In this document: positions 1 to 64,000 of the stretch, one piece after another
Layout of the letters: every line of letters begins with the position of its first letter
How positions within the stretch are numbered: position 1 is the first letter of the stretch
Assembly: GCA_004376375.1 (NCBI GenBank)
Contig: SOJX01000087.1
Span: 81,238-145,237, forward strand
Direction: 5' to 3'
DNA length: 64,000 nucleotides
Source: Planctomycetota bacterium
GTDB taxonomy: Bacteria; Planctomycetota; E44-bin39
Translations under genes and position numbers: made by a program
The notes under the pieces: model-generated
What the model was told of the DNA's origin: nothing
Seen by the model: only the letters and a program-made list of their open reading frames with translations
Databases searched by the model: none

Positions 1-672
1 TTAGGGCTATTCCGGCCAGAATGCCGTGCGGTTTCGTTTCACGAGCTAACCGGAAGATCCATGATTATTGATCTAAGCCAGATTCCTAGCGACGAGATAA
101 AGAATGCACTGGCGCAATTGATCGTAATGTCAGCACATGCCTATTTTAATGCTCTTCCCCAGTCCGGCAGGATTCGCCAACTGTTTGTCATTGATGAGGC
201 ACACCGTGTGTTGGATTACGAATTCATGGCGGACTTCGTACTGCAATGCCGTGCCTATGGTGTTGGTATGATTCTGTCCTCTCAGTATCCAAGCCAATTC
301 CCGCAAGATGTATCGTCATCCATGGCAACCAAGATTCTCCACGGGAACGAGAGGGATAGCAACAGGGTGAAAGACATTGTCAAGCTGATACGTTGCGAGG
401 GGCGTGAAGGAGACGTGGCCAACCTTGATCGATTCCAGGCTTTTGTGGACAACCGTCATTATCCACACACGCTTCTACGCACCATGAACTACCCGCTGTA
501 CCTGGTATGGACCAGGCTCCGAGAGCTTGGGACTGCAACACGGGAAGAACTTTCGGAGGCAGAGGGATTCGATCCTTCCAAGCTGCAGATAGGGAACCTC
601 GTTCGACAATTGGAGCGCTTAGGACTTGCCGAGGAGCGGGAAGGCCGGGTGTTCTTGTTGGAATGCAAGTAA
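1..672 (+). CDS. P-loop NTPase, C-terminal part of a HerA/FtsK/TraG-like (DUF87-type) ATPase; 5' end lies outside the window
   Basis: Frame stays open from nt 1 with no stop before the first Met at 61. Walker-B-like 'LFVIDEAHRV' and a downstream 'RAYGVGMILSSQYPSQ' arginine-finger/sensor-like block typical of HerA/VirB4-type ATPases. C-terminal wHTH-like tail. Confidence 0.5.
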   Translation, partial: LGLFRPECRAVSFHELTGRSMIIDLSQIPSDEIKNALAQLIVMSAHAYFNALPQSGRIRQLFVIDEAHRVLDYEFMADFVLQCRAYGVGMILSSQYPSQFPQDVSSSMATKILHGNERDSNRVKDIVKLIRCEGREGDVANLDRFQAFVDNRHYPHTLLRTMNYPLYLVWTRLRELGTATREELSEAEGFDPSKLQIGNLVRQLERLGLAEEREGRVFLLECK

Positions 673-686
673 GCCGAGGTTAACAC

Positions 687-1541
687 ATGCATCCCTTCGT
701 CCAAGGAGAAAGTTACGACCGTGAGGAAGTACTCCGCTTCCTTGGAAGCAAGCAGAGACAAAGCGGGATCGTCTATGGACGCGACATCCATTCTTACATC
801 GCGATTTTCGCGGGGGGAAGGTCAGGCAAGACTGCCGGGTACGAGGATGGTTGGGGGTCCGATGGTACTTTCCGATACTGCGGGCAGGGTTCGCGTGGTA
901 ACCAGCGGTTAACAGGCCCCAATAAGGTGCTTGCAGAGCATCAAGGTATGATACTACTTTTTGAAACATAGAAGCCTAAACACTCCTGGAAGGGTAGGCA
1001 ACGCTTCCTTGGCGAGTACCACAGAATAGGTTATGAATGGGTAACGGGCAGAGGCTCTCGTCGGGGAGATCGTCTTCTGATGTTCTTGTTTATACCGGTT
1101 GAAAATATGGCAAGCAATAACCGGTTGCTTGTCAGCGCTGGGGAAGAAGTTGATATTGAAACACTCAAGGCCGAAGCAATAGCCGCAGGGCGACCTAGTT
1201 CCTCGACTTATAACACTAGAGCGGAATACCGATCAAGATCTGCATCTGTCGCACATTACGTATTGACGCGGGCAAAAGGAATATGCGAAGCATGTTTTCA
1301 ACCTGCCCCTTTCAATCGACCTGACCGGACCCCTTACCTTGAAGTCCATCATACTCAGCGGCTAGCAGACGAAGGGCCCGATGACATCATGCATGTAACG
1401 GGGATTTGTCCAAATTGCCACAGGGAAGCACACTTCGGTCCAGATACGGATGCGTTTCGGAAACGGTTGGAGAAATTCATTGCCGAGAAGGAAGGTGCTC
1501 TTGATCAAGAAACTCGAGCGGATGATCATCCGGCTTCCTAA
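687..1541 (+). pseudogene. SRA(YDG)-HNH modification-dependent (type IV-like) restriction endonuclease interrupted by one in-frame TAG at 969..971
   Basis: ORFs 687..971 and 1080..1541 are in the same frame, and the frame is open from 972 to 1079. The upstream part has SRA-like blocks ('GYEDGWGSDGTFRYCGQGSRGNQRLTGPNKVL' ... 'GRQRFLGEYHRIGY' ... 'GDRLLMFLFIPVE'), and the alignment continues across the stop. The downstream part has an HNH motif ('CEAC...EVHH...CPNCHREAH'). Confidence 0.55.
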
Positions 1542-2187
1542 ACCTCGGTTAATTCGGCAGTTCAGGGAGAAATTACTTTGTTGGTACGGCAAATACGGCC
1601 GGAAGTTCCCCTGGCGTAGGGCCTCGACCAGTAAGTATCAATACATCATTGCGGAAATACTGCTGCAGAGAACGCGGGCAGAAACTATCGCGGTCTTCTT
1701 CCCGAACTTTGTACGTGAATTTCCGTCGTGGAAGAATCTCGGCTCCGCAAGCGTCGCACGACTTCAACGCTATCTTCAACCAATAGGGCTTTGGCGTCGC
1801 AGGGCTGCATCGGTCAAGGCATTGGCGCGGGAGATGACCAAGAGAAACGGCATATTCCCCAAAAGGCGAGAAGATATCGAAGCGTTGCCTGGTATCGGGC
1901 AGTACATTGCGAACGCCGTGTTGCTCTTTTGCCACGGAACGCCGCAGCCCTTACTTGATGTTAACATGGCCCGTGTATTAGAAAGAGTCTTTGGGCCGAG
2001 AAAACTGGCCGATATACGATATGATCCTTATCTGCAGGAGCTTGCTAAAAAAGTGGTTCAACGCAAGACACCCGCAAAACTCAACTGGGCAATTCTCGAT
2101 CTTGCTAGCACAATTTGCCTGATAAGAAAGCCTCGCTGTAGTGATTGCCCGCTTGCATCAATATGCCTAGAAGCAGTTATCGCCTAA
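1522..2187 (+). CDS. HhH-GPD DNA glycosylase with 4Fe-4S loop; endonuclease III / MutY-catalytic-domain-only, Mig-like
   Basis: 'WYGKYGRKFPWR' MutY-like N-terminus. HhH-GPD block 'LPGIGQYIANAVLLFCHG...DVNMARVLERVFG'. Cys cluster 'CLIRKPRCSDCPLASIC' (Cx6Cx2Cx5C). About 222 aa with no NUDIX-like C-terminal domain. The ATG at 1522 overlaps the HNH ORF end by 20 nt. Confidence 0.7.
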   Translation: MIIRLPKPRLIRQFREKLLCWYGKYGRKFPWRRASTSKYQYIIAEILLQRTRAETIAVFFPNFVREFPSWKNLGSASVARLQRYLQPIGLWRRRAASVKALAREMTKRNGIFPKRREDIEALPGIGQYIANAVLLFCHGTPQPLLDVNMARVLERVFGPRKLADIRYDPYLQELAKKVVQRKTPAKLNWAILDLASTICLIRKPRCSDCPLASICLEAVIA

Positions 2188-2203
2188 TTTAGAAAGGTCT
2201 GAA

Positions 2204-3277
2204 ATGGAAACAATCTTTGGAGATGAATGTGGGTATACTGGCCAAGACCTTCTTCAGCCTGAACAACCTGTATTTGTTGAAGCAACCATAAAAATCTCTG
2301 AAGAGCAGAGCAAGGGATATCACGAAGAATTCTTTAGCAAGATTCAAGCAAAGGAATTAAAACACAAGAAGCTCTCAAAGAGGCCAAAACAGCAAGAGAT
2401 GGTTTTACGGTTTCTTGATTCCATCATTAAGGATTCCGTCCAGATCGATGTATTGATTATGCATAAACCATATGCTCTCCTTGGGAAGTTCGTTGATCTT
2501 GTTGTCGAACCAATAATGAAAATAACTGGCCATGACTTACTTTCAGAGGGAGAAAACCTCGCACTGACTAATTTGTTATGGATGGTTCTGCCCGTATTTA
2601 CCAGTGAGAATTTCTTCAATGAATTCCTGGTTAATTTTCAGAAATTGGTTCGAGAGCGTACTCCTGAGGCCTATGAAGATTTCTTCCGTCCTCTGTTATC
2701 AAGAAAATATCCACGACAACTGGATATTTTGATAACACCAGTTATGCTCTCAAATAGCCTGCTCAATACATCCATACTCTCTGATCTGGAGGATGGCCTA
2801 AAGGTAATGATAACCTGTTATTTCACACTTCTTGCGCGCTGGAACAATAAAGTTGATAAAGATATTACACTTGTGCTTGACCGCTCTTCTGAAGTTGCAC
2901 AGGATTATAAAACTTGGGAAGCATTAATGAATCCCTACAATAAACCCGTCTCTATAGGAACTGGGAATAGAAATACAACTTTCCCGATGAAAGTAAAAGA
3001 AACTTCTTTGGAGGACTCATGTGACTGGTGCGGATTACAGTTGGCTGACATCATTGCTGGTGCCACGACGAGATATGCTCACTGGATATTAAATGGACAA
3101 AATGCCGAAGATGAATATGCGGTTAAACTCGGCGAATTAATCATTAATAACATTATTGAACCAGCATGGAAGCTGTGGCCATCTGACAAAATGACCCCAG
3201 AAGAAATGGGTACTGAAAGGTATAATGGCAATGAGGCGATTGAGCAAATCGGGAAGATAATTGATGACAATGATTAG
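2204..3277 (+). CDS. DUF3800-family protein
   Basis: N-terminal 'IFGDECGYTG' (DUF3800 'DESG'-type start) and C-terminal 'LQLADIIAGA' motif. Confidence 0.6.
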   Translation: METIFGDECGYTGQDLLQPEQPVFVEATIKISEEQSKGYHEEFFSKIQAKELKHKKLSKRPKQQEMVLRFLDSIIKDSVQIDVLIMHKPYALLGKFVDLVVEPIMKITGHDLLSEGENLALTNLLWMVLPVFTSENFFNEFLVNFQKLVRERTPEAYEDFFRPLLSRKYPRQLDILITPVMLSNSLLNTSILSDLEDGLKVMITCYFTLLARWNNKVDKDITLVLDRSSEVAQDYKTWEALMNPYNKPVSIGTGNRNTTFPMKVKETSLEDSCDWCGLQLADIIAGATTRYAHWILNGQNAEDEYAVKLGELIINNIIEPAWKLWPSDKMTPEEMGTERYNGNEAIEQIGKIIDDND

Positions 3278-3408
3278 TGCAAACATAACATAGCCATGTT
3301 TTCAGTAGATTCCAGAGCGTTTTTCTGAACTAGCTGCGTGAAATACTTTGGGGGAGACATAAGTAAACATTATCGGTGCAATGGACGTCCTACCTAATGC
3401 ATTACTCT

Positions 3409-4284
3409 TCAATCAATTTTTCTCCCATCTGTTTCTAGAACGATTTTTTCAAAGCACGCCAGAACGTCAGGGAACTTATCTTTGAGGTATTTCTTGACCT
3501 TCTTGCTGGTAATCAATTTCCCAACGTAGCTGCATGTCTTTAATAGGTCAGTGGAATATCGGTGATACGTAGTAGTGTAGAAATCGTGGCTTTTTTGGGC
3601 TTCTTCCAACTTTGCAACCAGCTCTTTCCCTTTCGTGGGGTCCTGCGTCCAGGGTTTCCTTTTCTTTTTTTCGCCATTGCGCAGACTTTCAGGGGTTTTG
3701 ATTACCAGGGCCCGGGCAAACGACCGGCTGTAATCATTATTTTTCTGCATCTCTCTCAGTATTTGAAGTTGCCGCTTCGGCTTCACATAGGTGAACTCCG
3801 CTGCGCACTTCCGGCTCATAAAATTATCATCCAGTACTTTAATAACTTTCAGATGCAGTTGCTTAATCACAGTGGCCGCGAGCCGATATTTTATAGACCG
3901 CAAGCCAAAGGTCCCAGAAATGGCCGGTTCGGCAACGGTTTTGAGGGCTTTTTGCAGCATTCTATTCTCTTGTACAGCCGAAATCCTACTGACCTTTTTG
4001 TTCCAAGTGTATGTTTCCTTATTTTTCTTATTGCTGAAGACCCGACACGGAACTTTCCTGACGCCGAGTTTTTCAAAAGCCTTAAATCTGAGATAGCCGT
4101 CCAGGATGCTGTACTTCCCGTTTTTTTTATAAACGCAGACAGGTTCGACCAGGCCGACAGCCTTAATGGTGGCCACTATCCTGGCAAATCCCGCGTGAGA
4201 TTTCAGGTTAATGTCTCTTACGCGCAGGGGGACGAGATTCTCTATCGCAATATCTTTTCCCTGTACATTTACAACGTTTGCCAT
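3409..4284 (-). CDS. ParB/Sulfiredoxin-fold (ParB N-terminal nuclease-like) domain protein 1
   Basis: N-terminal 'PLRVRDINL...IKAVGLVEPVCVY...YSILDGYLRFKAFEKLG' matches the ParB-N pattern (G-x-R-R-x-A-like box). Lys-rich C-terminal half. Confidence 0.55.
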   Translation of the reverse strand: MANVVNVQGKDIAIENLVPLRVRDINLKSHAGFARIVATIKAVGLVEPVCVYKKNGKYSILDGYLRFKAFEKLGVRKVPCRVFSNKKNKETYTWNKKVSRISAVQENRMLQKALKTVAEPAISGTFGLRSIKYRLAATVIKQLHLKVIKVLDDNFMSRKCAAEFTYVKPKRQLQILREMQKNNDYSRSFARALVIKTPESLRNGEKKKRKPWTQDPTKGKELVAKLEEAQKSHDFYTTTYHRYSTDLLKTCSYVGKLITSKKVKKYLKDKFPDVLACFEKIVLETDGRKID

Positions 4285-4307
4285 GGGATTCCCTCCTTAG
4301 AAGCAGT

Positions 4308-4706
4308 CTACTTCGGCGACATCCTTCCCCGATTCCGAGTTTTGGGGCCCGCCGCTGGCTTTCGTTTCGCGTCGGCAGACTTGGATGACTTCTTTTTATT
4401 CCTCGGAAGAGTAATAAGTGATTGAAGAAACGAAAGGAACTCCATCTCTTCCCACATGACAAAGCTGGGCGCTTTTACTACTCCCAGATTCCGACATGCG
4501 TTTTCCCATGAAGGGCCGTCGATGATGAGATACCTTCCGTTACCACCGCTGATCATCATTTTCTCGATAAGCCCGATCCTTTTGATTGTCGACATCAGCT
4601 TGTTCAGACGTTCAAGGCCGGGAGAGCTTCCGTTCTTGGGCTTCTGAGACATCAGGAGATTATGCAACGCCAGAACTCTTTCCATGACGGGGTTCTTTTT
4701 AGACAT
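4308..4706 (-). CDS. ParB/Srx-fold domain protein 2 (small, basic C-terminus)
   Basis: 'IKRIGLIEKMMISGGNGRYLIIDGPSWENACRNLG' is ParB-N-like. Its stop overlaps the upstream gene (4699..4706). Confidence 0.45.
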   Translation of the reverse strand: MSKKNPVMERVLALHNLLMSQKPKNGSSPGLERLNKLMSTIKRIGLIEKMMISGGNGRYLIIDGPSWENACRNLGVVKAPSFVMWEEMEFLSFLQSLITLPRNKKKSSKSADAKRKPAAGPKTRNRGRMSPK

Positions 4707-5592
4707 GATACTCTCCTTTCAGTCGGGGGCGCTGGTCGAGCCCTTCGACTTTTAACAAGGCAACCAGTTTTTTGTCCTTCCAAATAGTATTGATTCCATC
4801 CAGGAGAGTGAGCAGGCGATTCACCTTTATGTTTGCCTCATGGTTGAATGACCTTTTCTCCTTGGTAATCTTGGAAATATCTGCCTTCAAGTTTTTGACC
4901 GAATAATTTTTCAGACGCGAGCGCCCTCTTCTATTTCCTGTCTGCTTTCCGCGTTTGATTCTGGTTTCTATAATCTTCCGGACCGAACTGGTATTATTGC
5001 TGCTGATAATGCCTGTATCGAAAGCGTCCATAAGAACATTCTGGATGGTGGAATTATCCGACCTTGCCACCAACATGGCAAAGGTTATGGGGAACAACCC
5101 CTGTTCCACTCCTTTTATCAACCTCGCTTCGCCCTGTTCCACCAGACGGATATAGTCCCGGATGTACGATTCGCATTTGCCGACGATTTTGCTAATCTCA
5201 GCGTATGACCAGCCTTCATCGTGTACCCGTTTGATTTCGTATGCAAACCACATCGTCCCGGGCGGTACGCGAGCGATGTTTTCAACCAGGGAATAAAGCA
5301 GCGCCTCCTTTTTACTACAGCTTCTGATCTCCGCAGGAATATGTGAGTACCCGAGCTCTTTGAAAGCGAGATAACGCCCCTGGCCACAGATCAATTCGTA
5401 ATGACCTGTTCTCTTGAAATTTCGCGTACTTACAAGGATGGGCTTTAGCAAGCCTACTTCCTTGATGCTCCGGATGATTTCCTGAAATTTAGTCTTGCCT
5501 CTGTTCCGAGGGTTCAACACCTTGATCTTGTCAACCGGTATATCCTCGTATTTGCGTTCTGTCATTGGCATTATCTTAATCGTTTTCATAGT
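4699..5592 (-). CDS. ParB-like nuclease domain protein 3
   Basis: 'IKEVGLLKPILVS...YELICGQGRYLAFKELG...LVENIAR' (ParB GERRxRA-like box and ENxxR box). Start chosen at 'MKTIKIMPMTERKYEDIPVDKIKV'. Follows the recombinase directly on the minus strand. Confidence 0.55.
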   Translation of the reverse strand, partial: TMKTIKIMPMTERKYEDIPVDKIKVLNPRNRGKTKFQEIIRSIKEVGLLKPILVSTRNFKRTGHYELICGQGRYLAFKELGYSHIPAEIRSCSKKEALLYSLVENIARVPPGTMWFAYEIKRVHDEGWSYAEISKIVGKCESYIRDYIRLVEQGEARLIKGVEQGLFPITFAMLVARSDNSTIQNVLMDAFDTGIISSNNTSSVRKIIETRIKRGKQTGNRRGRSRLKNYSVKNLKADISKITKEKRSFNHEANIKVNRLLTLLDGINTIWKDKKLVALLKVEGLDQRPRLKGEYHV

Positions 5593-5600
5593 ATGACCTC

Positions 5601-7091
5601 CTAGTCCAAAAGGGCCGCAATCATATCCAAGTTGCGGCACCCGTAGAGTTCGAGTCTGCTGTCACTCGAACTGAAGAGCTTGATGTTGCGGCTGTCTACG
5701 AGCATCCTGGGAAAAGTCAGATAACCTAGAATATCGTGTTTCCCGCTATTGGACAGGGGAACCCCAAGGGTGATATCCACTTCTTTTCTGGAATCCGGCA
5801 GGAACGACCAATAGGTGGTATATCCGTGAAAGACAGGCACCGACGGTTGAATGAGAAGGCTGAAACTGTCATTCAGGACAACGTAATCGTCAATCTCTTC
5901 AACTTGCCTGGCCAACGTTCTGAGCTGATCGACAACTGATTGCCTGGCCCGATCCCGAACATCTTTGTAGATATTCTGAAATGCCATGTCCAGTGACAGA
6001 AAATGCTTTGTGTAAGTTGCTGGAGACACCATCTTCTTGTCTGCAGCAACCTGACGTGGGCCGGCTTTGCCATATCGTTTATATAGTTTCGCAAGCCTCG
6101 CGAGCATGTCCTCGGCTGAATACCTGCGTTCGTGCTCTGCATTCATGGCTTCGATTCTTTCTTGAGCCTGAGTGAACAAAGCCTTATTGATGATCCCCTT
6201 GAATGCATTTTCTTGGCGAACCCACTCTTCTCTGGGGTTCTGCTTGGTGCCAGATTGCAGCTTTTGCCGTGTCTTATTGTAAACCATTGTTCCGATGTAG
6301 AATTCATTGGTCAAAATCGCCTGAATCGCACTGCTCGTCCACTTTTTACCACCGGGAGAAAGAATACTTCCGTCATTAAGAGAAGCCGCAATTTCTTTCG
6401 GGGCACAGCGTTTTTTAACAAAGGAGTTAAATATTTTCCTGACGACAGATGTTTCTTTTCTATCACCCGGAGCCAAAGTAACCCTTTGGTTTTGGATGCT
6501 TTTTCTTTGTCCCGGTTTCAGAATCTGAACGGGGTTGCGTTTTTCATCCAGGAGAAGCCTATGAAGACCATACGGTGGCGGAGCACCCGCCCGGAACCCC
6601 TGCTCGGCAATCTTCACACATCCCTTGAATACTTTGACGCTGAGTTCGCGGCTGTAATTGCCGGCCATAAATCGTTCAATATTCAGGTGCAGGAAACCTA
6701 AGAGGTCATCTTCTTCACGGAAGCCCATTGTCGTATAGACAACTTGTTTTCCGTAATTCAGACACATCGCCGCATAATACGCCGCAATGTCCGGATTCTG
6801 GAATCGCCCCCATCGGGTAGCATCAAGCACCAGGACATAATCGAAGTCCTCCTTGCCCTCAATCACATACTCGATCATTTCAAGGAAGGCATCTCTGCCC
6901 TTGGTTGACAGACCAGATTTTCCCGGCTCTTCAAATTCTTTGATAATCTCAATACGATTATCATCAGCGAACTTTCCTATCCGCTCCCGTTGAATAGGAA
7001 TGGAGTTTTCCTGCCGGTCTTGTGCAGAGTGGCGATAATAAGTTATCGCTTTTTTCCCACCCGGGGCTTTCTTTTGTTTTTTCCACCACAT
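5601..7091 (-). CDS. large serine recombinase (resolvase/invertase catalytic domain plus recombinase and zinc-ribbon region)
   Basis: N-terminal 'AITYYRHSAQDRQENSIPIQRERI...DYVLVLDATRWGR', resolvase-like with a Ser nucleophile context. About 500 aa with a long recombinase-domain tail. Start placed at 'MWWKKQKK'. Confidence 0.75.
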   Translation of the reverse strand: MWWKKQKKAPGGKKAITYYRHSAQDRQENSIPIQRERIGKFADDNRIEIIKEFEEPGKSGLSTKGRDAFLEMIEYVIEGKEDFDYVLVLDATRWGRFQNPDIAAYYAAMCLNYGKQVVYTTMGFREEDDLLGFLHLNIERFMAGNYSRELSVKVFKGCVKIAEQGFRAGAPPPYGLHRLLLDEKRNPVQILKPGQRKSIQNQRVTLAPGDRKETSVVRKIFNSFVKKRCAPKEIAASLNDGSILSPGGKKWTSSAIQAILTNEFYIGTMVYNKTRQKLQSGTKQNPREEWVRQENAFKGIINKALFTQAQERIEAMNAEHERRYSAEDMLARLAKLYKRYGKAGPRQVAADKKMVSPATYTKHFLSLDMAFQNIYKDVRDRARQSVVDQLRTLARQVEEIDDYVVLNDSFSLLIQPSVPVFHGYTTYWSFLPDSRKEVDITLGVPLSNSGKHDILGYLTFPRMLVDSRNIKLFSSSDSRLELYGCRNLDMIAALLD

Positions 7092-7345
7092 ATTATTACT
7101 TTCTGCGGAACTCGCGGATCGCGTTACTGAGAAGCACGGACGCATTGCCGAGCTCTTCCTTTGCAGCACGGCCAAGGAAAAAAGCCGATCCCCCCATTAA
7201 GAAAGGGGAATTATAGGCACTTTTAATGAATTTTTTTCAAAATATTTTTCAGCCTATATCTAGTGGCTTACGCTATCCAAGGCTACAACATGTAGAATTT
7301 TGCCGCTGGTGTGGGTTATGAATATTAATTAATGAGTCACGATTT

Positions 7346-7852
7346 TCAACTGGCCGAGCTAATCTTATGAGAAATCCTACTGGCAAACTCCTGTAAGAGA
7401 TTAGTTGCCTTTCTACGTGTAATTGCCTGATCGAGCAACGTGCCAACAACCCGAATCAGTTCTGCTTCATCGGAAGGCTCCTGCGATTGCTGGGATAGAA
7501 TGAGCAATTTTTTCCTGATTTTCTTTAACGCGCCGCCTACTTTTTTTCCTCGCCTTTTTTTGCCGATTAAATGTTGATTGACCGCTGGTTGGGAAATGTT
7601 CAATTTCTCAGCGATTTCGGACTGGGTGTGGCCGCGGAAACGAAGGATGAGGGCCTGTTGCTGCTTGTATGTCAAATCATTGAGAATGATCCTGTTTAAT
7701 AACGGTATAAACAGCGATAAGATTTCATTTTTTTTCAGCCGGTCTTTTCTTTCGTGATTATAACTGTACCACCGACCGGAGGTCTCGGGTATATTTTGCC
7801 AATGTCTTACATCAAGGTGAGCATTTCCAAAAAAATTCTCCCCGTTTTTCAT
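7346..7852 (-). CDS. small sigma-70 region-4-like / HTH DNA-binding regulator
   Basis: 'LTYKQQQALILRFRGHTQSEIAEKLNISQPAVNQHL' HTH followed by a basic tail. Confidence 0.45.
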   Translation of the reverse strand: MKNGENFFGNAHLDVRHWQNIPETSGRWYSYNHERKDRLKKNEILSLFIPLLNRIILNDLTYKQQQALILRFRGHTQSEIAEKLNISQPAVNQHLIGKKRRGKKVGGALKKIRKKLLILSQQSQEPSDEAELIRVVGTLLDQAITRRKATNLLQEFASRISHKISSAS

Positions 7853-8616
7853 TTTTGTCCCCCGGATCGAATGAAATTTGAAGTGATATTCCGGGGGGCG
7901 AGTTCTGAAAAGAGAAGAGCGAGATTGCGCTGTTCTGTTAAAGACGTAGCGTGGGCAAGGAGGCCTTGTTATCTACTTCCTGGGCAACGAGATTACCACA
8001 TTTTACGGGGTCGTTTCCCATACTTGTTTTAGGCCGAGTAGGAGGCCCGCAGCGTTCTTCAAGCGTTCGGTGCATGGGTCCAATGATGACATATGCTCAT
8101 ATAGACAAAAAATATCTTTGAGATCTTTCGTGCGTATCCTCGATAAGGTTTCGCGGATGTCATTAATGCGCGCGCAGCAGCTTTCGGATTCACACTGATG
8201 TGTGGCTCCTTGCTCTTTCTCCACCATTAAGTTCATTGGTTTCCGCTGTGTCGTTATTGCATTCATTATTTCCCTCCTTCCTGGAGTTAAAAAAATAAGG
8301 GAGCGCCAACACCAAGGTCACTCCCGGCCGACGGGCCTACCAGGGCCCATGCACCGACAGCAAACTCTTGGGCGGCGCTCCCGCAAAATGCGGAAGCACC
8401 ATCGCCAAGCTTTGCCATCCTGGTGCAAATATGGAATCTGGTAGTTTGTCGGCCAGGACACAATGCCTTTGATGAACTTAACGCTTAATTATGCTTATAT
8501 CATTATCCTCCATTATCTGGACTCTAAAAGCGTTTATTACCATAAACAATAGCTCTTATTGGAGTACTGTCAAGCCTCTTTCCTTTATAAAGGGCATAAC
8601 CATTAATGCCGGTTGA

Positions 8617-9318
8617 TCACAAAAAAAGATTTTTCAACTTCAGATTATCTTCGACAAGTTCTTTGGGAGTGCCTTCGAATGAGACCTTACCCAATTTGAG
8701 AGAATACACTCTATGGCAGATTTCAAGCACTTTACGCACTTTTTGTTCCACAATCAAAATGGTTACCCCTGTTTTGATGTTTATATCAACTATTTTATTG
8801 AATATTGAATTGACGAGTTTCGGTGATAACCCCAGAGAAGGTTCATCAAGCATAAGAATCTTAGGATTAGGGACAAGGGCTCTGGCCAATGACAGCATTT
8901 GCTGTTCCCCCCCAGACAGTTTTCCGGCATATTGCCGAATACGTTCCTTTAACAATGGGAACATCTCAAATATTTGAGTTAAACGGTTGGCAAATTCCCT
9001 TCGAGAAAGCTGGAATCCAGCAATTTCTAAATTCTCCATAACGGTCATATCACCAAAAACTCTACTAGCTTGAGGGGCAAGCGTAATTCCTTTTGCGACT
9101 TTTTGTGCTGTTGTATAATTATTAATAATATTATCATTAAAAATTATCTCGCCTCTCCAAACGGGTAGAAGGCTGCAGGCTGCTTTTAGTGCTGTCGACT
9201 TGCCTGCTCCGTTAGGTCCGATTAAAGCAACAATTTCACCTTCACGGATTTCTAAGGTCAACCCGAATAGTATCTGCTTTTCGCCGTAACCTGTCTCAAG
9301 TTTTTTGATTTTCAGCAT
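8617..9318 (-). CDS. livF: branched-chain amino acid ABC transporter ATP-binding protein LivF
   Basis: Walker A 'GPNGAGKST', ABC signature 'LSGGEQQML', Walker B 'ILMLDEP'. Operon position after livG. Confidence 0.85.
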   Translation of the reverse strand: MLKIKKLETGYGEKQILFGLTLEIREGEIVALIGPNGAGKSTALKAACSLLPVWRGEIIFNDNIINNYTTAQKVAKGITLAPQASRVFGDMTVMENLEIAGFQLSRREFANRLTQIFEMFPLLKERIRQYAGKLSGGEQQMLSLARALVPNPKILMLDEPSLGLSPKLVNSIFNKIVDINIKTGVTILIVEQKVRKVLEICHRVYSLKLGKVSFEGTPKELVEDNLKLKNLFL

Positions 9319-9327
9319 TACGATTTC

Positions 9328-10086
9328 TCAGCCTGTGTATGCTTCGATAACTTTAGCATCATTCCTGACTTCACCAGGCGTGCCTTCACAAATCTTGGTT
9401 CCCGCATCCATGAAAATAATTCGATCACATATTTGCATAACGACATCTAGGTTATGCTCAATCAGGATAACTGATTTCTTCTTTTGAGGTAGATCACGAA
9501 TAATTCCAAGGATATTATCAATCATTTCAGGTGCTATCCCAGCTACCGGTTCATCAAGTAGCACAAGATCTCCCTTAGCTGCGAGGCAACAGACAAGGCT
9601 TAACAATTTCTGTTGACCATAAGATAGGTTTTCTGCTTGGTCATTTGCTTTCTCTGCAAGGCCAGCCTCGGCCAGAAGTATAAGTGCTTCATTTCGAATG
9701 GCGGCTTCTTGCTTTTTGCTTTGCTTCCATCTAAAGAAAAGGTTTGCTAAGTGCTCTCCCGGTTGGTTCTCGAATGATAATAGGACATTTTCAAGTACAC
9801 TTAATTGCCGAATAAGCCGGAGATCTTGAAATGTCCTGGCGATTCCAGCACGGGCAATTTTATGCGGAGACATCCTGACAATACTCATTCCTTTAAAAGT
9901 AATATTTCCGCGCTCAGGAGTCGTAAATCCGCTAATGATGTTAAGGAGGGTTGTCTTACCTGCCCCGTTGGGACCGATGAGCCCAAGTATTTGGCCCTGT
10001 GAAAGCGAGCATGAAAAATCCGCAAGAGCTCTAATGCCATCAAAGTTTTTTTCGAGTCCTTGGATTATTAGTAATTCTTCACTCAT
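9328..10086 (-). CDS. livG: branched-chain amino acid ABC transporter ATP-binding protein LivG
   Basis: 'GLIGPNGAGKTT', 'LSYGQQKLL', 'LVLLDEPVAG'. 4-nt overlap with livM. Confidence 0.85.
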   Translation of the reverse strand: MSEELLIIQGLEKNFDGIRALADFSCSLSQGQILGLIGPNGAGKTTLLNIISGFTTPERGNITFKGMSIVRMSPHKIARAGIARTFQDLRLIRQLSVLENVLLSFENQPGEHLANLFFRWKQSKKQEAAIRNEALILLAEAGLAEKANDQAENLSYGQQKLLSLVCCLAAKGDLVLLDEPVAGIAPEMIDNILGIIRDLPQKKKSVILIEHNLDVVMQICDRIIFMDAGTKICEGTPGEVRNDAKVIEAYTG

Positions 10087-10970
10087 TTCCTCGCCTCCCT
10101 ATTCTGGAAAGCGTATTTGCCTAAAAATCCACGTGGTCGCCATATCATAAACGTTACTAGAAGTCCGCCATAAAGAATTTGCCGGAGATTTGCCGCAATT
10201 GAATTGGGCAATCCAACAAAACGAAGTATCTCTGGCAATGTAACAAGGACAAGCGCACCGATAACCGGCCCCCAGGTACTTCCCGCTCCTCCAATTATTA
10301 CAATACATATGATAAATATAGATTCCATCACAGTAAAACTGGTCGGATTGATGTAGCTTACATAATAGGCATACAAAGAACCTGCAAGCGCTGCTATGCC
10401 AGCTCCTAATGTAAATATCAGGATTTTAAAAGTTTCTACACTTTTACCTTTGGATTGCGTAAAAATTTCATCCTCTCGAATTGCCTTTAACACTCGTCCA
10501 AATGGCGAATTGCCAATACGGTGTCCTCCCCAAATAATAATGGCACAAATTCCGCCAACAATAAGGAGAAATCCAATACTTGATGTGACTCTCCATCCCA
10601 AAATAACCGGTTGGGGAATTCCCGGAATACCGTCTGGACCTCCTGTGAATCCTACCCAATTGTTTAATATGCTGAAAGTTATGACTTGGAACGCAAATGT
10701 GGCAATGACAAAATAATCACCCTTGATTCGAAGTGTTGAAACTCCAATTAAGATTCCGAAAAACATTGAAAAGATTATTGAGCATAGTACGGTAACCCCA
10801 AAGGCACAGTTTAATTTAATGGCCATGATTGCGGCAACATATGCTCCAATACCGTAAAATGCAGCATGAGCCATTGAAAGCAGGCCTGTATATCCTACAA
10901 CCATGTTTAGGGATACGGACAGAATAATATAGATGCCGATAAGTATTAATAAATGAAATACGTATTCCAT
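10083..10970 (-). CDS. livM: branched-chain amino acid ABC transporter permease LivM
   Basis: Polytopic membrane protein in liv operon order. Confidence 0.75.
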   Translation of the reverse strand: MEYVFHLLILIGIYIILSVSLNMVVGYTGLLSMAHAAFYGIGAYVAAIMAIKLNCAFGVTVLCSIIFSMFFGILIGVSTLRIKGDYFVIATFAFQVITFSILNNWVGFTGGPDGIPGIPQPVILGWRVTSSIGFLLIVGGICAIIIWGGHRIGNSPFGRVLKAIREDEIFTQSKGKSVETFKILIFTLGAGIAALAGSLYAYYVSYINPTSFTVMESIFIICIVIIGGAGSTWGPVIGALVLVTLPEILRFVGLPNSIAANLRQILYGGLLVTFMIWRPRGFLGKYAFQNREARK

Positions 10971-10982
10971 CCAATCCCCAGG

Positions 10983-11861
10983 TTAAATCGTCGCCTTTTT
11001 TGTGTTTTTTCCTAGAATTCCTTGTGGCTTCACAATCAGGAATCCCAGCAGAATACCAAAAGCGATTGCATCCTGCCATTCAGCTCCGAACTTCCATATA
11101 CCAAGTTGCTGTGCTAATCCCAGTAGTAAACCACCAAGAACAATTCCGGAGACATTAGCCAAGCCGCCTATAATGGCTACTACGAGTCCCATCATGAGCG
11201 CTGTCAGCCCCATTGTAGGTGTCATTCCTACATCAAAAGATAATAAAATACCGGCCAAGCCACAAATTGCCGAACCTATCGCGAAAGCCCATATAATTAT
11301 TCTACTGCTTTCGATACCTGAAATTGCAGCAAGTTCTGGATCACTTGATACTGCTCGAATCGCTTTTCCAGTTCTTGTTATTTTTAGAAACAACACCAAC
11401 AAGAGCAATAAAATGATAGTAGTGCAAATGGTAAGTCCCTGGATAAAGGTTATTCTTGCCCCAAATAGATTAAATCCTTCCGTGATTAAATTACTTCTGA
11501 TAATCTTTGTGTCGTCTCCAAATGCTATAGATATAATATTTTGCAATACGATATAAATTCCAAGAGAAACAAGTAGCATTACAAGGGGTGGGGTAGATTT
11601 GGCCCTGAGCGAACGATAAATCGTTAATTCTATTAAGCATCCTAATAGTGCTGATGCAAATATTGCGGTTGGCACGGCAATAAGAAATGGAAAGCTTAAT
11701 TCCATTCGAAGGAAGAATACAAAATATGCTCCTGCTGTGAAAATAACTGCATGTGTAAAATGGAAAAACCGGACAACACGAAATATTATTGTGAAGCTAA
11801 CAGCGATTAGGATATATATGCTTGCCGATATGAAAGCATTCAGGATAAGTTGGGTAAGCAT
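10983..11861 (-). CDS. livH: branched-chain amino acid ABC transporter permease LivH
   Basis: Polytopic membrane permease with LivH-like spacing of hydrophobic segments. Confidence 0.75.
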   Translation of the reverse strand: MLTQLILNAFISASIYILIAVSFTIIFRVVRFFHFTHAVIFTAGAYFVFFLRMELSFPFLIAVPTAIFASALLGCLIELTIYRSLRAKSTPPLVMLLVSLGIYIVLQNIISIAFGDDTKIIRSNLITEGFNLFGARITFIQGLTICTTIILLLLLVLFLKITRTGKAIRAVSSDPELAAISGIESSRIIIWAFAIGSAICGLAGILLSFDVGMTPTMGLTALMMGLVVAIIGGLANVSGIVLGGLLLGLAQQLGIWKFGAEWQDAIAFGILLGFLIVKPQGILGKNTKKATI

Positions 11862-13450
11862 ATTCGCCCCGGTCGTGAGGTTTCGTCTTTATTTGGCTTA
11901 ATTGTATGGTTATTCCAATGACCAATTACTCGGTAAAGCGGATGTAAAAAGCGAGGAACTGTTTCCCACAGCGCTTCCTGGCATTCAGCCTCAAGCTCTC
12001 CAACTTCTTCCGATGAAAGCACATTCTCCCTCCCAGGCAAATAGGGTACTGACATTGACCAGCCTGAAGCCTTATTGGGAACTGGTGTAACGCCGGGGAC
12101 TTTAGTTCCTCGATCTAATCGAAAAGCAACTAAATCAGCAGTGTCAACTAGTGGTTCGTGTTCGATAAGAAATTCTACAGTGTTCTCAGCATCTTTACGT
12201 GAAGTCCCTGGATAACCAACCATACAGAAAAGGTGTACCATAATTCCGGCATCATAGCAGGCTTTAAGAATACGTAGGGGATTTCCATTATCGCATTTAC
12301 CTAATAAGTTACGATTTGCGCTCGGTGCCTGCTCCAGCCCGAAATAGAGCTTCCGTAACCCACAAGAATGTAATTCTTCAAGAAACGATAACTTTTCCCA
12401 GTTTGGTTCCAGGCGTGCATATGCCTCCCATTCAATGTCCAGATGTGACTTGCTCAGCGATTTGCATAAACTGTCTGCTTTACTAGGCATAAGTGCTTCA
12501 TCAACGAATTTGATCCTTTGTATGGAAGTATCTCTGACAATTTGTGTAAGTTGAGATACTACAAATTCAGCAGGAGCAGAACCTCCATAGCCATTTGGGG
12601 ACCATCCGGCAGGTATTGCGCAAAAATGACACTTGCCCCAATAACAACCTCGCGTGGAGGCATATGGAATAACAGGTATGCCAATATATTTATTGAAATC
12701 TATTCCATCAAATGATGGGATGGGCCAGTTTTCATAAGGGATTAATTCATCACCACTTTCGTTAGATAAAACTGAGCGAGCTTTTTTCACACCAAACTTA
12801 TTCACAGCATTTACAGCTTTGGCAAAAGCCATTTCACCTTGAAAAGATACTATTTGGTCAACTAACCCGGATATGGTGGAAAAAGCTAATGAGTTTCTTA
12901 TACGAGTAACAACGTTACCTCCAAGCAATAAAATGCAGCCTGGTAAGCATTCCCGCACTTTTGTTAGAAGCTCAATTGCTGGAATAATCTGTTGCTCAGA
13001 TGCGATTGTAACCCCAATTATTGATGGTGCCACATCAACCAGTTGCGGGAGAACAATTTCATCAAACATATCTGAAAATACTGTTCCATTTTCCAAGGCA
13101 CGCACAATCTCGTTGGGAGGCAATGAATAGTAATCAGAGAAGCAATATCCTGATAATAAGCGGAATTCGGAATTATTACCCAAAGAACTTCCAACATTTT
13201 TTAACTCATCTTCCCATTTGAAGTATAACTCGTCTAGAGCTTCATAATTATTTTGCGATGAAGCTTCGATGATTCTATCGTTCTTTGGAGGCGATGAATA
13301 CGTCTGGTAGAACAATTGATTTAAATCCCAAGCCTCAACCGGGCAGCTTATGCTGCTTACAGATCCTGCTAGCAAAGGTAAAGCAAGATGAGGCCCAGGA
13401 GTGCAAAAACTCCAATTAGGAGGAAATAGTAGTATCGCCTTATTACGCAT
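11840..13450 (-). CDS. B12-binding-domain radical SAM / Fe-S oxidoreductase family protein
   Basis: N-terminal 'AILLFPPNW' B12-rSAM-like start. Cys cluster 'ASTRGCYWGKCHFCAIP'. Embedded between livK and livH, with a 22-nt overlap on livH. Confidence 0.55.
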   Translation of the reverse strand: MRNKAILLFPPNWSFCTPGPHLALPLLAGSVSSISCPVEAWDLNQLFYQTYSSPPKNDRIIEASSQNNYEALDELYFKWEDELKNVGSSLGNNSEFRLLSGYCFSDYYSLPPNEIVRALENGTVFSDMFDEIVLPQLVDVAPSIIGVTIASEQQIIPAIELLTKVRECLPGCILLLGGNVVTRIRNSLAFSTISGLVDQIVSFQGEMAFAKAVNAVNKFGVKKARSVLSNESGDELIPYENWPIPSFDGIDFNKYIGIPVIPYASTRGCYWGKCHFCAIPAGWSPNGYGGSAPAEFVVSQLTQIVRDTSIQRIKFVDEALMPSKADSLCKSLSKSHLDIEWEAYARLEPNWEKLSFLEELHSCGLRKLYFGLEQAPSANRNLLGKCDNGNPLRILKACYDAGIMVHLFCMVGYPGTSRKDAENTVEFLIEHEPLVDTADLVAFRLDRGTKVPGVTPVPNKASGWSMSVPYLPGRENVLSSEEVGELEAECQEALWETVPRFLHPLYRVIGHWNNHTIKPNKDETSRPGRICLPNLS

Positions 13451-13451
13451 A

Positions 13452-14744
13452 TTATTCTTCTCTACATATACAAAAATCCGGTTTCCCAGTCGTCCAAGCT
13501 TCTTTCACAAGAGGAAGTAGGCCAGGAGGATCCCCTTCTTCTTTAAGTTCATATTCCGGCAGAAAACGCATGCCGTTAACATCACGGCTTTCGTCATCAA
13601 TAAAAACCATGCCAAATCCAGATGTTTCTGAAAGCCTTACAATGAAAATATCATCGTAGTGGCGCAATCTTTCTGGTAGAGAATCAAGGTAGCGGATAAA
13701 AACACCGCCGTCTCCAGGGCTTGGGTCTTCAGAATGATCATGAAATGATTCATGAAAATGATCAATAAGTCGAGTGCCCTGTGTTTTATCCATGTCCTCG
13801 TCTGCATATTTACCAATTAAATAGATATGCGGTTGAAGTTCTTTGGGCAAAGATTGATAATTAAATGTAGAATTAATTATATGGTGTATATCAGGGTGCC
13901 ATTCAATATAATCGTATTGCTCCGCTAGCTCTTTAGCCTTTGGTATTGTTAAGGCATTAGTATCAAATAAAAAATAATCTTTGGCATCCTCAATAGTGGT
14001 TTGAGATAAAATATGAGCAACCAAGCGATAAAGCTTTATTGGTTCTTCCGCCCCCTTCATTTCTCTAATGGTGCTCTTGTAATTTTCCCACCATGGAAAA
14101 GTAATGTTACCTGAATAGGTATTTCCATTATCAATCCAATCCACAGGGAATGGTATGTACCAGTTCCAGATGGGCCTTTTTAGAATAGTCCAGACTTGGG
14201 GGTAAGGCTTCTCGCAATTAAGCTCTCTTATCAAATCTAAAACCGATGAGACCGAATGCGCATATCCCTGAAAATTACAAAATATCACCGGGAATTCTTT
14301 TCTTCCTTGTTCACAATGTAATTCAATTACGTTTTTATCCATTAAGCCCTGGATTGCAGCGGCTGTTAATTTGTTCCATTGCCATCGATTAGGGCTAAAA
14401 AATTTTCCTGGGCGTGCCACTTTTATGGCGCGGTTTAGATGATTAGAAAACTCATGTTGTCCCTCATGACGCGCCGTACGTACTTTTGGATGCAAAGGCA
14501 GTCGCTGAAGTAGCTGAGCTAATATCCATAGAACGAGATATACAGCCAATGCCGATATAAATAAAAAAAAGACCGCTCCCACAAGGGTTTTTAAATCCAA
14601 CAACTTTCCCCAAAAACCAACACCCAAGTCGCGGTACTCTTTAAACTCATCATAAAAAAATACGATAGCGCCCATTACAGTAATAAAACCGCTCACAATT
14701 TGTATGCGGTATGCCTTGATAAAATCTTTGAAATTTTTGCCCAT
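13452..14744 (-). CDS. hypothetical membrane-anchored protein (two N-terminal TM helices)
   Basis: Long intact ORF, tightly packed 2 nt from the rSAM gene. No motif recognised. Confidence 0.4.
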   Translation of the reverse strand: MGKNFKDFIKAYRIQIVSGFITVMGAIVFFYDEFKEYRDLGVGFWGKLLDLKTLVGAVFFLFISALAVYLVLWILAQLLQRLPLHPKVRTARHEGQHEFSNHLNRAIKVARPGKFFSPNRWQWNKLTAAAIQGLMDKNVIELHCEQGRKEFPVIFCNFQGYAHSVSSVLDLIRELNCEKPYPQVWTILKRPIWNWYIPFPVDWIDNGNTYSGNITFPWWENYKSTIREMKGAEEPIKLYRLVAHILSQTTIEDAKDYFLFDTNALTIPKAKELAEQYDYIEWHPDIHHIINSTFNYQSLPKELQPHIYLIGKYADEDMDKTQGTRLIDHFHESFHDHSEDPSPGDGGVFIRYLDSLPERLRHYDDIFIVRLSETSGFGMVFIDDESRDVNGMRFLPEYELKEEGDPPGLLPLVKEAWTTGKPDFCICREE

Positions 14745-14996
14745 TAATTATACCTGAAGGCTATTCAACTCAGTAATGCAAACTTAGAGTTCACGAGCCG
14801 CCTCAGGACGGCGCTTTGTCTTTTGGAATGGGCCAGTTGGTTTTATTCTGGCGAGGATATTTCCATTATGGTTAGAAGCTATATCATTGCTCTCGGGCGC
14901 CTTAATTTCCAAATGGTGCTTTTTTGATATGTTAGAACGTGCTCGCAAGAGTGCCGACCGCTTGGTCATTCAAGTTCTCCTGATTATGTTATGGTC

Positions 14997-16145
14997 CTAC
15001 TTCTTTTCCTGAAGAGGAGTAAATTCCCCGTTTTTGACGCGGTATATTGTAAAAGGTTTTTGCACATCGCCAAAGCTATCGAATTCCGTTATACCTGTTG
15101 GGCCTTCGTATTTCAGTTTCAAAAGAGCTTTTTGGATGCTTGGCCCATCTTTTTTTGATGCAGCAGACAGGGCCTTAGCGAGGACATGTGTGGCATCATA
15201 AAAGAGTCCGGAGTAAACTCCAGGTTCTTCGCCATATTTCTTCTTGTATGCTTCTTTAAATTTCGCAACTGCTGGATTTGAGGATTCATCACCCCATCCA
15301 ATTGTTACCCAATATGATCCTTCCGCAGCATTTCCTGCAATCTTAAATAATTGAGGATCAAATCCGCCATCAGTTCCCATAATTACGCTGGAAATACCTA
15401 ATTCTTTTGATTGACGAAGCAATGTACCCCCTTCGGCGTAATGAACAGCTGCAAATATGAAGTCAGGAGCCGAGGCTTTTACCTTTGCTAATTGCGCTCT
15501 AATGTCCTTTGCGTCGGGAGCTACACCTTCCATACCGACAATCGATCCGCCAAGTTCCTTAAAGGCCTTTTCAAATTTATCACGCAGTGTAACTCCGTAA
15601 TCAACATTTCTGTATAAAATATAAGATGTCTTGAGGCCTAATTTTTTATACGCAAAATTAGCTATCGTCCTTGCCTGTTCGTCATTACTTGGACAAACTC
15701 GGAATACATATTCACCAGCGTTTCTAATATTATCACTGGTTGCAGTTCCTGTTAATAATACGACTTTTAACTTTTCAGCTGTGGGCGCGCATGCAAGAAC
15801 ATTCGAGGAATAAAATGGGCCGAGAATTGCGGGAACTTTGTCTATTGAAGCAAGTTTCTTAAACGCCGATAGTGCATCTTTGGGATTGCCTTTATCATCT
15901 TCATATGTAACCGTGAGTTTTTTGCCATCAATCCCGCCTTCAGCATTAATTTCTTCCAAGGCAAGATCAATTGCAGTTCGAGCCGCTTTTCCATAATTGG
16001 CTCCATCACCTGAAAAAGGAGATATTGCGCCGATTGTAATAGTTGTTTTTGATGTAGATAGAGTATTTATAATAAGAACGATAACAATAATGATAACTGC
16101 AACACCGCCGATAATTAGCCAGGTTAAGCGTCCTTTACTATTCAT
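14997..16145 (-). CDS. livK: branched-chain amino acid ABC transporter substrate-binding protein (LivK/LivJ family, type-1 periplasmic binding protein fold)
   Basis: Signal/TM 'LTWLIIGGVAVIIIVIVLI' followed by a periplasmic-binding-protein type-1-like sequence. Start placed at 'MNSKGRL'. Confidence 0.75.
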   Translation of the reverse strand: MNSKGRLTWLIIGGVAVIIIVIVLIINTLSTSKTTITIGAISPFSGDGANYGKAARTAIDLALEEINAEGGIDGKKLTVTYEDDKGNPKDALSAFKKLASIDKVPAILGPFYSSNVLACAPTAEKLKVVLLTGTATSDNIRNAGEYVFRVCPSNDEQARTIANFAYKKLGLKTSYILYRNVDYGVTLRDKFEKAFKELGGSIVGMEGVAPDAKDIRAQLAKVKASAPDFIFAAVHYAEGGTLLRQSKELGISSVIMGTDGGFDPQLFKIAGNAAEGSYWVTIGWGDESSNPAVAKFKEAYKKKYGEEPGVYSGLFYDATHVLAKALSAASKKDGPSIQKALLKLKYEGPTGITEFDSFGDVQKPFTIYRVKNGEFTPLQEKK

Positions 16146-17199
16146 ATCACATCTCCTTCCGCAAAGGAACTTTTCGTCTGTGCTGGTAGATATTTTCTTT
16201 GGATGAAGTGAAATATGGTGAGAAATCACCCATATTTCTCTCCATACTATTCTGGATAAAAGCCTCTACCACAAGCAAAGTTGGGCTAACCCCAAGCCAT
16301 ACAAAATTATATAAAATATGATATAAAGATGGTATGACCTTGTCAACTTATTTTCGGATAAGAAATTATACCCATTCAAGGTATTAACCATGGATTCTGG
16401 TTGGATTCCTTTTTGCACTAAACGCACAGAGGTCAAAGGCGAAAATTGCACGATATTGTTAATGAGAAAAGTTGAAAACCCGTGCATGAAACGCGAATCG
16501 TTCAATAAAGAACGTTGGCATCAAACGAGTTAGCATGCGTTATTCAATAGGGAAAGGTTTTGACGGGGTATATTCAAAAAGAAAAGTGCTTCTGAGTGGA
16601 GGCATTGACAGGCAATAAAACCGGGAATTTACGCTAACTCTATGCGCACCTTGGCTTCCAGCGTTCTAGCTTGACAACGATTTCGACGGGTGCTATATTT
16701 CCTTTTGATTGTGGCGAGTCGCCCCGACCCGATTGGACGGACAGCCCTTCGGCAAGAATGTCGAAGGGCTTTCTGTATTCAGGAACTACACTTACGCCAT
16801 CGAAGGTTAAGTTCAAACAGGTTGTTTGGAGTAACTGGCGTTTTTTGTGCGGATTAAACGTAACGAACCTTTCTGGAAGCGTTTGCGAAAGTTCAAACGC
16901 TTTCAGGCCTGTGTTGATGTGCTTGGCAAAATTCTTCTCGTGGGATTGCATACTGGCGGCACCTCTGCGAATGCTGAAACACCTGTCTTGGCGGGCTCAA
17001 TGAGAGCAGAACGCCACGCTGGAAGCGTGTCTACTACTTAAAGGGTAGTTTATGTCCAACAATTTTAGGGAACTCTGCTACGAGGGGGTTTTTTGCTTTG
17101 GACCGCGACCACGGAGAGTTTTATTCTCTTCTGAGGGGTCGACATAGCCGCCTTTATTCTGGGACTTCCCTGAAGGTTGCTGAAATGTATAATGAAAAG

Positions 17200-17532
17200 T
17201 TATTGCTCTACCGCTTCGATTGTCAGGGTTTCCCTGTTTCCGGCTTCATCGACGGCTTCAAGGGTAAATTCTTTCCTCTCTCTCATGTCGACGGTTTCGT
17301 CAAAGCTGTTACCGGATAACGAAACGGCAGTACTGTCCAGCGTTAGGGATACGGTTTCAGAAAGCTGATCAGTTACACTCCCTTCCACCCGGATAGAGTC
17401 TACGCTGATCTCAAATGCTTTTGGCATCGGGATAATCGGATACCTGGTCTTTTTCTTCCGGCTGCATCCGGAATACACAGGCAGCATTGCGGCCAAGAGA
17501 AGCAGCGTTATTATTTTCCACGTTGTTTTCAT
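17200..17532 (-). CDS. small lipoprotein, hypothetical
   Basis: 'MKTTWKIITLLLLAAMLPVYSGCS' lipobox-like signal. Confidence 0.4.
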   Translation of the reverse strand: MKTTWKIITLLLLAAMLPVYSGCSRKKKTRYPIIPMPKAFEISVDSIRVEGSVTDQLSETVSLTLDSTAVSLSGNSFDETVDMRERKEFTLEAVDEAGNRETLTIEAVEQ

Positions 17533-18677
17533 TACTTTGTGACTCTCACCTTCCGGGTTGCAGTATAACCGCTTGAGGATTTTGCCGTGATTTCAATTTC
17601 CGAACCTACGGGCGCCTCGATGGTCACCGAGTATTTACCGTCCGTTACCGGATGCTCCGTTCCGTTCACCATCACTGTCTTGACGGAGGAATCAGTAATA
17701 GATCCGCTGATTGTTACTCTTATTAATTCGATTACCGGCGCCTCCTGGTCGTCTGTAATTTCGCAGGAGGCAAAAGCTGCTCCGTCAACCGATTCGATTA
17801 TTACATAAAGGGTCGACTTTCCGTTATCAGGTAGATCACCTTCGCTTATTTGCGTTTGAATCTCAACGTCAGCATCGCATTTACCTTCGGCCAACTGCAG
17901 GCCCGTTCCTCTCGCGCCGTTTCCTCCAAGCTCGACGTAGAAGTCGGCATTCTTGTTTGCCGTCCATGAAATCGTCGCATCCGCTCCAATCGAAATCGAA
18001 GCCGGAATAACGGAATTAATAGTAATCAACGGGGTCAGGACGCAGGTCGTCGTCGTCTGATGCGACTGGCTGTCTCGCCCGTTTGTCGAAGGCCAGTCGT
18101 CTTCAGCGCCTGCTCCGTTCTGGTTTTTCACGATTACCGTATTGTCAGAGAATGCGTGGTCCGATTCGCCCGCAGGCACGCTCACTTCAAGGAAGAAATG
18201 CACGCTTTCACCCGGATCGAGCGTCACGACCGGAGGCAACAGGTCGGTTTCCCCGGGCTGGTGTATCCCGTCGGCGGCAGTTCCGTTTCCCATGCCATTG
18301 TCATTGATAAGGGCCAGTGGCCAGGGTCCGCCGCCGCTGTTGAGTGCCTCGATTGAAACCTGGTCCGCACAGTTTGCGTTGTTGGTAATTGCATACGGGT
18401 AATAAACTTTTTCATCCGGCGGTGTCGTTATATCCACCGGCTCAGGCAGAACAGAGAGATCGAAACCTGAAGCGACTGTCGTCGTTATGGTATTTGAGAA
18501 AGCAGCACGAGAGGCAGTTCCGCTTCTATAGGTGACGATGAAATCCCCCGGCATGTCGGCAATGCCGGGAATACCCCTGTCACCGCCGAATTCTATCTGC
18601 GTGCCGGAGCCGGTACCCGCAGCAAATGCCACGGATAGCACCACGAGTGGCGCAAGTAGTATAAAGACTCTTCGCAT
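17532..18677 (-). CDS. secreted hypothetical protein with Ig-like/beta-sandwich repeats
   Basis: Signal peptide 'MRRVFILLAPLVVLSVAFAAG'. Thr/Gly-rich beta-strand repeats. Confidence 0.45.
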   Translation of the reverse strand: MRRVFILLAPLVVLSVAFAAGTGSGTQIEFGGDRGIPGIADMPGDFIVTYRSGTASRAAFSNTITTTVASGFDLSVLPEPVDITTPPDEKVYYPYAITNNANCADQVSIEALNSGGGPWPLALINDNGMGNGTAADGIHQPGETDLLPPVVTLDPGESVHFFLEVSVPAGESDHAFSDNTVIVKNQNGAGAEDDWPSTNGRDSQSHQTTTTCVLTPLITINSVIPASISIGADATISWTANKNADFYVELGGNGARGTGLQLAEGKCDADVEIQTQISEGDLPDNGKSTLYVIIESVDGAAFASCEITDDQEAPVIELIRVTISGSITDSSVKTVMVNGTEHPVTDGKYSVTIEAPVGSEIEITAKSSSGYTATRKVRVTK

Positions 18678-18714
18678 GTTTTTAGTAACGTCCTCGCAGA
18701 CCTCGGAACCGTTT

Positions 18715-19593
18715 CTACTTAATCGTTACCATAAATGTGAACGAACCTGAAACACTGGCCATCAGGTTATCGTTCAATACGAACTTGATCCGCATGACCA
18801 GCGCAAGCGGATCCGGGACAACAGTAGTCCAGTCGCTGTCTCCGGTCGTCAGTTCAGAATAATATACCGTATAGGCAACGCCTGATACGAAACTAATAGT
18901 ACCTTCAAACACGGTGTTTGCGGGTATCGCAAAGGTCAATTCCACGCTGCTGGCGTTCGCGCCACCCGTGTTCGAATAACTCGCCGTATATGTGAGGTCT
19001 TCATACGGTTTGGCGGTGGCTTTGTCGACGGCTACTGCGAGTCCGACATCCGGAGCCAGAGCAGTCGTAACTATCGGCGGACGCGCAAGAGTATCGTTGC
19101 CGGCGGCCGGCCAGTTATCTTCGGTCCCGGCGCCTCCCTGGTTTCTAATAGTCAGGGTGAAGCTGTCAGTTTCTCCATCGGCAGCCCCCAGAGGAACAGT
19201 CACGGTTACATCAAGCGTGAATTCGGCATCGGCAGCCAAATCGCCTGTGTAATCCGCGCTCAACGCGGTGGTCCACGCATTACCGGTGATTGTAAAGGTC
19301 AGGTTATCCAGGCAATTCGAGACGTTCTTCACCTTGAATGTATAGATCACATTCGTACCATGAATTCCTGAATCCGAAGCAGGATTCAGCGTCATTTGCA
19401 TCGCGTATGCAGCTTCCACCGTCGTTGTGGCAGCTCCGCTGTCTTTCGTCCCGCCGCTCCACGTGCCGGAACCGTTTCCGGTTATTTCCGTTCCGGAAGG
19501 AGTGCCGGCTGCAAAAGCTCCCTGGGCCCCCAGAATGATAACCGCGACGCACAGAACCGACTGTACTGCCTTGAGAATGTGCTGCTTTCCCAT
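18715..19593 (-). CDS. secreted protein with DUF11-like conserved repeat
   Basis: Signal peptide. 'TYTFKVKNVSN...LTFTITGNA' DUF11-like blocks. Confidence 0.45.
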   Translation of the reverse strand: MGKQHILKAVQSVLCVAVIILGAQGAFAAGTPSGTEITGNGSGTWSGGTKDSGAATTTVEAAYAMQMTLNPASDSGIHGTNVIYTFKVKNVSNCLDNLTFTITGNAWTTALSADYTGDLAADAEFTLDVTVTVPLGAADGETDSFTLTIRNQGGAGTEDNWPAAGNDTLARPPIVTTALAPDVGLAVAVDKATAKPYEDLTYTASYSNTGGANASSVELTFAIPANTVFEGTISFVSGVAYTVYYSELTTGDSDWTTVVPDPLALVMRIKFVLNDNLMASVSGSFTFMVTIK

Positions 19594-19618
19594 TTTTCTT
19601 TCCTTTCTAAAAAGAAGC

Positions 19619-22600
19619 CTAATCGACTTTCACTTTAAAAACAACCTCTCCCGAATCCGTATCCGGGAAAGGACCATCGCATATGCCTTCAAACTCGGCT
19701 CCCGAATCCATCCCAACCGGGTCGGAAAACGTCCATCTGATTTTTTGTACCGATTCAGCATTGACGTTATCCCAGCTATCGTCCTGCCACGCCGCCCCAT
19801 CCCAATATGAGACGGTAACGCCGCCCGCATGCAGGCTGTTCGCGCTTTCCGCACTGTCGGCGAGGTAGGTGGTATGCTCAGGTACAGGCGCTTCGATAAC
19901 GAAGGTGCCGATATCTTCGGGGCTGTCGTTGTCATACCTGAACATGTAGGTCAGGTCTTCATAGGGTTTTGCCAAAATCTTGTCCACCGAAAAATCGACG
20001 AAGATTCCGTTTGGAGAAACAGTGATGGATTCGATTCCGCTCCACCCGCTCGAATCGAGATTGCGAAACGCTTTTACGCGGTAGTAGCATGTACCTCCCG
20101 ACGCGCGGCCGCTTATATCATAGAATTTATCGGTAATTGAACCTGAAAGGGAAATCCAGTCGTAAATTGAAAGACCCGTTACTTCGATGTCATCAACGTA
20201 AAAACCCTCTTCCAGTATGCTTCCGTCCGTATCATATCTGAACCGCAGTTGTATGAGTTTTCCCGCATATGGAGAAAGGTCGATTGTTTCCCTGGTCCAT
20301 GTCGTGCCGTCACCGGAATAGATTTTCAGTTTCTTCCAGGTGCTGCCGCCGTTCGTTGAAATTTCACAATATGCGTAATCGTAGTTGACTTCGATGTCAA
20401 ACCATGTCCAGAAACTCAGTTCGGTCGTGCCTCCCACCGTGATCGGGCTGCCATAGGTCATTGAATGACTGATATTGTTGCCGGTACCGCCGAAGAAACT
20501 GTTGGCGTTGCTGTAGTACCGGGCCGATGAAACCTGAAAATTATCGACAATCCATTGCCCGATTCCCGATTCCGCATCGTCCTGGATCAGGTTGCTGAAG
20601 CTGCTTGATTCCTGAAGTTCATACCGGTCAGGGACATTACTGCTGGTCCAGTTAACCCTGTAGTTTCCGTTGTATTCGGGCAGGGGAAAAGCCTGGATGA
20701 CCGGTGTGTCAAGTACTACATCAATAGTTAATTCCCGGGTGTGCGTATCGTAAAGGCTATCTTCAACCTGAACGGTAAACGTCCAGCTTCCGGTGGCGTC
20801 GGGGCTGCCCGTTATCGAGCCGTTGCCATACAGGGTAAGGCTGGCCGGAAGGCTGCCCGATATGATGCTCCACGTATAGGGGGGTGTCCCCCCGGTGGCC
20901 GCGAGCATGGCGGAATAGGGTTTGTCCACTTCTCCGCCCGGGAGAGCGACAGTGGATACGTACAGCAAAGCGTTGGCCACAACGTCAATGTCCGCCTCAA
21001 AGGGAGTGAAGTTATGTTTTGTTACCGTAAGCTTGAGTATCCCTTCGGTCGCCGGATTGATAATGGCCTCGAATACGCCTGATGCATCGGCGTCTCCGAA
21101 TACATATACTTCGTCGGTATCGTCCACCGTTTTCCACAGGCAGACGTGAGCGTTCGGTTCGGCCTTGACGTATATGGTCTGGTTACCTGTCGGAATCTCG
21201 GGCGGATAGATAACGGTCATCGTCTGCGGGTTGTCCGTCCATATCGGAAGCTCCGGATCGCCCATGAGGTTTATATAAAACTGTAGCCACCTGTGCGAGT
21301 TGTATTGCCCGCACAGATCGGCGAGTTGCCATTTGTGCTCGGCAAATGCTTCCCCGAGGTGATAAAGGTCTTCTCCGAGGAGTTTTTCGTAAAATACTCT
21401 GTTGTAGTCGAATGACGATCCGCCAAGACTGGAACTCGGAACGCCCCATCCGTACCGACTGCTGCCGATGAATCCAACGGCACCGCCGTTGGGATTGCGG
21501 GTAAATCCCTCGCTGAGGCAGTTCATATTGTCGTCCCCGAAAGTCCAGCTGTCGAACCCGTTGGTGACGCATGCAATTGTATAGACCAGGCCGCATTGCC
21601 CGTCGTTCGTCTGCACGGAAGCATTATCCGTGTGGTAATTCCCACCCGTTTCCATGGACCAGATGGGGACGTTTCCGTGGGTCGCCATGTTCAGAAAGGC
21701 GTAACCGAGGTTGATCTCGCTGGAAAGCCTGGTTGCCGTCAGGTTTACCCCTGGAGTCGTATCGAAAAGCTCCGTCTTGACCGGCGTCCAGAATGGAGCA
21801 ATGCAATCGTCGTACATGCGCATCGTCCAGATTTCCGCGTCGCTGTCGCCGCCGGACCTACCCCATAATTCAGCTCCGGTCAGCAGGATTTCCCTGCAGA
21901 ATCCACTTGCAGGCGCATTCTTCTCGTAATCGAGAACCTTTTCGACGTACGCCTGGACGTGAGCAGTACTTTTACAACTGTATCTGCCGACGAAGACGTC
22001 CGGTTCCATATCGATGGAATCACCGGTAGTATCCGCTACGTACGAATCGTTGTCATCGTTCCAGTAAATATCGTCAAGCCCTGAGTAGTACAGGTCGGTG
22101 GGTGCGTGGTCTATCTCATAGTTGTTGTCCCCAAGATAAACCTCCCCGTAGCAGTATCTCGGGGGAATTGTGTCGATGTCACCTCCGAGGAGCACGTAAA
22201 CGGTTCCGTTGTTGGTGACATAGTCGATTATGCATTTCTTGATTTTTTCCTGAGTGTCCTCACCGGTGTAATCGGCTGCAATAGACTCGGTAGTTACTAT
22301 TTTCGACGGTACGCCTTTCTTTTTTTTCCAGTCCGCGAGTACCTGGAATTCGCCCTTGAAAGCATCGCAGCAGACAATTAGATAGTCTATTTGTCCGCCG
22401 GGACCAAACGGTTCGGGTGAACCTTCAGCAGGTTTTGGATCTCCCGGGCCGCCTGTATCACCGGGGTCAGGGCCACCGAGGTCTTCAGGATTGCTTACGG
22501 CTCGAGATAGGAGTTTTCTGAATAGTCCGCTTTTTTTCCGGGGCTTCAGAATAGATTTCTTTGGCTTTGCGGTTGTATACTTGATATCAAGCGTGATGCT

Positions 22601-23140
22601 GTCGTATAAAACCAGTTCACCTGTTTTAGGCTGGAATTGTACCGGATTAACCCGGAAGAAGAATATTTTATACCCCCGGATTATTCCTGTTCGGAGAAAC
22701 TTTACGACCTGCACAGGATAGGTATTTTCTCCATTATAGATATCCTGGCTGGCGCTCGCAGGTGGAGCCGTCTGTCCGGGCCGGCAGACCGGTTTTACGA
22801 AATCCGGATTATAAGTTCCCGGCAACTTCTGCTTGTTGAAATTGCTTATTGTAACGTTATTGAACTTCGCATTGATCGGTACTGCAACGCGGACAAAACA
22901 CGCAGGCAACTCAGGTGAACCCGGTTTATCGGCAGGATATCCGCATCGCGGCATTTTGAGGGTAACAACGTCCCGGCCATTCCTTTTTGTGACCTTAACA
23001 GCGTTGCGGTCGAATGTCAGATAGATCTTTTTGCTTTTTCCGGCAGGATCCCCGAAAGAATCCGGGGAACATATAATCAATGCAAAACCAACGATTGTTG
23101 CCGTAAGGATTACCAGAGTTGTGCGAATGTGTTTATTCAT
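19619..23140 (-). CDS. large secreted peptidase C25 (gingipain)-like protein with Ig-like, Fn3-like and DUF11-like C-terminal domains
   Basis: Signal/TM N-terminus. 'LNMATHGNVPIW...CGLVYTIACVTNGFD' resembles the gingipain His/Cys catalytic blocks. 'TGGTPPYTWSI' is a putative Ig domain. 1173 aa. Confidence 0.55.
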   Translation of the reverse strand: MNKHIRTTLVILTATIVGFALIICSPDSFGDPAGKSKKIYLTFDRNAVKVTKRNGRDVVTLKMPRCGYPADKPGSPELPACFVRVAVPINAKFNNVTISNFNKQKLPGTYNPDFVKPVCRPGQTAPPASASQDIYNGENTYPVQVVKFLRTGIIRGYKIFFFRVNPVQFQPKTGELVLYDSITLDIKYTTAKPKKSILKPRKKSGLFRKLLSRAVSNPEDLGGPDPGDTGGPGDPKPAEGSPEPFGPGGQIDYLIVCCDAFKGEFQVLADWKKKKGVPSKIVTTESIAADYTGEDTQEKIKKCIIDYVTNNGTVYVLLGGDIDTIPPRYCYGEVYLGDNNYEIDHAPTDLYYSGLDDIYWNDDNDSYVADTTGDSIDMEPDVFVGRYSCKSTAHVQAYVEKVLDYEKNAPASGFCREILLTGAELWGRSGGDSDAEIWTMRMYDDCIAPFWTPVKTELFDTTPGVNLTATRLSSEINLGYAFLNMATHGNVPIWSMETGGNYHTDNASVQTNDGQCGLVYTIACVTNGFDSWTFGDDNMNCLSEGFTRNPNGGAVGFIGSSRYGWGVPSSSLGGSSFDYNRVFYEKLLGEDLYHLGEAFAEHKWQLADLCGQYNSHRWLQFYINLMGDPELPIWTDNPQTMTVIYPPEIPTGNQTIYVKAEPNAHVCLWKTVDDTDEVYVFGDADASGVFEAIINPATEGILKLTVTKHNFTPFEADIDVVANALLYVSTVALPGGEVDKPYSAMLAATGGTPPYTWSIISGSLPASLTLYGNGSITGSPDATGSWTFTVQVEDSLYDTHTRELTIDVVLDTPVIQAFPLPEYNGNYRVNWTSSNVPDRYELQESSSFSNLIQDDAESGIGQWIVDNFQVSSARYYSNANSFFGGTGNNISHSMTYGSPITVGGTTELSFWTWFDIEVNYDYAYCEISTNGGSTWKKLKIYSGDGTTWTRETIDLSPYAGKLIQLRFRYDTDGSILEEGFYVDDIEVTGLSIYDWISLSGSITDKFYDISGRASGGTCYYRVKAFRNLDSSGWSGIESITVSPNGIFVDFSVDKILAKPYEDLTYMFRYDNDSPEDIGTFVIEAPVPEHTTYLADSAESANSLHAGGVTVSYWDGAAWQDDSWDNVNAESVQKIRWTFSDPVGMDSGAEFEGICDGPFPDTDSGEVVFKVKVD

Positions 23141-23386
23141 ACTCGCGGCTATAATCCGTTGCAGCCTCTAGGATGCTTAACATGCGCGCCGTTTACTATA
23201 TACATCATCACAGGAACATATCGAAAATATGGTTAATATTATACCTCGGATACTTCCTTTTTTCCATCAGGTTCTTGTTAATTTTGGAATATCGGATTAT
23301 TGCATCCCCAAAGCCTCGATGAAAGCCGGCTAACAAATTTCGGTGACCCCTCGGCACACTTCTTACTATGCTGGAAAGGCCGGGAC

Positions 23387-23590
23387 TCAAGCACCTTTCG
23401 CAAGCCGGTTTCTGAGATATTCTGCTGCTTCTGCGTATCCGGCCTGCCTCAGTTCTTCACACAACGAAGGCCAGTTCTGTGCCAGCCTCCTTGATATTGT
23501 GTGAAACTCGACCCGGCACCTCTCACAACAGAACTTGTGATCCGGTCGTATAGGTGTGAAATCAGTCCCGCAACGCTTGCATTGCTTCAT
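23387..23590 (-). CDS. small zinc-ribbon protein, hypothetical
   Basis: 'CKRCGTDF...CCERCRVEF' double CxxC. Confidence 0.3.
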   Translation of the reverse strand: MKQCKRCGTDFTPIRPDHKFCCERCRVEFHTISRRLAQNWPSLCEELRQAGYAEAAEYLRNRLAKGA

Positions 23591-23914
23591 TGAAAAACTC
23601 CTTTCTCGCTCCATACACGCATCCGAATAAGCGGTCTAATACTTTGCTATCAAACGCCTCCAGAAATGCGCGTACGCAGCGCAACCCCCCACCCACGTCC
23701 AAGGAAAATCGATTCTGAGGGTAGGCTGTCGTTTTACATACACCTCGAAATGGGGTGGGAGAACTCACGAAATGATCCATAATGGTGCGATAAATATTTA
23801 TGCACTTGACATTACCTCTATGAATTCAGTAAGATATGATGGAATTTCGGCCGAAAAGACGGAAATGTACTCACCGGAAAAAAGTTCTAACTCTGTCCAC
23901 TCGCCCCGACCAAA

Positions 23915-23945
23915 ATAAAAGGCCGCATGCGGCCTTTTTATTTTG
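23915..23945. terminator. rho-independent-type hairpin (GGCCGCATGCGGCC) flanked by A/T runs on both sides
   Basis: 'aaaataaaaGGCCGCATGCGGCCtttttatttt', a bidirectional terminator shape. Confidence 0.4.
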
Positions 23946-23947
23946 GT

Positions 23948-24030
23948 AGAGCAGGAGAACAGTAGAGAGGAGAAAGTAGAGCAAAGAAAAAGACATTAAA
24001 AGGAGAACGGTATCCGAATCGGCAATAAAC
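23948..24030 (+). repeat. approximately 82-bp direct repeat, copy 1 (upstream of the GH130/GT4 cluster)
   Basis: Near-identical to 31009..31090 ('agagcaggagaacagtagagaggagaaagtagagcaaagaaaaagacattaaaaggagaacggtatccgaatcggcaataa'). Confidence 0.65.
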
Positions 24031-24162
24031 CACATCCGGATTCATATTTTTTCCACGATCTTTCTGCCGCTTTCTGAAACCTTTTCAATACGGAAACTCC
24101 TTTGAATAGAAAGGCATTCATTGAATTATATCTTTGACCCGGTTCCCGAGTAGTGATATCTT

Positions 24163-25152
24163 GTGTCAAGTGTATACAGTATGCGAAAGGACGTCCAGGG
24201 ACAAGTGTCTGCAATGAAAAACAGCAATCGAGAGCTTTTTACGCGGCATCCGGGCAACCCGATTATTACGGCAAAGGACATTCCCTATCCCGCCAACACG
24301 ATCTTCAACGCGGCCGCCGCGAGACTTGAAGGCGAGACTCTGCTTCTTCTGCGTATTGAGGACAGGCGGGGCTTTTCCCACCTCACTGCCGCGAGGAGCG
24401 CAGGCGGCGTTACCGACTGGAACATCGACAAGAAGCCGACTCTTCTCGGCGACGGGAACAAATACCCCGAGGAGGCCTGGGGTATCGAGGATGCCCGCAT
24501 CACCTTCATCGAAGACCTCGGCAAATGGGCCGTCGCCTACACGGCTTACTCGGACCTCGCACCGCTGGTGTCGCTCGCGTTGACAGAGGACTTCAAAAAG
24601 TTCGAGCGCATGGGCCCCGTGCTCCCGCCGGAGAACAAAGACGCCGCGCTCTTTGGAGCGAAGTTTGATGGGCGCTACACCATGCTGCACCGGCCCGTTC
24701 CGGCGGGGCCCGGTGTGGGCGCGCACATCTGGATTTCGTTCTCGCCGGACCTCAGGCACTGGGGCGACCATCGTGTCCTGCTCCGGGCGCGCCAGGGCGG
24801 CTGGTGGGACGCGAACAAGATCGGCCTCTCGACGCCACCCTTGAAGACTGACGAGGGCTGGCTCCTGCTTTATCATGGTGTGCGCGAAACCGCGAGCGGC
24901 TGCATCTACCGGCTGGGCCTTGCTCTTCTCGATCTTGATGACCCGACCAGGGTCGTCTGCCGCTCGGACGAATGGGTCTTCGGGCCCGAGACGTTGTATG
25001 AGAGGGTCGGAGACGTGGGTAACGTCGTCTTCCCATGCGGGTGGACGCTGGAAGGCGACCAACTGCGCATCTACTACGGCGGAGCTGACAGCTGCCTGGC
25101 GCTTGCGACAGGGAGCCTCGCCGAGATCCTCGATTGGCTGAAAAATAAGTGA
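24163..25152 (+). CDS. GH130-family glycosidase / glycoside phosphorylase-like (DUF377 beta-propeller)
   Basis: 'HPGNPIITAKDIPYPANTIFNAAA...' and typical GH130 blocks. The true start may be 'MKNSN' at about 24214. Confidence 0.65.
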   Translation: MSSVYSMRKDVQGQVSAMKNSNRELFTRHPGNPIITAKDIPYPANTIFNAAAARLEGETLLLLRIEDRRGFSHLTAARSAGGVTDWNIDKKPTLLGDGNKYPEEAWGIEDARITFIEDLGKWAVAYTAYSDLAPLVSLALTEDFKKFERMGPVLPPENKDAALFGAKFDGRYTMLHRPVPAGPGVGAHIWISFSPDLRHWGDHRVLLRARQGGWWDANKIGLSTPPLKTDEGWLLLYHGVRETASGCIYRLGLALLDLDDPTRVVCRSDEWVFGPETLYERVGDVGNVVFPCGWTLEGDQLRIYYGGADSCLALATGSLAEILDWLKNK

Positions 25153-25209
25153 ATCAGTAAATCAGTAATAACTGAATAACTGGATAACTGAATAACTGGA
25201 TAACTGAAT

Positions 25210-26238
25210 ATGCGAGTTGCTATGCTTTCACCCGTTGCATGGAGGACGCCGCCGCGCCACTACGGCCCGTGGGAGCGCTTCGTTTCGCTCTTAACGGAGG
25301 CCCTCGTGGAAAAGGGCGTGGACGTGACCTTGTTTGCAACCGCCGACTCGAAAACCCGTGCCAGGCTCCACGCCGTCTGCGAGCGGGGCTACGAGGAAGA
25401 CAAGTCCATCGACCCCAAGGTGTGGGAGTGCCTTCACATCTCGGAGGTTTTCGAGCGCGCAGGCGACTTCGACCTGATTCACAACAGCTTCGACTTCCTG
25501 CCGCTCACCTACTCCGGCCTCGTAAGCATTCCGGTACTGACGACGATCCACGGTTTCTCGTCGCCGAAGATTCTGCCCGTGTACAGGAAGTACAACGGCA
25601 AGGTCTTTTATGTCTCAATCAGCGACGCTGACCGTTCGCATGAGCTGGATTACATTGCCACCATCCACCACGGCATCGACCTTGAAAACTTCACTTTTCG
25701 GCCGGAGGGCGGTGACTACCTGCTTTTCTTCGGACGTATCCACAACGACAAAGGCGCCCGTGAGGCGATAGAAATCGCAAAGCGCGCCGGCCGAAAGCTC
25801 GTCATTGCCGGTGTGATTCAGGACCAGGAGTATTTCGAGCAATGGATAAAACCACACATCGACGGCGAGCGGATTTCCTACGTCGGCAGCGCAGGCCCCG
25901 AGCTGCGCGACGAGCTGCTGGGCGATGCGTATGCGTTGCTGCATCCAATCAATTTCGATGAGCCTTTCGGGTTCTCGGTCGTGGAATCGATGGCCTGCGG
26001 CACGCCGGTAATTGCCATGAACCGCGGCAGCATGCCGGAGCTGATTGAAAACGGCGTAAATGGCCTCCTCGTTTCCAGCGTGGAAGAGGCCGTGGACGCC
26101 GTAGAGAAAGTGGAAAAGATCGACCGCGCCCACTGCCGCAAGGTGGTGGAGGAGCGCTTTACCGCCGAAAACATGGCAGACCAATATATCAAGGTCTACG
26201 AACGTGTAATCAAGGAAGCCGGGGCTTCCCATGAATGA
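25210..26238 (+). CDS. glycosyltransferase family 4 (GT4)
   Basis: 'LLFFGRIHNDKG...EPFGFSVVESMACGTPVIA' GT4 E-x7-E region. Confidence 0.7.
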   Translation: MRVAMLSPVAWRTPPRHYGPWERFVSLLTEALVEKGVDVTLFATADSKTRARLHAVCERGYEEDKSIDPKVWECLHISEVFERAGDFDLIHNSFDFLPLTYSGLVSIPVLTTIHGFSSPKILPVYRKYNGKVFYVSISDADRSHELDYIATIHHGIDLENFTFRPEGGDYLLFFGRIHNDKGAREAIEIAKRAGRKLVIAGVIQDQEYFEQWIKPHIDGERISYVGSAGPELRDELLGDAYALLHPINFDEPFGFSVVESMACGTPVIAMNRGSMPELIENGVNGLLVSSVEEAVDAVEKVEKIDRAHCRKVVEERFTAENMADQYIKVYERVIKEAGASHE

Positions 26239-27166
26239 GCCGGTCGTCAAACGCTACGAGAAAAACCCGATACTCACGAAGCGCGACGTTCCCTACCCGG
26301 TGGAGACCGTGCACAACGCCGGCGTGGTCAAGCACGAGGGGCGGTACATAATGCTCTTTCGCTCGCACTTGCGAAACGGCCGCTCGATTATCGGCATGGC
26401 GGAAAGCGACGACGGCTTTTCCTTCAAGGTCCGCCCTGAGCCGTTCCTCGTGCCCTTCGGCGAGGGCGACTTCGCCCTGTACGAGGAGTACGGGGTGGAA
26501 GACGTCCGCATCTGCCCGCTCGAGGGCGAGTATCTACTCACCTTCAGCGCGTACTCCCGGCACGGCGTGCGGGTGGCGCTTGCAAAAACAAAAGACTTCG
26601 AGTCCGTCGAGCGAATCGCGCTCATCACACAGGCGGACCTGAGAAACGTCGCTATCTTCCCCGGGAAATTTGATGGCCGCTACGCCCGGCTCGACAGACC
26701 GCATTCGGAGATATCCCCGTGGTCGATCTGGATTACCTACTCGCCGGACCTCGTCCACTGGGGCGATTCGAAAGTGGTAATGAAGCCCGTGCAATACCAC
26801 TGGGACGAGATGAAAATCGGCCCCGGCGCAACCCCGATAAAAACCGACCGCGGATGGCTGCACATCTACCACGGAGTCTTTTCCACCATGAGCGGGTCGG
26901 TCTATCGCCTCGGAGTGGCGCTTCACGACCTTGAAGACCCGTCAAAGGTGCTCGGCGTCTCGGATGAATGGATACTTCAGCCCGAGGACCCGTGGGAGAT
27001 CACGGGTTACGTGCCCAACGTGGTTTTCTGCTGCGGCGCGGTGCCGGAGAACGACGGGACGCTGAAAATATACTGGGGAGGAGCGGACACGGTCATGTGC
27101 GTTGGCACGGCGCAAATCGACGACCTTATCAAGATGTGTCTTGACCGGCCGCGGCAACCCATGTAA
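26231..27166 (+). CDS. GH130-family glycosidase / glycoside phosphorylase-like, paralog
   Basis: 'YEKNPILTKRDVPYPVETVHNAGVV'. Paralogous to 24163..25152. 8-nt overlap with the upstream GT4. Confidence 0.65.
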   Translation: MNEPVVKRYEKNPILTKRDVPYPVETVHNAGVVKHEGRYIMLFRSHLRNGRSIIGMAESDDGFSFKVRPEPFLVPFGEGDFALYEEYGVEDVRICPLEGEYLLTFSAYSRHGVRVALAKTKDFESVERIALITQADLRNVAIFPGKFDGRYARLDRPHSEISPWSIWITYSPDLVHWGDSKVVMKPVQYHWDEMKIGPGATPIKTDRGWLHIYHGVFSTMSGSVYRLGVALHDLEDPSKVLGVSDEWILQPEDPWEITGYVPNVVFCCGAVPENDGTLKIYWGGADTVMCVGTAQIDDLIKMCLDRPRQPM

Positions 27167-27358
27167 TATAAAGAAGTTTCGAGTACCGAGTGCCGAGTTT
27201 CGAGTAAAGAAAATAAAAAGAAGTTTCGAGGTTCGAGTAAAGAAATGATTAGGGGATTTTTCACTCGATACTCGGTACTTCTTATTGAGATTGCTTCGCT
27301 TTGCTCGCAATGACAAAAATAGCGTTGCCGTGCTGGTACACCTGGGAGAACTGATGAC

Positions 27359-28576
27359 ATGCGCCCAATTGTGATGATTTCAAGCTGGCCGCCGCGCCTT
27401 TGCGGCATCGCAACGTTCGCCGAGGAGGCACTGGAGTTTATCTGCAAGGCTGATCCCGCGCGCCCGGCCTATGTCATTTCTCACACCGACGGCGAGGGCG
27501 AGTTCGTCAAGCCTGTCATCGACATGAGCCGCGAGGACTGGTACGTCCCGGTCGTCGAAACAGTTAAAGAACTCGACCCCGAGGTCATCCACATCGAGCA
27601 CGAGTACGGCCTTTACAACTACATAAACGACAAGGGCGAAGGCGACGGGAACCGCGGGTTCCTCAAGATGCTCGACCTGCTCAGCGGCTACCCGACAGTT
27701 GTCGAGCCGCATACCATCCACGGCAGGATGAGGGACCAGGAAGAGATTTTCGTCAAGGAACTCGCCGAGAAGTGCTCCGTCCTCCTTTTCAAGTGCCACT
27801 ACCAGAAGTGGCGTCTGCGCTGGAGTTTCGAGGGCCGGGACTGGAAGGTTCCGGAAAACATCATGATTATCCCTCACGGCGCGCGGCCGGACTTCCGCTG
27901 GGCAATTAGCGAAGTCGACAATCTCAAGCGCGAACTCGGGCTCGGTGAGTACGCCGGGAAGCACATCATCGGCCTCGTCGGATGGATACAGTCGAACAAG
28001 CGCTGGGATATCCTCACGAGCATGTGGGAGGACATCTACCACGAGATACGGGAGGAGACGGGGGAGGAATGGTTCCTGTTCGCCGCCGGCTCGATGCGCG
28101 ACCCGAACCACAAGTCAGACTATGAGAAGTACGTAAGCGAGATCAAGCTCCTTGAGTCCGAGGGCATGGCCAGGTACTTCGAGTTCGTGCCCCGCGGAGA
28201 GCTTTACTACAAAGCAATGGCCGTCTGCGACTTCATCGTCCTGCCGAGCCTGGACGAGACCCAGTCCGGGACGCTTGCGAGGATTATCGCCCTCAATAAG
28301 CCGTACATCTCCACTGCTCCGATGGAGGGCCTTACCGCTCAAACCGTGGAGAGCGAAGGCGGGCTCCTCTTCACCCACAAAGCGGGGCTGAGGGAAAAGG
28401 TCATCAGGCTCGCAACTGACGAAGGGTTGCGCATGCGTTTGGGCGAAAACCTGAAAAAGTATCTTGATGAGACGGTCAGTTGGGAAGTGGTTGCAAGGCA
28501 ATACCTCGAGGCGTACCAACTGGCGAGCCGCGAGGTCCGTGAAGGCAAGCCGGTCTACATCCGCCCGGAGTTCTAA
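27359..28576 (+). CDS. glycosyltransferase (GT4-like, divergent)
   Basis: 'ISSWPPRLCGIATFAEE' N-terminus shared with the next gene ('LPRLCGIATFTTDL'). GT-B-like C-terminal half. Confidence 0.55.
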   Translation: MRPIVMISSWPPRLCGIATFAEEALEFICKADPARPAYVISHTDGEGEFVKPVIDMSREDWYVPVVETVKELDPEVIHIEHEYGLYNYINDKGEGDGNRGFLKMLDLLSGYPTVVEPHTIHGRMRDQEEIFVKELAEKCSVLLFKCHYQKWRLRWSFEGRDWKVPENIMIIPHGARPDFRWAISEVDNLKRELGLGEYAGKHIIGLVGWIQSNKRWDILTSMWEDIYHEIREETGEEWFLFAAGSMRDPNHKSDYEKYVSEIKLLESEGMARYFEFVPRGELYYKAMAVCDFIVLPSLDETQSGTLARIIALNKPYISTAPMEGLTAQTVESEGGLLFTHKAGLREKVIRLATDEGLRMRLGENLKKYLDETVSWEVVARQYLEAYQLASREVREGKPVYIRPEF

Positions 28577-28696
28577 CGCGTCGAGGGTCGAGCGTCAAGC
28601 GTCGAGCGTCAAAAATAAGTGATAAGAGATAAGAAAATTATTTATATCCTTATCACCTATTAACCTATCACTTATCACGATTTTTTTGGACGATTT

Positions 28697-30979
28697 ATGC
28701 CGGATAAAAAGAAAAAGTATGAGCTCAATTCCGTTGCTGTGATAGGCAACTACCTGCCGCGGCTGTGCGGCATCGCCACTTTTACAACCGACCTCTGCAA
28801 CGCGCTGAGCGAGAAGCTCGGGGACCAGGGTGATGTCCTTGCACTCGCAATGGATGATATCCCCGGCGGATATTCCTACCCCGAGCGCGTCAAGTTCGAG
28901 CTCCGCGCGAACGTCCAATCCGACTACCTCCGCGCCGCGGACTTTATCAACGTCTACCAGTTTGATGTCGTAATCCTTCAGCACGAGTTCGGCATCTTCG
29001 GCGGTAAGCAGGGCGCCCACATTCTCCACCTCCTGAAACACCTCAGGATGCCGATTCTGACGACGCTTCACACGGTGCTTACGGAGCCGTCGGACGAACA
29101 GCGCGTGATTATTCACGAGTTGGCAAAATATTCCGAACGGTTCGTCGTCATGAGCAACAAGGCCCACGACATCCTGCTTGATACGTTTGCGGTACCCGAG
29201 TCGCAGATCCAGCTCATCCCGCACGGCATCCCGGACGTCGCCTTCGTCGACCCGAGCTTCCACAAGGACCAGTTCGGCGTGGAGGACCGCAAGGTCATCC
29301 TTTCCTTCGGCCTCCTCAGCCCCGGCAAGGGCATCGAACACATGATCGACGCGATGCCTGAGATTCTGGCAAAGCACCCAGATGCGGTCTACATTATACT
29401 CGGCGCCACCCACCCTCACGTTAAGATGGCGACCGGCGACGCTTACCGCCACGGTCTCCTGCAGAGAGTAAGCAAGCTTGGCCTCGAGGACCACGTGCTT
29501 TTCCACAACCACTTTGTCAGCCTCGAGGTGCTCGTCCAGTACATCGGTGCAGCGGATATCTACGTTACACCATATATCTCACCGGCGCAGGTAACATCCG
29601 GAACGCTGGCCTACGCTATCGGCTCGGGGAAGGCGGTTGTATCAACACCATACTGGTATGCCGAAGAACTTCTGGCTGAAGAGCGCGGTCGGTTGGTGCC
29701 CTTTGGCGATCCAGGCGCCATGGCCCGGGAGATAAGCGAACTGCTCGAAAACGACCTTGAACGCAACGCCATGCGCAAGCGGGCTTACCAGTCCACCCGG
29801 CCGATGGTGTGGAAGGAAGTGGCGCGACAGTACCTCGAACTTGCGGTCAGCGCCCTCGAGCGCTGCGTCAGTTCGCCGAAACCCGCGCACGGCGAGGCCA
29901 GGACCCCGAAGATTCTCGACGAGCTGCCGGAAGTTAACCTTGCACACCTCCGATCCCTCACCGACGACACCGGCATCCTCCAGCACGCCAACTACTCCAC
30001 GCCCAACCGCTACCACGGTTACTGTGTAGACGACAACGCCCGGGCCCTTATCGCAACCAGTATGTACTACTCCATGCGCAAGGACGAGAGCGTCATTCCA
30101 CTCATCCACAAGTACCTCGCGTTCCTCTTCCATGCATTTAACCTCAAGACCGAGAGGTTCCGCAACTTCATGTCATACGAGCGGACCTGGCTCGAAGAAA
30201 TTGGAAGCGAGGACTCGCATGCCCGCGCCATCTGGAGCCTTGGTGTCGGGGTGAAGCACGCGCCGAATGACGCCATCCGCGATATGGCGACCCGGCTTTT
30301 CCTCGAGGGGCTCCGCAAGGTCGAGCCCTTCTCATCTCCGCGGGCATGGGCCTTCATTCTGGTCGGCTTACACGCATACCTCGACGTATACGGCGGCGAT
30401 GCCACCGTCCGTCGGCTGCGCAGCGTCCTGGCCGAAAAGCTGCATAAGGCCTTCATCAGGAACGCGGATAATGACTGGCCCTGGTGCGAGGAGACCGTGA
30501 CTTACGCCAATGCGAAGCTGCCCCATGCACTTATCCTCTCCGGCCAGTGGATTCCGGACGCAAAGATGCATGAGACCGGCCTCAAGCTCCTCGAATGGCT
30601 TCTTGAACAACAGACCGTGCCGGACGGCCATCTCTCGGTCATTGGAAACTCGGGCTGGTTTACCCGCGGCGGTATCCGATCCAATTTCGACCAGCAGCCC
30701 ATTGATATCATGGCGCTCGTGGAGGCGTGCACTGAGGCCTTCCGCTCCACCGGCGATAGGAAGTGGCTCGGGGAGTCGCGGCGGGGCCTGGCATGGTTCC
30801 TCGGCAGAAACGATCTCCATGCCGTGATTTATGACTTCAAGACCGGAGGCTGCCGCGACGGCCTGCAACCCCACGGCCCAAATGCCAACCAGGGTGCGGA
30901 GTCTACTCTTGCCTGGCTTATCTCCCTTCTGACCATGTTTGAAATTCTGGGGCAGGAAGTGCTGGTGGTCAAGGGATAA
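28697..30979 (+). CDS. GT4 glycosyltransferase fused to a C-terminal (alpha/alpha)6-barrel glycoside-hydrolase-like domain
   Basis: N-terminal GT4 ('FGLLSPGKGIE...VSTPYWYAEE'). The C-terminal 350 aa ('YCVDDNARALIA...') resemble GH63/debranching-enzyme-like barrels. Confidence 0.55.
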   Translation: MPDKKKKYELNSVAVIGNYLPRLCGIATFTTDLCNALSEKLGDQGDVLALAMDDIPGGYSYPERVKFELRANVQSDYLRAADFINVYQFDVVILQHEFGIFGGKQGAHILHLLKHLRMPILTTLHTVLTEPSDEQRVIIHELAKYSERFVVMSNKAHDILLDTFAVPESQIQLIPHGIPDVAFVDPSFHKDQFGVEDRKVILSFGLLSPGKGIEHMIDAMPEILAKHPDAVYIILGATHPHVKMATGDAYRHGLLQRVSKLGLEDHVLFHNHFVSLEVLVQYIGAADIYVTPYISPAQVTSGTLAYAIGSGKAVVSTPYWYAEELLAEERGRLVPFGDPGAMAREISELLENDLERNAMRKRAYQSTRPMVWKEVARQYLELAVSALERCVSSPKPAHGEARTPKILDELPEVNLAHLRSLTDDTGILQHANYSTPNRYHGYCVDDNARALIATSMYYSMRKDESVIPLIHKYLAFLFHAFNLKTERFRNFMSYERTWLEEIGSEDSHARAIWSLGVGVKHAPNDAIRDMATRLFLEGLRKVEPFSSPRAWAFILVGLHAYLDVYGGDATVRRLRSVLAEKLHKAFIRNADNDWPWCEETVTYANAKLPHALILSGQWIPDAKMHETGLKLLEWLLEQQTVPDGHLSVIGNSGWFTRGGIRSNFDQQPIDIMALVEACTEAFRSTGDRKWLGESRRGLAWFLGRNDLHAVIYDFKTGGCRDGLQPHGPNANQGAESTLAWLISLLTMFEILGQEVLVVKG

Positions 30980-31008
30980 AATCCCCGCCTGCGGTATTTT
31001 ATTTGGGC

Positions 31009-31090
31009 AGAGCAGGAGAACAGTAGAGAGGAGAAAGTAGAGCAAAGAAAAAGACATTAAAAGGAGAACGGTATCCGAATCGGCAATAAC
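31009..31090 (+). repeat. approximately 82-bp direct repeat, copy 2, extended into a long imperfect palindrome (to about 31140) downstream of the GT cluster
   Basis: Same sequence as 23948..24030. Followed by 'ccgttctcctgcggtctcctttctactctctactttc', which folds back on the repeat. Confidence 0.65.
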
Positions 31091-31226
31091 CCGTTCTCCT
31101 GCGGTCTCCTTTCTACTCTCTACTTTCAGAACTTGCGGCGCCGGACGGCGCCCCAAGTTTTTTTAATTCCTGCCCCTCCCCGACGCGACTGATTCAGGAA
31201 ACGAGTCAGGCCCCGGGGCCTGGGGA

Positions 31227-32774
31227 TTACTTCTTTTCGTTGTTTTTCTGCTGCTTCAGGTAGTTTCCCATAAGCGCGTCGAGCAGGGAGCCCTGGCTGC
31301 CTGAGACGGAGACGTCGGGAACCACCTTGATGTTGCCGGCGGCAATTTCTTTGAGGAACTCGAGCAGCGCTATGTTTTCCTTTCCGAGTTCCTTTGCCAG
31401 TTTCCCGTAAGCCACCGCCTCGGCGTCGCCGAGGAGCTCAACTTTTTTCGCCTCCGCCTGGGCGGTGCGCTCGATTGCGCGTGCTTCGCCATCGGCCTTT
31501 TTCTCCGCGGCGTCCGCCTCCTGCTCGGCAATAATTATCTTCTGCTCGGCAATGACTACCTTTCTCTCTTCTTCCGCCTCCTGTTCCGTGCGGTTGAGGA
31601 CCTTCTTTTCTTTGGCAGCTTCCTGCTGGCGTATGTATGTAGTCTTATTCTGGTCCGCAATTTCACGGTCCGTCTGGGTCTTCAGGAGAGCCGCGAGTTG
31701 CGGGTCCTTGCTGAAATCTATATCGCGGATGTAAACCTCGTGGATTTCGACCTTGTGCTGCTTGAGCCTCGCCGACAGATTTTGCAGGACGAGTTTTTCC
31801 TGCTGCTCGCGCTGGAGGATGAAATTGAGCATCGGCACTTTGCCTGCCGCGTTGCGGAATTCGGCCCGGATAGTCGGCCTCACGAGGCTCTTCTCGAGGC
31901 CTTTGTTGTCGACGAAGCGGGCAACTATCTCGGGGGCGTTCTCTTCCAGTACCTGGTAGATGATATCCACGTCAATCGGGGCCTCGAACCCGTCCTGGCT
32001 GCGGACGGTTATCTGACCGTAACCGGATTCCCCCTTGATCAGGGGGTTGAAACTCAGCGTCTCTTTCTGGACGCTTATCCGGTTGACTTCATACGCGTCG
32101 GTGTTGAGATAGTACATACCGCGGGAAAGGGGTATTAAAACTATTCCCCGGTAGGTGCGGTCCGGCACGGTGAGCGCTCCCGTTTCAGGTTCTTTGCCGA
32201 CGTTTGATTTTATAACCCCGACCTTTCCGACTTCGATGTTCACGGCAGGCATAATCTTGACCCGGAAGTGCTCGGTGTTCAAGCGGTACGCGCCCGGCGG
32301 CAGGACAGACGTCTGGGGTCCCTTATAACCCTTCCCGTCCGTAAGGAAATACTGCGAGTCAAGCATCTTGCCGAATTCTTTTTCCGGCCATTCCGGCGCG
32401 AAGGTCTGACCCGGCGGCAACGGCTTGCCGTCAACAGCGGTAAGTATGCCGACAAACCCTTCCTTTATCTCGGTGACGGGCGCTTTTTTAATGTCGTACT
32501 TCCACGGCCAGTAGAAGAAATGGTAGCCGGGCCCGAGTGTCCACGCCTGCGGGCCTTTTTCGTTATCTGTCGCGATTACCGTCCCCGCGGGCAGGTTCGC
32601 GCCGAGCGTTACCGAGACCAGGCCCACATCCTTCTCCCCCACGCTCGTAACAGTGAAAAGAATAACAATGACAATAAGAACAATGAAAACAACCAGGCCT
32701 GCGGCAGTCAGAGAAATCATCTTCGTGCCGCTGCTCATTCTCTTGTAGAAGTCAACAACTTTGTGCTCTGCCAT
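31227..32774 (-). CDS. flotillin-like SPFH/band-7 domain protein
   Basis: N-terminal TM, SPFH region, C-terminal Ala/Glu-rich coiled coil ('EQEAEEERKVVIAEQKIIIAEQEADAAEKKADGEARAIE'). Confidence 0.65.
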   Translation of the reverse strand: MAEHKVVDFYKRMSSGTKMISLTAAGLVVFIVLIVIVILFTVTSVGEKDVGLVSVTLGANLPAGTVIATDNEKGPQAWTLGPGYHFFYWPWKYDIKKAPVTEIKEGFVGILTAVDGKPLPPGQTFAPEWPEKEFGKMLDSQYFLTDGKGYKGPQTSVLPPGAYRLNTEHFRVKIMPAVNIEVGKVGVIKSNVGKEPETGALTVPDRTYRGIVLIPLSRGMYYLNTDAYEVNRISVQKETLSFNPLIKGESGYGQITVRSQDGFEAPIDVDIIYQVLEENAPEIVARFVDNKGLEKSLVRPTIRAEFRNAAGKVPMLNFILQREQQEKLVLQNLSARLKQHKVEIHEVYIRDIDFSKDPQLAALLKTQTDREIADQNKTTYIRQQEAAKEKKVLNRTEQEAEEERKVVIAEQKIIIAEQEADAAEKKADGEARAIERTAQAEAKKVELLGDAEAVAYGKLAKELGKENIALLEFLKEIAAGNIKVVPDVSVSGSQGSLLDALMGNYLKQQKNNEKK

Positions 32775-33047
32775 ATCGCCTCCCTATATTCTCCTGTACC
32801 CAGACACACATTACCCGACTTGCAGGTTTCAATTCCGAAGCATCGTAATGACCCGCACCAGCGGCGCAATCAGCTTCACCACATCCTCGACAGGGTCCTT
32901 CCGTCATCCGGTGTTAGTATTTGCATCCAAGACCTTTTCATGATACTATTATTTCCGGCTGACTTCTACAATTTCTTTTTATAATAATACCAAGGCTGCT
33001 ACAGGCGCAAGCAGTAGCTAAATAACGATAATATTCTTGGAATAACC

Positions 33048-33743
33048 ATGCCCTACCAGAGAAGGCGTCGGCCGGTAAGCAGGCAACGAAGGCCGCGCGA
33101 ATATTATCCTGCGAAGAAAGACAACAGGCTGGTGCTTGCAATCATCGGAGGCGTTATTGTCATCTTCGCGGTGGCTGCATATGTCGGATTCTCTACTCAT
33201 GGCAGCCGGGATGATGAAGACGACGGCTCGCTGGCGGGAAACCTCTGCCTTCTGAAGGGAGCTGAAAAACTTGAGAAAGGCGATCTGGAAGGCGCGCTCC
33301 AGAGTTTCAACTCGGCTATTGCACTCGACCCGGACATTGCCCGGAACTACGCAATGCGGGGGCTGGTCAAGCTGCAGCTTGATGACACGTTCGGCGCCCT
33401 CAGGGACTTCAACACGGCCATCGAGCTGAATCCCGACGAGGGATTGGCATACGCCGGGCGGGGAAGCATAAGGATCGGCCTGGGCCAGCTCGATAATGCA
33501 ATCGAAGATTTCAGTAAGGCGATCGAGGTCGACCCGAAAGACGAGATATCCTATTGCGGCCGGGGAGCTGCGAAGCTGCAGATGGGCGACTGCGACGGCG
33601 CGATCGCCGACCTGAGCAAAGCGATCGAAATCGATCCCGAATACGCCGATGCCTACCAGGAACGAGGGGCCGCCAGGCTGGAGAACGGGAACCAGGAGGG
33701 CGCAGACGCGGATTTCAAAAAAGCAGAAGAACTTGACCAGTAA
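33048..33743 (+). CDS. TPR-repeat protein with N-terminal membrane anchor
   Basis: Five 34-aa repeats of the type 'AxxxfnxAIelDPdxaxAYxxRG'. Confidence 0.7.
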   Translation: MPYQRRRRPVSRQRRPREYYPAKKDNRLVLAIIGGVIVIFAVAAYVGFSTHGSRDDEDDGSLAGNLCLLKGAEKLEKGDLEGALQSFNSAIALDPDIARNYAMRGLVKLQLDDTFGALRDFNTAIELNPDEGLAYAGRGSIRIGLGQLDNAIEDFSKAIEVDPKDEISYCGRGAAKLQMGDCDGAIADLSKAIEIDPEYADAYQERGAARLENGNQEGADADFKKAEELDQ

Positions 33744-33901
33744 AAAAACAGCCCGGTGGCAATCCCGAAAGATTCATATCACCCCCAAAACCGTCATCAT
33801 GATATCAGCCAGTTGACTGCAATTTTTGGATGCACTCTCCGTTTCCACCCGCGCTGGAAATTGGTTGAAAACCCGACACAATAAGAGTAGTTTCGTCGAT
33901 T

Positions 33902-34930
33902 ATGGCTAAGGCAATTCTGCTACTATCAGGAGGCCTTGACAGCACGCTTGCGGGCAAACTGCTGCTGGAGCTCGGCTTCGAAGTTGAAGCCGTGAACTTC
34001 GTTTCCCAGTTCTGCCGCTGCACGCCGAAATCATTCAGTTGCTCCGCCGCGCAAACGGCCGCAAAACAACTCGACATTCCGCTGAAGGTGTTTGCCAAGG
34101 GCGAAGATTATTTTGAACTGGTCAAGAAACCCCGCTTCGGCCGGGGCCGCGGCGTGAATCCCTGCATCGACTGCCGGATTTACACCTTCAGGCGTGCCGG
34201 CGAATACATGAGGGAAATCGGCGCCGACTTTATTGCTACGGGAGAAGTCCTCGGCCAGCGGCCCATGTCCCAGAGAAAACATACGATGATGCTTATTGAA
34301 AAAGAATCCGGACTTGAAGGATTCATTGTCCGCCCGCTCTGTGCACATCTTCTGCCGCCTTCAATCCCGGAGCAGAAAGGCGTTATTGACCGGGACAAGC
34401 TTAAATCCATTCAGGGACGTAACCGCCGGCCGCAGTTCAGGCTGGCCGAGGAGCTTGGGTTAAAAGATTATCTGTGCCCCAGCGGCGGTTGCCAGCTTAC
34501 TGATGTCGAGTTCGCCGCGCGCTTCAAAGACATGCTCGAGTACGAGCCGGACGCTGATTTGAATTCCGCCCGGCTCCTGAGCTATGGCAGGCACTTTCGC
34601 CTGCCGGGCGGAGCGAAAATCGTCGTCGGGCGGAACGAACCTGAAAACCTTGAAATCGAGCGCCTTGTCAACGACGACGACGTACTTCTCGAGCCGATAG
34701 ATATACCGGGGCCTTCCGTTCTTTGCAGGGGCGCAAAATCCCCTGAGAGTTTAAAAACCGCAGCCGCCCTGCTGGTTTCGTACACAAAAAGCAATACGGC
34801 TGACGTCGAAGTGACAAAAGGCCCGAACTCAATCCAGAATACTGTTATAAAAAATGTTGCCCCGCCAGATAAAACCCGGATCGAAGAATGGCGAGTCATC
34901 GCCGGGCGCACAAAGTCGAAAAACAAATAA
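33902..34930 (+). CDS. PP-loop ATP pyrophosphatase, ThiI-like tRNA sulfurtransferase-type core without THUMP domain
   Basis: 'LLLSGGLDS' PP-loop. 'ATGEVLGQRPMSQ' ThiI-like block. 'NPCIDCR'. Confidence 0.5.
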   Translation: MAKAILLLSGGLDSTLAGKLLLELGFEVEAVNFVSQFCRCTPKSFSCSAAQTAAKQLDIPLKVFAKGEDYFELVKKPRFGRGRGVNPCIDCRIYTFRRAGEYMREIGADFIATGEVLGQRPMSQRKHTMMLIEKESGLEGFIVRPLCAHLLPPSIPEQKGVIDRDKLKSIQGRNRRPQFRLAEELGLKDYLCPSGGCQLTDVEFAARFKDMLEYEPDADLNSARLLSYGRHFRLPGGAKIVVGRNEPENLEIERLVNDDDVLLEPIDIPGPSVLCRGAKSPESLKTAAALLVSYTKSNTADVEVTKGPNSIQNTVIKNVAPPDKTRIEEWRVIAGRTKSKNK

Positions 34931-34968
34931 ATGTAACTTTCGCAGTGCGAAACTCACCGGAGGTAAAC

Positions 34969-35211
34969 ATGAAGGTAATGCGGCTGGACAACGGTAAATT
35001 CCAGGTTGAATTCGAGACGCCGTTCATACACGGCGACCTCGTCGAATACGAATCCGAAATGAACGGGAGCGGTCGCGGCGCCATCGGCGATATCAACGTC
35101 CTCGAGGACGGCGAGCTGCTATTTACGATTATCGGTGAAGACGAAGCGTGGCAGCCGGGAATTCTCGAAGAGGAAATCAAACTCATCAAAAGGGCAAGCC
35201 AGTTCGAGTAA
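34969..35211 (+). CDS. small hypothetical protein
   Basis: ORF just downstream of the PP-loop gene. No motif recognised. Confidence 0.25.
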   Translation: MKVMRLDNGKFQVEFETPFIHGDLVEYESEMNGSGRGAIGDINVLEDGELLFTIIGEDEAWQPGILEEEIKLIKRASQFE

Positions 35212-35225
35212 TAACAGAATATGCA

Positions 35226-35261
35226 GGGGCACAAAACACGCGCGCGCTGTGCCCCTACAAT
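35226..35261. repeat. REP-like palindromic element (GGGGCA...TGCCCCTACAAT family), short copy
   Basis: 'ggggcacaaaacacgcgcgcgctgtgcccctacaat' shares the 'TGCCCCTACAAT' core with copies at 40201, 50199 and 50428. Confidence 0.45.
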
Positions 35262-35278
35262 AAGTTACATTTCAATTC

Positions 35279-37018
35279 TCACTTCCAATCCATATACGTA
35301 ACCCGCGTCATGTCGGGGATCAGGCGGACGGGCTCGCCGCCGCCGGGCGGGATGCGGAGGATTTCCGTGTAATCGAGGCCCCACCCCCGCAGGAATACAC
35401 AACCGTTTTCCGCGCTCCGCTCGCCGACCGGTAGCCACTCGGCGCTGATGCACGGGTGCGCGAGGTTGAGGCGCTTCACTTCCGAGCCGTCGGGCCGCAC
35501 GCCCCAGATTTCCCAGTTCGTTTCGCACCACAGCGAGTTATCCGGACCCCACAGCAGCGCCACCGAGTCGGTCCAGAACCCGGGGCCGATGTAACGCTCG
35601 AAAAGAATCCACTCACCGTCAGCCGTGTATACGCCGTCGTGGTCGGAATAAATGTTATCGGTGAGCCGCACGACGTTTTTCCCGCCCGGCCAGGTCGAGG
35701 AGTCGCCGTCCGAATCCATAAGCGCCAACTGCTCAACCCCGGTCCACCGCTTACTCTTGAAAATGATTTTTGTCCCGTCGGGCGACCAGTCGGAATCGTT
35801 TTCATCCGTGAGGGTATCCGTCAACCTTCTTAGGTCCATACCGTTGCCGGGATCCATGACGAAGATATCGGCCGCGTCCGGGTTGGTGAATTTTGAGTAC
35901 GAAATCTCGGAATCGTCCGGCGACCACGCCGGGTGCCCGTCCAGCACGCCGGCGCTGTTGGTCAGCTTCGTAAGCAGCGCCCCGTCCGTACGTATCTTAT
36001 AAATTTCGTAGTTGCCGAAATCGTCCCATGTCGGCGCGCCGTGGAAAGCAACCCACTGCCCGTCGTTGGAGATCGAGACGCCGTCCTTGTAAATATCGTG
36101 CGCCGGTATCGTGTTCCCATCGGTGACCCGTATAAGCGAATCACAGTCGAAGTCGTAAACGTAGATGTCTCCCTTTTCAAAGTCACGCTGCGAGATAAAG
36201 GCCAGCCTGCCGGTAAACGCGGGCAGGCTCGGCGGCGTGGAGGGAGTCGCGGCAACGGTCACAAGCGTTCCGATAATATTAGGCAACTCATGGAAAAGGG
36301 CGGTCTGCCCCCGTATTGTAGCCATTCCCGGGTCAAAACCGTCATACATGGTGATTTGAACGCCGATCGCATCGCCGGGCGTAATCGCGATATCGTTCGG
36401 ATCGCCCGAGTTAAGCGGAATCTTCATCTCGACATGAAACCGCTTTTCGGAAGCGTGGTAGCGCATCCGCCCGTTACCGTCAAAGCGGCTGTCCGTATCG
36501 GAACCGTTATCGCCGTACTTGTCGAAAAACCCGCCTGCCCATATTGCAACAAAACCCTTGCGGTCCTCGCCCGGGTCGATCGTGCCGGAATTGTCCTCGT
36601 CAAACGCGATGCCGAAGATATCGATCACCGCGGGGTTATTGCTGCAATCGAGCTCCGCGTCCCAGATATCGTCCTCGTAGCGAAACGCCATGTAAAGGTT
36701 GTCGCCGTCGTTCTTGACAAGGACAAGCGCTTTCGTGGTGTTTCCGGTCTCCACAAAACCCGCATCAACCCACGGGAGCGTTGCCTTGTAGGCGTTCGCG
36801 TCGAGCCATTCCGCCTCGTTGATATCACCGTCGATGGTCGGAACCGTTTTCGACAGACCGCATTTAAGTTCGCCGCTGAGCGTATAAGGCATATAAATGG
36901 AGCCGACTTTCGGGAAAAAGGTTCTTCTCTTCTTGTCCCCGCACCCGCCTGCAAGATTCAGTGCCAGGACGAAAACCGTTACGGCGATCATGAGCTTTAC
37001 AGCTGTACTGCGTTTCAT
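35279..37018 (-). CDS. secreted lipoprotein with CBM9/DOMON-like N-domain and TolB-like (PD40) beta-propeller
   Basis: 'MKRSTAVKLMIAVTVFVLALNLAGGC' lipobox. PD40-like 'HPAWSPDDSEISYS' and 'DSDWSPDGTKIIF'. Confidence 0.55.
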   Translation of the reverse strand: MKRSTAVKLMIAVTVFVLALNLAGGCGDKKRRTFFPKVGSIYMPYTLSGELKCGLSKTVPTIDGDINEAEWLDANAYKATLPWVDAGFVETGNTTKALVLVKNDGDNLYMAFRYEDDIWDAELDCSNNPAVIDIFGIAFDEDNSGTIDPGEDRKGFVAIWAGGFFDKYGDNGSDTDSRFDGNGRMRYHASEKRFHVEMKIPLNSGDPNDIAITPGDAIGVQITMYDGFDPGMATIRGQTALFHELPNIIGTLVTVAATPSTPPSLPAFTGRLAFISQRDFEKGDIYVYDFDCDSLIRVTDGNTIPAHDIYKDGVSISNDGQWVAFHGAPTWDDFGNYEIYKIRTDGALLTKLTNSAGVLDGHPAWSPDDSEISYSKFTNPDAADIFVMDPGNGMDLRRLTDTLTDENDSDWSPDGTKIIFKSKRWTGVEQLALMDSDGDSSTWPGGKNVVRLTDNIYSDHDGVYTADGEWILFERYIGPGFWTDSVALLWGPDNSLWCETNWEIWGVRPDGSEVKRLNLAHPCISAEWLPVGERSAENGCVFLRGWGLDYTEILRIPPGGGEPVRLIPDMTRVTYMDWK

Positions 37019-37155
37019 TTCCTTCTCCTTGAGAAATGTGAAAACAGTGGAGCTATTATGATGAATGCCGGGGTGTTTTTCAACCATATATCATCACGAC
37101 ACGCAGCTACAAAAAGATTGACGCCTGCCTTGTGGAATGTGTAAAGTAACAATGT

Positions 37156-37593
37156 ATGATGATGTTACTGCCGCTTGCAGATGCATCCAACGCCGACCCG
37201 GGACTCCTGTTCCTTACTGTGCTGCTTTTTACGAGCACCGGCGGATGCATTGCCGGCTGTTGGGTAGTCGATCGGTTTATCGGAAAATTCTATTCCAAAG
37301 ACGCCTACGACCGCTCATCTCCCATTATCCTGGCGATTGTCATCTGTATTACTCTGGCATTTGTCTACGGAGTTTTTACGGGTTTTTTCCTGCGCGGTAC
37401 GGGTTTGGAAATACTTGCAAAATTTGTTTCCGTTTACGTAGCCAGCATAGCAGCGGTCGCGGCGGCAATCTGGTACGGAACCCACAAAAGCGAACCCACG
37501 AATTTCCTGAAACTGTTGATTGTCAGCACTCTGGCAACCGTCATTTTCCTGGTTTTTATCGTCTTCCCGCTTTTACTTGTCGTTGCATTTTGA
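37156..37593 (+). CDS. small integral membrane protein, hypothetical
   Basis: Four hydrophobic segments. Alternative to the upstream part of the overlapping long ORF. Confidence 0.35.
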   Translation: MMMLLPLADASNADPGLLFLTVLLFTSTGGCIAGCWVVDRFIGKFYSKDAYDRSSPIILAIVICITLAFVYGVFTGFFLRGTGLEILAKFVSVYVASIAAVAAAIWYGTHKSEPTNFLKLLIVSTLATVIFLVFIVFPLLLVVAF

Positions 37594-37669
37594 AGTCTGC
37601 TATAGCAAGCCTGTGAACCCCAACCTTCTCTTCATTGACCGCTGCATCCCGCCCGGTTATAATGCAAGA

Positions 37670-40201
37670 ATGGAAAAGAAGGAAAGACACCCTGATCCAT
37701 TTCCGGGATTCGGCCGGGTGCAGAGGCCGACGCGGTATATCGGCGGGGAAGTCGGCTCTATCATGAAAGACCCGGCGAAGGTCAATTGCCGCATCGCGCT
37801 CGCCTTCCCGGACGTCTACGAAATAGGCATGAGCCATCTCGGATATTCCATCGTCTATCACGGGTTCAACAGCGACAGGCGTGTTTACGCCGAGCGCGTA
37901 TTCGCACCATGGTTCGACGCGGAAGAGGAAATAAGAAAAGCGAATCAGAAACTTTCCACGCTCGAGACCGGTACCCCGCTTTCGGATTTCGATATAATCG
38001 GTTTTACGCTCTCGCACGAACTCGCCGCCACGAACGTCCTGAACATGCTCGACCTCGGCGGCGTGCCGGTTCTCGCGGGAGACCGCAGAGACGGCGACCC
38101 GATAGTAATCGCGGGCGGATGCTCGGCCGCGAACCCTGAGCCGCTTTCCGATTTCATCGACGCATTCTACCTCGGCGACGCTGAACCGGTCTTTTCCGAG
38201 CTCGCGGACGTGCTGACCGAGGCCAGGGAAAAGAAATGGCCGCGTAATAAAATCGTCGAAGCAATAGCATATATCGGCGGCATGTATGTCCCGTCTTTCT
38301 TCGACCCGCAATATGAGAATGGAAAATTTACCGGGATGCTTACGCGCACGCAGAGCTTTCCCACGCCGACGCGGCGCGTTGCCGCCGATCTTGATAATTA
38401 TCCGCTGCCGGACAAGCCGGTAATACCGCTTGCCGAGGCCGTACATAACCGGATCGCGGTCGAAGTCGCCCGCGGCTGCACGCGGGGATGCCGCTTCTGC
38501 GAAGCCGGTATGTATTACCGCCCGGTGCGGGAACGCTCGCCCAAAAACGTAATCGGTTACGCCTGCGCCGCGCTCGATAATACCGGGCACGAAGAACTCT
38601 CGCTCATGGCGCTCACGACCGGCGACTACACCCGGCTCGGCGAAACTCTGCGCGCGCTTGTAGACGAATGCGAAGAGAGACGTGTAGAAATCTCGCTCCC
38701 CTCGATGCGCTTCGGAACGCTCGAGAAATCGCTTGCCTCCGAGCTGGCCCGCTTCCGCAAGACCGGCTTCACCCTCGCGCCCGAGGCCGCGACGGACCGG
38801 TTGCGCCGCGTGATAAACAAGGTCATCGACGAAGAACAGATGATAGCAGAAGTAACCGCGCTTGCCGGGATGGGATGGAAACAGTTCAAGCTCTATTTCA
38901 TCATCGGCCTCCCGACTGAAACGGAGAAAGATATCAAAGGGATTGTTGAGCTTTCAAAAAAAATCAAAAGCGCGGCCGGCAAGGGCGCAAAGGTGACGGC
39001 CTCGGCCTCAACGTTCGTGCCGAAACCTTTCACACCCTTTCAATGGGAGGCTATGCTTCCGCTCGATGAGATCCACAGGCGGCAGTCGTTCCTGCGAACA
39101 GAGCTCGGCGGGTCGGGCATCAAATGGAAATACCACGATGCGCGCACATCCGTCGTGGAAGGCGTTCTCGCCCGCGGCGGGCGTGAGTGCGGCAGACTTC
39201 TTCTCGAGCTTCACAAACGCGGCGCAAAATTCTGCGCGTGGACGGATTACTTCAACAAAGAAGCATGGAACGAGTCATTCGCCGCCGCAGGGATTGACCT
39301 TGATAAAGCCCTCGGCACAAAGGAAGTCGCCGACCCCCTGCCGTGGGACCACATCGACATGCGTATTGACAGGAAATTTCTCGAATCCGAGCGGGAGAAA
39401 GCGCACCGAGCCGAGCCGACGCCGGACTGCCGCGTCGGCGGCTGTGTCGATTGCGGCGCATGCGATTCCAGTGGAACTGAAACCAGGCTTGCAGCCGATG
39501 CGCCCGCCTTGCCCGAACGGAAAAGCGGGCAGGATATTTCCCCGCAGCCCGAAACCTTTTCCCGCTATCGCATCACGTTCAGGAAATTCGGAAAGGCAAT
39601 TTTTCTCGGCCACCTTGAATTGAAGTCTGTTTTCGAAAAAGCGCTCCGGCGTACAAAACTTCCGCTGCGGTTCACCCGCGGTTTCCACCCGCAGATGCGG
39701 CTCGTGTTCTCGCCGCCCCTGCCGGTCGGAATCGCAAGCGAGGCGGAACTTGCCGACGTTTTTTTGAACGAAGAAGTCGAACCGAACAAAATCCTGGACC
39801 GGCTCCGCGCCGAGGTGCCGGAAGGACTCGAGATAACGCGCGTCACGGAAATACAACCGCAGCAATCGTCGCTTCAGCAGGCGATAACCGCAACCACTTA
39901 CAGCGTTGATATTTCTCAACTTGAAATTCCGCCGGCCCAACTGGAGAAATCTATTTATAATTTCGAAAAACTCGACGAAATGCCTGTCATGCGCAAACAG
40001 GACGACAGAGCCCCGATGGATTTGAAAATTTTCGTGCAGGACATCAGCGTCGCCAGCGGTCAGATTAAATTTTCGACCGACGTGGTCGACGGTTTCATGG
40101 TCCGCGCGGCATTGGTGCTTGAACACATTTTTGAATTTACAGACGAAACGTTCGAAAAAGTGCTAATTACCAAGACCGGTATTGAGATGGAAAACAGTTA
40201 G
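37670..40201 (+). CDS. radical SAM protein (TIGR03960-like) fused to a DUF2344 (TIGR03936-like) domain
   Basis: 'ARGCTRGCRFCEAG' CxxxCxxC motif. C-terminal 'RITFRKFGKAIFLGHLEL' DUF2344-like block. Start at ATG 37670 ('MEKKERH'). Confidence 0.65.
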   Translation: MEKKERHPDPFPGFGRVQRPTRYIGGEVGSIMKDPAKVNCRIALAFPDVYEIGMSHLGYSIVYHGFNSDRRVYAERVFAPWFDAEEEIRKANQKLSTLETGTPLSDFDIIGFTLSHELAATNVLNMLDLGGVPVLAGDRRDGDPIVIAGGCSAANPEPLSDFIDAFYLGDAEPVFSELADVLTEAREKKWPRNKIVEAIAYIGGMYVPSFFDPQYENGKFTGMLTRTQSFPTPTRRVAADLDNYPLPDKPVIPLAEAVHNRIAVEVARGCTRGCRFCEAGMYYRPVRERSPKNVIGYACAALDNTGHEELSLMALTTGDYTRLGETLRALVDECEERRVEISLPSMRFGTLEKSLASELARFRKTGFTLAPEAATDRLRRVINKVIDEEQMIAEVTALAGMGWKQFKLYFIIGLPTETEKDIKGIVELSKKIKSAAGKGAKVTASASTFVPKPFTPFQWEAMLPLDEIHRRQSFLRTELGGSGIKWKYHDARTSVVEGVLARGGRECGRLLLELHKRGAKFCAWTDYFNKEAWNESFAAAGIDLDKALGTKEVADPLPWDHIDMRIDRKFLESEREKAHRAEPTPDCRVGGCVDCGACDSSGTETRLAADAPALPERKSGQDISPQPETFSRYRITFRKFGKAIFLGHLELKSVFEKALRRTKLPLRFTRGFHPQMRLVFSPPLPVGIASEAELADVFLNEEVEPNKILDRLRAEVPEGLEITRVTEIQPQQSSLQQAITATTYSVDISQLEIPPAQLEKSIYNFEKLDEMPVMRKQDDRAPMDLKIFVQDISVASGQIKFSTDVVDGFMVRAALVLEHIFEFTDETFEKVLITKTGIEMENS

Positions 40202-40286
40202 CGGCCGCGCTTGCGCGGCGTTGTAGGGGCAAGGCACGCGCCTGTTCTTTGCCCCCTACATATCAACGCGCCGCAAGCGGCGCCGC
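40201..40286. repeat. approximately 86-bp near-perfect palindrome (REP-like, GCCCCTACA family) exactly filling the gap between convergent genes
   Basis: Left arm 'gcggccgcgcttgcgcggcgttgtaggggcaa'. Right arm 'ttgccccctacatatcaacgcgccgcaagcggcgccgc'. Confidence 0.55.
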
Positions 40287-40289
40287 TAA

Positions 40290-41678
40290 CTAAGATATCT
40301 CCTCGAGATGCCCGACCAGCCGTTTCACGATTTCGGGCACATAATCCAGGTGCTCGGGTTTCATCAGGACGCCGCGAAGGACGGTCATATCGGGCGTGTC
40401 CCAGAAATCTTTCCCGAACCTGTCGCCCAGAAGCGGCGGCGATATTTTCATCTTCGCGGTCCAGACAGGCTTTTCAGGATGGTTCATTGCAGCGGTAAAG
40501 AGTTTTTCTGAAAGGGCAGAAGCTGTTGAGGCTTTATCCGCACGCGGAAAATAGGCGACGATATCGAGCTCGGGCTCGACAAGCATTTCAAATTTACCAC
40601 TTTCCTTCATCAGCTTCGACCATTCCATAGCGGCTTTGCGGCATTTTGCCAGTATCGGCCCGAAGCCTTCATCGGTCCTGAGCGGAAAGCATTTCAGCGT
40701 CACCCAAAGCGCGGCTGCGGCCGCGCCGGCGCGTGAACATTCGAGGCTTATTTCGCCGAGGTGCAAATCCTTCGACGTGAAATATGTGTAAGGCGAATCG
40801 TGCCTGTAGAAACGCCCGACCGCCGGGTCGGCGAAAATCACGCACCCGCAGCTGTAAGCCTGCAGCCCGTGCTTGTGCGGGTCGATTACGATGCTGTCGC
40901 AATCTTTCAGGCACCTGAACGGCCCGGGATTTATCAGCGGTTCGTCGGCATCGGCGAGCAGTTTGAAAAAACCACCGTAGGCCGCGTCGGCGTGAACGCG
41001 AATACCGTGCTTCTCCTTGAGCAGCACAAGCTCGTCAACCGGGTCGACCGCGCCCAGGCCGGTCGTGCCGACCGTCGCGACGACGGTGCCGACATTTTCC
41101 GTTTTCAGTTTCGCCTCGAGGTCGTTCAAATCCATCCGTCCGGACTCGTCGTTTTCGATTACGATTCCCCGCGCGCCTATTACCTCGCAAAGCCGCGGGT
41201 GCGTGTAATGGCACTGCCTGCTGAAAGCGATCGCCTTGTCGGGATGCAGATTCTTCGCCACCCACAGCGCTTCGAGGTTCGCGACCGTGCCGCCGCCGGT
41301 GAGGTGGCCGAGATGCTGCGGAAAATCGAACATCTGCGCAAGCTCGTCAACCGCTTCGATCTCCATCGAAGACGTCGCGGGCCCGCCGTCGAGCGCGTGA
41401 TTGTTCGGGTTAATATGCATCGCGGCGAAATACGCTGCCACCGCGACCGGGTGCGGCGGCTTCATCATCTGCCCGGCGTAGAAGGGGCTGTAGAATGGAT
41501 AAGACTCAACAAGGCGGTCGAAATATTCTTCAAGCACCGGTTCTATTTTTTCAAACGGCAGACTTGTCGTTGAATCAGCCTCGGACACGGGTGCTTTCGC
41601 ATGCCAGCGCTCGACAGCCTCCAGACACATTTGAAGCACTTTTCTGTAATCTCCGCCGTTCATGCCCGCTCCGTTCAC
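40290..41678 (-). CDS. PLP-dependent group II decarboxylase (tyrosine/aspartate/glutamate decarboxylase family)
   Basis: 'SIVIDPHKHGLQAYSCG' PLP-lysine motif. 'GGTVANLEALWVAK'. Confidence 0.75.
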   Translation of the reverse strand: MNGAGMNGGDYRKVLQMCLEAVERWHAKAPVSEADSTTSLPFEKIEPVLEEYFDRLVESYPFYSPFYAGQMMKPPHPVAVAAYFAAMHINPNNHALDGGPATSSMEIEAVDELAQMFDFPQHLGHLTGGGTVANLEALWVAKNLHPDKAIAFSRQCHYTHPRLCEVIGARGIVIENDESGRMDLNDLEAKLKTENVGTVVATVGTTGLGAVDPVDELVLLKEKHGIRVHADAAYGGFFKLLADADEPLINPGPFRCLKDCDSIVIDPHKHGLQAYSCGCVIFADPAVGRFYRHDSPYTYFTSKDLHLGEISLECSRAGAAAAALWVTLKCFPLRTDEGFGPILAKCRKAAMEWSKLMKESGKFEMLVEPELDIVAYFPRADKASTASALSEKLFTAAMNHPEKPVWTAKMKISPPLLGDRFGKDFWDTPDMTVLRGVLMKPEHLDYVPEIVKRLVGHLEEIS

Positions 41679-41681
41679 ATC

Positions 41682-43124
41682 CTAATTCTTCCCGGCAGGT
41701 ACAGTGCTTTTCCTGCTCTTGTCAGAGTGGAAAATTTTCACGTTCGTCGCAAGGGCATATGTAATATCATCGTCGACTGAATACGTGGCCACGGCCAGTA
41801 TCGCAACGCAGCCTTTCTCAGGGCTTTTACGGTCATATGAGTATGTATATTCAGTTTTTTCCTTTTTCATTCCATAAGGTTTCCATTTTGATTCCCTGAA
41901 ATCCGTCGAATCCGAAGTCGCGACCCAGGTGCGCACGTGAAGGGGCTCGATGTCGGAGCCCACCCTGACGGACAGTCGCCCGTTTATCTCTGCAAACTCC
42001 CATACCAGCTTGGGCCATTTTAATCGCCTGTCCACCATTAGAGTAAACGCGATTATCGACTTGACTGCCGTCATCATCCCGTTCTTCAGTCCGTGGCCGT
42101 CGTTGGGGCAGTATAAAACGTGCTTCTCGCCCTCCAGACCGCCCCAGTAAAGGTTCAGGGCGTCAAGCGGCCAGTAATCATCGTTGGTGCCGATAAAAAT
42201 AAATTTGGGCAGCGACAGTTTTTCGCGAAAAGTGAACGGATCGACAATTTCCCCGAGCGAAGTACCCCAGTCTTCCTTCTCGACGAGTTGCTGCGGGAGG
42301 TTGCGTTTTGTATACGGCGCGATTTTCCGGCTGAACTCCCCCCACATCTCGAGCTGGTGCTTCATCTGCGAGCGCAGGTCAAGGTTGTCGTACACGATCG
42401 GCGCAATCGCCTTGACGCGCTCATCAACGACCGGCGTCAGCCAGGTCGTCCAGCCGCGTTTCGACGCACCGGTCACGACAAAGCCTGAAATGCTTATGTC
42501 GCAATCTTTTTTCAGGAATTCCTCGACCGCATCCATCGCCTTTACCGCGCCCTTCACCATCGGCAACAGAAGCGGCCATGTCTCATCCCGCGTCTCGAAG
42601 TATTTCACGAAAGTGTGCGCGATAATGTCGTCTTCGCGAAGACCCCCGAACAGGGGCTGGTTTGGAATATCCATAACGCCTGCGATGGGGAGTCCGACCT
42701 GGTTTGCCAGCTGCGCTACGATTCTCAATTCATTGCTCAGATGTCTTCTTCTCGGTTGCCCGGGCTCCCTTTCTTTCAGCTTACCGGTTTTGCGGTCCCT
42801 GTTGCTCCCCCCCAGAACCATCATAACGGCAAGCGACGGCTGCTTCTCGACCTTCTCCGGCCTGACAACGTAAACCGTATGTTTCCACGTAATACCACGC
42901 CACTTCTGCGAGGTAAGATTAAGCTCGTAGGCGACAGCGCCCCCGGGAAGCTTAATCTCACCGACTCTTTCCCATTTGTACGCGCCGTCGTCTGCATTAA
43001 CATACCTGGTCAGTGCGGACGGCTTTTCCTTTTTATCCGATCCCGCTTTTTGCGTTCGGGCAGTCGTGCAGGAAGCGAACGCAACAAGGAAAAAGGCGAT
43101 TATTATTCTAGTCATACGCATCAT
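41682..43124 (-). CDS. PhoPQ-activated pathogenicity-related protein (PqaA)-family lipoprotein / alpha-beta hydrolase-like
   Basis: 'MMRMTRIIIAFFLVAFASC' lipobox. 'FVVTGASKRGWTTWLT' PqaA-like Ser block. Confidence 0.55.
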   Translation of the reverse strand: MMRMTRIIIAFFLVAFASCTTARTQKAGSDKKEKPSALTRYVNADDGAYKWERVGEIKLPGGAVAYELNLTSQKWRGITWKHTVYVVRPEKVEKQPSLAVMMVLGGSNRDRKTGKLKEREPGQPRRRHLSNELRIVAQLANQVGLPIAGVMDIPNQPLFGGLREDDIIAHTFVKYFETRDETWPLLLPMVKGAVKAMDAVEEFLKKDCDISISGFVVTGASKRGWTTWLTPVVDERVKAIAPIVYDNLDLRSQMKHQLEMWGEFSRKIAPYTKRNLPQQLVEKEDWGTSLGEIVDPFTFREKLSLPKFIFIGTNDDYWPLDALNLYWGGLEGEKHVLYCPNDGHGLKNGMMTAVKSIIAFTLMVDRRLKWPKLVWEFAEINGRLSVRVGSDIEPLHVRTWVATSDSTDFRESKWKPYGMKKEKTEYTYSYDRKSPEKGCVAILAVATYSVDDDITYALATNVKIFHSDKSRKSTVPAGKN

Positions 43125-43174
43125 TGTGGCTTTCTCCCGCTGAGAAAAACAGGGCGGCTTGACCGCGACGGGAA

Positions 43175-44149
43175 CTAGGGTGTGACGATACCGGTCCTGG
43201 CGAATGCGCTTACGATTCGCCATGTCGGAAGCCAGCGGTCCGGGCCGCGGCCCCACGTGCCGTCGGACCGGCGCTCGTTGAGCAGGGAGCCGGAAAGCTT
43301 ACGCACGATTTCTTTCGCAAGCTCGCCCGGAAAGCGGGAAACCGTCTCGACGATATAAGCCTCAGCCACGCGGCTCAATCGCTTCTTTGGCCCGCCGGGC
43401 GTGCGCCTGACAACGAAATGCCCGCTCTGCGCCTGGTGCGCGGAAAGGAATTCGAGCGCCGACGCCGCAGCCCCCAGCTTCACAAGAGACTCCTTGCCGG
43501 ACAGCGCGCGCAACACCATTACGGTCGAGGCGACTCGCCCACCCGCCCCCGGCGCAGGCCAGGAACCGTCGTCCAGTTGCATGGACATAATCCGCTCATT
43601 AACCGGCGCAATGTCGGAATCTTCCGGGCTTACTTTGTAACGGAAAAGCGCTTCCAGTTCCAGGCCCAGGAATCCAAGTCCGTTCGCAAACGCCGCCCGA
43701 ACGTCAGGCCAGTTGCCGCCAAGCGTATCATATTGATAAAACTTCGTCTCTTTCTTAACGTACTTATCCCGCTCTTCAAGAGGAACAGGAATAAAACCGC
43801 CTTCGAGCCTGACGCTTTTGCGCGGCCCCGGCACAAGCCTCGCGCCCGAGGCGACAATCGAGCGAAGCCATTTAATCGCGCTTTCAACCCCCGGCTTATC
43901 GGGCGAGACGCCGAGCCCGCTGAAGCGGCGCAGGATCTGGCACGTCCCTACAACCGAACCGTCCACGGAGCCGTCGTAACGCTGTTTGCGGCGCAACCGG
44001 CTGAGCAGGGTCGAAATGAAGCGTTTATCTTCGTCGGAGTGCGTGTTCAGAATTCTGAATCGGACCAAAAGGCCGAGCAGGTTCGGGTCTTCGCGGTATG
44101 GTGCAAAAAAATCTTTTGCGGCATGCGGCATATCTCTGCTCTCGCTCAA
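43175..44149 (-). CDS. prenyltransferase/squalene-oxidase-repeat (alpha/alpha toroid) protein
   Basis: Repeated 'DGSW...'/'DGTWG' motifs. No signal peptide. Confidence 0.45.
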   Translation of the reverse strand: MSESRDMPHAAKDFFAPYREDPNLLGLLVRFRILNTHSDEDKRFISTLLSRLRRKQRYDGSVDGSVVGTCQILRRFSGLGVSPDKPGVESAIKWLRSIVASGARLVPGPRKSVRLEGGFIPVPLEERDKYVKKETKFYQYDTLGGNWPDVRAAFANGLGFLGLELEALFRYKVSPEDSDIAPVNERIMSMQLDDGSWPAPGAGGRVASTVMVLRALSGKESLVKLGAAASALEFLSAHQAQSGHFVVRRTPGGPKKRLSRVAEAYIVETVSRFPGELAKEIVRKLSGSLLNERRSDGTWGRGPDRWLPTWRIVSAFARTGIVTP

Positions 44150-44306
44150 TCAGGATGCCTTCAGCACAGCAGACAAGCGACGGCATTATGCCACCGTACG
44201 CGTTGAATTTCAACACCATTTTTTTGAGTCGAAAGTCAAACGTCACAAGGGATAAACGTGTATTCATTATGACCTGAGACCCGTGACATGTGATATGAAC
44301 CGGGAT

Positions 44307-44343
44307 ATAAAAAACAACGCCGCGGAATTAACCGCGGCGTTCT
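44307..44343 (-). terminator. candidate rho-independent terminator (minus strand): stem aacgccgcgg/ccgcggcgtt followed by a T-run
   Basis: Minus-strand read is 'aacgccgcggttaattccgcggcgttgtttttt'. Confidence 0.3.
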
Positions 44344-44628
44344 GCACCTCAGCCGGTGCGGGGAAGGGAGGGTATATGAAATCGGCAATGCGAAAAATCT
44401 TTGCATTGCCGATTATTGTTAATCCGACCTGTCGGTGTGGCGCTGGCGGTATGGTCAGCGTTTCGCGCGCCTGACAACTTACGGAAAAGGCCGCGCGATA
44501 TTGCCGCACTGCGGGGAACGGAAGGGAGGGAAACACGCCGGGCCGCAGGTCGGTTGATTTTAGACCTGCCGTCGGACACAGGAGGAAAGTCCGAAGCGCC
44601 GCAATGTCCTCCACTTTTTAAAATACAA
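44344..44628 (+). ncRNA. candidate structured noncoding RNA of unknown class (approximately 285 nt) ending in a terminator-like hairpin
   Basis: No credible ORF. Several strong internal hairpins ('atcggcaatgcgaaaaatctttgcattgccgat', 'ccgcaggtcggttgattttagacctgccg'). 3' 'ggaggaaagtccgaagcgccgcaatgtcctcc' followed by 'acttttttaaaa'. Confidence 0.15.
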
Positions 44629-45063
44629 TATTTCCTACATCGCCCATGCCCGACGGAAGGAGTTTCAAAGAACAGTTACTACTTCTGTTCTTAGTATCAG
44701 CAAAGGATGTGCCGGAAAAAAATCTGAAGTCGGAATTTTATAATAACAGATACTACAAGGGGTTAAGCGAAAGTGCCTTTTCGTGCCCGCTGCCTGGAAT
44801 TGTAAGAATAAGAAATTAGTAAAAGACACATTGCGATAGCCTAAAATCCTTCAAACCTGTAAATGCCTCCTTACAACAAAGAATGGAATTGCCCATTTCA
44901 ACAGGTAGAGGAAATGTAATAGTTTTGTAATATTTTGCGGAAAATTCCCACTTTTTTCGGTTCTGAGACCCCTTTGAAACCCCTGTGCAGGCCGAGTAAA
45001 GGGGTGCATCAGGCCGCAATCGGGAGGTATCGGTTGCGAAAAGACGGTATTCGTCGTTTTTTT

Positions 45064-45730
45064 GTTACAGAATTCCTGGGTTTGTAACCCTGAAAATTTT
45101 CGGCATGGTTTTTGTCGGGAGTTAAAAGTTTAAAGTGTAATCTGAAGTTACATCAATGCTTTGGGAGTCAAAAGTTTAAAGTTATAAGTTTAAAGTTAAA
45201 TCATTTGCTCTGGACTTTTAACTTTCGACTTTTGACTTTAAACTCTATTTCCTGATTTTTCCCAGGTTGCAGAATGCGAATAGAATGGTTATTGGTTTTT
45301 GGTCATTGGTTTTTGGTTAAAGGTCTCAAGTCTCAGGACTAATTATTGGCCGAATGACTGAGTGACTTTTCCCGACCGAAAGGTTTTATGAATCGAAAGC
45401 TCCATTCTGGTATTCTGGTAAGACAATACCACAATGGTGTTCTTTGAAGCATTTGAAATGGGAAGGGGAAAGAAGGAAATGCAAGAATGCCGGAACGATG
45501 TGCTGTTAAGTTTGTAATGCGGAAATTTTTTGGCACGGGATTTGAGGGCGTAGTTAAAAGTTTAAAGTTGTAAGTTCTAAGTTAAATCCAATGCTCCGGA
45601 CTTTTAACTTAGGACTTTTGACTTTAAACTTCTTACCCGATTTTCGATTGTCGATTTTACTTATTACCTTGTCAACCTGTTACCGTGTTCCTTCTCCCGA
45701 TTCCCGGCCGAATGACGGAGTGATTTTTTC
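45064..45730. repeat. tandemly duplicated noncoding module (unit A 45064..45375, unit B 45503..45730), each with a long AT-rich imperfect palindrome built from TAAAGTT/AACTTT heptamers (45166..45245 and 45552..45631)
   Basis: Shared blocks 'gtttgtaa..gaaaatttt(c/t)ggca(t/c)gg', 'agttaaaagtttaaagt...gacttttaactt..gacttttgactttaaact', 'ggccgaatgac(t/g)gagtga(c/t)tttt'. Confidence 0.55.
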
Positions 45731-45852
45731 CAAATTTAGATTTTCGATTGGATGGTTCGGCACTTAGAAAAACATTTCGCTGGTAACTTCCGGTTCATCG
45801 TTATAAAATCTTTATCATTCCATAATGTTTCAGAAAGTTGAAAGGTAAGGAA

Positions 45853-48792
45853 ATGGGAGCGCCAAAGAAAATCAGGGAACTTGTCAAAGGATTCGAACTA
45901 AATCTGAAGATTGATGGAAAGGATTTCATAGATGAAGCAAATCTCCGAAATGAATATATAAACGAGTTCTTTAAGTGCCTTGGCTGGGATGTGGAGAATA
46001 ATAAGCGCAGAATCGCAAGCTGGAAAGAAGTTATTCTAGAGCGGTCACATGGTGCAAAGGGAAAGAAGAAGCGTGCTGATTACACGATCCGCATTGGGCA
46101 AACTCCTGTTTTTCTGGTGGAGGCAAAGAGGCCATCAGTCAATATAAGGAAAGATGTAGATTCGGTATACCAACTGCGAAAGTATGGATGGAACCAAAGG
46201 GTTGTTCTAAGTATTTTGACGAATTTTGAATTCTTTGCAGTATATGATTGCCGCAAGCAGCCTTTCAGGAGTGAAAGGGCAAAGACTTCGCTTGTTCCCA
46301 AGCTTTCATTCCATTACAGGGAATACGTTTCCCGATGGGCTGAAATCGAATCAATGTTCTCAAAGGCAGCGATTGAAAAAGGCTCATTTGATGAATTCGC
46401 GATCAAGAAAAGAAGTGGAACTCTGCCGGTCGACGAAGCTTTTCTTGAGGAAATAGAATCATGGCGAAAACAACTTGCGAAAGATATTGCAAAGAGAAAC
46501 AGGCGGCTTTCGAATGATCAGATTACTTCAGTCGTTCAGCGCACGATAGACAGGATAATATTCCTTCGTATCTGCGAGGGTCGGGGAATAGAACACGAAC
46601 AACTGATCAAACTTCTTGAGGAAAGCAACACGTACAATTGCCTCGGCGTTTTGTTTAAAACCGCGGACAAGAAATACAATTCAGGGCTTTTCTACTTTAA
46701 AAAAGAAAAGAACCGCCTTCCCGAAACAGACGAATGGATGCTAAACCTAAAAATCGATGACAAGGTGATCAAGAGAATAATCAGGCAACTTTATGAGCCA
46801 TATTGCCACTACCAGTTCGCAATGATGCCGGCTGACGTTCTTGGGCAGGTTTACGAACAATTTCTTGGAAAAACTATAAAGCTTAAGAAATCTCGCCGTG
46901 TAGAGATTAAATATAAACCAGAGGTAAAGAAGGCAGGCGGGGTCTACTATACTCCAACCTATATCGTAGACTACATTGTTGAGAATACGGTTGGCAAACT
47001 ACTTGAAAAATGCAAAACACCGAGAACGGCCTCCAATCTGAAAATCCTCGATCCTGCATGCGGCTCTGGTTCCTTCCTGATTGTCGCTTACCAGAAGCTT
47101 ATGGACTGGCATCTCGAATATTATATTATGGATGGGCCAAAGAAATACTCTAGGGGCAGAAAACCAAAAATATTCGAGTTTAACGGCGAGTGGCACCTGA
47201 CGACGGGAGAGAAGAAAAGGATTCTGTTAAACAACATCTTCGGCGTTGATATTGACGAGCAGGCTGTGGAAGTTACGAAACTCTCTCTGCTTCTGAAAGT
47301 ACTGGAGGGAGAAAATGACCGCACACTTCAGAAGCAGTTGTTACTCTTTCCGGAGCGGGTTCTGCCGGACCTCCACAGAAATATCAGGTGTGGAAACTCG
47401 CTTATCGGGACGGATTTCGAGGATGAAATAGGAAGAAGTTATGAAAGTGAAAAAGAACGCTCACAGGTAAATGCGTTCGACTGGGATGGGGAAAAAGGAT
47501 TTCCGGAAATTTTCAATAGAAAGAATCCGGGCTTTGACGCGGTGATTGCGAATCCGCCATATGACGTTTTGGAAAAGGAAAGAGGGAAGGCCTCTTGGCC
47601 ACATGATTTGTTGTCAGATTATGTTAGAATTAATAAGAATTATAAATATGGACTTGGAGGGAAGCTTAATCTATTTAGGTTCTTCATTATCCGTTTCGTT
47701 CATCTTCTGCGAAGAAACGGAAAACTTGGGATGATTACCCCATTAGCTTTGCTTGCGGATATTAGTTGTGCTAGAACCCGCCGCCATCTAGTTTGTTGTA
47801 CTACGAAATCCATTGCAAACTGCTTTCCGCAAAAAGACAATCCAAAGCGCCGGGTATTTACCAAAGCAAAGCTCTCAACCGTAGTGTATACAGGGACTAG
47901 AACACCGAAACAGTCCGAAGAACGAGCGCAAGTTCGCGTTCGTGCCTTTCCATGGAATAGCTTTAATGACCAATACGTTGAATGTCTTATAAGATTGCAG
48001 GATACAAGGCTATTGGACCCCGAAAACACACCTATTCCTCTTCTTAACGAAGACACATGGCGCTTATGCAAAAAGATACATAAGATGAGGATGGTTGTTC
48101 GTATTGCGGAATTATCCGATATAGAAGTTCGGCGCGGTGAAATCAACCAGACGGTTTATAGAAGCTTCATATCGAGCAATAAGAAATTGCATCGCCTCCT
48201 GAAAGGTGTTGAATTCGGGCAATATATAATGCATAAAGAATTAAGTCAAGGAAAGCGAGAATGGTTTAATGAGAAGGCGTTTTTAAAGAAACATTCATCT
48301 TATTCCATTATAAAGAAGAGACGCATTGCAACTCAGCGAATCACCGGTGTTGATGAAAAGCTAAGGATAGTGGCAACAATCATTGAATCACCAGCATATT
48401 TTGCAGACTCAACTAACTCTGTCTCTCTTTCTGAAGAATCACCCTACGCACTTGAATACGTTTTGGGATTACTAAACTCAAAAATGTTCCAATGGCGTTT
48501 CAAAGTTACAAGCACAAATAATAACGTCGGGACAAATGAAATTAAATCCTTGCCATTTCGCAGCATGATTTTTTCGCATAAAAAGGACAAAGCTCGCCAT
48601 GACCGGATAGTGAAGCTCGTTGAGACGATGATTGATTTGAACAAGAAGCTGCCAAAGGCAAAGGGCGGGCATCAGAAGGAAGTGATTCAGCGGCAGATTG
48701 ACGCGACGAACAGGAAGATTGATAAGCTTGTTTACGAGCTTTACGGGTTAACAAATAGGGAAATTAAAATTGTAGAAGAAGGGGCCTTATAG
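45853..48792 (+). CDS. type IIL/IIG restriction-modification fusion enzyme (MmeI-like): N-terminal PD-ExK nuclease, N6-adenine methyltransferase and target-recognition domain
   Basis: 'ADYTIRIGQTPVFLVEAKRP' (D...EAK). Motif I 'ILDPACGSGSFL'. Motif IV 'VIANPPYDV'. About 980 aa. Strong RBS 'aaggtaaggaa' before ATG 45853 (the ORF track starts at a TTG at 45838). Confidence 0.75.
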   Translation: MGAPKKIRELVKGFELNLKIDGKDFIDEANLRNEYINEFFKCLGWDVENNKRRIASWKEVILERSHGAKGKKKRADYTIRIGQTPVFLVEAKRPSVNIRKDVDSVYQLRKYGWNQRVVLSILTNFEFFAVYDCRKQPFRSERAKTSLVPKLSFHYREYVSRWAEIESMFSKAAIEKGSFDEFAIKKRSGTLPVDEAFLEEIESWRKQLAKDIAKRNRRLSNDQITSVVQRTIDRIIFLRICEGRGIEHEQLIKLLEESNTYNCLGVLFKTADKKYNSGLFYFKKEKNRLPETDEWMLNLKIDDKVIKRIIRQLYEPYCHYQFAMMPADVLGQVYEQFLGKTIKLKKSRRVEIKYKPEVKKAGGVYYTPTYIVDYIVENTVGKLLEKCKTPRTASNLKILDPACGSGSFLIVAYQKLMDWHLEYYIMDGPKKYSRGRKPKIFEFNGEWHLTTGEKKRILLNNIFGVDIDEQAVEVTKLSLLLKVLEGENDRTLQKQLLLFPERVLPDLHRNIRCGNSLIGTDFEDEIGRSYESEKERSQVNAFDWDGEKGFPEIFNRKNPGFDAVIANPPYDVLEKERGKASWPHDLLSDYVRINKNYKYGLGGKLNLFRFFIIRFVHLLRRNGKLGMITPLALLADISCARTRRHLVCCTTKSIANCFPQKDNPKRRVFTKAKLSTVVYTGTRTPKQSEERAQVRVRAFPWNSFNDQYVECLIRLQDTRLLDPENTPIPLLNEDTWRLCKKIHKMRMVVRIAELSDIEVRRGEINQTVYRSFISSNKKLHRLLKGVEFGQYIMHKELSQGKREWFNEKAFLKKHSSYSIIKKRRIATQRITGVDEKLRIVATIIESPAYFADSTNSVSLSEESPYALEYVLGLLNSKMFQWRFKVTSTNNNVGTNEIKSLPFRSMIFSHKKDKARHDRIVKLVETMIDLNKKLPKAKGGHQKEVIQRQIDATNRKIDKLVYELYGLTNREIKIVEEGAL

Positions 48793-48884
48793 CAAAATGG
48801 CGAAACTTAATTTTGTGCTTGATGTAAGCATTATGTTTGGGTAATATGGTGGCCCACGTAACAGTCTTCGTAAAGGAGGATCAA

Positions 48885-49100
48885 ATGCCAAAAGCAAAGA
48901 AAAAAGCCAAAAAAAAAGCCAGAAAAAAAGCTAAAAAAACAGATAAGGAAACACAAATTCTTGAGGAGTTGATGGGGATAAAGAGACTCTTGGTTTTGGC
49001 AATTATAAAGAAGGATAAAATCAAACAGAAAGATATTTCAAAAGTGCTTAATGTTGGGGAAGCTACGATAAGCAGAATGATGTCGAAGGGAACGGGATAA
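48885..49100 (+). CDS. small Lys-rich HTH DNA-binding protein (possible controller/regulator)
   Basis: RBS 'aaggagg' 8 nt before ATG 48885. 'QKDISKVLNVGEATISRMM' HTH. Confidence 0.4.
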   Translation: MPKAKKKAKKKARKKAKKTDKETQILEELMGIKRLLVLAIIKKDKIKQKDISKVLNVGEATISRMMSKGTG

Positions 49101-49139
49101 ATAGACAAATATGCTCGGAAGCCAAGAGAGTAAGAAATT

Positions 49140-50021
49140 ATGCCGTTAGAAGTATCGGATGCGATATCAAATGCTCCGGAGCAAATCAAATTCGCTGCCG
49201 AAGCATTATGTCGGTCTGATATCGCCTTTAAAGTCTTCGATGCAATATATAAGGGCAAGAAAAAAGCCAAAACTGTTGAAGAAATTGTGGGTAAAACAAA
49301 ACTTACAAGGAAGCAAGTCCTAACACACGGCAATAGATTAGCACAAAAACATATTGTAAAGCAAATTGGAAAATATGGAAACATCGCTTACGAAAAAATA
49401 GATTTCTTCTATCCACACAAGCGGGAAATATTGCGACTCGCTAAGGACCCTAAGAAGCGTGAAGCATATACGACAAAAAGAAATCCGAAATCTGGTAGTT
49501 CGGGTTTTGTGAATATAAGGATTCAAACAAAAAGAACAAGGACAGAGCAAATTACTGTAGACGATATTGGGTCTTTCAAGAAAATTGGCAAGGTCGCGAC
49601 ATCAAAACACATACCAAATACTGTTTCTGAGAGAAAATTCAAGAGGGGTATTAAAAATATTCTTGGTGAACATGGTGAGTTCAAGGATTGGGGTGGCGAA
49701 AAGAATGACCTATACACAACGCGCCTAAGAATGGATGGCAAACGTCGGGTGGTTGCATTTGCCTTTAAAGGGCCGGGAACCCGTGGCAAATTAGTTCCCG
49801 GCAAGCTTGGAAAAAATGGCGACCAGATTCAGAGACTATTTGAGGCAGACGCCGATGTCTTTATTATTCAGTACTGGCGCGATATCGCCGAAAGCGTGAT
49901 TCAACAGATGTTCCAACTCGCCATTGCAAAATCCGCGATGACTGGTAGAAAAGTATCTTACGGCATTATAGATGGGTATGATTCAAACAGAATTTTCAAA
50001 GCATACCGAAAAAAGTTTTAG
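49140..50021 (+). CDS. hypothetical protein: N-terminal wHTH-like region, C-terminal region weakly Mrr/PD-(D/E)xK-nuclease-like
   Basis: 'FKDWGGEKNDLYTTRLRMDGKRRVVAFAFKG...DADVFIIQYW' loosely resembles restriction-endonuclease cores. AT-rich like the adjacent R-M gene. Confidence 0.35.
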   Translation: MPLEVSDAISNAPEQIKFAAEALCRSDIAFKVFDAIYKGKKKAKTVEEIVGKTKLTRKQVLTHGNRLAQKHIVKQIGKYGNIAYEKIDFFYPHKREILRLAKDPKKREAYTTKRNPKSGSSGFVNIRIQTKRTRTEQITVDDIGSFKKIGKVATSKHIPNTVSERKFKRGIKNILGEHGEFKDWGGEKNDLYTTRLRMDGKRRVVAFAFKGPGTRGKLVPGKLGKNGDQIQRLFEADADVFIIQYWRDIAESVIQQMFQLAIAKSAMTGRKVSYGIIDGYDSNRIFKAYRKKF

Positions 50022-50561
50022 CCTCGATAAATAGCAATAAATGGGGGGAAACCGCCTATTTATTTTTGTTCCGCCCTTTCAGGGCGGGTTGTTTATTGGG
50101 GGCTTTTCCCAGGGCGGCGGTTTGCTTCGCAAACCTTGCCCTGGGCTACTATATTACGGCCCTTCGGGGCCTTCACAAGGAATAGCATATTAAGAAGCGG
50201 GCATAGCATGCTATGCCCCTACAATTCAACGCGCCGCAAGCGGCGCGGCTTCACAAAAATCCTGGATTCCCGCCTGCGCGGGAATGACGGAAGAAATCAA
50301 TCGGCAGAAGTCCCGAGTACCGAGTCGTGAGTCTCGCGGCGCGGGGGGCGCGGCTACACGAAGAACAAGACCGCGCCACTGGGTGGCGCTGAATAAGGGA
50401 TAAGGTAATAAGTAGATAAGGGAATATGGGCATTGCATGCAATGCCCCTACAATTTAACGCGCCGCAGGCGGCGCGGCGGTTAACCGCACCCGGAGAATT
50501 CACCACGCCTTCCGGCGTGGTGCTTCCGGGCATAGATTAATGTTGTTATCGTTTTTATGAA
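50022..50561. repeat. hairpin-dense intergenic region with two REP-like copies (50199..50249, 50428..50478) plus several other GC hairpins and a GAGTNNN heptamer run (50300..50345)
   Basis: 'ccgccctttcagggcgg', 'cccagggc..gccctggg', 'ggcccttcggggcc', 'gggcatagcatgctatgcccctacaattcaacgcgccgcaagcggcgcggc', 'gggcattgcatgcaatgcccctacaatttaacgcgccgcaggcggcgcggcg', 'gcgccactgggtggcgc', 'cacgccttccggcgtg'. Confidence 0.55.
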
Positions 50562-51074
50562 TCAATCGGCAGAGGTCACGCGGAAAGAGCGCTTTCTCTT
50601 ATCCGGCTTCGCCGGCCGGGCGGCGATGCGGAAACTCTTTGCGGAAACTTGAAATTCCAGCCTGTAATCATTCGCCTCAATACTCTTTATATGCATTTCC
50701 ACAACAGGATACGCGGCAGCCAGCTCGGACTCAGAGGCATATCGCCCGTGCTTGCGGTGAAACCGCTTCTCCAGATCAGCCAGGATATCCAGCGACCCGG
50801 ACACCATGAAAGTCTCCTGCTCAACCCCCTCTCTTGCCGGTTCGTTCGAGTTACCGAGCGGCAGCAAAATGACAACCATTACCGCAATCCCGGCAAATAT
50901 TGCTATGCTAATCGCCAGGCGCCACCTCACCCGCCGGCCTTTTTCAAAACGGGCCTTCATGGCATCGGTGCCCAGCATCGCCCTGACGTCAATCGGAACG
51001 TCTTTGTTTTTCTGTAAGTCGTTTTCATCTGGGGAAGGGGAAGGATGCGGGTTCTGGTTATCACCTTCGGTCAC
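50562..51074 (-). CDS. membrane-anchored hypothetical protein (co-transcribed downstream of hflX)
   Basis: Single TM 'LAISIAIFAGIAVMVVILL'. 4-nt overlap with the hflX stop. Confidence 0.4.
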   Translation of the reverse strand: MTEGDNQNPHPSPSPDENDLQKNKDVPIDVRAMLGTDAMKARFEKGRRVRWRLAISIAIFAGIAVMVVILLPLGNSNEPAREGVEQETFMVSGSLDILADLEKRFHRKHGRYASESELAAAYPVVEMHIKSIEANDYRLEFQVSAKSFRIAARPAKPDKRKRSFRVTSAD

Positions 51075-52399
51075 GGGATAATGACCTCGACGTCGGGATT
51101 TCTGCGCAATCTTTCGGCGTGTCTGGTTTCGATGAGGACCTTGAGAACGACCGAGTCGCCTTCGTAGGACCGCTCGAGTATGTTCGCGCGCTCCTCAACG
51201 AACGAAATAAGCTTGCCGAGCCCGGCGTGAATCGCAAGCACAAGTTCCTGATACCTCTGGTCGATATGGCCGGTTATCGTGCCGGCCAGCCGGTCGATAC
51301 CCTCCCCGCTCTTCGCCGAAATGGGGATACAATCACCGTAGTTTTCCTGCAGATACCGAAGCTCGACCGGGTCGGGAAGAAGGTCGATCTTGTTTGCGAG
51401 AAGAACGTTCGGCTTGCCCGCACAGCCTATCTCCCCAAGCACGGACTTCACAGCTTCAATCAGCCTGGAAGGATCGGTACGTGAGCCGTCGACCACGTGC
51501 AGGAGCAGGTTGGCCTGGCTGACTTCTTCAAGCGTAGCGTTAAAACTGGCGACGAGGTGGTGGGGAAGATTACGTATGAAGCCGACGGTATCCGACAGGA
51601 GAACGCGATAGTTTCTGCCGATATCCCAGAGCCGGGTCCTGGTATCGAGTGTGGCAAAAAGCTTATCGTCGACCTTTACGTCCGCACCGGTGAGGGAGTT
51701 GAACAGCGTCGACTTACCCGCGTTCGTATACCCGACCAGCGCGATGGTGAAATCTTTTTCACGGGTCTGCACTTCCCGTTTTTTACGCTCGGAAATCTTG
51801 CTTATCTTTTTCTTGAGGTCAGCAATGCGTTTATTAACGATACGGCGGTCGGTCTCGAGCTGGGTTTCACCCGGTCCGCGCAGTCCGATACCGGGATCGC
51901 CGCCCCCGCCCGCGCCGGCAAGACGCGAAAGGTGGGTCCACATTTTTTTGAGGCGCGGCTGGCTGTATTCCAGTTGCGCAAGCTCGACCTGCAGTTTCGC
52001 CTGCCTGGTTTTGGCATGGGTGGCGAAAATATCCAGGATAAGCTCGGAGCGGTCGATCACCTTTACTTTGAGCGCTTCTTCAAGGGAGCGAACCTGCGCG
52101 GGCGAAAGGTCGTTGTCGACTATGACCACGTCTGCGCGCATTTCTTTTACAAGGTCAGCAATCTCTTCGACTTTGCCGCGGCCGAAAAACCTGGCCGGAT
52201 TCGGGCGGTCTTTTTTCTGAATTACCTCGCCGACAATATCCGCGCCCGCGGTTCCGACAAGGCTGCGCATTTCCGAAAGAGGTTCCTCGTAACCGCGGGC
52301 GTCACCTCGCCGCAGCAGGCCGGCAAGGACGGCGCGTTCGCGCAGGACGTGCAGTTCGCCGCGGGCTGTTTCATGAAATGGACGGTACTTCCTGGGCAT
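51071..52399 (-). CDS. hflX: GTPase HflX
   Basis: HflX N-domain plus G-domain ('GYTNAGKSTLFN', 'DTVGF', 'NKID'). Start at 'MPRKYRPFHE'. The upstream part of the long ORF is repeat-derived. Confidence 0.8.
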   Translation of the reverse strand: MPRKYRPFHETARGELHVLRERAVLAGLLRRGDARGYEEPLSEMRSLVGTAGADIVGEVIQKKDRPNPARFFGRGKVEEIADLVKEMRADVVIVDNDLSPAQVRSLEEALKVKVIDRSELILDIFATHAKTRQAKLQVELAQLEYSQPRLKKMWTHLSRLAGAGGGGDPGIGLRGPGETQLETDRRIVNKRIADLKKKISKISERKKREVQTREKDFTIALVGYTNAGKSTLFNSLTGADVKVDDKLFATLDTRTRLWDIGRNYRVLLSDTVGFIRNLPHHLVASFNATLEEVSQANLLLHVVDGSRTDPSRLIEAVKSVLGEIGCAGKPNVLLANKIDLLPDPVELRYLQENYGDCIPISAKSGEGIDRLAGTITGHIDQRYQELVLAIHAGLGKLISFVEERANILERSYEGDSVVLKVLIETRHAERLRRNPDVEVIIP

Positions 52400-52409
52400 A
52401 AAAAACTGA

Positions 52410-52560
52410 AGAAAGTATGAAGTATGAAGGCTGAAGTATGAAAAGAAGTACCAAGTACCAAGTACCGAGTACCAAGTATCAAGTACCAAGTATCAAATAC
52501 CAAGTATCAAGTACCGTAAAAAGAGACATCTGGTACTTGGTTCCTGGTACTTGGTACTTT
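52410..52560. repeat. tandem heptamer array ((G/C)AAGTA(T/C), about 17 units) followed by its inverted complement (TGGTACT units), forming a long hairpin in the nadB-hflX spacer
   Basis: 'gaagtatgaaggctgaagtatgaaaagaagtaccaagtaccaagtaccgagtaccaagtatcaagtaccaagtatcaaataccaagtatcaagtaccg ... tggtacttggttcctggtacttggtact'. Confidence 0.7.
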
Positions 52561-52566
52561 CTTGAT

Positions 52567-54240
52567 TCAGCCTTCATCCTTCTCTTCCGGCACTCCTATT
52601 ATTTCAGTATGTCTTTTCCAGTTCGCGTCATCCTGCTCGGGAAAATCGGTGCGGTAATGGACGCCGCGGCTCTCGGTCCGCGCGAGCGCGGATACCAGCA
52701 TCAGTCGGGCGACGAGCATCATGTTCTGGAGCCGCCAGCCGTCAGGCGCGTCAAATTCCATGCGCTCGATATACTGTCTCCAAAATCGGATATTTTCGAG
52801 CGCTTCATGAAGGACTTCCCCGTCCCGTTCGATACCCATTGCACGCCACATGAGCGCCCTGAGGGAGTTTTCGACATCGCTGAGGATGATCGGAGGTTTC
52901 GGAGCGTCGATAATTCGAAACTCGATGGCCCGGCTCGAGAAATCACCGTTATCGGATGCAAGTTCGCGCCCGATTGCCTCGCCTGCGCGCCAGCCCATGA
53001 CAAGCCCTTCGAGAAGCGAGTTCGACGCCAGCCTGTTCGTACCGTGAAAGCCAAGGCACGCGCACTCGCCGACTGCATACAGGTTCGGTGCGCTGGTTGC
53101 TCCGTTGAGGTTTGTTTTAATGCCGCCGATAAAGTAATGCGCGCTGGGTCTGACCGGTATGCGGTCGCGGGAGATGTCGATCGCGAACATACTGCATAGC
53201 TCCGCAATCTGCGGGAACCGCTGTTTTACGTCTATATTCAGTTTTGTCATGTCGAGATACACGCAGGTATCTCCCGTCTTTTTCAACTCGGAGACGATCG
53301 AGCGGCTGACTATGTCTCTCGGCGCAAGCTCACCCGCGGGGTCATAGTCGGTCATGAAACGCCTGCCGTCCTTTGTCTCGAGTATCGCCCCCTCCCCGCG
53401 CGCGGCTTCGCTTATCAAAGCGCGAATAGCGCCCGCGACGTAAAGCGTGGTAGGATGGAATTGAACGAATTCAAGGTCGGTAAGCATCGCCCCTGCGCGA
53501 AACGCCATCGCCAGCCCGTCGCCGGAAGCCGTAACCGGATTGGTGGTTTCACGAAAAATCTGGCCGGCGCCTCCGGTTGCCAGTACCGTTTTCCTCGCCC
53601 AGATTATTTCTTTTCCCTTGTGTTCGTCCATTAGCAGCGCGCCGATACAGCCGCCGCCGTGCCTGCGTGAGATAAGGTCCACAACGAAATGTCGAGGCAG
53701 TAGTTTCACATTCGAAAGCGAAGACACGTAATCGAGAAGAGCTTTCTGGATGTAACGCCCGCTCTGGTCACCGTAGACGTGAAGAACCCGCGCACGAGAA
53801 TGCCCTCCTTCGAGGTGGCGGTCAAAACCATCACCCTTGCGGTCAAAGCGCACACCCCACTCCTCGAGATCAGGCTGCCGCTCCACTCCGCCCCGGCAGA
53901 TTGTGCGCACCACTTCTTCCTCGGACAGGCCGTGCCCGGTACGAATTGTATCCCTGGCATGCTCTTCGCTGGAATCACCCGGTCCGTTGGCAATTGCTAT
54001 ACCGCCCTGCGCCATATTGGTTGCGGTCGCATCAAGCTCGCCTTTTGTAACAACCAGAACCTTACCCGAGCGCGAAGCTACAATCGCCGCGACAAGGCCG
54101 GCAATGCCGCTGCCGATAACTAGGACGTCGGTAAGCCTTTGAGGGATTTCGAAGGTGTTGAGTTCGGATAAATAACGCCGTCCGATAGGATTTTTCAGCG
54201 GGCCGGCGCTATCGTCCGACCTGGCGGTTGCTTCTGCCAC
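52567..54240 (-). CDS. nadB: L-aspartate oxidase
   Basis: FAD dinucleotide fold 'DVLVIGSGIAGL' and succinate-dehydrogenase/fumarate-reductase-flavoprotein-like blocks. About 550 aa. Confidence 0.8.
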   Translation of the reverse strand: MAEATARSDDSAGPLKNPIGRRYLSELNTFEIPQRLTDVLVIGSGIAGLVAAIVASRSGKVLVVTKGELDATATNMAQGGIAIANGPGDSSEEHARDTIRTGHGLSEEEVVRTICRGGVERQPDLEEWGVRFDRKGDGFDRHLEGGHSRARVLHVYGDQSGRYIQKALLDYVSSLSNVKLLPRHFVVDLISRRHGGGCIGALLMDEHKGKEIIWARKTVLATGGAGQIFRETTNPVTASGDGLAMAFRAGAMLTDLEFVQFHPTTLYVAGAIRALISEAARGEGAILETKDGRRFMTDYDPAGELAPRDIVSRSIVSELKKTGDTCVYLDMTKLNIDVKQRFPQIAELCSMFAIDISRDRIPVRPSAHYFIGGIKTNLNGATSAPNLYAVGECACLGFHGTNRLASNSLLEGLVMGWRAGEAIGRELASDNGDFSSRAIEFRIIDAPKPPIILSDVENSLRALMWRAMGIERDGEVLHEALENIRFWRQYIERMEFDAPDGWRLQNMMLVARLMLVSALARTESRGVHYRTDFPEQDDANWKRHTEIIGVPEEKDEG

Positions 54241-54245
54241 TCTCG

Positions 54246-55730
54246 CTACTTGCCTTTCTTGAGTCCGGTGCCGGTCCAGATGATTCTATCGTTCGGGTTG
54301 CCGATAAGGGGCGTGGTGGCCCGCTTCAGAAACAGGATGCAAAAACATGTGTTGGCGGTCGCGCCGGAAAACCTGTCGGTAGGCCAGCTTCCGTCGGCGA
54401 GCTGGCTGCCGAGAATAGCATTCGCGCCCTCTGTGTACCAGTCATGGGTTCCCAGCATTTCGCAGCAGGAAAGCACTCCCGCGCGCTCAAGGCCGTAAAG
54501 ATAATAGTAATAGTGCTGAGAACCGAGCCCGGGATTGGCGGTCGCGCTGAAGTTATGGGCAAGCCAGGCAGCGCCGTCGCGGATACCCTTGTTTACTTTC
54601 TTCTTCATGCCTTTCCAGGCCCCGGGGTAATATTCCAGCGCGGCCTTGCAGATCACAAGCGCGGCGACGCCGGAGGTCGTCATCGATCCGATGACCTGTT
54701 CACCGTGAGGCGTTCCTCCCTTGCCTTTCGGAGTGTATGACCAGCCGCGGGCAAACATTTCCCGGTTCTCAACACCGAGTCCGAATTCCTCGGGATCGAT
54801 GGTGCCCGTGCGCGGGCCTTTGTCTTTGTCTTTTTCTTCTTCTTTCTCGTCTTTTTTCTTACGGGCCTGTTCTTTTTCTTTTTTCCTGCGCGCGGTCTGC
54901 AGCTTCTTGAGGAATTTCTTCTGTACTTTCTTAAGCTTCGAGATGTCCCAGTCGGCCGCGGGGACTACGAACGGCTTCACTTTCGGGCCTTCTTTTTCCT
55001 GTTCGGCAACGAAATATTTCGCCGTCTTGATCCAGACGTTGGCCGGGATTTTACAGTTGCACCGGCGGCCCGCGTTCAGCGCAAGCAGCGCGTACTGGGT
55101 GTTGGAATTGTCGACCGGGGATGTATCGTTTGCGGGTATTACGGTGACCTCCTTCGGGTACCGCCATACCGTATCCGTCTGCTTGGATACCATCCAGTCG
55201 ATCAATTCCTGCATCCTCCTTTTGTCTTTAGGAGAAGCGCCTTTTACCCAGTTTCGCTTGACCTGCTCCTCGTATGGAGTGGTCGACATCTTGGATTTCT
55301 TTTTTTTGGTTTTGTCAGCGGGTTTCGGAGGCGGAGGAGCGTACCGTGCCTCGAGCGCAAGAATGTAGCAGGCGACCGAATATGTCTGCTCCAGTTTGGC
55401 ATCCGCAAGGTATGCGAACGCTTTATTGATTACGGGGTCGTTGCGCTTGACGCCGCCCTTGAGGAGCGCAAACGTACAAAGCGCGGTATAGCCCATCTTA
55501 AAAATTTTGGTATGGCCTAGGCCGTCGCTCGACCAGCTTCCGTCTGCTTCCTGTTTGCCTTTCACCCAGGCGATTGCCTTGTCTATCGCTTCGTCAATGC
55601 GTTTCGGGTCCACGTCAACGCCGTCTTTGCTGTCATCGTCATCCTCGCCCGGAAAGACGGCTCCCGAGGTAAAAACAAACGCAATCGACACTACCGCCAG
55701 TACAAGAATTCGAAAGTATCGGTTATACAT
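54246..55730 (-). CDS. secreted prenyltransferase/squalene-oxidase-repeat protein with Lys/Glu-rich low-complexity linkers, paralog 1
   Basis: Signal peptide 'FRILVLAVVSIAFVFTSGAVFP'. 'DGSWSSDG', 'QLADGSWP'. 'RRKKEKEQARKKKDEKEEEKDKDK'. Confidence 0.5.
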   Translation of the reverse strand: MYNRYFRILVLAVVSIAFVFTSGAVFPGEDDDDSKDGVDVDPKRIDEAIDKAIAWVKGKQEADGSWSSDGLGHTKIFKMGYTALCTFALLKGGVKRNDPVINKAFAYLADAKLEQTYSVACYILALEARYAPPPPKPADKTKKKKSKMSTTPYEEQVKRNWVKGASPKDKRRMQELIDWMVSKQTDTVWRYPKEVTVIPANDTSPVDNSNTQYALLALNAGRRCNCKIPANVWIKTAKYFVAEQEKEGPKVKPFVVPAADWDISKLKKVQKKFLKKLQTARRKKEKEQARKKKDEKEEEKDKDKGPRTGTIDPEEFGLGVENREMFARGWSYTPKGKGGTPHGEQVIGSMTTSGVAALVICKAALEYYPGAWKGMKKKVNKGIRDGAAWLAHNFSATANPGLGSQHYYYYLYGLERAGVLSCCEMLGTHDWYTEGANAILGSQLADGSWPTDRFSGATANTCFCILFLKRATTPLIGNPNDRIIWTGTGLKKGK

Positions 55731-55770
55731 TCTCTTTCCCTCCCTTTATCCTGATTCCTCCGTCATCCCG

Positions 55771-57246
55771 TTACTTGCCCTTCTTTCTTCCGGGACCGGT
55801 CCAGATGATTCGCTCGTCCGGACTGCCGATAAGGGGCGTGGTGGCACGCTTCAAAAACAGAACAGCGAAACACGTATTGGCGGTCGGACCGGAAAAATTG
55901 TTGCTGTCGGGCCAGCATCCATCGGCGAGCTGACTGCCGAGGATTGCTTCTGCTCCCTTGTTGTACCAGTCGTGCTTGCCGTATTTCTCGCAGCATGAAA
56001 GGACGCCGGCGCGTTCGAGACCGTACAAGTAATAATAGTAATTCCTGTTTCCCCCTTTTGGATTGGAAGTTGCGCTGAAATTATGGGCAAGCCACGCGCA
56101 ACCATCGCGAATCGCCTGGTTCACGTCTTTTCTCATCCCCCGCCACGCTCCGGGATTCAACTCCAGAGCGGCCTTACAGATAACGAGCGAGGCAATCCCG
56201 GACGTCGTCATCGAACCGGTAAACTTCTCGTCCTTTTTGCTTTCTTCATTGCGCTTGAACCCGGGTATGTAGGACCAGCCACGCGCCTTCATTTCATGCT
56301 GCTCGACTCCAAGGCCGTACTCTTTGGGATCAATGGCGCTGGTCCTCGGCCCTTTGTCTTTTTTTTCTTCTTCTTCCGCTTCTTTCCTCTTTTTCGGGCT
56401 GCAGGCTTTCTCCAGTTCGGCTTTTCTTCGCGCGGTATGCAGTTTCTTGAGGAATTTCTTCTGTATCTTTTTCAGTTTCGCTATGGGCCAGTCGGCCGCA
56501 GGCACAACAAACGGCTTGACTTTGGGGCCGTCCTTCTCCTGAGCCTTGATAAAGTATTCGGCCGTCTTGCCCCAGCACTCCACCGGAATCTTGCATCCGC
56601 ACCGGCGGCCTGCGCTGAGTGCGAGCAGCACATACTGTGTGTTGGAGTTGTCAACGTCGCTGCCATATCCTCCCGGATACCGCCACACGGTCTCGGTCCG
56701 TTTGGATAGAAGCCAGTCAATCAATTCCTGCATCTTTTTGCGGTCTTTCGGGCGCGCCTTGCCGTGCCAGTTGCGCTGCATCTGCTCTTCATAGGGAATA
56801 GTACGCGACTTTTTTTTCTTCTTTTTCTCGTCCTTTTCTGACGCTTTAGGCAAAGGCGGCGCATAACGAGCCTCAAGAGCCAGAACATAGCAGGACACGT
56901 CATAGGTTTTTTTAAGCTCCTGCTCCTCAAGAGAAGCGAACGCCCTGTTGATAACCGGATCGTTGGGTTTCAGGCCCCCCTTCAGCAGCGCGAAAGTCAC
57001 AAGCGCCGTGTATCCCATCTGAAAGTCTTTTGTGTGGTCAGAGCCATCGCTTTCCCAGCTTCCATCGTCTTTCTGTTTGCTTTTCAGCCAGGCAACAGCC
57101 TTGTCAATCGCGTCGTCGATGCGCTTTGGGTCCACGTCAACGCCGTCTTTGTCGTCATCACCCGGTAAGCCGGCTCCAGGGGCGAAAACGAATACAATCG
57201 ACACAATCGCCAGTACAAGAATTCGAAAGCGGCGAGTGCACATCAT
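55771..57246 (-). CDS. secreted prenyltransferase/squalene-oxidase-repeat protein, paralog 2 (about 70% identical to paralog 1)
   Basis: Collinear with 54246..55730 ('DGVDVDPKRID', 'SNTQYVLLAL', 'YYYYLYGLERAGVLSCCE', 'IIWTGPG'). Confidence 0.5.
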   Translation of the reverse strand: MMCTRRFRILVLAIVSIVFVFAPGAGLPGDDDKDGVDVDPKRIDDAIDKAVAWLKSKQKDDGSWESDGSDHTKDFQMGYTALVTFALLKGGLKPNDPVINRAFASLEEQELKKTYDVSCYVLALEARYAPPLPKASEKDEKKKKKKSRTIPYEEQMQRNWHGKARPKDRKKMQELIDWLLSKRTETVWRYPGGYGSDVDNSNTQYVLLALSAGRRCGCKIPVECWGKTAEYFIKAQEKDGPKVKPFVVPAADWPIAKLKKIQKKFLKKLHTARRKAELEKACSPKKRKEAEEEEKKDKGPRTSAIDPKEYGLGVEQHEMKARGWSYIPGFKRNEESKKDEKFTGSMTTSGIASLVICKAALELNPGAWRGMRKDVNQAIRDGCAWLAHNFSATSNPKGGNRNYYYYLYGLERAGVLSCCEKYGKHDWYNKGAEAILGSQLADGCWPDSNNFSGPTANTCFAVLFLKRATTPLIGSPDERIIWTGPGRKKGK

Positions 57247-57718
57247 CTTCCCCCCCAGAAGTCCGTATCTCTCTTTATGTGACATATTTTTAGTTTACTG
57301 GAATCCGCAAAAGGATTCAAGCAAAATACACGCTTTACAACCTTAGATCGTGCCGAGAATAACAAAATGCGCTGCAAACAATCTGCAGATAATGCGGGTC
57401 CGTCATGAATTTTCCGGAAAGTCCCTGTCGAGTTTAAACGGAATTGTAATTAGTGCTTCAATGGAGAAAATTAGGCCGTTAGAGTTGCCAAACGCCAATC
57501 TGTATTGTATAATATAGTGGATCTTTTTACGGGCGTGAAATCGTCGAGTTGCATATATCCGTCGAAGCCACATGATTGTTCTAACTCGTTATGATGGACG
57601 CGATTCCGATTATGAGGTTTTATCTGGCAGATAAGACTGGTCTGTCATGAGTGCGCATGCAATATGCGTAAACCAGTTGGGTGATATATTTGCTTCGAAA
57701 CTAAGTCTCCAACATGGG

Positions 57719-58177
57719 ATGATAGACATGACTAATACCCCAAATACACAACTATGCGATAATCCTAGAATAACGACCCCAACGTCCAGAGGCCGCCGGG
57801 AAGGTGTCACCCTTCTTGAGATTGTTATAGCGGCGATGGTCCTGGTGGTTGGCCTTTTGAGCTTTTTTGCGGTATTTTTAAACTGCACGAAGCTTGATCA
57901 GACTTCCAAGGAAAGCATTACAGCCATGAACTTCGCCCGGAAAACTATGGAGAACCTTCGCGCAACGGACTTTGATTCAATCGGGGGCAAAGCTGGTCCG
58001 ATTCCTGCCAACGAGGCGCCCGTTGAGCTTGATGTCATTACCGGCGTACCTGTCGGAAACGTCACTGTTGTCACGAGACCTGACGGCCTTCTTGACGTTA
58101 CAGTTATAGTTCGTTGGGCCGGCATAACCGGCGATCGGAGACTCGAACTGGAAGCCCTGTTCGCCCCGACGGAATAA
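57719..58177 (+). CDS. minor pseudopilin, GspI/PilV-like (prepilin-type N-terminal cleavage/methylation domain)
   Basis: 'RREGVTLLEIVIAAMVLVVGLL', a class III signal with Glu5. Confidence 0.55.
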   Translation: MIDMTNTPNTQLCDNPRITTPTSRGRREGVTLLEIVIAAMVLVVGLLSFFAVFLNCTKLDQTSKESITAMNFARKTMENLRATDFDSIGGKAGPIPANEAPVELDVITGVPVGNVTVVTRPDGLLDVTVIVRWAGITGDRRLELEALFAPTE

Positions 58178-58191
58178 GCCCGGCGAATGTC

Positions 58192-58893
58192 ATGATACAA
58201 GGGAGCAAAAGCAGCATGAACATAAACATTTTCACCCGCCGCTCACGGCAAAAGGGCATGACCCTTATCGAGATGATGCTTGCCGTGGCGTTGCTGACTG
58301 TTATACTTGCCGCTCTTTTCACATCGCTTACGAGCAGCCAGAAAGCATATAACTTCGGCATGTCCGAACTCACTCTACAGGAAACGGCAAACAGGGTCGT
58401 AGGTCAGATCACGGAGAAAATCCGCGAGTCGAGCGCGAATAACATGATACGCGACCTGGACAACGGCCTCTGGATAACTCTACAAAAACCGGTAGACCAC
58501 GACCTCGACAACGACGTTTTCGATTTAAACTGGAACGTTGAATACGGCGAGCGTTACGGCGGCGCCGACCACCTCGGCGCGTACTGCACTATCAGCTACG
58601 AGGTCGTCGGAAACGACAGTCGAATAAAGTTTAGCTACTACGACAACAATGCGGTGCTTCAATCCGAAAAAGTCGTATGCGAAAACCTGATCTTTCCCAT
58701 CGACGAGGACGGTGACGGAGTGGATGAACACATATTCACGCGCATCAATGCTGCAGAATACGAGGATTCAGATGGAAATTGCATTAAATTAAGGTTCATA
58801 ATCCTGGCAACCGATCAAGCCGGGCTTCAGCACCAACTTGAATTTACTGAAAGAAAAAAAACGGCAATAATTATTCATCTAAGAAATCCATAA
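58192..58893 (+). CDS. minor pseudopilin, GspJ/PilW-like
   Basis: 'QKGMTLIEMMLAVALLTVILAALF' prepilin N-terminus. Confidence 0.55.
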   Translation: MIQGSKSSMNINIFTRRSRQKGMTLIEMMLAVALLTVILAALFTSLTSSQKAYNFGMSELTLQETANRVVGQITEKIRESSANNMIRDLDNGLWITLQKPVDHDLDNDVFDLNWNVEYGERYGGADHLGAYCTISYEVVGNDSRIKFSYYDNNAVLQSEKVVCENLIFPIDEDGDGVDEHIFTRINAAEYEDSDGNCIKLRFIILATDQAGLQHQLEFTERKKTAIIIHLRNP

Positions 58894-58937
58894 CCTTTAA
58901 CCATTCCCGGCGCCGGACGCCGGATAAGGAGACGCTG

Positions 58938-60665
58938 ATGGAACACCCAGAAAACACCGACAAGAAAGGCAGCGCCCTGATAATCACGATGATACTTCTT
59001 ATCGTCATCATGGGCCTTGCCGGATCATATCTCACACTTTCAGTCTCGGGCGCGCAAGTAACGACCCGGGAGATGGAATTCGCTAACGCCTCATACCTGG
59101 CCGAAACGGCTATTAGTATTGCGATTAACCAGGTAAACGCCGGCAACTCCGGCGACTGCAGCGGTTATTTCCCGCCGGGGCAAACGGACGGAAAGTACGA
59201 ATCGTATGAATTGCCCTGCCCCCCTGGCTCGGATTATCGTAAAATCATCGGAACCGGAACCTACACGGGCCCCTATGGTGATGCGACATACTCAATTGAG
59301 GTCTATATAAAACGTGTGAGGCTTTACCCGTTTACGGGAGCGGCGTTCGGCAATACTTCCGTCTCACTGGCAGCCTTTACAGACAGCTATAACTCCTCAG
59401 AAGGAGACGGCACTTACAACAGCCAGGCCACAAACAGCATTTCGCTTGAAGAGGCAAACGAAAGCTGCACCACCTGCGGCGGCGGTGGCTCTGAAACCTG
59501 CCCAACCTGCAGCGGCACAGGCGACGCCGCATGCGGCGACTGCAACGGCGGAATCCTTCCCTGCGTCGACTGCGGCGGGGCAGGCGGCAGCACCTGCGCA
59601 ACCTGCAGCGGAAGCGGCACCCTGGGCGTCTGTACCGTTTGCTCGGGGACAGGCCGCACTCCCGTCGGATGCACTTTCTGCGGCGGCGACGGGCTCAAAG
59701 ATAACGGTAATCCATGCGTCAAATGCGGTGTCTGCGGGAACTGCGGCGGAAGCGGCGGTTCGGGAGCGTGCACCGATTGCGGCGGTGACGGGACAATCGA
59801 GTGCGCCACCTGCAGCGGGAGCGGTACCGGCGACATCTGCACCACCTGCAGCGGCGACGGACTGGTTACGTGCGGCATTTGCTCCGGAGGCGGAAGCGTC
59901 ACCTGCGGAACCTGCAGCGGAACAGGAATAGTCCCCACCGATCCCGTCGTATACGCAGATACCGAAGGCGACATAGGCGCAAACGAGACTGTCACAATCG
60001 CCAGCTCGGGAGTGATTTTTGGAAATGCGACATCAGGACCGAACGGAACCGTAACCAACGGCGGCTACGTCTACGGCGACATATATGCCGATACCGTAGA
60101 CAGGACATTCGACATACCGCCGTACAGCACAACCCTAACAAGCGAGGGCGCTTTATCCGGCTCGACTACGATAAACGGGGGAGAACATCGCTACGACACC
60201 GTAAACATCGCCGGAAGTAATGTCGTAACCATTACCGGCAATGTTACAATGTACGTCGATGGTGATTTCAAAACAGCCGGAAGTGGAGAGTTCAAGCTCG
60301 CCTCGGGGGCTTCTCTTATCCTCTACCACGGCAGCGGCAATTTTCACATTGCCGGAACAGGCATTGTAAACGAGGATAATGCACCGACGAAACTGATCAT
60401 CATCTCCTCGGCGAAAACGGCAGTTGACGGCGCCTTTTTCCATTTCAACGGCCAGGCCGATTTCTCGGGAGCGGTGTTCGCACCCGGAGCGGATATAAGA
60501 GTCAACGGCCAGACTGAAAACTATGGCTCGCTTGTGGGAAGAAACATCACGACAAGCGGATCGGGAAAATGCATTATCCATTATGACGAAGCTCTTGACG
60601 GAATGAACTTTAACCTCTGGAAGAAGAAGTTTGTACTCAGGAGCTGGAGAAGGTACTGGCCGTAA
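58938..60665 (+). CDS. GspK/PilX-like minor pilin carrying an inserted array of about 14 CxxCxGxG (DnaJ-type zinc-finger-like) units and a Gly-rich beta-helix-like C-terminal domain
   Basis: PilX_N-like 'GSALIITMILLIVIMGLAGSYLTLSVSGAQVTTREMEFANASYLAETAISIAINQ' with no Glu5. Residues about 177-326 contain 28 Cys as 14 CxxC pairs, most followed by G-x-G. Confidence 0.6.
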   Translation: MEHPENTDKKGSALIITMILLIVIMGLAGSYLTLSVSGAQVTTREMEFANASYLAETAISIAINQVNAGNSGDCSGYFPPGQTDGKYESYELPCPPGSDYRKIIGTGTYTGPYGDATYSIEVYIKRVRLYPFTGAAFGNTSVSLAAFTDSYNSSEGDGTYNSQATNSISLEEANESCTTCGGGGSETCPTCSGTGDAACGDCNGGILPCVDCGGAGGSTCATCSGSGTLGVCTVCSGTGRTPVGCTFCGGDGLKDNGNPCVKCGVCGNCGGSGGSGACTDCGGDGTIECATCSGSGTGDICTTCSGDGLVTCGICSGGGSVTCGTCSGTGIVPTDPVVYADTEGDIGANETVTIASSGVIFGNATSGPNGTVTNGGYVYGDIYADTVDRTFDIPPYSTTLTSEGALSGSTTINGGEHRYDTVNIAGSNVVTITGNVTMYVDGDFKTAGSGEFKLASGASLILYHGSGNFHIAGTGIVNEDNAPTKLIIISSAKTAVDGAFFHFNGQADFSGAVFAPGADIRVNGQTENYGSLVGRNITTSGSGKCIIHYDEALDGMNFNLWKKKFVLRSWRRYWP

Positions 60666-60747
60666 ATTCATACTGTCGGAAAAAACAAATAAAAGAAAAT
60701 TTCTTCACCGGCGGCTTTAAAGCCGCCGGTGTTATTATATGGTCGGA

Positions 60748-63306
60748 TTAATTCCCGAAGTTGTCAGGAATGTTTAAACGGATGCGCCGCGGAATAGAAG
60801 CACGCGGCTCCCGCAGGAAACGAGTAACACTGATTTCAGGCCCGGAAATGTAAACCGTTACAGTTCCGTAAAGGCCCGTGATATGAACCTCGCCGGCTGC
60901 ATCATAAGGTGAAACCATATCAGCATAAAGCCTCGAAGCGTAATTTGAAATCAGGAAAATCGACGCGCCGGTTGCACGGGCCAGATCGGACGCGTTCTCA
61001 AACTTACAGCCATGATGTGGAACCTGTACAACGTCGACCGACAGGTCTGCTCCAGATTCCACAAGTCTTGCATAACCGTACTCCTCAATGTCGCCGGTAA
61101 GCATGATACGCCGCCCGTCCCACTCAAGTCGCACGACCAGGGATGTTTCATTTTCAATCTTGCGTCGCGGAAGCGGCGAATCCGTCGGGGCCAGCACATT
61201 AATTTTCAGCCCGGGAACACTTTCGATTGCATCACCGCTGCCGACAACGTGCAAAGGAATCCCCGCTTCTGCCAGCTCCTTCTGAAGTTCAACTGCCTTC
61301 CACTGCGGCGTCCATTGCGGCGAGCCGCGAAAATACCTGTTCACATATACCGCGCCTATCTTGAACTTGTCGAGCAGGTAAGCCGCGCCCCCGTAGTGGT
61401 CCATTTGCGCGTGTGAAAGCACCAAGGCATCGATATTACTCACCCCGCAATGCCAGAGATAGGGCGACAGCACGCTTCGCCCCGCGTTGAAGCCCGGCTT
61501 GGCACCGCAGTCGTATACCAGGATTCCACCCTCCGGCGTCCGTGCAACCATGCAACTCATATCGCCGACATCGAGCATTGCAAGCTCGAATCGAGCCGGA
61601 CGTTTCTCCGGCAATCGGGTCAGAATAAAAGCAACTGCAAACAGGACGAATCCAAAGCCGATCCACATTCGTCTGACCGGAAACGGCAGTCGGCGCGAAA
61701 GCTCATCTCTGAACGCAAGAATCAGAAGAAAGAGATAATATACCAGCAGCCACACTGCGGAAAAATCGCCGATATACCAGTATGCGCGGAGCGGTTCGGG
61801 CAGGGAAATGATTGTATGAAAGCATTGCACGGCCCATTCGATCGGCCGCGCGAGTGCAGTGATACCCGTTATCGCCACCAAGGCCAGAGCGAGGAAACCT
61901 CCGCCGATAACGACCCATATGAAAAGACACGCCGCCACTGACAGAATAACGGCCAATGGTGTTACAATGTGAAAATAATAGGCGACGAGCGGACCCGTGG
62001 CAAGCCACGCGGCAAGCGAAACCACCAGGTTGGCGCGAAGGAAACTCCAGGCGAGTCTAATCCCTTTCAGGCGGAATTCCGGCTCGGCCAGTCGTTCGAA
62101 AAGCCTGTCCTCCTCCCGTGTCATCAGACGCTCCAGCGGGCGGGCCAGAAACATTATTCCCAGTACGCCGCCGAAGGAAAGCTGGAACCCCGGACCGATA
62201 AGATCGAATGGATTGACAAGGAGCACGAAAACGGCGGCAGCGGCAATCGCATCCAACCCCCGCCTCTGGCGCCTGAAAAAAACTGCGCCCAGGTAAAAAA
62301 GTATCATCACGAGCGCACGCAGAACCGATGGGCGAAAGCCGGCAATCGCAGCATAAAGCGTAACCGCTATTCCGATAACCAGCATCCGCGGCCTGCGCGG
62401 AATAAACCATAACGCGATCCCCAGGAAAGCCGCAAATAGTGCCAGGTGCAGGCCGCTTATCGCAAGAATATGGGCCGTCCCGCTGGTGATGTATGCATCC
62501 CGCCTTTCATTCGTAAGGAGACGCCGCTCGCCAAGCAGAATGGCCAGTAGAAAATCAAGCGTGCTGCCTTCAGCCTTTCCTTTCTCACCGAAAGTGGAAA
62601 CGGTCAGTTTTACCATTGCGGCGCGTAGGTCGGCGAGCGGATGAAAGCCGCGCCTTCCGAGAACTTCTATTTCGCTGCTGCTTTTGACAACTATGTTGGC
62701 GAATATTTTATTGCGCGCCAGAAAAGCCCGGAAATCAAAGCCGCCGGGCGTCGACTTCGCAAAAGGCCTGTAAATATTGCAGGTAAGACGAATCCGGCTT
62801 CCGACCGGCAGAAATTCATAGAGTTTGTAAAACTTGATTCTTGCATGCCCGTGAATATTCGCCGTCTTTCCATCCGGCATGGTAACCGACTCTATTTGAA
62901 TCTCGCCCTTGGCCTGCCGGTCTGCATAAGAAAACTTCCTGCTCCTGCCAGCCTGCTTGTTATCGTATTCCTTCTCACCGCTGAGCATGGCCCGCGATAT
63001 CGGCGGTTCTATAATTATGCCGGTAACGCTCACGGTGCCTTCAATTTTATCGACATGGAAACGAATATGATTTCTGCCATAGAAACCGGCATGGGCAGCG
63101 ACAGCGGCAAGGCCGGTCATAAGCCCGCATAAAACCACTTTAATGAAACCGGGGCGAAATGCCGAGAAGACAAGGACCGCAATTACCGCGGCAATAAGCA
63201 AAACAGGAAGAAGAAGCGGCGCGGGGTCCGGAAACAGCAGCAATCCGGCGATAATGCCGGGCAGAAACCCAAGAGTGAAAGTGGGTACTGGGCGTGAAGA
63301 TTCCAA
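60748..63306 (-). CDS. comEC: DNA internalisation-related competence protein ComEC/Rec2 (DUF4131, competence domain and metallo-beta-lactamase domain)
   Basis: Polytopic N-terminal half. MBL motif 'LSHAQMDHYGG'. 'VVQVPHHG'. About 850 aa. Confidence 0.8.
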   Translation of the reverse strand: MESSRPVPTFTLGFLPGIIAGLLLFPDPAPLLLPVLLIAAVIAVLVFSAFRPGFIKVVLCGLMTGLAAVAAHAGFYGRNHIRFHVDKIEGTVSVTGIIIEPPISRAMLSGEKEYDNKQAGRSRKFSYADRQAKGEIQIESVTMPDGKTANIHGHARIKFYKLYEFLPVGSRIRLTCNIYRPFAKSTPGGFDFRAFLARNKIFANIVVKSSSEIEVLGRRGFHPLADLRAAMVKLTVSTFGEKGKAEGSTLDFLLAILLGERRLLTNERRDAYITSGTAHILAISGLHLALFAAFLGIALWFIPRRPRMLVIGIAVTLYAAIAGFRPSVLRALVMILFYLGAVFFRRQRRGLDAIAAAAVFVLLVNPFDLIGPGFQLSFGGVLGIMFLARPLERLMTREEDRLFERLAEPEFRLKGIRLAWSFLRANLVVSLAAWLATGPLVAYYFHIVTPLAVILSVAACLFIWVVIGGGFLALALVAITGITALARPIEWAVQCFHTIISLPEPLRAYWYIGDFSAVWLLVYYLFLLILAFRDELSRRLPFPVRRMWIGFGFVLFAVAFILTRLPEKRPARFELAMLDVGDMSCMVARTPEGGILVYDCGAKPGFNAGRSVLSPYLWHCGVSNIDALVLSHAQMDHYGGAAYLLDKFKIGAVYVNRYFRGSPQWTPQWKAVELQKELAEAGIPLHVVGSGDAIESVPGLKINVLAPTDSPLPRRKIENETSLVVRLEWDGRRIMLTGDIEEYGYARLVESGADLSVDVVQVPHHGCKFENASDLARATGASIFLISNYASRLYADMVSPYDAAGEVHITGLYGTVTVYISGPEISVTRFLREPRASIPRRIRLNIPDNFGN

Positions 63307-63387
63307 AGGTGCCCCACCGGAAATATCCGTCCCCGGAAACCTGCGATCAGGAAATAAAGCTCTTCAAGCCATGGGTCTCAACTACGT

Positions 63388-63597
63388 TCACCGTTTTTTC
63401 TTTTCCAGCCTTGCAATGATCCTGGAGGGAGAAACGCGCAATGCCGCGCAGATACGGAGGAAGACATCAAGCGTCGGACTTTTCACATCTCTTTCCAAAA
63501 GGCTTATGTATGTGCGGTGGACGCCGGCCTTGTGGGCAAGCTTCTCTTGAGTCAGGCCGGCCCTTTTTCTTTCTTTTACCAGTTCTTTACCAACCAT
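63388..63597 (-). CDS. XRE-family HTH transcriptional regulator
   Basis: 'LTQEKLAHKAGVHRTYISLLERDVKSPTLDVFLRICAAL'. Confidence 0.7.
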   Translation of the reverse strand: MVGKELVKERKRAGLTQEKLAHKAGVHRTYISLLERDVKSPTLDVFLRICAALRVSPSRIIARLEKKKR

Positions 63598-63628
63598 GAA
63601 GGCATAATATAGACTAATGTAAATCCAT

Positions 63629-63650
63629 GTCTACAGACTATAGTCTACAA
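63629..63650. promoter_or_regulatory. candidate operator: perfect 12-bp palindrome AGACTATAGTCT inside direct GTCTACA repeats, 30-50 bp upstream of the XRE regulator start
   Basis: 'gtctacAGACTATAGTCTacaa'. Additional 'tagacta' half-site at about 63610. Confidence 0.3.
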
Positions 63651-64000
63651 GCGCCGTTTGCTGCATTAGAAGCTGTAGAGGCGGGTCTCAGACCCGCCCA
63701 TATCGCGCGAAGCTCATTATAACCGACCAACCGAATAACCGGGCAACCGAACAACCATTCAACCGCTTGCACAATCCGCGTTTGGGTGTAGAATATAGAA
63801 GAAGTCCTGAGTCCCGAGTCCTGAGTCCTGAGTCAGAAGAAAAGAAATAATAATGCGCGGCGGAGCCGCACAAAACGGAACCGCGAAGCGGTGAAATATA
63901 GTAGCCCAGGGCGTGAGCCCTGGGTATGAGTACCCAATAATTTCAGAGAGCCCTGAAAGGGCGAAACAATCTGGAGAACAGGATGATTTTTGTACCGCCC

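Follow-up and report, generated by a model that had tools for sequence, protein, structure and literature searches.

A 96-nt direct repeat around a GH130/GT4 operon of an uncultured planctomycete: a possible recombination scar at a hairpin module

In the stretch of a Planctomycetota contig analysed here (64,000 nucleotides, hereafter the window), a near-identical sequence stands on either side of five genes of the GH130 and GT4 families. This poses the question whether the two copies are the boundaries of an acquired cassette, an element that serves both ends of the operon, or two chance neighbours from a family of dispersed repeats. The initial annotation, made from the sequence alone, left two readings side by side, namely insertion scars (or att-like boundaries) and a terminator or insulator that is reused.

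Anatomy of the repeat, the operon and the hairpin

The direct repeat had been put at about 82 bp. It is indeed there and is slightly longer: 23936-24031 and 30997-31092 align over 96 nt with 93 identities, the mismatches falling at 23944 (T/G), 23947 (T/C) and 24029 (A/C). Its core (23950-24028, equal to 31011-31089) is identical in 79 of 79 positions, and to the left of the repeat the similarity is loose (16/24 aligned columns). Both copies carry G(T/C)AG at their 5' edge, contain recurring GTAGAG units, and are recognised by TRF as tandem repeats of period 14-15 (2x7) with 2.4-3 copies. The features of the locus, in order, are the following.

23896..23912, plus strand: tRNA-like 3' fragment (TCCACTCGCCCCGACCA), just left of the terminator at 23917-23938
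23917..23938, either strand: bidirectional intrinsic terminator (AAAAGGCCGCATGCGGCCTTTT), -14.2 kcal/mol, z -3.1
23936..24031, plus strand: repeat copy 1, consisting of a T-run tail, GGTAG and the 80-nt segment E (23950-24029); left arm and loop, no right arm
24030..24039, plus strand: CCACATCCGG, which shares 8 nt with the sequence that follows GG(T/C)AG directly in the relatives, past the last operon gene
24134..24162, plus strand: promoter-like site of the operon (TTGACC-17-TATCTT), inside a block conserved with relatives
24214..30979, plus strand: five-gene operon
24214-25152, plus strand: GH130, first gene
25210-26238, plus strand: GT4, second gene
26231-27166, plus strand: GH130, third gene
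27359-28576, plus strand: GT4-like, fourth gene
28697-30979, plus strand: GT4 with an additional C-terminal half, fifth gene
30997..31092, plus strand: repeat copy 2, consisting of a T-run tail and GGCAG, followed by E (31011-31089); here E supplies the left arm and loop of a hairpin
31018..31127, plus strand: complete, imperfect hairpin H of 110 nt, -41.7 kcal/mol, z -4.6, with its right arm at 31091-31127
31129..31165, plus strand: strong intrinsic terminator, a GC hairpin followed by U7, -20.9 kcal/mol

The enclosed genes are co-directional and of the families initially named, with one exception: the C-terminal half of the fifth gene had been labelled a hydrolase, and it has neither a Pfam match nor a PDB sequence match. 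A minus-strand open reading frame across copy 1 (23871-24035) was discarded as a gene, as it lacks a ribosome-binding site, crosses the terminator and is read in another context in copy 2.

No third copy of the repeat was found when the window was compared with itself by sensitive blastn, and ∼82 kb of the same genome (a 346-kb contig) contained no extra copy. The many scattered copies that would have marked a common REP element are thus not seen at the sequence level. A 27-mer of the repeat had no exact match in genome and metagenome contig collections, neither of which holds this strain, so that they are uninformative on copy number; a 21-mer had none in a viral contig collection. The contig stems from a metagenome-assembled genome, in which a repeat may induce a misjoin or a duplication. 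Such an artefact is scarcely credible here. A second assembly of the same strain (L084; JGI, 99.99% identical) has both copies in the identical arrangement over 23.5 kb, which shows that the repeat is not the product of a single assembly. Moreover, the 96-nt repeat is shorter than a typical read, and either copy is bordered on its two sides by unique sequence colinear with coding genes.

The bidirectional terminator before copy 1 and the imperfect palindrome at copy 2, both noted initially, are borne out by their folding energies. Copy 2 forms the left arm and loop of H, the left arm being built of 14-15-nt (2x7) AGTAGAG/AGGAGAA units. H lies between the last stop codon of the operon and the operon's only strong terminator. 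The operon transcript really ends at this terminator (31129-31165), which places H in the 3' UTR. Copy 1 with its flank folds no better than shuffled sequence (z -0.17), so the proposed reuse of a terminator fails for this copy, and for the same reason we rejected it as a weak terminator. The make-up of an intrinsic terminator, a GC-rich hairpin with a U-run right behind it, is found at 23917-23938 and 31129-31165 and not in the repeat; H is followed by AGAAC, not by a U-run. A further hairpin directly after the last stop codon (30976-31010) was dismissed as a terminator, its fold not being significant (z +0.8). Outside the repeat it bears a modest similarity to the copy 1 terminator (16/24 columns), too modest for us to claim homology.

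Could E nevertheless be a functional RNA or DNA element, for instance a protein-binding or sRNA module, which selection keeps identical and which insulates both operon ends from antisense or read-through transcription? Several properties would suit such a role. The 79 nt are perfectly identical, both copies begin in the T-run of a terminator-like tail, and copy 2 is part of the operon transcript, because it sits between the stop codon and the real terminator. Purines make up 85% of the left-arm part of E (23950-24009, 60 nt), and GGA occurs at 23954, 23969 and 24002; the plus strand thus carries three GGA/AGGAG motifs, and the minus strand is C/U-rich, G-poor and rut-like. On the other hand, copy 1 has no significant structure and lies just past a strong terminator, ∼105 nt upstream of the conserved -35 box, with no promoter-like site reading into it on either strand. 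Neither copy matches any family of Rfam 15 at the gathering threshold; below it, only chance-level matches to long hairpins (miRNA precursors) appeared, with E-values of at least 0.05. Two identical copies offer no covariation to test. Relatives with the same operon are entirely without E, which means that the operon does not need it. We therefore consider a shared function of the two copies improbable. For copy 1 alone, no function is evident. Pairing of copy 1 with the right arm of H within the operon mRNA (5' UTR with 3' UTR) was rejected, since copy 1 precedes the conserved promoter and comes after a strong terminator.

Junction sequences and the operon in relatives

The same operon, with the same gene order and 88-93% nucleotide identity, is present in the related sequences L081, L082/L083 and L168. 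In these relatives it occupies three unrelated contexts, with unrelated genes as neighbours and neither copy of the repeat. On the upstream side, conservation with the window begins at 24089 (against L082) or 24126 (against L081). On the downstream side, homology extends precisely to the left edge of copy 2, ending at the GG(T/C)AG before E. In the relatives, GG(T/C)AG is followed by CCACATCC, and they continue past GG(T/C)AG with CCACATCCAGG; the window has CCACATCCGG directly after copy 1. In other words, GG(T/C)AG precedes both copies in the window, and the 8-mer CCACATCC, which belongs to the 3' flank of the operon in relatives, follows copy 1 upstream of the operon. This 8-mer occurs only four times on both strands of the 64-kb window. 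We estimate the chance that one of these lies within 2 nt of any of the four repeat edges at <1e-3. The position of CCACATCC after copy 1, together with GG(T/C)AG before both copies, suggests that the two ends of the operon were once joined to each other.

The left terminator points in the same direction as the scar reading. No minus-strand gene lies within 7 kb to the right of 23917-23938, so to speak leaving one of its two sides orphaned. If the operon is conceptually excised, the terminator faces the minus-strand Band_7 gene. The Band_7 gene is 83% identical in nucleotides to its counterpart in L169, a sequence from the sample that also yielded L081, while the operon is ∼92% identical to that of L081. 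These values are consistent with a common origin of the cassette that is more recent than that of its surroundings, provided that L081 and L169 belong to one genome.

An alternative is local ectopic copying. Here, the operon would always have been at this locus, and the left arm of the hairpin with its T-run tail would have been pasted upstream into a brief stretch of similar sequence (TTTTGGTAG...CC) through template switching or gene conversion, with no insertion of a cassette. The gradient of similarity, from the identical E (79/79) through two mismatches in 14 nt of adjoining tail to the loose match further left (16/24), would fit a short and recent tract. Intergenic repeats show a rampant, lineage-specific turnover in this genome, and poor synteny is general in the clade. 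However, ectopic copying leaves the match of CCACATCC to the relatives' 3' flank as a coincidence, and explains neither the break in homology exactly at the edge of copy 2 nor the orphaned bidirectional terminator. We regard it as possible but rather unlikely.

An empty site, in which a C25 peptidase gene, H and Band_7 would follow each other without the operon, was not found among the relatives. The Band_7 homologues L169-L173 (71-80% amino acid identity) are syntenic with the window on neither side, and no empty site with a single repeat was found among them; the poor synteny is thus a general trait of the clade and not specific to the cassette. With the protein of the last operon gene we retrieved 160 loci from relatives at ≤63% identity. 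Pairs of direct repeats that enclose the cluster are no more frequent at these loci than pairs lying on one side of it (14 versus 13), and none abuts both edges. The cluster thus shows no conserved bracketing.

Comparison with integrative and repetitive elements

The locus shares several traits with the attL/attR boundaries of genomic islands and Campbell-type integrants. Near-identical direct repeats bracket a cassette that is found in other contexts in relatives, one junction carries sequence from the cassette's other end in those relatives, and a tRNA-like 3' fragment is found at a distance of 6 nt from the left terminator. A 15-mer of this fragment is identical to positions 636-650 of L082, at the end of a T-arm/acceptor-like stretch (GGTGGTTCGAATCCACTCGCCCCGAC). 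The only RNA-family signal at the fragment is weak (cyano_tmRNA T-arm, E-value 0.55), and neither ARAGORN nor Rfam detects an intact tRNA or tmRNA in the window or in the relatives, for which reason a tRNA or tmRNA at the left boundary was rejected. In contrast to such islands, in which the repeats derive from the target and often from the 3' end of a tRNA or tmRNA, the repeated block here is the arm of a hairpin, and the tRNA-like fragment of 15-17 nt lies outside it. An integrase within or next to the cassette, as islands have, and an excisionase are likewise lacking. When the genes between 17.5 and 35 kb and the rest of the window were searched with Pfam, neither the cassette nor its vicinity yielded an integrase, a RAYT or an IS200-type gene; a serine recombinase at 5601-7175, ∼17 kb away, is the sole recombinase. 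Recombination would have to be RecA-type or mediated by microhomology. CCCCGAC was tried as an att core and is unconvincing alone, with 12 occurrences in the window against ∼8 expected.

MITE-like 3'-UTR hairpins of the ERIC, Correia and RUP type are a further point of comparison. Like these, H is ∼110 nt long, co-transcribed at the operon 3' end and absent from the orthologous sites in relatives. Unlike these, it has no terminal inverted repeats that match an IS and a very low copy number (two, copy 1 being without the second arm), and the GG(T/C)AG|E|CC junctions show no target-site duplication.

GTAG-tagged palindromic repeats are of the REP/BIME type (Di Nocera et al. 2013, PMC3733652), and REP-associated Y1 transposases are reported to cleave at the G(T/C)AG tag (PMC3733652). 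H resembles REPs in being intergenic and palindromic, in its place 3' of a coding region between convergent genes, in the G(T/C)AG at its 5' edge, in its probable transcription as a 3' stem-loop, and in a presence that varies between close relatives. This raises the possibility that both copies are independent insertions of a dispersed REP-, MITE- or IS200-derived element at two GYAG targets, and that the bracketing is incidental. The start of both copies immediately 3' of G(T/C)AG, the missing target-site duplication together with the clean GG(T/C)AG|CC joint in relatives, the GTAG-tagged REP-like palindromes elsewhere in the window (50199-50249, 50428-50478, 40236-40286) and a related AGTAGAG hairpin at another locus in L170 would agree with it. 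Yet only two copies, one of them half a hairpin, were found in ∼82 kb, as against the hundreds typical of REPs, and the k-mers are absent from the collections scanned. The 110 nt of H far exceed the 20-40 nt of REPs, and its arms are tandem heptads. No Y1 HUH transposase (RAYT) is encoded in the window and its 18-kb extensions, and CCACATCC beside copy 1 is left unexplained. Independent insertion is in our view very doubtful.

A further likeness is to heptamer repeats. The STRR sequences of cyanobacteria are lineage-specific intergenic tandem repeats of heptamers. Similarly, TAACTGA repeats have been described in Beggiatoaceae, Cyanobacteria and Bacteroidetes (MacGregor 2015, PMC4679880). The repeat studied here shares with them the 7-nt period, the confinement to intergenic spacers and the strong lineage specificity. 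It differs in that the arrays usually form two complementary arms of a long hairpin and that the unit sequence changes from spacer to spacer. Period-7 arrays reach 0.19/kb here and 0.43/kb in L170, compared with 0.03/kb in 160 control loci (∼6-fold enrichment here). Every spacer of the operon differs from its counterpart in relatives by insertions of short-period repeats; heptamer-built hairpins are present in every operon spacer of this strain and in no operon spacer of the relatives, which are 8-12% diverged. In L170, unrelated genes flank a free-standing hairpin with this same architecture and heptad, (AGTAGAR)x7 ... CTTTCTAC, which indicates that elements of the H type exist independently of the cassette. 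H is a member of a lineage-specific proliferation of heptamer-repeat hairpins.

A recombination scenario and its implications

Of the initial proposals, insertion scars or att-like boundaries are upheld in part: the repeat-free contexts in relatives, the CCACATCC junction and the orphan terminator speak for them, whereas no integrase, intact tRNA, target-site duplication or empty site accompanies them. Tentatively, and at somewhat less than even odds, we favour a scenario in which a circularised or tandem cassette recombined, without an integrase, into an existing module of terminator and hairpin, leaving repeats that resemble attL and attR. Its starting points were observed directly: how the locus is built, that relatives lack the repeat, which sequences form the junctions and that the contexts differ. 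The circular intermediate, the sequence of events and a possible function are what we infer from them.

The original module would have comprised the bidirectional terminator, H and the second terminator, downstream of the minus-strand Band_7 gene. Copy 2 would then be the left arm of the native hairpin, joined leftward to the 3' flank of the cassette (stop codon ... TTTGGGCAG). Copy 1 would represent the chromosomal left flank (terminator ... TTTTGGTAG), joined rightward to the rest of the cassette's 3' flank (CCACATCCGG) and, after this, to the operon promoter. The presence of a complementary right arm at copy 2 only is expected if H was the resident target. The crossover may have occurred within a copy of the 80-nt E that was already on the cassette. 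Alternatively, it may have taken place at the shared TATTT(T)GG(T/C)AG tail, after which template switching or gene conversion would have carried a copy of E to the left junction. The latter would explain why E is identical in 79 of 79 positions while the adjoining bases differ. H would now act as a 3' stem-loop in the operon 3' UTR, ahead of the only strong terminator.

Further considerations weigh against the scar reading. The repeated sequence is simply one arm of a type of hairpin that litters the genome. The scenario also has to assume that the cassette already carried a copy of E, which would be unexplained, or that E was copied in a second step. The junction evidence depends on a match of 8-10 nt that was first noticed by eye, and the view covers ∼82 kb of the 346-kb contig.

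A broader and decidedly speculative idea, to which we give little credence, is that this lineage may, by an uncharacterised process, build heptamer-repeat hairpins and copy them into spacers 3' of G(T/C)AG without target duplication, and that homology between such hairpins may provide integrase-free landing pads through which metabolic cassettes, the present operon among them, move from one context to another. Precise pasting 3' of G(T/C)AG without target duplication is reminiscent of HUH/RAYT chemistry.

Taken together, the locus does not change the current understanding of any major system. It adds a planctomycete example to the unexplained heptamer-repeat phenomenon of cyanobacteria and Beggiatoaceae. 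If the scar reading is true, it would document the movement of a carbohydrate-active operon, without a dedicated recombinase, in a poorly known and uncultured clade of Planctomycetota, and would make the element of terminator and hairpin a substrate for recombination. The 96-nt direct repeats would leave the operon excisable by homologous recombination to this day, which predicts that the population should be polymorphic for it.

The repeat pair and the operon that it brackets

The operon lies between two direct repeats, copy 1 upstream and copy 2 downstream. The initial annotation had described them as near-identical, and a repeat search of the window bears this out: the copies are 96 nt long, 97% identical and 7,061 nt apart, with three mismatches (23944, 23947 and 24029). 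The inner segment, E, is identical at 79/79 positions, versus 12/14 in the tail that adjoins it. E is built of a 14-15-nt (2x7) tandem repeat with AGTAGAG/AGGAGAA units, and purines make up 79% of it and 85% of its left-arm 60 nt (23950-24009). No Rfam family matches copy 1 or copy 2.

Features of the operon and its flanks
23917-23938: bidirectional terminator, -14.2 kcal/mol, z -3.1
23936-24031: copy 1, with E at 23950-24028
24214-25152: GH130 (a longer GTG ORF begins at 24163)
25210-26238: GT4
26231-27166: GH130
27359-28576: GT4-like
28697-30979: GT4 fusion, 760 aa, N-terminal half GT4
30997-31092: copy 2, with E at 31011-31089
31018-31127: H, imperfect hairpin, -41.7 kcal/mol, z -4.6
31129-31165: intrinsic terminator, -20.9 kcal/mol, then U7

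Four of the five genes are as first described. In the fifth, the C-terminal 390 aa (residues ~370-760) match no entry of Pfam or NCBIfam and no PDB sequence, so the label ‘hydrolase’ given to this half lacks confirmation; the half is nevertheless conserved across phyla. The GH130 proteins resemble beta-1,2-mannobiose phosphorylases, with scores below the family cut-offs. The five-gene cluster is widespread: many bacterial phyla and MAGs of Asgard archaea (Promethearchaeota) have it, at 50-63% amino acid identity (loci L001-L164). Its usual order there is fusion GT4, GT4-like, GH130, GT4, GH130, mostly unlike that of the window, and direct repeats do not systematically bracket the cluster in these other genomes.

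The window belongs to a 346-kb Planctomycetota MAG contig (proteins TET34914-TET34924). Both copies recur in a second assembly of this strain, L084 from JGI, which is 99.99% identical over 23.5 kb, and an assembly artefact is an extremely unlikely source of the pair. Blastn (word 7) with either copy as query found no third copy in the whole window. The same-genome extensions reached through the end genes (9.3 kb right, 8.6 kb left) hold no further copies either, which gives two copies in ~82 kb. At the sequence level, this count does not agree with the high-copy REP that had been raised as an alternative. The repeat and H differ from REPs in size and copy number, and from MITEs in TIR and target duplication. 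A dispersed mobile element is a very unlikely explanation. GTAG-tagged REPs have been described with Planctomycetes among their hosts (PMC3733652). Their classical layout is seen in another family of the window, which has three copies and is composed of two GC-rich palindromes (50199-50249, 50428-50478 and 40236-40286), the minus strand reading GTAG then GGGCATAGCATGCTATGCCC; the window shows no RAYT gene. Repeat families D1, D2, D4, D6, D8 and D13 are due to two neighbouring paralogues of ~500 aa at 54241-57285 (68-80% nucleotide identity over ~1.5 kb), which have TED_complement/SQHop_cyclase-like matches.

Terminators and hairpins at the operon ends

The bidirectional terminator claimed just before copy 1 is present and strong, and copy 1 starts in its T-run. 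Copy 2 starts 18 nt past the last stop codon, and the short hairpin at this place is not significant (z +0.8). The imperfect palindrome reported here corresponds to H, for which copy 2 supplies the left arm and the loop. A strong terminator follows H, which therefore lies within the 3' UTR of the operon. In copy 1 the right arm is absent, and the fold of this copy, flank included, is no more stable than that of shuffled sequences (z -0.17). For copy 1, the proposal of a reused terminator finds no support. We regard a functional element kept under selection as an unlikely explanation.

To the left, no gene is called in the ~0.8 kb that lie upstream of the C25 peptidase gene (23141-23916). On the minus strand this stretch has a zinc-ribbon ORF of 75 aa (23387-23614; weak DUF2116 match), and on the plus strand a promoter-like site (23806-23835) that reads into the bidirectional terminator. 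It may encode a small RNA or a small protein.

Junctions with related operons and a possible cassette insertion

Exact-sequence look-ups recovered three independent relatives of the operon: L081 (69-kb contig), L082/L083 and L168. They share the gene order of the window at 88-93% nucleotide identity, and neither repeat copy is present in any of them. The genes that flank the operon in the relatives are related neither to one another nor to those of the window. In L081 the operon is flanked by RRM-domain and hypothetical genes and, on the opposite side, by PMT_2. The L082 operon stands between 1.1 kb of non-coding DNA and a beta-CASP RNase gene, that of the window between the C25 peptidase gene and Band_7. 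Homology between window and relatives begins 60-95 nt right of copy 1 (24089 versus L082, 24126 versus L081), and its last base is exactly the one that precedes E in copy 2. The operon is ~92% identical to L081, and Band_7 83% identical to L169; both loci come from sample 3300041085, and if they belong to one genome, this contrast would bear on horizontal transfer of the cassette.

Sequences at the junctions (a slash marks each boundary)
L082, operon 3' flank: GCGGTATTTGGTAG / CCACATCCAGGCTAC
L168, operon 3' flank: ...GGCAG / CCACATCCAGGCTAC
Window, copy 2: ...TTTGGGCAG / E / CCCGTTCTCC, where CCCGTTCTCC is the right arm
Window, copy 1: ...TTTTGGTAG / E / CCACATCCGG

In both copies, E stands directly 3' of GG(T/C)AG. 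In the relatives, GG(T/C)AG downstream of the operon is followed by an 8-mer that in the window lies on the upstream side, directly after copy 1. Both strands of the window together have only 4 occurrences of CCACATCC, and for one of these to adjoin a repeat edge by chance we estimate a probability below 1e-3. Since the match was first spotted by eye, we count it as good evidence, though short of overwhelming.

We tentatively favour a history in which a cassette recombined into a resident chromosomal module and left the repeats as scars. This is the simplest history that gives all four junctions. The two ends of the cassette would formerly have been joined, in a circle or tandem intermediate. 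The resident module, placed downstream of Band_7 (a minus-strand gene), would have comprised the bidirectional terminator, H and the second terminator. The left junction (copy 1) would then join chromosome-left to the right part of the cassette 3' flank, and the right junction (copy 2) the left part of this flank to chromosome-right, with the right arm kept. This history calls for one further assumption: E was part of the cassette beforehand, or it was copied into the left junction after a crossover at the common TATTT(T)GG(T/C)AG tail. The second option would fit the identity of E (79/79) versus that of the tail (12/14). Insertion of the cassette would also explain why the bidirectional terminator now has no minus-strand gene to its right for 7 kb, as it would otherwise face Band_7.

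The main rival is local ectopic copying of the hairpin arm and nothing more. Copy 1, with its left arm and loop, could have arisen in this way, and the 8-mer match has to be weighed on the other side; we consider such copying the less probable course. The cassette insertion has three weak points: its extra assumption; neither the cassette nor its vicinity has a gene for an integrase or Y1 transposase; and no empty site was found, the Band_7 homologues (71-80% identity) being non-syntenic on both sides. The insertion scars or att-like boundaries first suggested receive partial support, for a form that involves no integrase.

tRNA-Pro-like 3' fragments (T-arm and CGCCCCGACCA) occur on both operon flanks in L082 (617-650 and 7805-7835), in L168 (~895-927) and in the window (23896-23912), there 6 nt short of the terminator that precedes copy 1. 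The window and L082 fragments have a 15-mer in common, and no intact tRNA accompanies the fragments in L082, the window or L168. They may derive from former island integration sites. Separately, the left window end (1-8000), together with L167 1-9500, resembles a mobile or defence island, with a DNA methylase, a 1849-aa HerA/TraG-like ATPase, an SRA-like protein, two ParB-like genes, DUF3800 and a large serine recombinase (5601-7175).

Short-period repeats in the window strain

Each non-coding spacer of the operon in this strain has short-period repeats that are absent from the relatives.

Strain-specific repeats in the operon spacers
25167-25210: (ATAACTGR)x5, with its end 2 nt upstream of the GT4 start codon
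27170-27332: insertion of ~165 nt with an AGTTTCG/AGTACCG-heptad hairpin
28578-28678: GCGTCGA, GATAAGA and TATCACC arrays, forming a second hairpin

At the latter two sites the relatives have short, non-repetitive spacers. The octamer array at 25143-25210 (ATAACTGA/ATAACTGG, 5.5 copies) is not in L081 or L082 and contains TAACTGA, an abundant start-codon-proximal direct repeat of Beggiatoaceae, Cyanobacteria and Bacteroidetes (PMC4679880).

For period-7 arrays of at least three copies, the density per kb is 0.19 (window) and 0.43 (L170, a locus with a Band_7 homologue of 77% amino acid identity), versus 0.03 in 160 unrelated loci; L081, L082 and the Band_7-homologue loci L169 and L171 have none. 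The comparison with the 160 loci covered the window, L165 and L170, and puts the enrichment in this strain and in L170 at 6- to 14-fold. Most are paired as two complementary arms, for example at 52419-52582 (AAGTACC x10), 45166-45244 and 45552-45630. Heptamer arrays also adjoin an Acido-Lenti-1 RNA (RF01687; 63879-63924, minus strand; 59.5 bits versus a gathering score of 37) and its 32-nt, 84% complementary partner (50138-50169, plus strand), namely AGTCCTG x4.6 at 63803-63834 and AGTCCCG/AGTACCG at 50306-50336.

In L170, a hairpin of the H type (-58 kcal/mol, z -4.0) lies between Na/Ca exchanger and PEP-utilising enzyme genes, its left arm being (AGTAGAR)x7 and its right arm of the CTTTCTAC type. 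Elements of the H type thus exist on their own. Lineage-specific intergenic heptamer repeats have been described (PMC4679880). The repeat and H are of a known kind with a particular sequence that is new to description, and H is one among many similar elements of the window strain.

Follow-up and report, generated by a model that had tools for sequence, protein, structure and literature searches.

Tandem heptamer arrays, often with inverted copies, between the genes of a planctomycete: long simple-sequence repeats with a probable role as gene-end stem-loops

An uncultured member of the Planctomycetota, represented by a metagenome genome, carries between its genes tandem arrays of short units, some of which fold back on an inverted copy just past a stop codon. 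We consider it reasonably probable that these are STRR-type long simple-sequence repeats (SSRs), heptanucleotide and in some cases octanucleotide, which arose by slippage and act as stem-loops at gene ends or between cistrons. In our best reading, the closest known counterparts are the inverted GGGAATC pairs of Xanthomonas. The stem-loop function at gene ends is probable, as judged from position and conservation in the sequence.

Results

The window, by which we mean the whole 64-kb stretch of DNA analysed, holds 11 period-7 arrays against 0.2 in dinucleotide shuffles of its full length, and its intergenic DNA alone holds 8 against 0.02. Each array consists of 3-10 head-to-tail copies of a 7-nt unit (8-11 arrays by TRF and by our own scan). 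No arrays of period 5, 6, 9 or 10 were found in the window's intergenic DNA; only periods 7 and 8 are in excess. All arrays lie within 8.7 kb of non-coding DNA and none in the 55 kb of coding DNA; in a comparison set of 1.03 Mb of unrelated bacterial loci there are 0.5 arrays per 64 kb, and the window lies about 16-fold higher. A preliminary description had claimed such a family of arrays between genes, and each array that it listed was recovered in its place, with a frequency far beyond what composition predicts. Its statement that nearly every intergenic spacer carries one was too strong: arrays occupy 9 of the 23 spacers that measure 40 nt or more in the GC-rich part (17-64 kb) and in none of the 8 spacers of the low-GC island (1-17 kb). 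The term genome-wide was likewise too strong, the arrays being documented for the window and the 9.6 kb beyond it, 73.6 kb in all, where further arrays of like type, with transketolase and sodC genes among their neighbours, and two more inverted heptamer pairs were seen.

At least 12 unit families are present within 74 kb, and some recur: RAGTACC at five loci, GTCRAGC at three and CGATTTT at two. Seven array pairs have 12 nt or more of sequence in common, against 0.65 expected, and identical strings of 13-19 nt are found at distant loci. Read directly from the sequence, the units (AAGTACC, GTCGAGC, AAAGTTT, ATAAGNG and others) are free of G-runs; the AGT core that had been proposed for many of them was overstated and is visible on reading in roughly half of the unit families.

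The loci of the GH130/glycosyltransferase operon region come first (strands are given where one was assigned). Upstream of the operon and directly past a bidirectional terminator, alternating GTAGAGN/GGAGAAN heptads (23946..23990, TRF period 14-15), part of an 84-nt element, have no inverted arm and no significant fold (z +0.55). The second, identical copy of this element is followed by such an arm (31094-31127), and the two make a long hairpin on the + strand (31009..31127; -47.3 kcal/mol, z -4.2) that begins 30 nt past the operon's last stop codon and is followed by a canonical GC terminator. Within the operon, a period-8 array on the + strand (25143..25210) fills the whole spacer from the GH130 stop codon (25150-25152) to 2 nt before the glycosyltransferase ATG (25210). 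It is composed of AATCAGTA three times and then ATAACTGR 5.5 times (25167-25210), and it folds back weakly via CAGU/ACUG helices (-11.3 kcal/mol, z -3.8). As read, there is no obvious Shine-Dalgarno sequence at this start codon.

Nine nucleotides past the stop of the second GH130 gene begins an array hairpin (27175..27285, + strand; -38.2 kcal/mol, z -3.2) with 88% complementary arms, the 5′ arm being GAGTACC-GAGTGCC-GAGTTTC-GAGT (GAGTNCC four times at 27180-27206) and the 3′ arm the inverted ACTCGATACTCGGTACT (27263-27279). On reading, its loop contains a shorter copy of the 5′ arm at 27219-27243. Farther along the + strand, 2 nt past a stop codon, lies a GTCGAGC/GTCAAGC array of about five units without inverted partner (28578..28612; GTCRAGC 4.7 times at 28578-28610), which has a 19-nt string identical to one in an array 9 kb beyond the window (L068:6124-6148). 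Adjoining it on the same strand, an array hairpin (28613..28687; z -3.1) runs through ATAAGTG-ATAAGAG-ATAAGAA (ATAAGNG three times), a loop and CTTATCA-CCTATTAA-CCTATCA-CTTATCA (inverted array at 28651-28679), and then a T7 run (28681-28687) 10 nt ahead of the next ATG (28697).

In the 1-kb spacer upstream of a type IIG restriction-modification gene, module A (45119..45322; -40.7 kcal/mol, z -5.6) joins an AAAGTTN array (45119-45141), an AAAGTTN hairpin (45166-45247) and a TGGTTNT array (45283-45322). Its paralogue, module B (45552..45659; z -5.5), has an AAAGTTN hairpin (45552-45636) and then a CGATTTT array of three units (45636-45659), the duplicated module measuring about 210 nt; between the two hairpins, one A-U pair has become U-A by compensatory change and one mismatch has become C-G. 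The largest array hairpin fills the 167-nt nadB-hflX spacer (52408..52560, - strand; -52.0 kcal/mol, z -7.0). It holds AAGTAYC ten times, AAGTATG four times and inverted TGGTACT four times; on the sense (-) strand, from 6-7 nt past the nadB stop, the order is four AAGTACC-like units, a loop, ten GGTACTT-like units and CATACTT four times.

The remaining arrays have no inverted partner. Among REP-like palindromes between convergent genes lies a short GAGTACC-GAGTCGT-GAGTCTC array (GAGTNNN three times; 50313..50335), whose fold is not significant (z -1.15), and an ATAAGGN array of about four units with mixed periods of 7-8 is located at 50393..50423. A divergent promoter region is occupied by a period-8 AACCGANN array of 4.5-6 units (63719..63765), which does not fold (z +1.1 and +2.3) and lies 122-168 nt ahead of an XRE-type HTH gene, and by a GAGTCCT array of 4.6 units (63801..63839). 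The latter adjoins an Acido-Lenti-1 RNA match.

Taken by cluster, the proposal that the arrays fold back on inverted copies was borne out by the fold check in about 7 of 11 (z -3 to -7): clearly in six (at 27167, 28577, 30995, 45110, 45540 and 52420; z -3.1 to -7.0) and weakly at 25140. No fold-back was found at 63705, 50295 and 23930. Hairpin arrays begin 0-30 nt past stop codons. Of the 31 array hairpins in all fetched loci, 18 are read into by an ORF whose stop falls within -25 to +30 nt, whereas random placement gives 7.2 ± 2.3; this control spans coding DNA too, so that part of the near-stop signal is mere intergenic location. In 9 of the 14 cases compared, sense RNA folded better than antisense; the difference is not significant and hence does not separate an RNA-level role from a role at the level of DNA. 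Canonical Rho-independent terminators, with a short GC-rich stem, a loop of 3-8 nt and a U-tract, look different from the array hairpins: the stems here are about 25-45 bp and AT-rich, and the single clear T-run is that at 28681-28687. In a terminator scan of the 23-33 kb region, canonical terminators were detected at 23917-23938 and 31137-31152 and none of the array hairpins was picked up.

The arrays are not an artefact of assembly. Two separately assembled contigs, a second one from JGI and one from Logan, are 99.995-100% identical across the arrays and reproduce their sequences base for base, the sole difference being a SNP at 50259, outside any array; no copy-number differences were found between the assemblies of the population compared. 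This bears on the idea, also raised in the preliminary description, that the arrays are phase-variation (contingency) tracts which switch neighbouring genes through their copy number. Tandem repeats are potentially slippage-prone, and the glycosyltransferase operon, of a typical phase-variable function, holds three of the arrays. However, repeats of 7-8 nt in non-coding DNA have no reading frame to shift, most arrays follow the 3′ ends of genes, with the housekeeping genes nadB, hflX and transketolase and also sodC as neighbours (the last two beyond the window), and the Xanthomonas study reached a like conclusion (PMC4692102); together with the identical copy numbers, this leaves phase variation with hardly any probability.

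No relatives closer than 75% were found. The relative at 70-75% protein identity is free of arrays over 41 kb. Its nadB-hflX spacer (75% identity) measures 32 nt, and as it does without a hairpin there, at least that one is dispensable.

Constraint is best documented in Acidobacteriota contigs rather than in this planctomycete. The same array hairpin architecture is present in contigs of Terriglobales, where the ends of orthologous genes vary: some have array hairpins that differ in units or copy number, others a plain hairpin of 13 bp or a canonical GC terminator followed by a T-run. That relatives have ordinary hairpins or terminators at these sites suggests that the gene ends need a stem-loop. 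Between two of the contigs, L130 and L190, all 79 arm bases of one array hairpin are unchanged, against 24-37% divergence at 4-fold degenerate sites and differences at about 6 of the 24 loop positions. A more distant relative has other units that pair nonetheless, and relatives at 95-96% protein identity differ in copy number and units. L190 lost, or never had, two of the four hairpins of L130; in one comparison of the two, an array hairpin stands in place of 22 nt, with no target-site duplication seen.

These comparisons also weigh on a neutral or selfish by-product, in which slippage and quasi-palindrome template switching would create and homogenise arrays wherever DNA is unconstrained, and hairpins without a role would end up beside stop codons simply by expanding until they meet coding sequence. 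Lineage-specific presence and fast turnover, such as the absence of arrays from the 70-75% relative and of two hairpins from L190, are in line with it, as are unequal arms (e.g., 4 vs 10 units at 52442-52560), the occupation of whole spacers and the lack of strand bias in folding energy. On the other hand, arms that stay unchanged amid synonymous divergence and next to a diverging loop are not expected under neutrality, although recent gene conversion could mimic this pattern, and the ordinary hairpins or terminators at the same sites in relatives point in the same direction. We give the by-product a minor but appreciable probability.

Discussion

Our preferred reading, slippage-born SSRs with a stem-loop role, implies the following course of events. 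Replication slippage would expand short units, with the bias to 7-nt units known in bacteria; arms would occasionally be copied to other loci, and template switching may build or repair the inverted ones. The process would be lineage-specific and tolerated only outside coding DNA. Slippage itself is suggested by the array structure and by the Terriglobales comparison. About half of the arrays combine a direct with an inverted array directly past a stop codon, such that the polycistronic or terminal transcript would carry an imperfect stem-loop of roughly 25-45 bp, whose length would be set by array copy number. Such gene-end or intercistronic stem-loops may hold off 3′ exonucleases, cause transcription to pause or terminate, or undergo processing as long double-stranded RNA, in a REP/BIME-like manner, and the partnerless arrays of 5′ or divergent regions, to which the TAACTG array 2 nt short of a start codon belongs, may be binding sites or by-products. 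Of the three roles put forward in the preliminary description, mRNA stabilisers or terminators fit best, given the position 0-30 nt past stops and the plain hairpins or terminators at the same gene ends in Terriglobales; protein-binding arrays are possible mainly for the partnerless arrays in divergent 5′ regions; and phase-variation tracts do not agree with arrays that sit mostly at gene 3′ ends and keep their copy number between assemblies.

The system most like ours is that of Xanthomonas, with 70-75 inverted heptamer pairs per genome, which are transcribed (PMC4692102). The GGGAATC heptamers of X. campestris and X. axonopodis (Rehm et al. 2015) lie on average 28 nt from the upstream ORF and 160 nt from the downstream one (PMC4692102). 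Both are intergenic tandem heptamers (typically about four units in Xanthomonas), mostly as two convergent arrays able to form a stem-loop, of which the window has six clear cases, each with the same unit in both arrays; both are nearer the upstream ORF and dispersed beside genes of all functions. In Xanthomonas, length and sequence vary between close relatives. Xanthomonas, however, uses one G-rich, G-quadruplex-capable unit, whereas the planctomycete has at least 12 families that are not G-rich; since these units lack G-quadruplex potential, pairing is the property common to both. The phylum differs as well (Planctomycetota, with parallels in Acidobacteriota), and 8-mer arrays are also present here.

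Heterocystous cyanobacteria have the STRR heptanucleotides, reportedly described by Mazel et al. in 1990. Several heptamer families per genome at many intergenic loci, a sporadic and lineage-specific spread and a preference for 7 nt are common to these, to other long SSRs and to our arrays. The TGGTTAT/TGGTCAT units at 45283-45322 resemble STRR2 (TTGGTCA). STRR arrays are described mainly as direct arrays and are not known to be marked out by fold-back pairing at the 3′ ends of genes. Moreover, STRR is defined by cyanobacterial sequence families, so the arrays are at most of the same kind. In the survey by Mrazek et al. (2007), as relayed in PMC4679880 and covering units of 5-11 nt, heptamer repeats are the commonest long SSRs in bacteria, and the heptamer bias and a slippage hypothesis are discussed in the latter (PMC4679880). 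The earlier remark that heptad hairpins between genes are uncommon needs qualifying: going by these accounts, heptamers are common as long SSRs, and the architecture had been described in Xanthomonas (PMC4692102).

TAACTGA direct repeats occur in marine Beggiatoaceae, some cyanobacteria and Bacteroidetes (MacGregor 2015, PMC4679880), and in the BOGUAY genome they typically sit just before a start codon without Shine-Dalgarno sequence (PMC4679880). The array at 25167-25210 likewise has TAACTGA three times (against two copies elsewhere in the window) and ends 2 nt before a start codon. Its period, however, is 8 rather than 7 (ATAACTGA/ATAACTGG), TAACTGA returns every 16 nt, and it is the single such array in 74 kb, one family among many. 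Membership in the TAACTGA tandem heptamer class was rejected on the exact period of 7.

Protein binding has been proposed for the Beggiatoaceae repeats and for Nostoc heptamers, and our arrays might, by analogy, be multivalent sites for a sequence-specific DNA- or RNA-binding protein (a regulator, or a nucleoid, ribosome-associated or cold-shock-type protein). A small unit vocabulary at unrelated loci, L130/L190 conservation at the level of sequence beyond pairing alone, the place of the TAACTGR array, matching the description in PMC4679880, partnerless arrays in divergent promoter regions and beside an HTH gene, and the reporter effects of heptamer repeats in Nostoc (bioRxiv 10.1101/2022.06.06.494920) would agree with this. 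Yet the unit families in 74 kb are too many for one protein, hairpins hold both orientations, orthologous sites swap units for unrelated units or plain hairpins, and no candidate protein was identified; we therefore judge binding sites to be unlikely as the general explanation.

A bolder extension of the stem-loop reading, which we regard as doubtful, is that array hairpins are a distinct, evolvable design of gene-end stem-loop in Planctomycetota, Acidobacteriota, Xanthomonas and perhaps cyanobacteria, the stem length being tuned by 7-8-nt slippage. Were this so, stem length would tune mRNA 3′-end stability, read-through or RNase III processing and be a heritable expression dial within operons, and a lineage-specific factor (a unit-binding protein or a variant polymerase or repair enzyme) would account for hundreds of arrays in one lineage vs none in close relatives. 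In any case, the arrays are a new example of a repeat class that is already known from Xanthomonas, cyanobacteria and giant sulfur bacteria but has never been accounted for.

Lastly, REP/BIME stem-loops at gene ends and between cistrons are thought to affect mRNA stability and termination (PMC3733652), and our array hairpins are similar in proposed sense and in location. REPs, though, are 20-40-nt copies of one consensus, while array hairpins consist of tandem units and share no consensus. It is conceivable that the latter are small mobile palindromic elements (MITE-/REP-like) that insert at gene ends, with the heptads as part of the element consensus. The identical strings at distant loci, the 84-nt perfect repeat in two places, the duplicated module and REP-like palindromes ending in CCCCTAC in the same genome would be expected of such elements. 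Nonetheless, each locus has its own arms, loop and copy number, the array hairpin that stands in place of 22 nt between L130 and L190 is no clean insertion and showed no target-site duplication, and no transposase is nearby, none of the 20 window proteins scanned against Pfam being a RAYT (IS200/IS605-like) transposase; mobility is thus very unlikely. The CCCCTAC-ending palindromes are separate from the arrays (35222-35257, 40202-40289, 50196-50260 and 50425-50480), and we read them as putative GTAG-tagged REPs.

Excess and integrity of the arrays

All of the arrays listed in the preliminary description were recovered in place. Scanning for at least three units with at least 85% self-identity, we found 11 period-7 and 2 period-8 arrays in the whole window, compared with 0.2 and 0.0 in dinucleotide shuffles. 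Within the intergenic DNA alone (8.7 kb, each spacer shuffled separately) there were eight period-7 arrays against 0.02 in the shuffles and one period-8 array against 0; periods 5, 6, 9 and 10 gave no array in the same 8.7 kb, and none was found in the 55 kb of coding DNA. An external control of 1.03 Mb of unrelated bacterial loci yielded 8 arrays, or 0.5 per 64 kb, compared with 8 merged arrays in the window. The excess is therefore large, specific to 7-8 nt and strictly non-coding. The preliminary description placed the arrays in nearly every spacer of the GC-rich part, which is an overstatement: they occur in 9 of the 23 spacers of at least 40 nt between 17 and 64 kb, and in none of the 8 between 1 and 17 kb. 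Their supposed genome-wide distribution is demonstrable only over 73.6 kb.

A JGI metagenome protein, present on 346-kb and 120-kb contigs, shows 100% identity to NadB of the window; NCBI assigns a neighbouring protein to a Planctomycetota MAG. The 120-kb contig matches window positions 42567-64000 at 99.995-100% identity, arrays included, the sole difference being a SNP at 50259, outside any array. A Logan contig (run SRR7716471) is 100% identical over 59750-63792 and stops about 10 nt short of the GAGTCCT array. Since separate contigs match the window, arrays included, the arrays are not assembly artefacts, an origin that the preliminary description had left to be checked. It had also suggested phase variation through slippage-prone tracts, which we judge unlikely, as array copy number did not differ between the assemblies compared. 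No Rfam family matches any array at gathering threshold or at E <= 1; the 52446-52559 hairpin alone among the arrays has Rfam hits, which are to microRNA models and score far below threshold.

Fold-back and position at gene ends

The proposal that the arrays fold back on inverted copies holds for part of the set. Folding gave long stems, each formed by a direct array with its inverted copy, at six places: 27167-27300 (z -3.2), 28577-28696 (z -3.1), 30995-31140 (z -4.2), 45110-45250 (z -5.6), 45540-45665 (z -5.5) and 52420-52566 (z -7.0, -52 kcal/mol). The array at 25140-25215 folds weakly (z -3.8, -11 kcal/mol), and the arrays at 63705-63850, 50295-50440 and 23930-24040 have no inverted partner. 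The hairpin arrays lie at gene 3′ ends, starting 9 nt (27175), 2 nt (28578) and 30 nt (31009) past the stop codon and, on the minus strand, 6-7 nt past it (52560). Several occupy the entire spacer as far as the next start codon, and the GH130/glycosyltransferase operon carries arrays in three consecutive spacers. The partner-less arrays at 23946, 63719 and 63801 are located in divergent or 5′ regions, and the period-8 ATAACTGR array ends 2 nt upstream of the ATG at 25210. Protein binding, another of the roles put forward earlier, is a plausible explanation for the partner-less arrays.

In the 23-33 kb region covered by a terminator scan, array hairpins were not called as canonical terminators; the scan placed ordinary GC-rich terminators at 23917-23938 and 31137-31152, and by our own reading of the sequence a terminator-like hairpin lies at 60700-60730. 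By eye, the flanks of the hairpins are A-rich and T-rich in a roughly symmetrical manner, uninformative on T-tract asymmetry. In a test for RNA-level selection, sense RNA gave a stronger fold than its antisense counterpart in only 9 of 14 cases, which does not separate an RNA from a DNA role. The two paralogous AAAGTTN hairpins of the window differ by one compensatory change from A-U to U-A and by one mismatch replaced with C-G.

Two duplications involve these arrays. An 84-nt perfect direct repeat (23948-24031 and 31011-31094) brackets the 7-kb GH130/glycosyltransferase operon (24163-30979); its downstream copy is made into a hairpin by an inverted arm, and the upstream copy has no such arm. 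The repeat could be the trace of a recent duplication, the edge of a cassette or a regulatory element common to both sites. The 1-kb spacer upstream of a type IIG restriction-modification gene contains two copies, at 45080-45380 and 45500-45740, of a composite module of about 210 nt. Both have a leader (GTTTGTAA..GAAA.TTTT.GGCA.GG) that is conserved, and an AAAGTTN hairpin; the second array varies, being TGGTTNT or CGATTTT, and a GGCCGAATGACNGAGTGA box is again conserved. The module might represent a small RNA that has escaped annotation, or else a 5′ region that was duplicated. The type IIG enzyme (984 aa, 45838-48792), with an Eco57I/MmeI-like methylase and an HSDR_N nuclease domain, lies in a low-GC (38-44%) island at 44300-50000.

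Shared unit families towards dnaA

The next 9.6 kb to the right of the window, in the direction of dnaA, carry more arrays of like kind (locus L068, in its own coordinates). Nested AGCTNTC/GCTGAAA and AACTTTTG hairpins stand immediately 3′ of the transketolase stop codon, the final 23 nt of sodC serve as the first arm of a GTCRAGC hairpin, and AATTGNC, GTCGAGC, GATTTTC and CGGTACC arrays lie 3′ of murJ. One hairpin array there starts 1 nt past a stop (L068:5301), another 22 nt inside a gene end (L068:6126). The dnaA gene itself (L068:1-206) lies about 9.4 kb past window position 64000, so that the window is probably near the chromosomal replication origin.

Unit families are dispersed over these loci: RAGTACC at 27182, 50313, 52442 and L068:7996; GTCRAGC at 28578, L068:6124/6162 and L068:7891, with a 19-nt identical string common to 28578-28613 and L068:6124-6148; and CGATTTT at 45636 and L068:7946. 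When the actual array sequences were compared with a null in which each array was re-keyed with a random unit, seven pairs at different loci had at least 12 nt in common, against 0.65 expected (never more than 4 in 200 trials). When consensus units were compared instead, a cruder test, 14 pairs agreed within one mismatch against 9.2 expected, which is not significant. Several arrays are better fitted by a period of 14 or 16 than of 7 or 8, as expected if two-unit blocks duplicate. The idea of palindromic tetranucleotide cores (GTAC, TCGA, AGCT, AATT) was dropped because our own count, about 6 of 14 families, is near a rough chance estimate of about 36%.

Two ORF calls fall wholly on array- or REP-filled spacers, a JGI gene call at L068:7687-7983 (98 aa, no Pfam match) and a greedy-ORF pick at window 50226-50438, and both are probably spurious. 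Repeat-rich spacers would thus inflate gene counts in these MAGs. In practice, gene callers put such ORFs on arrays, and one short-read contig breaks about 10 nt from an array.

Lineage specificity

The next relatives of the window NadB have 75% identity ('Planctomycetota bacterium') and all others at most 57%; a scan of the genome collection with NadB returned no relative above 51%. In 41 kb of the closest available relative (JGI sample 3300041085, proteins 70-75% identical), no heptad array reaches three units, and the nadB-hflX spacer there measures 32 nt compared with 167 nt in the window. The spacers of transketolase, sodC and murJ are not comparable in the 70%-identical relative, because synteny ends after dnaA-BFN. 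Arrays are also absent from the first 17 kb of the window, a low-GC (40-47%) island that is probably an integrated element; its genes include a large serine recombinase (5601-7175) as well as a DUF3800 protein, parts of a branched-chain amino-acid ABC transporter and a radical SAM gene. The arrays are lineage-specific and, given the array-free relative and the array-free island, look like a product of their own lineage's biology.

Orthologous gene ends in Terriglobales

Metagenome contigs were searched with the motif (RAGTAYC)x3. Among the matches listed were heptad-rich contigs, with 16 arrays in 6.6 kb (L093) and 17 in 11.7 kb (L139). An exact inverted partner within 500 nt was found at 5 of the 80 loci listed, all five of 52-73% GC, so that among the matches listed partners occurred only in GC-rich ones. 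Fold-back therefore belongs to some lineages and not to the unit. Within 8.9 kb of contig L130 (62% GC) there are four array hairpins, every one touching a stop codon: AGTACCR (L130:477-562), AAGTACC (L130:4375-4480) and the 8-mers ATCGGGNC (L130:6485-6559) and GTAATTGG (L130:7194-7294). Its methylmalonyl-CoA mutase assigns it to Terriglobales (Acidobacteriota) and also gives graded relatives. Over all fetched loci, an ORF stop within -25 to +30 nt reads into the hairpin in 18 of 31 cases, against 7.2 +/- 2.3 under random placement, a generous control since it includes coding DNA.

At orthologous gene ends the hairpins turn over rapidly, change copy number and alternate with ordinary hairpins or terminators at a given site. 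Downstream of the HhH-GPD gene the arms are identical in L130 and L190 (96% identity); L194 (89%) has a homologous hairpin with altered yet pairing units (GGGTAATTG/CAATTACCC to GAGAAATTG/CAATTTCTC), L195 (95%) a different unit (GATTTGTG/CACAAATC), and L196 (86%) a plain 13-bp hairpin overlapping the stop codon. The OEP gene is followed by about four AGTACC units in L130 and about five in L195, both of which fold (z -5.5 and -7.1), by a degenerate form in L190 (z -0.4) and by a canonical GC stem with a T-run in L193. Downstream of the mutase gene, the L130 8-mer hairpin stands in place of 22 nt found in L190; L195 has GC palindromes and L196 GCAGATT heptads. One hairpin shows strong arm conservation, well below the synonymous rate: between L130 and L190, 4-fold degenerate sites differ at 24% (mutase) and 37% (HhH-GPD), and the HhH-GPD hairpin has 0 differences in 79 arm bases, its loop differing at about 6 of 24. 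Neutral accumulation of the arrays is a serious rival to a functional reading. The orthologous sites offer a testable hypothesis, that of gene-end stem-loops whose strength is altered in unit steps.

A dispersed element of about 30-120 nt (…GCAGGTYCTTCGCTRCGCTCAGRATGACAA… / GTCATCCTTCGCGAGGCGAAGC…GAAGAATGACA) was also observed in Acidobacteriota contigs (L093:275-310, 360-400, 700-720 and 3495-3530; L190:8800-8990; L195:8760-9270), often within or beside array hairpins and as a tandem duplicate in L195.

Known repeat classes and possible mechanism

Among the long simple-sequence repeats of bacteria, none is as over-represented as the heptamers and, to our knowledge, their origin ("why seven?") and function are unexplained after 35 years. 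The arrays described here are real and statistically striking and belong to this known yet unexplained class; they match heptanucleotide long simple-sequence repeats as generally defined and likewise the cyanobacterial STRRs (short tandemly repeated repetitive heptanucleotides). The closest description is that of the GGGAATC repeats of Xanthomonas, with 186 and 183 arrays in two genomes, 70-75 cases per genome of two nearby arrays in convergent orientation, and a mean distance of 28 nt from the upstream ORF versus 160 nt to the downstream one; they are transcribed, differ between close species and have no known function (PMC4692102). However, G-quadruplex (G4) potential defines that family and is lacking in the window arrays. 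Since the units in Planctomycetota and Terriglobales are without G4 ability, pairing, and not G4, appears to be the common property. The array at 25167-25210 is similar in sequence and location to the Beggiatoaceae TAACTGA repeats, from which it differs in having a period of 8 (PMC4679880). In Nostoc, heptamer repeats upstream of genes alter reporter expression (bioRxiv 10.1101/2022.06.06.494920). Our literature search, of incomplete coverage, found no account of such arrays in Planctomycetota or Acidobacteriota, which does not prove their absence. The fold-back variant is here widened to Planctomycetota, at the window locus, and to Terriglobales, in the follow-up; its interest lies in the new phyla, in units that exclude the G4 explanation and in hairpins placed where ordinary gene-end stem-loops stand.

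Arrays would lengthen by replication slippage, which Mrazek et al. 2007 proposed as an explanation of the bacterial heptamer bias (summarised in PMC4679880 and PMC4692102). Template switching or selection may account for the origin of the inverted arms, or for their continued match. In transcripts, the stems would be gene-end or intercistronic stem-loops, which could shield 3′ ends from decay, make transcription pause or stop, or undergo processing as dsRNA.

Other elements of the window

REP-like GC-rich palindromes ending in CCCCTAC (reverse complement GTAGGGG) occur at 35222-35257, 40202-40289, 50196-50260 and 50425-50480, paired with GCGCCGC..GCGGCGC palindromes at convergent gene ends. 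By our own reading they resemble the GTAG-tagged REP superfamily (PMC3733652), and they thus form a second, conventional class of gene-end palindromes in the same genome. A full-length match to the Acido-Lenti-1 RNA (Rfam RF01687) lies at 63879-63924 on the minus strand (59.5 bits, gathering score 37), in a divergent spacer and adjoining two arrays; a second copy, at 50139-50172 on the plus strand, is sub-threshold (23 bits). Finally, a small ORF (48846-49100) contains 4.2 copies of a 12-nt repeat, AAAAGCCAAAAA, at 48890-48939. Its product is probably a lysine/alanine-rich repeat, and it has no relation to the heptad arrays.

What the first reader, a model, noticed from the sequence alone, without database searches (positions are those of the whole stretch)
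58938..60665. Minor-pilin tip protein (GspK/PilX-like) with a tandem array of about 14 DnaJ-type CxxCxGxG units, converging on comEC
Three consecutive genes (57719..60665) look like a GspI/J/K-type minor-pilin set. The first two carry classical prepilin N-termini with Glu5. The third has a PilX_N/GspK-like N-terminus without Glu5. That third protein contains, at about nt 59466..59915, 28 cysteines arranged as 14 consecutive CxxC pairs, nearly all followed by G-x-G. Examples: CTTCGGGG, CPTCSGTG, CVDCGGAG, CATCSGSG, CTVCSGTG, CTFCGGDG, CTDCGGDG, CTTCSGDG, CGICSGGG, CGTCSGTG. The spacing matches the DnaJ cysteine-rich zinc-finger domain, which has 4 units, so this is 3.5 times the canonical count. 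It sits on a protein predicted to occupy the tip of a type IV or competence-type pilus. The operon converges on comEC (60748..63306), which has an XRE regulator upstream. This raises the possibility of a metal-binding or disulfide-rich tip adhesin, or a DNA receptor, for a transformation pilus. The coding DNA is itself repetitive (the 'acctgcagcgg' unit recurs), so unit number may vary by recombination.
Basis: partly seen in the sequence, partly recalled or inferred. Interest (0 to 1): 0.78.

Follow-up and report, generated by a model that had tools for sequence, protein, structure and literature searches.

The report
Pilus cap protein carrying cysteine ladder
A Planctomycetota gene next to the DNA-uptake channel gene comEC encodes a pilus-capping protein of the Thermus ComZ type, and a rare insert of 14 DnaJ-type cysteine motifs in it probably folds back on itself into a thin rod held by seven four-cysteine (likely zinc) sites.

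Summary
ORF 58938..60665 (575 aa) holds 28 cysteines as 14 CxxC pairs (aa 177-326), and 12 of them fit CxxCxGxG.

About 490 cluster representatives match at E<=1e-10. Of the 150 best, only two clusters (four known proteins) carry the cysteine array. It is inserted at the junction between pilin domain and solenoid.

New here: in this protein, its orthologs and unrelated array proteins, unit counts are even. The longest connector is usually central, and the spacings are mirror-symmetric, as in BSD2 (11|24|11). This suggests an antiparallel hairpin, a "ladder" of 7 tetra-Cys centres (12+1 in one ortholog). Metal binding is untested, and AlphaFold was uninformative on the array.

The array is acidic, so it is unlikely to bind DNA itself. 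The comEC adjacency holds only within this small clade.

Verdict: a new variant of a known kind, of moderate to high interest.

The parts
57485..57513 (+). Sigma-70-like promoter candidate upstream of the three-gene cassette (TTGCCA-17-TATAAT).
   Evidence: Consensus scan, 11 of 12 matches. This is a consensus match only and its function is not shown.
57719..58177 (+). Minor pilin 1, small and PilV/GspI-like. Prepilin motif RREG|VTLLE with Glu5. The start codon is ambiguous (57647, 57719 or 57728).
   Evidence: ORF. Best NCBIfam hit is type_IV_pilV, E 3.6e-9 at 37.2 bits, below the 52.2 cut-off. The motif is conserved in orthologs. Gene calls of 149 and 176 aa.
58216..58893 (+). Minor pilin 2, about 225 aa, in the PilW/GspJ position. 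Prepilin motif QKG|MTLIE with Glu5.
   Evidence: Pfam N_methyl 32.3 bits against a cut-off of 21.2. TIGR02532 24.9 bits against 16.3. The profile matches only the alpha1 helices of solved pilins. Gene calls.
58938..60665 (+). Cap minor pilin (575 aa) with ComZ/PilX-solenoid architecture plus the cysteine array. This is the finding itself.
58938..59447 (+). Leader (aa 1-11, ending in Gly11), hydrophobic alpha1 helix without Glu5 (G|SALIITMILLIVIMGLAG), and the beta-sheet of the GspK-like pilin domain (aa 12-170).
59466..59927 (+). Array of 14 CxxC(xGxG) units (aa 177-330). Proposed to be a 7+7 antiparallel hairpin forming 7 tetra-Cys centres.
   Evidence: spacing and mirror symmetry. (similarity to DnaJ CR and BSD2). 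27 of 28 Cys are invariant in the four orthologs. AF2 pLDDT is below 50 here.
59682..59714 (+). Longest, central connector GGDGLKDNGNP (aa 249-259) between units 7 and 8. Proposed hairpin turn and exposed tip loop.
   Evidence: The central gap of 15 is the longest in the array. The motif CGGDG-x-K-x-x-G-x-PC is conserved in all four orthologs and occurs twice in P0004.
59940..60617 (+). Triangular beta-solenoid (aa about 335-560). Pfam DUF7305, ice-binding-protein-like.
60630..60656 (+). C-terminal strand (aa 565-573, FVLRSWRRY). Probably returns to the pilin beta-sheet, which would make the solenoid an insertion in the pilin fold.
   Evidence: AF2 strand at 565-573. W570 and R571 are conserved across the family. 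The topology is inferred by analogy with ComZ and cyanobacterial PilX.
60706..60731 (.). Perfect 11-bp GC-rich hairpin between the convergent cap-pilin and comEC genes. Candidate bidirectional terminator.
   Evidence: Terminator scan, 11 pairs of which 9 are GC. Sequence read.
60748..63306 (-). comEC/rec2 (852 aa): DUF4131, Competence and metallo-beta-lactamase domains.
   Evidence: TIGR00361 211 bits against a cut-off of 190. Pfam Competence 3.1e-49.
63388..63597 (-). XRE-family HTH regulator (69 aa) directly upstream of comEC on the same strand.
   Evidence: Pfam HTH_3 3.5e-15.

Best explanation
Genes 57719-58177, 58216-58893 and 58938-60665 encode a stand-alone minor-pilin priming or tip set for a type IV filament. 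Two are Glu5-bearing pilins. The third is a Glu5-less cap, which by definition sits at the very tip.

The cap has a GspK-like pilin domain with an ice-binding-protein-like triangular beta-solenoid (DUF7305) inserted in it. Thermus ComZ and cyanobacterial PilX have the same architecture.

In a small Planctomycetota clade, a 154-residue module of 14 CxxCxGxG knuckles has been grafted at the junction of pilin domain and solenoid. I infer that this module folds back at its central GGDGLKDNGNP connector, so that unit i pairs with unit 15-i. That is the same logic as DnaJ and BSD2, where (from my own knowledge) motifs 1+4 and 2+3 each bind one zinc. The result would be 7 stacked tetra-cysteine centres, most likely Zn(Cys)4, in a thin rigid rod projecting from the pilus tip. 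The rod would act as a stalk or probe presenting the conserved tip loop, not as a DNA-binding surface.

Adjacency to comEC suggests, weakly, that the filament is a DNA-uptake pilus. In that case any DNA contact would be made by the ComZ-like body.

Shown: the motif array, the pilin motifs, the gene order, the fold similarity and the mirror spacing. Inferred: the hairpin pairing, the metal, the rod function and the competence role.
For: Cap pilin:
- G|SALII with no Glu5. None of 54 family members has Glu at +5, and 51 of 54 have Gly at -1.
- Two Glu5 pilins lie upstream in the window and in L001-L002, L004-L006, L008, L011, L012 and L020.
- A review states that tip complexes are capped by a subunit lacking Glu5.

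ComZ-type architecture:
- The AF2 model has pLDDT about 90 outside the array.
- Foldseek top PDB hit is ComZ 6qvi.
- The family profile hits the ComZ sequence at E 1.4e-4.
- The literature describes a solenoid inserted in the pilin fold.

The array is an insertion:
- The alignment places the array exactly between SQATN and YAxxxGD.

Hairpin ladder:
- Every array scored has an even unit count.
- The central gap is the longest (ties included) in 11 of the 13 arrays scored; that set includes the 82% ortholog P0002 and a post hoc unit range for P0004.
- All 7 arrays that can discriminate favour mirror symmetry over translational symmetry.
- Permutation p is 0.003 for P0004 and 0.007 for P0005.
- P0004 expanded both arms equally, 7+7 to 12+12, keeping the turn motif central.
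- BSD2 is a solved 2+2 case with 11|24|11 spacing.

Metal rather than disorder:
- 27 of 28 Cys are invariant among the four orthologs, against 21 of 81 other residues.
- The single exception is Cys to Asp in P0003, giving DxxC. Asp can ligate metal but cannot form a disulfide.
- Arrays with the same spacing occur in proteins with no signal peptide, so they are predicted to be cytoplasmic.
- CXXCXGXG domains of DnaJ and ZnJ2 bind Zn.
Against: - No metal, disulfide or structure has been measured.
- AlphaFold2 gives pLDDT 30-45 for the array, both in the full protein and alone.
- Pfam DnaJ_CXXCXGXG does not hit at E<=10, and PilX_N is sub-threshold.
- For the window protein alone the mirror test is not significant (p 0.55; gap pairs 13 vs 6 and 10 vs 12). 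The hairpin inference therefore leans on the ortholog P0004 and on unrelated proteins.
- The pilin ectodomain folds in the periplasm, where CxxC pairs may be oxidised.
- No pilus assembly genes (ATPase, platform, secretin, peptidase) were found by the domain scans and gene calls that cover about 7.5-64 kb of the window; 1-7.5 kb was not scanned.
- comEC is absent from the flanks of 14 array-less relatives (L004-L015, L019, L020) and from the short flank of ortholog L002.
- MurJ also lies near both comEC-linked loci, so the adjacency may be inherited synteny.
Confidence: 0.6

Rival explanations
1. Same cap pilin, but the array is a metal-free stalk cross-linked by disulfides. Exported CxxC pairs would be oxidised in the periplasm into a ladder of disulfides that stiffens a Gly/Ser/Thr-rich spacer.
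For: Pilin ectodomains fold outside the cytoplasm (established pilin biology). Other array proteins carry signal peptides or a lipoprotein signal (P0005, P0097, P0132). DnaJ-type CXXCXGXG cysteines are known to be redox active. Even unit counts and mirror spacing fit an inter-arm disulfide ladder as well as they fit metal centres.
Against: The motif is the Zn-knuckle motif of DnaJ and BSD2. Arrays with the same spacing occur in proteins predicted to be cytoplasmic. The one Cys lost in P0003 is replaced by Asp, which would leave an unpaired Cys in a disulfide scheme.
Confidence: 0.22
2. One reading: the cysteine array is itself the DNA receptor of a transformation pilus, in the manner of a zinc-finger DNA-binding module.
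For: The gene is adjacent to comEC in the window and, with a different orientation (comEC directly upstream on the same strand), in the 37-49% ortholog locus L001. The homologous architecture ComZ binds DNA.
Against: The array is acidic: net -8 with only 3 K+R, and -18 in P0004. Zn(Cys)4 centres would add further negative charge. [quoted passage not shown] DnaJ-type CR domains are not known to bind DNA (my own knowledge). The comEC linkage is absent from all 14 array-less relatives and from L002.
Confidence: 0.08
3. The cassette caps a type II secretion-like pseudopilus or another non-competence type IV filament used for adhesion or motility. The comEC adjacency would be inherited synteny with no functional meaning.
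For: The pilin domain matches GspK and XcpX. In Planctomycetota the family cassette is stand-alone and is not linked to comEC in 14 array-less loci. MurJ is also nearby in both comEC-linked loci. Solenoid-bearing PilX proteins serve motility as well as competence pili in cyanobacteria. Tapirin adhesins also appear among the fold hits.
Against: comEC stays adjacent despite an inversion of relative orientation between the window and L001. The closest solved homolog is a competence pilin.
Confidence: 0.3
4. The array is an intrinsically disordered, low-complexity Gly/Cys/Ser/Thr linker with no defined fold.
For: AF2 pLDDT is 30-45 in both runs. HMMER composition filters reject it.
Against: 27 of 28 Cys are invariant across orthologs down to 47% identity, while other positions drift. 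The register is strict at 10-13 residues. Unit counts are even and spacing is mirror-symmetric across unrelated proteins.
Confidence: 0.07

Closest known systems
ComZ, competence-associated tip pilin of Thermus thermophilus (PDB 6QVI; mBio 2019, PMC6561018)
   Different: Sequence identity is only about 10%. ComZ has no cysteine array. ComZ's solenoid is about 380 residues, against about 225 here. ComZ lies in a pilA1-4 competence locus and its DNA binding is experimentally shown. None of this is tested for the window protein.
Cyanobacterial PilX (PilX_Com and PilX_EPS) cap pilins with a beta-solenoid (bioRxiv 10.64898/2026.02.12.705559)
   Same: Glu5-less cap of a minor-pilin priming complex. 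A triangular beta-solenoid resembling ice-binding proteins is inserted between the penultimate and last strands of the pilin fold, and is proposed to act as a tip plug in place of PilY1.
   Different: No Cys array is described in that paper. The phylum and gene context differ.
GspK/XcpX (T2SS) and PilX/PilK (T4aP) cap minor pilins
   Different: The insertion in GspK is an alpha-helical domain. Here it is a beta-solenoid plus a Cys array. Pfam PilX_N is sub-threshold (10.8 bits against 25.5). No GspH/FimU-like fourth pilin and no machinery genes are nearby.
DnaJ cysteine-rich domain (PF00684) and BSD2/ZnJ2 DnaJ-like zinc-finger proteins (PDB 1EXK, 6EKB)
   Same: The CxxCxGxG knuckle motif. BSD2 has the same 11-residue spacing and the same mirror layout (11|24|11). 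phmmer E is 0.003 to BSD2. hhalign probability is 89% to DnaJ CR and 78% to BSD2. Four motifs bind zinc.
   Different: There are 14 units (26 in P0004) instead of 4. There is no J-domain or chaperone context. The location is exported rather than cytosolic or stromal. The Pfam model does not hit at E<=10.
Modular type IV pilins (for example Streptococcus sanguinis PilB with a vWA module and PilC with a lectin module)
   Same: The concept is the same: a functional module not specific to pili is grafted onto a tip-located minor pilin.
   Different: The grafted module here is a cysteine-knuckle array. The paper searches made here turned up no pilin carrying such an array.

Membership tests
Type IV pilin-like protein, cap class (GspK/PilX/PilK/ComZ) | Class III signal: a short charged leader ending in Gly, followed by a hydrophobic stretch of about 20 residues | tested here: met
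   MEHPENTDKKG|SALIITMILLIVIMGLAG. A Kyte-Doolittle TM segment spans aa 14-32. Gly at -1 in 51 of 54 family members.
Type IV pilin-like protein, cap class (GspK/PilX/PilK/ComZ) | Absence of Glu5 in the cap subunit, while partner pilins keep it | tested here: met
   Ile at +5. None of 54 relatives has Glu there. Both upstream pilins have Glu5.
Type IV pilin-like protein, cap class (GspK/PilX/PilK/ComZ) | Pfam PilX_N (PF14341) above the gathering score | tested here: not met
   10.8 bits against a cut-off of 25.5. The ortholog P0003 reaches 19.1 bits.
Type IV pilin-like protein, cap class (GspK/PilX/PilK/ComZ) | Pilin fold (long alpha1 plus antiparallel sheet) superposable on GspK | tested here: met
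Type IV pilin-like protein, cap class (GspK/PilX/PilK/ComZ) | Encoded as the last gene of a minor-pilin set | tested here: met
   The order pilin(E5)-pilin(E5)-cap occurs in the window and in 10 related loci.
Type IV pilin-like protein, cap class (GspK/PilX/PilK/ComZ) | Cleavage by prepilin peptidase and location at the filament tip | not testable with these tools
   Needs biochemistry or proteomics of sheared pili.
ComZ-type pilin (beta-solenoid inserted in the pilin fold) | A triangular ice-binding-protein-like beta-solenoid joined to a GspK-like domain in one chain | tested here: met
ComZ-type pilin (beta-solenoid inserted in the pilin fold) | DNA binding and a requirement for natural transformation | not testable with these tools
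   Only the adjacency to comEC is available, and it is confined to this clade.
Pfam DUF7305 (PF23981) | HMM score above the gathering cut-off | tested here: met
   66.9 bits against 27, E 2.8e-18, aa 407-555. Orthologs also hit pAdhesive_15.
DnaJ cysteine-rich domain (PF00684 DnaJ_CXXCXGXG) | The CxxCxGxG motif | tested here: met
   12 of 14 units fit fully and all 14 have CxxC.
DnaJ cysteine-rich domain (PF00684 DnaJ_CXXCXGXG) | Pfam HMM hit above the gathering score | tested here: not met
   No hit at E<=10 for the whole protein or for the isolated array. The cause is probably the composition filters.
DnaJ cysteine-rich domain (PF00684 DnaJ_CXXCXGXG) | Four motifs forming two Zn centres by antiparallel pairing (1+4, 2+3) | tested here: inconclusive
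   There are 14 motifs, not 4. Mirror-symmetric spacing and a central long connector are consistent with extended antiparallel pairing, but no structure is available.
DnaJ cysteine-rich domain (PF00684 DnaJ_CXXCXGXG) | Zinc binding | not testable with these tools
   Needs metal analysis.
ComEC/Rec2 (neighbouring gene 60748..63306) | TIGR00361 above the cut-off; Competence plus MBL domains | tested here: met
   211.1 bits against 190.05. Pfam Competence 3.1e-49 and Lactamase_B 8.4e-13.
Verru_Chthon cassette (TIGR02600/TIGR02599) | HMM score above the cut-off | tested here: not met
   8.6 bits against 332 for protein A, and 12.8 bits against 256 for protein C.

The most novel reading that the evidence does not exclude
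The mirror-symmetric CxxCxGxG arrays (6+6 up to 12+12 units) may be an undescribed general fold: a 'zinc-ladder hairpin', which is the DnaJ/BSD2 two-centre hairpin extended into a nanometre-scale rod of stacked tetra-Cys metal centres. Bacteria would reuse it in cytoplasmic, membrane and secreted proteins. In this Planctomycetota clade it has been grafted onto the cap of a comEC-linked type IV filament. That would give a metal-dependent, possibly redox-switchable, probe at the tip of a DNA-uptake pilus. A more extreme version, not excluded by the evidence, has the centres binding Fe in rubredoxin fashion (CxxCG knuckles) and forming an electron-hopping chain at the pilus tip.
Probability: 0.2. 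Interest if true: 0.85.

Novelty: new variant of a known kind. Interest (0 to 1): 0.62.

Why it matters
Tip-located cap pilins determine what a type IV filament touches, whether DNA, surfaces or cells. Solenoid-bearing caps (ComZ, cyanobacterial PilX) have only recently been recognised.

This locus extends that architecture to Planctomycetota through DUF7305. It gives that domain of unknown function a concrete structural assignment. It also shows a second level of modularity: a 7-rung cysteine-knuckle hairpin, 12+1 rungs in one ortholog, grafted at the junction of pilin domain and solenoid.

The spacing analysis further suggests that long DnaJ-type arrays in many unrelated proteins are hairpin ladders. 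That is a simple prediction, one metal per two units with unit i pairing with unit N+1-i. It could define a new rod-like structural module.

If the comEC link is functional, the locus would also be a handle on natural transformation in a phylum where, to my knowledge, it is essentially unstudied.

Tried and rejected
- AlphaFold2 on the isolated array, with a 6-sequence alignment of 7+7 arrays, gave pLDDT 30 and no usable model. The array was also below 50 in the full-length model.
- Two word-indexed homolog searches with array-only queries (the window array and the P0132 array) returned nothing, presumably because of composition filtering.
- The Pfam DnaJ_CXXCXGXG model and every NCBIfam model fail to hit the array, so no named repeat family covers it.
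- The afdb50 fold library was unavailable.
- The genome-contig scan with the 54-sequence alignment failed for lack of a conserved stretch. The 11-sequence alignment then gave 11 loci.
- The metagenome scan found only 2 more relatives, both without arrays and without comEC. The array clade therefore stays at four proteins.
- Verru_Chthon cassette membership was rejected on very low scores.
- Cytochrome-type heme binding was rejected. The array contains no His, so there is no CxxCH motif.
- A hypervariable tandem DNA repeat was rejected. TRF finds none, and the DNA copies are 60-81% identical.
- An assembly artefact or split gene was rejected.
- I looked for pilus machinery. The domain scans and gene calls cover about 7.5-64 kb of the window and found none there; 1-7.5 kb was not scanned. 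Three related cassettes (L008, L011, L012) also have none nearby.
- L002's downstream gene was tested as comEC or as the window's next gene. It is neither.
Full report
**Observation**

The ORF 58938..60665 (+) is intact and encodes 575 aa. It has 31 cysteines. 28 of them lie between aa 177 and 326 as 14 non-overlapping CxxC pairs (nt 59466-59927), and 12 of these fit CxxCxGxG. Start-to-start spacings are 11,11,10,11,12,13,15,6,12,11,12,11,11. Shuffling the array residues gives 4.8 +/- 1.8 CxxC (maximum 12 in 20,000 shuffles), against 15 observed when overlapping matches are counted.

The 11-mer ACCTGCAGCGG occurs five times in the window, all inside the array. TRF nevertheless detects no tandem repeat, and the DNA copies are only 60-81% identical. 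Two other assemblies match the window with 0 and 1 mismatches over 15 kb. Orthologs at 82%, 60% and 37-49% identity from other metagenomes keep the same single-ORF architecture. The gene is therefore not an assembly artefact or a fusion. One source names the organism as a Planctomycetota MAG.

**The three-gene cassette**

Gene 1 (57719/57728..58177) has RREG|VTLLE. Gene 2 (58216..58893) has QKG|MTLIE. Both carry Glu at +5.
- Gene 2 passes Pfam N_methyl and TIGR02532.
- Gene 1's best hit is PilV, below the cut-off.

Gene 3 has KKG|SALIITMILLIVIMGLAG with Ile at +5. In a 54-member family alignment, none has Glu at +5 and 51 have Gly at -1. The order pilin(E5)-pilin(E5)-cap(no E5) recurs in L001-L002, L004-L006, L008, L011, L012 and L020. 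Longer four- and five-pilin versions occur in a Desulfobacteraceae and a Thalassotalea MAG. A review states that minor-pilin tip complexes are capped by a subunit lacking Glu5. A promoter-like site (57485-57513) precedes the cassette. A perfect 11-bp hairpin (60706-60731) separates it from convergent comEC.

**What the third protein is**

Pfam places aa 407-555 in DUF7305 (66.9 bits, cut-off 27). PilX_N is sub-threshold. Orthologs also hit pAdhesive_15, described as "putative ice-binding-like adhesive domain".

An AlphaFold2 model built with 54 homologs shows three regions:
- a long alpha1 helix (7-68) and a beta-sheet (77-151), mostly at pLDDT about 90;
- a beta-solenoid (337-555) at pLDDT mostly above 90, followed by a final strand (565-573);
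- the Cys array, below pLDDT 50.

[quoted passage not shown] It is argued to sit at the tip, binds the neighbouring pilin PilA2, and binds DNA through lysines between the two domains. Cyanobacterial PilX caps have the same IBP-like solenoid. DUF7305 proteins are therefore ComZ/PilX-solenoid-type cap pilins.

**The array is a rare insertion**

An exhaustive HMMER search of 1.84 billion cluster representatives gives 490 proteins at E<=1e-10. Most of the 150 listed are about 400 aa and match the query in two stretches, on either side of the array. Only P0001 and P0004 (with P0002 and P0003 from the earlier 90%-cluster search) combine DUF7305 with an array. In the alignment, the array sits exactly between the conserved DSYDS..GTYxSQATN and YAxxxGDxGxN motifs. 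This is the junction of pilin domain and first solenoid rung, where array-less relatives have about 10 residues.

**How the array probably folds**

The same kind of array occurs in unrelated proteins:
- an FGE-sulfatase-domain protein (P0005, 24 units);
- lipoprotein-like and signal-peptide proteins (P0132, P0097);
- proteins with no signal peptide and only C-terminal TM segments (P0007, P0073, P0147, P0151), or with no TM segment at all (P0008, P0148).

Across these arrays:
- Every array scored has an even unit count (12, 14, 16, 24).
- The central gap is the longest (ties included) in 11 of the 13 arrays scored. That set includes the 82% ortholog P0002 and a unit range for P0004 that was chosen after seeing the data.
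- The spacings are mirror-symmetric. P0147 has 11,11,11,11,14|20|14,11,11,11,11. P0073 has 11x6,17|23|17,11x6. P0008 has 13,11x4|15|11x4,13. P0005 is a perfect mirror (permutation p 0.007).
- All seven arrays that can tell mirror from translational (duplication-type) symmetry favour mirror.

The window protein is 7|15|7 with 4 of 6 gap pairs equal. On its own this is not significant (p 0.55). Its ortholog P0004 shows units 3-14 mirroring units 15-26 in 9 of 11 gap pairs (p 0.003). Relative to the window protein, each arm has grown from 7 to 12 units, and the conserved turn motif CGGDG-x-K-x-x-G-x-PC has stayed central.

BSD2, a solved DnaJ-like zinc protein, is the 2+2 case with 11|24|11 spacing. 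E. coli DnaJ is 17|22|14. In DnaJ, motifs 1+4 and 2+3 each bind one zinc in a hairpin (my own knowledge of Martinez-Yamout et al. 2000). Four CXXCXGXG motifs forming a Zn-binding domain is documented.

I therefore infer an antiparallel hairpin in which unit i pairs with unit 15-i. That gives seven tetra-Cys centres, and 12+1 in P0004. A hairpin brings the two ends together, as an insertion in a loop requires.

**Metal, disulfide or disorder**

Against disorder: across the four orthologs, 27 of 28 Cys are invariant, compared with 29 of 45 Gly and 21 of 81 other residues.

For metal:
- The motif is the DnaJ/BSD2 zinc knuckle (phmmer E 0.003; hhalign probability 89% and 78%).
- Arrays with the same spacing occur in proteins predicted to be cytoplasmic.
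- The one lost Cys in P0003 is replaced by Asp (DxxC), which is a possible metal ligand but cannot form a disulfide.

For disulfides: the pilin ectodomain is exported, and such cysteines can be redox active. This question cannot be settled computationally. AF2 was uninformative.

**Function**

The array is acidic: net -8 with 3 K+R in the window protein, and -18 in P0004. It is therefore a poor candidate for a DNA-binding surface. A rigid stalk or probe presenting the conserved central loop is more likely.

The comEC linkage:
- comEC is convergent in the window and in the 82% ortholog locus L003.
- In L001 (37-49% identity) it lies directly upstream on the same strand: ComEC, pilin, pilin, cap.
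- It is absent from the short flank of L002 and from all 14 array-less loci (L004-L015, L019, L020), most of which have several kb to 10 kb of flank.
- MurJ is also near both comEC-linked loci, so part of the adjacency may be inherited synteny.

The domain scans and gene calls that cover about 7.5-64 kb of the window found no pilus machinery genes; 1-7.5 kb was not scanned. Three other planctomycete cassettes also have none nearby. A competence role is thus plausible, given the ComZ homology and the comEC adjacency, but it is weakly supported.

**Comparison and novelty**

The cap-pilin-with-solenoid architecture is known from ComZ and cyanobacterial PilX. Modular pilins are a known concept. 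DUF7305 has no hit in the paper library searched here. None of the paper searches made here turned up a pilin with a CxxCxGxG array or a description of long mirror-symmetric arrays, but those searches were narrow and cover only open-access text.

I rate this a new variant of a known kind. It is a ComZ-type cap pilin with a grafted, probably metal-stabilised, cysteine-ladder hairpin.

Confidence:
- about 0.85 that it is a Glu5-less ComZ/PilX-type cap pilin;
- about 0.6 for the hairpin ladder;
- about 0.5 for Zn;
- about 0.3 for a competence role.

Noticed in passing
window 44000-50000 (gene 45838-48792 +): A low-GC island (GC 0.40-0.43 against about 0.55 in the flanks, with a positive GC-skew jump) carries a 984-aa fused type IIG/Eco57I-MmeI-like restriction-modification enzyme. 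Its domains are HSDR_N, N6_Mtase, Eco57I and TaqI_C. It is probably horizontally acquired.
   Followed up: partly
window 52446-52559: A heptanucleotide tandem repeat, (AAGTACC)x10, is followed 15 nt later by about 4 copies of TGGTACT, which is close to its reverse complement. It lies in the intergenic region between the hflX-like GTPase gene and the nadB-like (FAD_binding_2) gene. It could form a long hairpin.
   Followed up: partly
window 54246-55730 (-) and 55771-57285 (-): Two tandem paralogs (494 and 504 aa) have weak alpha-alpha-toroid hits (TED_complement, squalene-cyclase-like) and a Lys/Glu-rich low-complexity insert. The same gene type lies upstream of the pilin cassette in the ortholog loci L002 and L003, so the synteny is conserved.
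   Followed up: partly
L003 3424-4023: In the 82% ortholog locus, the second pilin lacks the whole hydrophobic alpha1N segment...RRSRHFGMSELTLQ... against ...RRSRQKGMTLIEMM...NFGMSELTLQ... in the window. This looks like a deletion between two GM(T/S) sites. It could be a pseudogenised pilin or a population variant.
   Followed up: no
P0005, P0007, P0008, P0073, P0097, P0127, P0132, P0147, P0148, P0151, P0153 (not in the window): Unrelated proteins carry 12-24 CxxCxGxG units with the same 11-residue register and mirror-symmetric spacing. They include an FGE-sulfatase-domain protein, lipoprotein-like proteins and C-terminally membrane-anchored proteins. This looks like a general, unnamed structural module.
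   Followed up: partly
window 19619-23140 (-): A 1173-aa protein with Peptidase_C25 (gingipain-like), He_PIG and MAM-like domains sits next to a glycosyltransferase/GH130 cluster.
   Followed up: no
L016 18513-19094 (about 3.4 kb beyond the window end) and L016 16831-18450: A Cu/Zn superoxide dismutase (Sod_Cu) gene and murJ lie just downstream of the comEC-XRE pair. murJ is also found near the cassette in L001.
   Followed up: no
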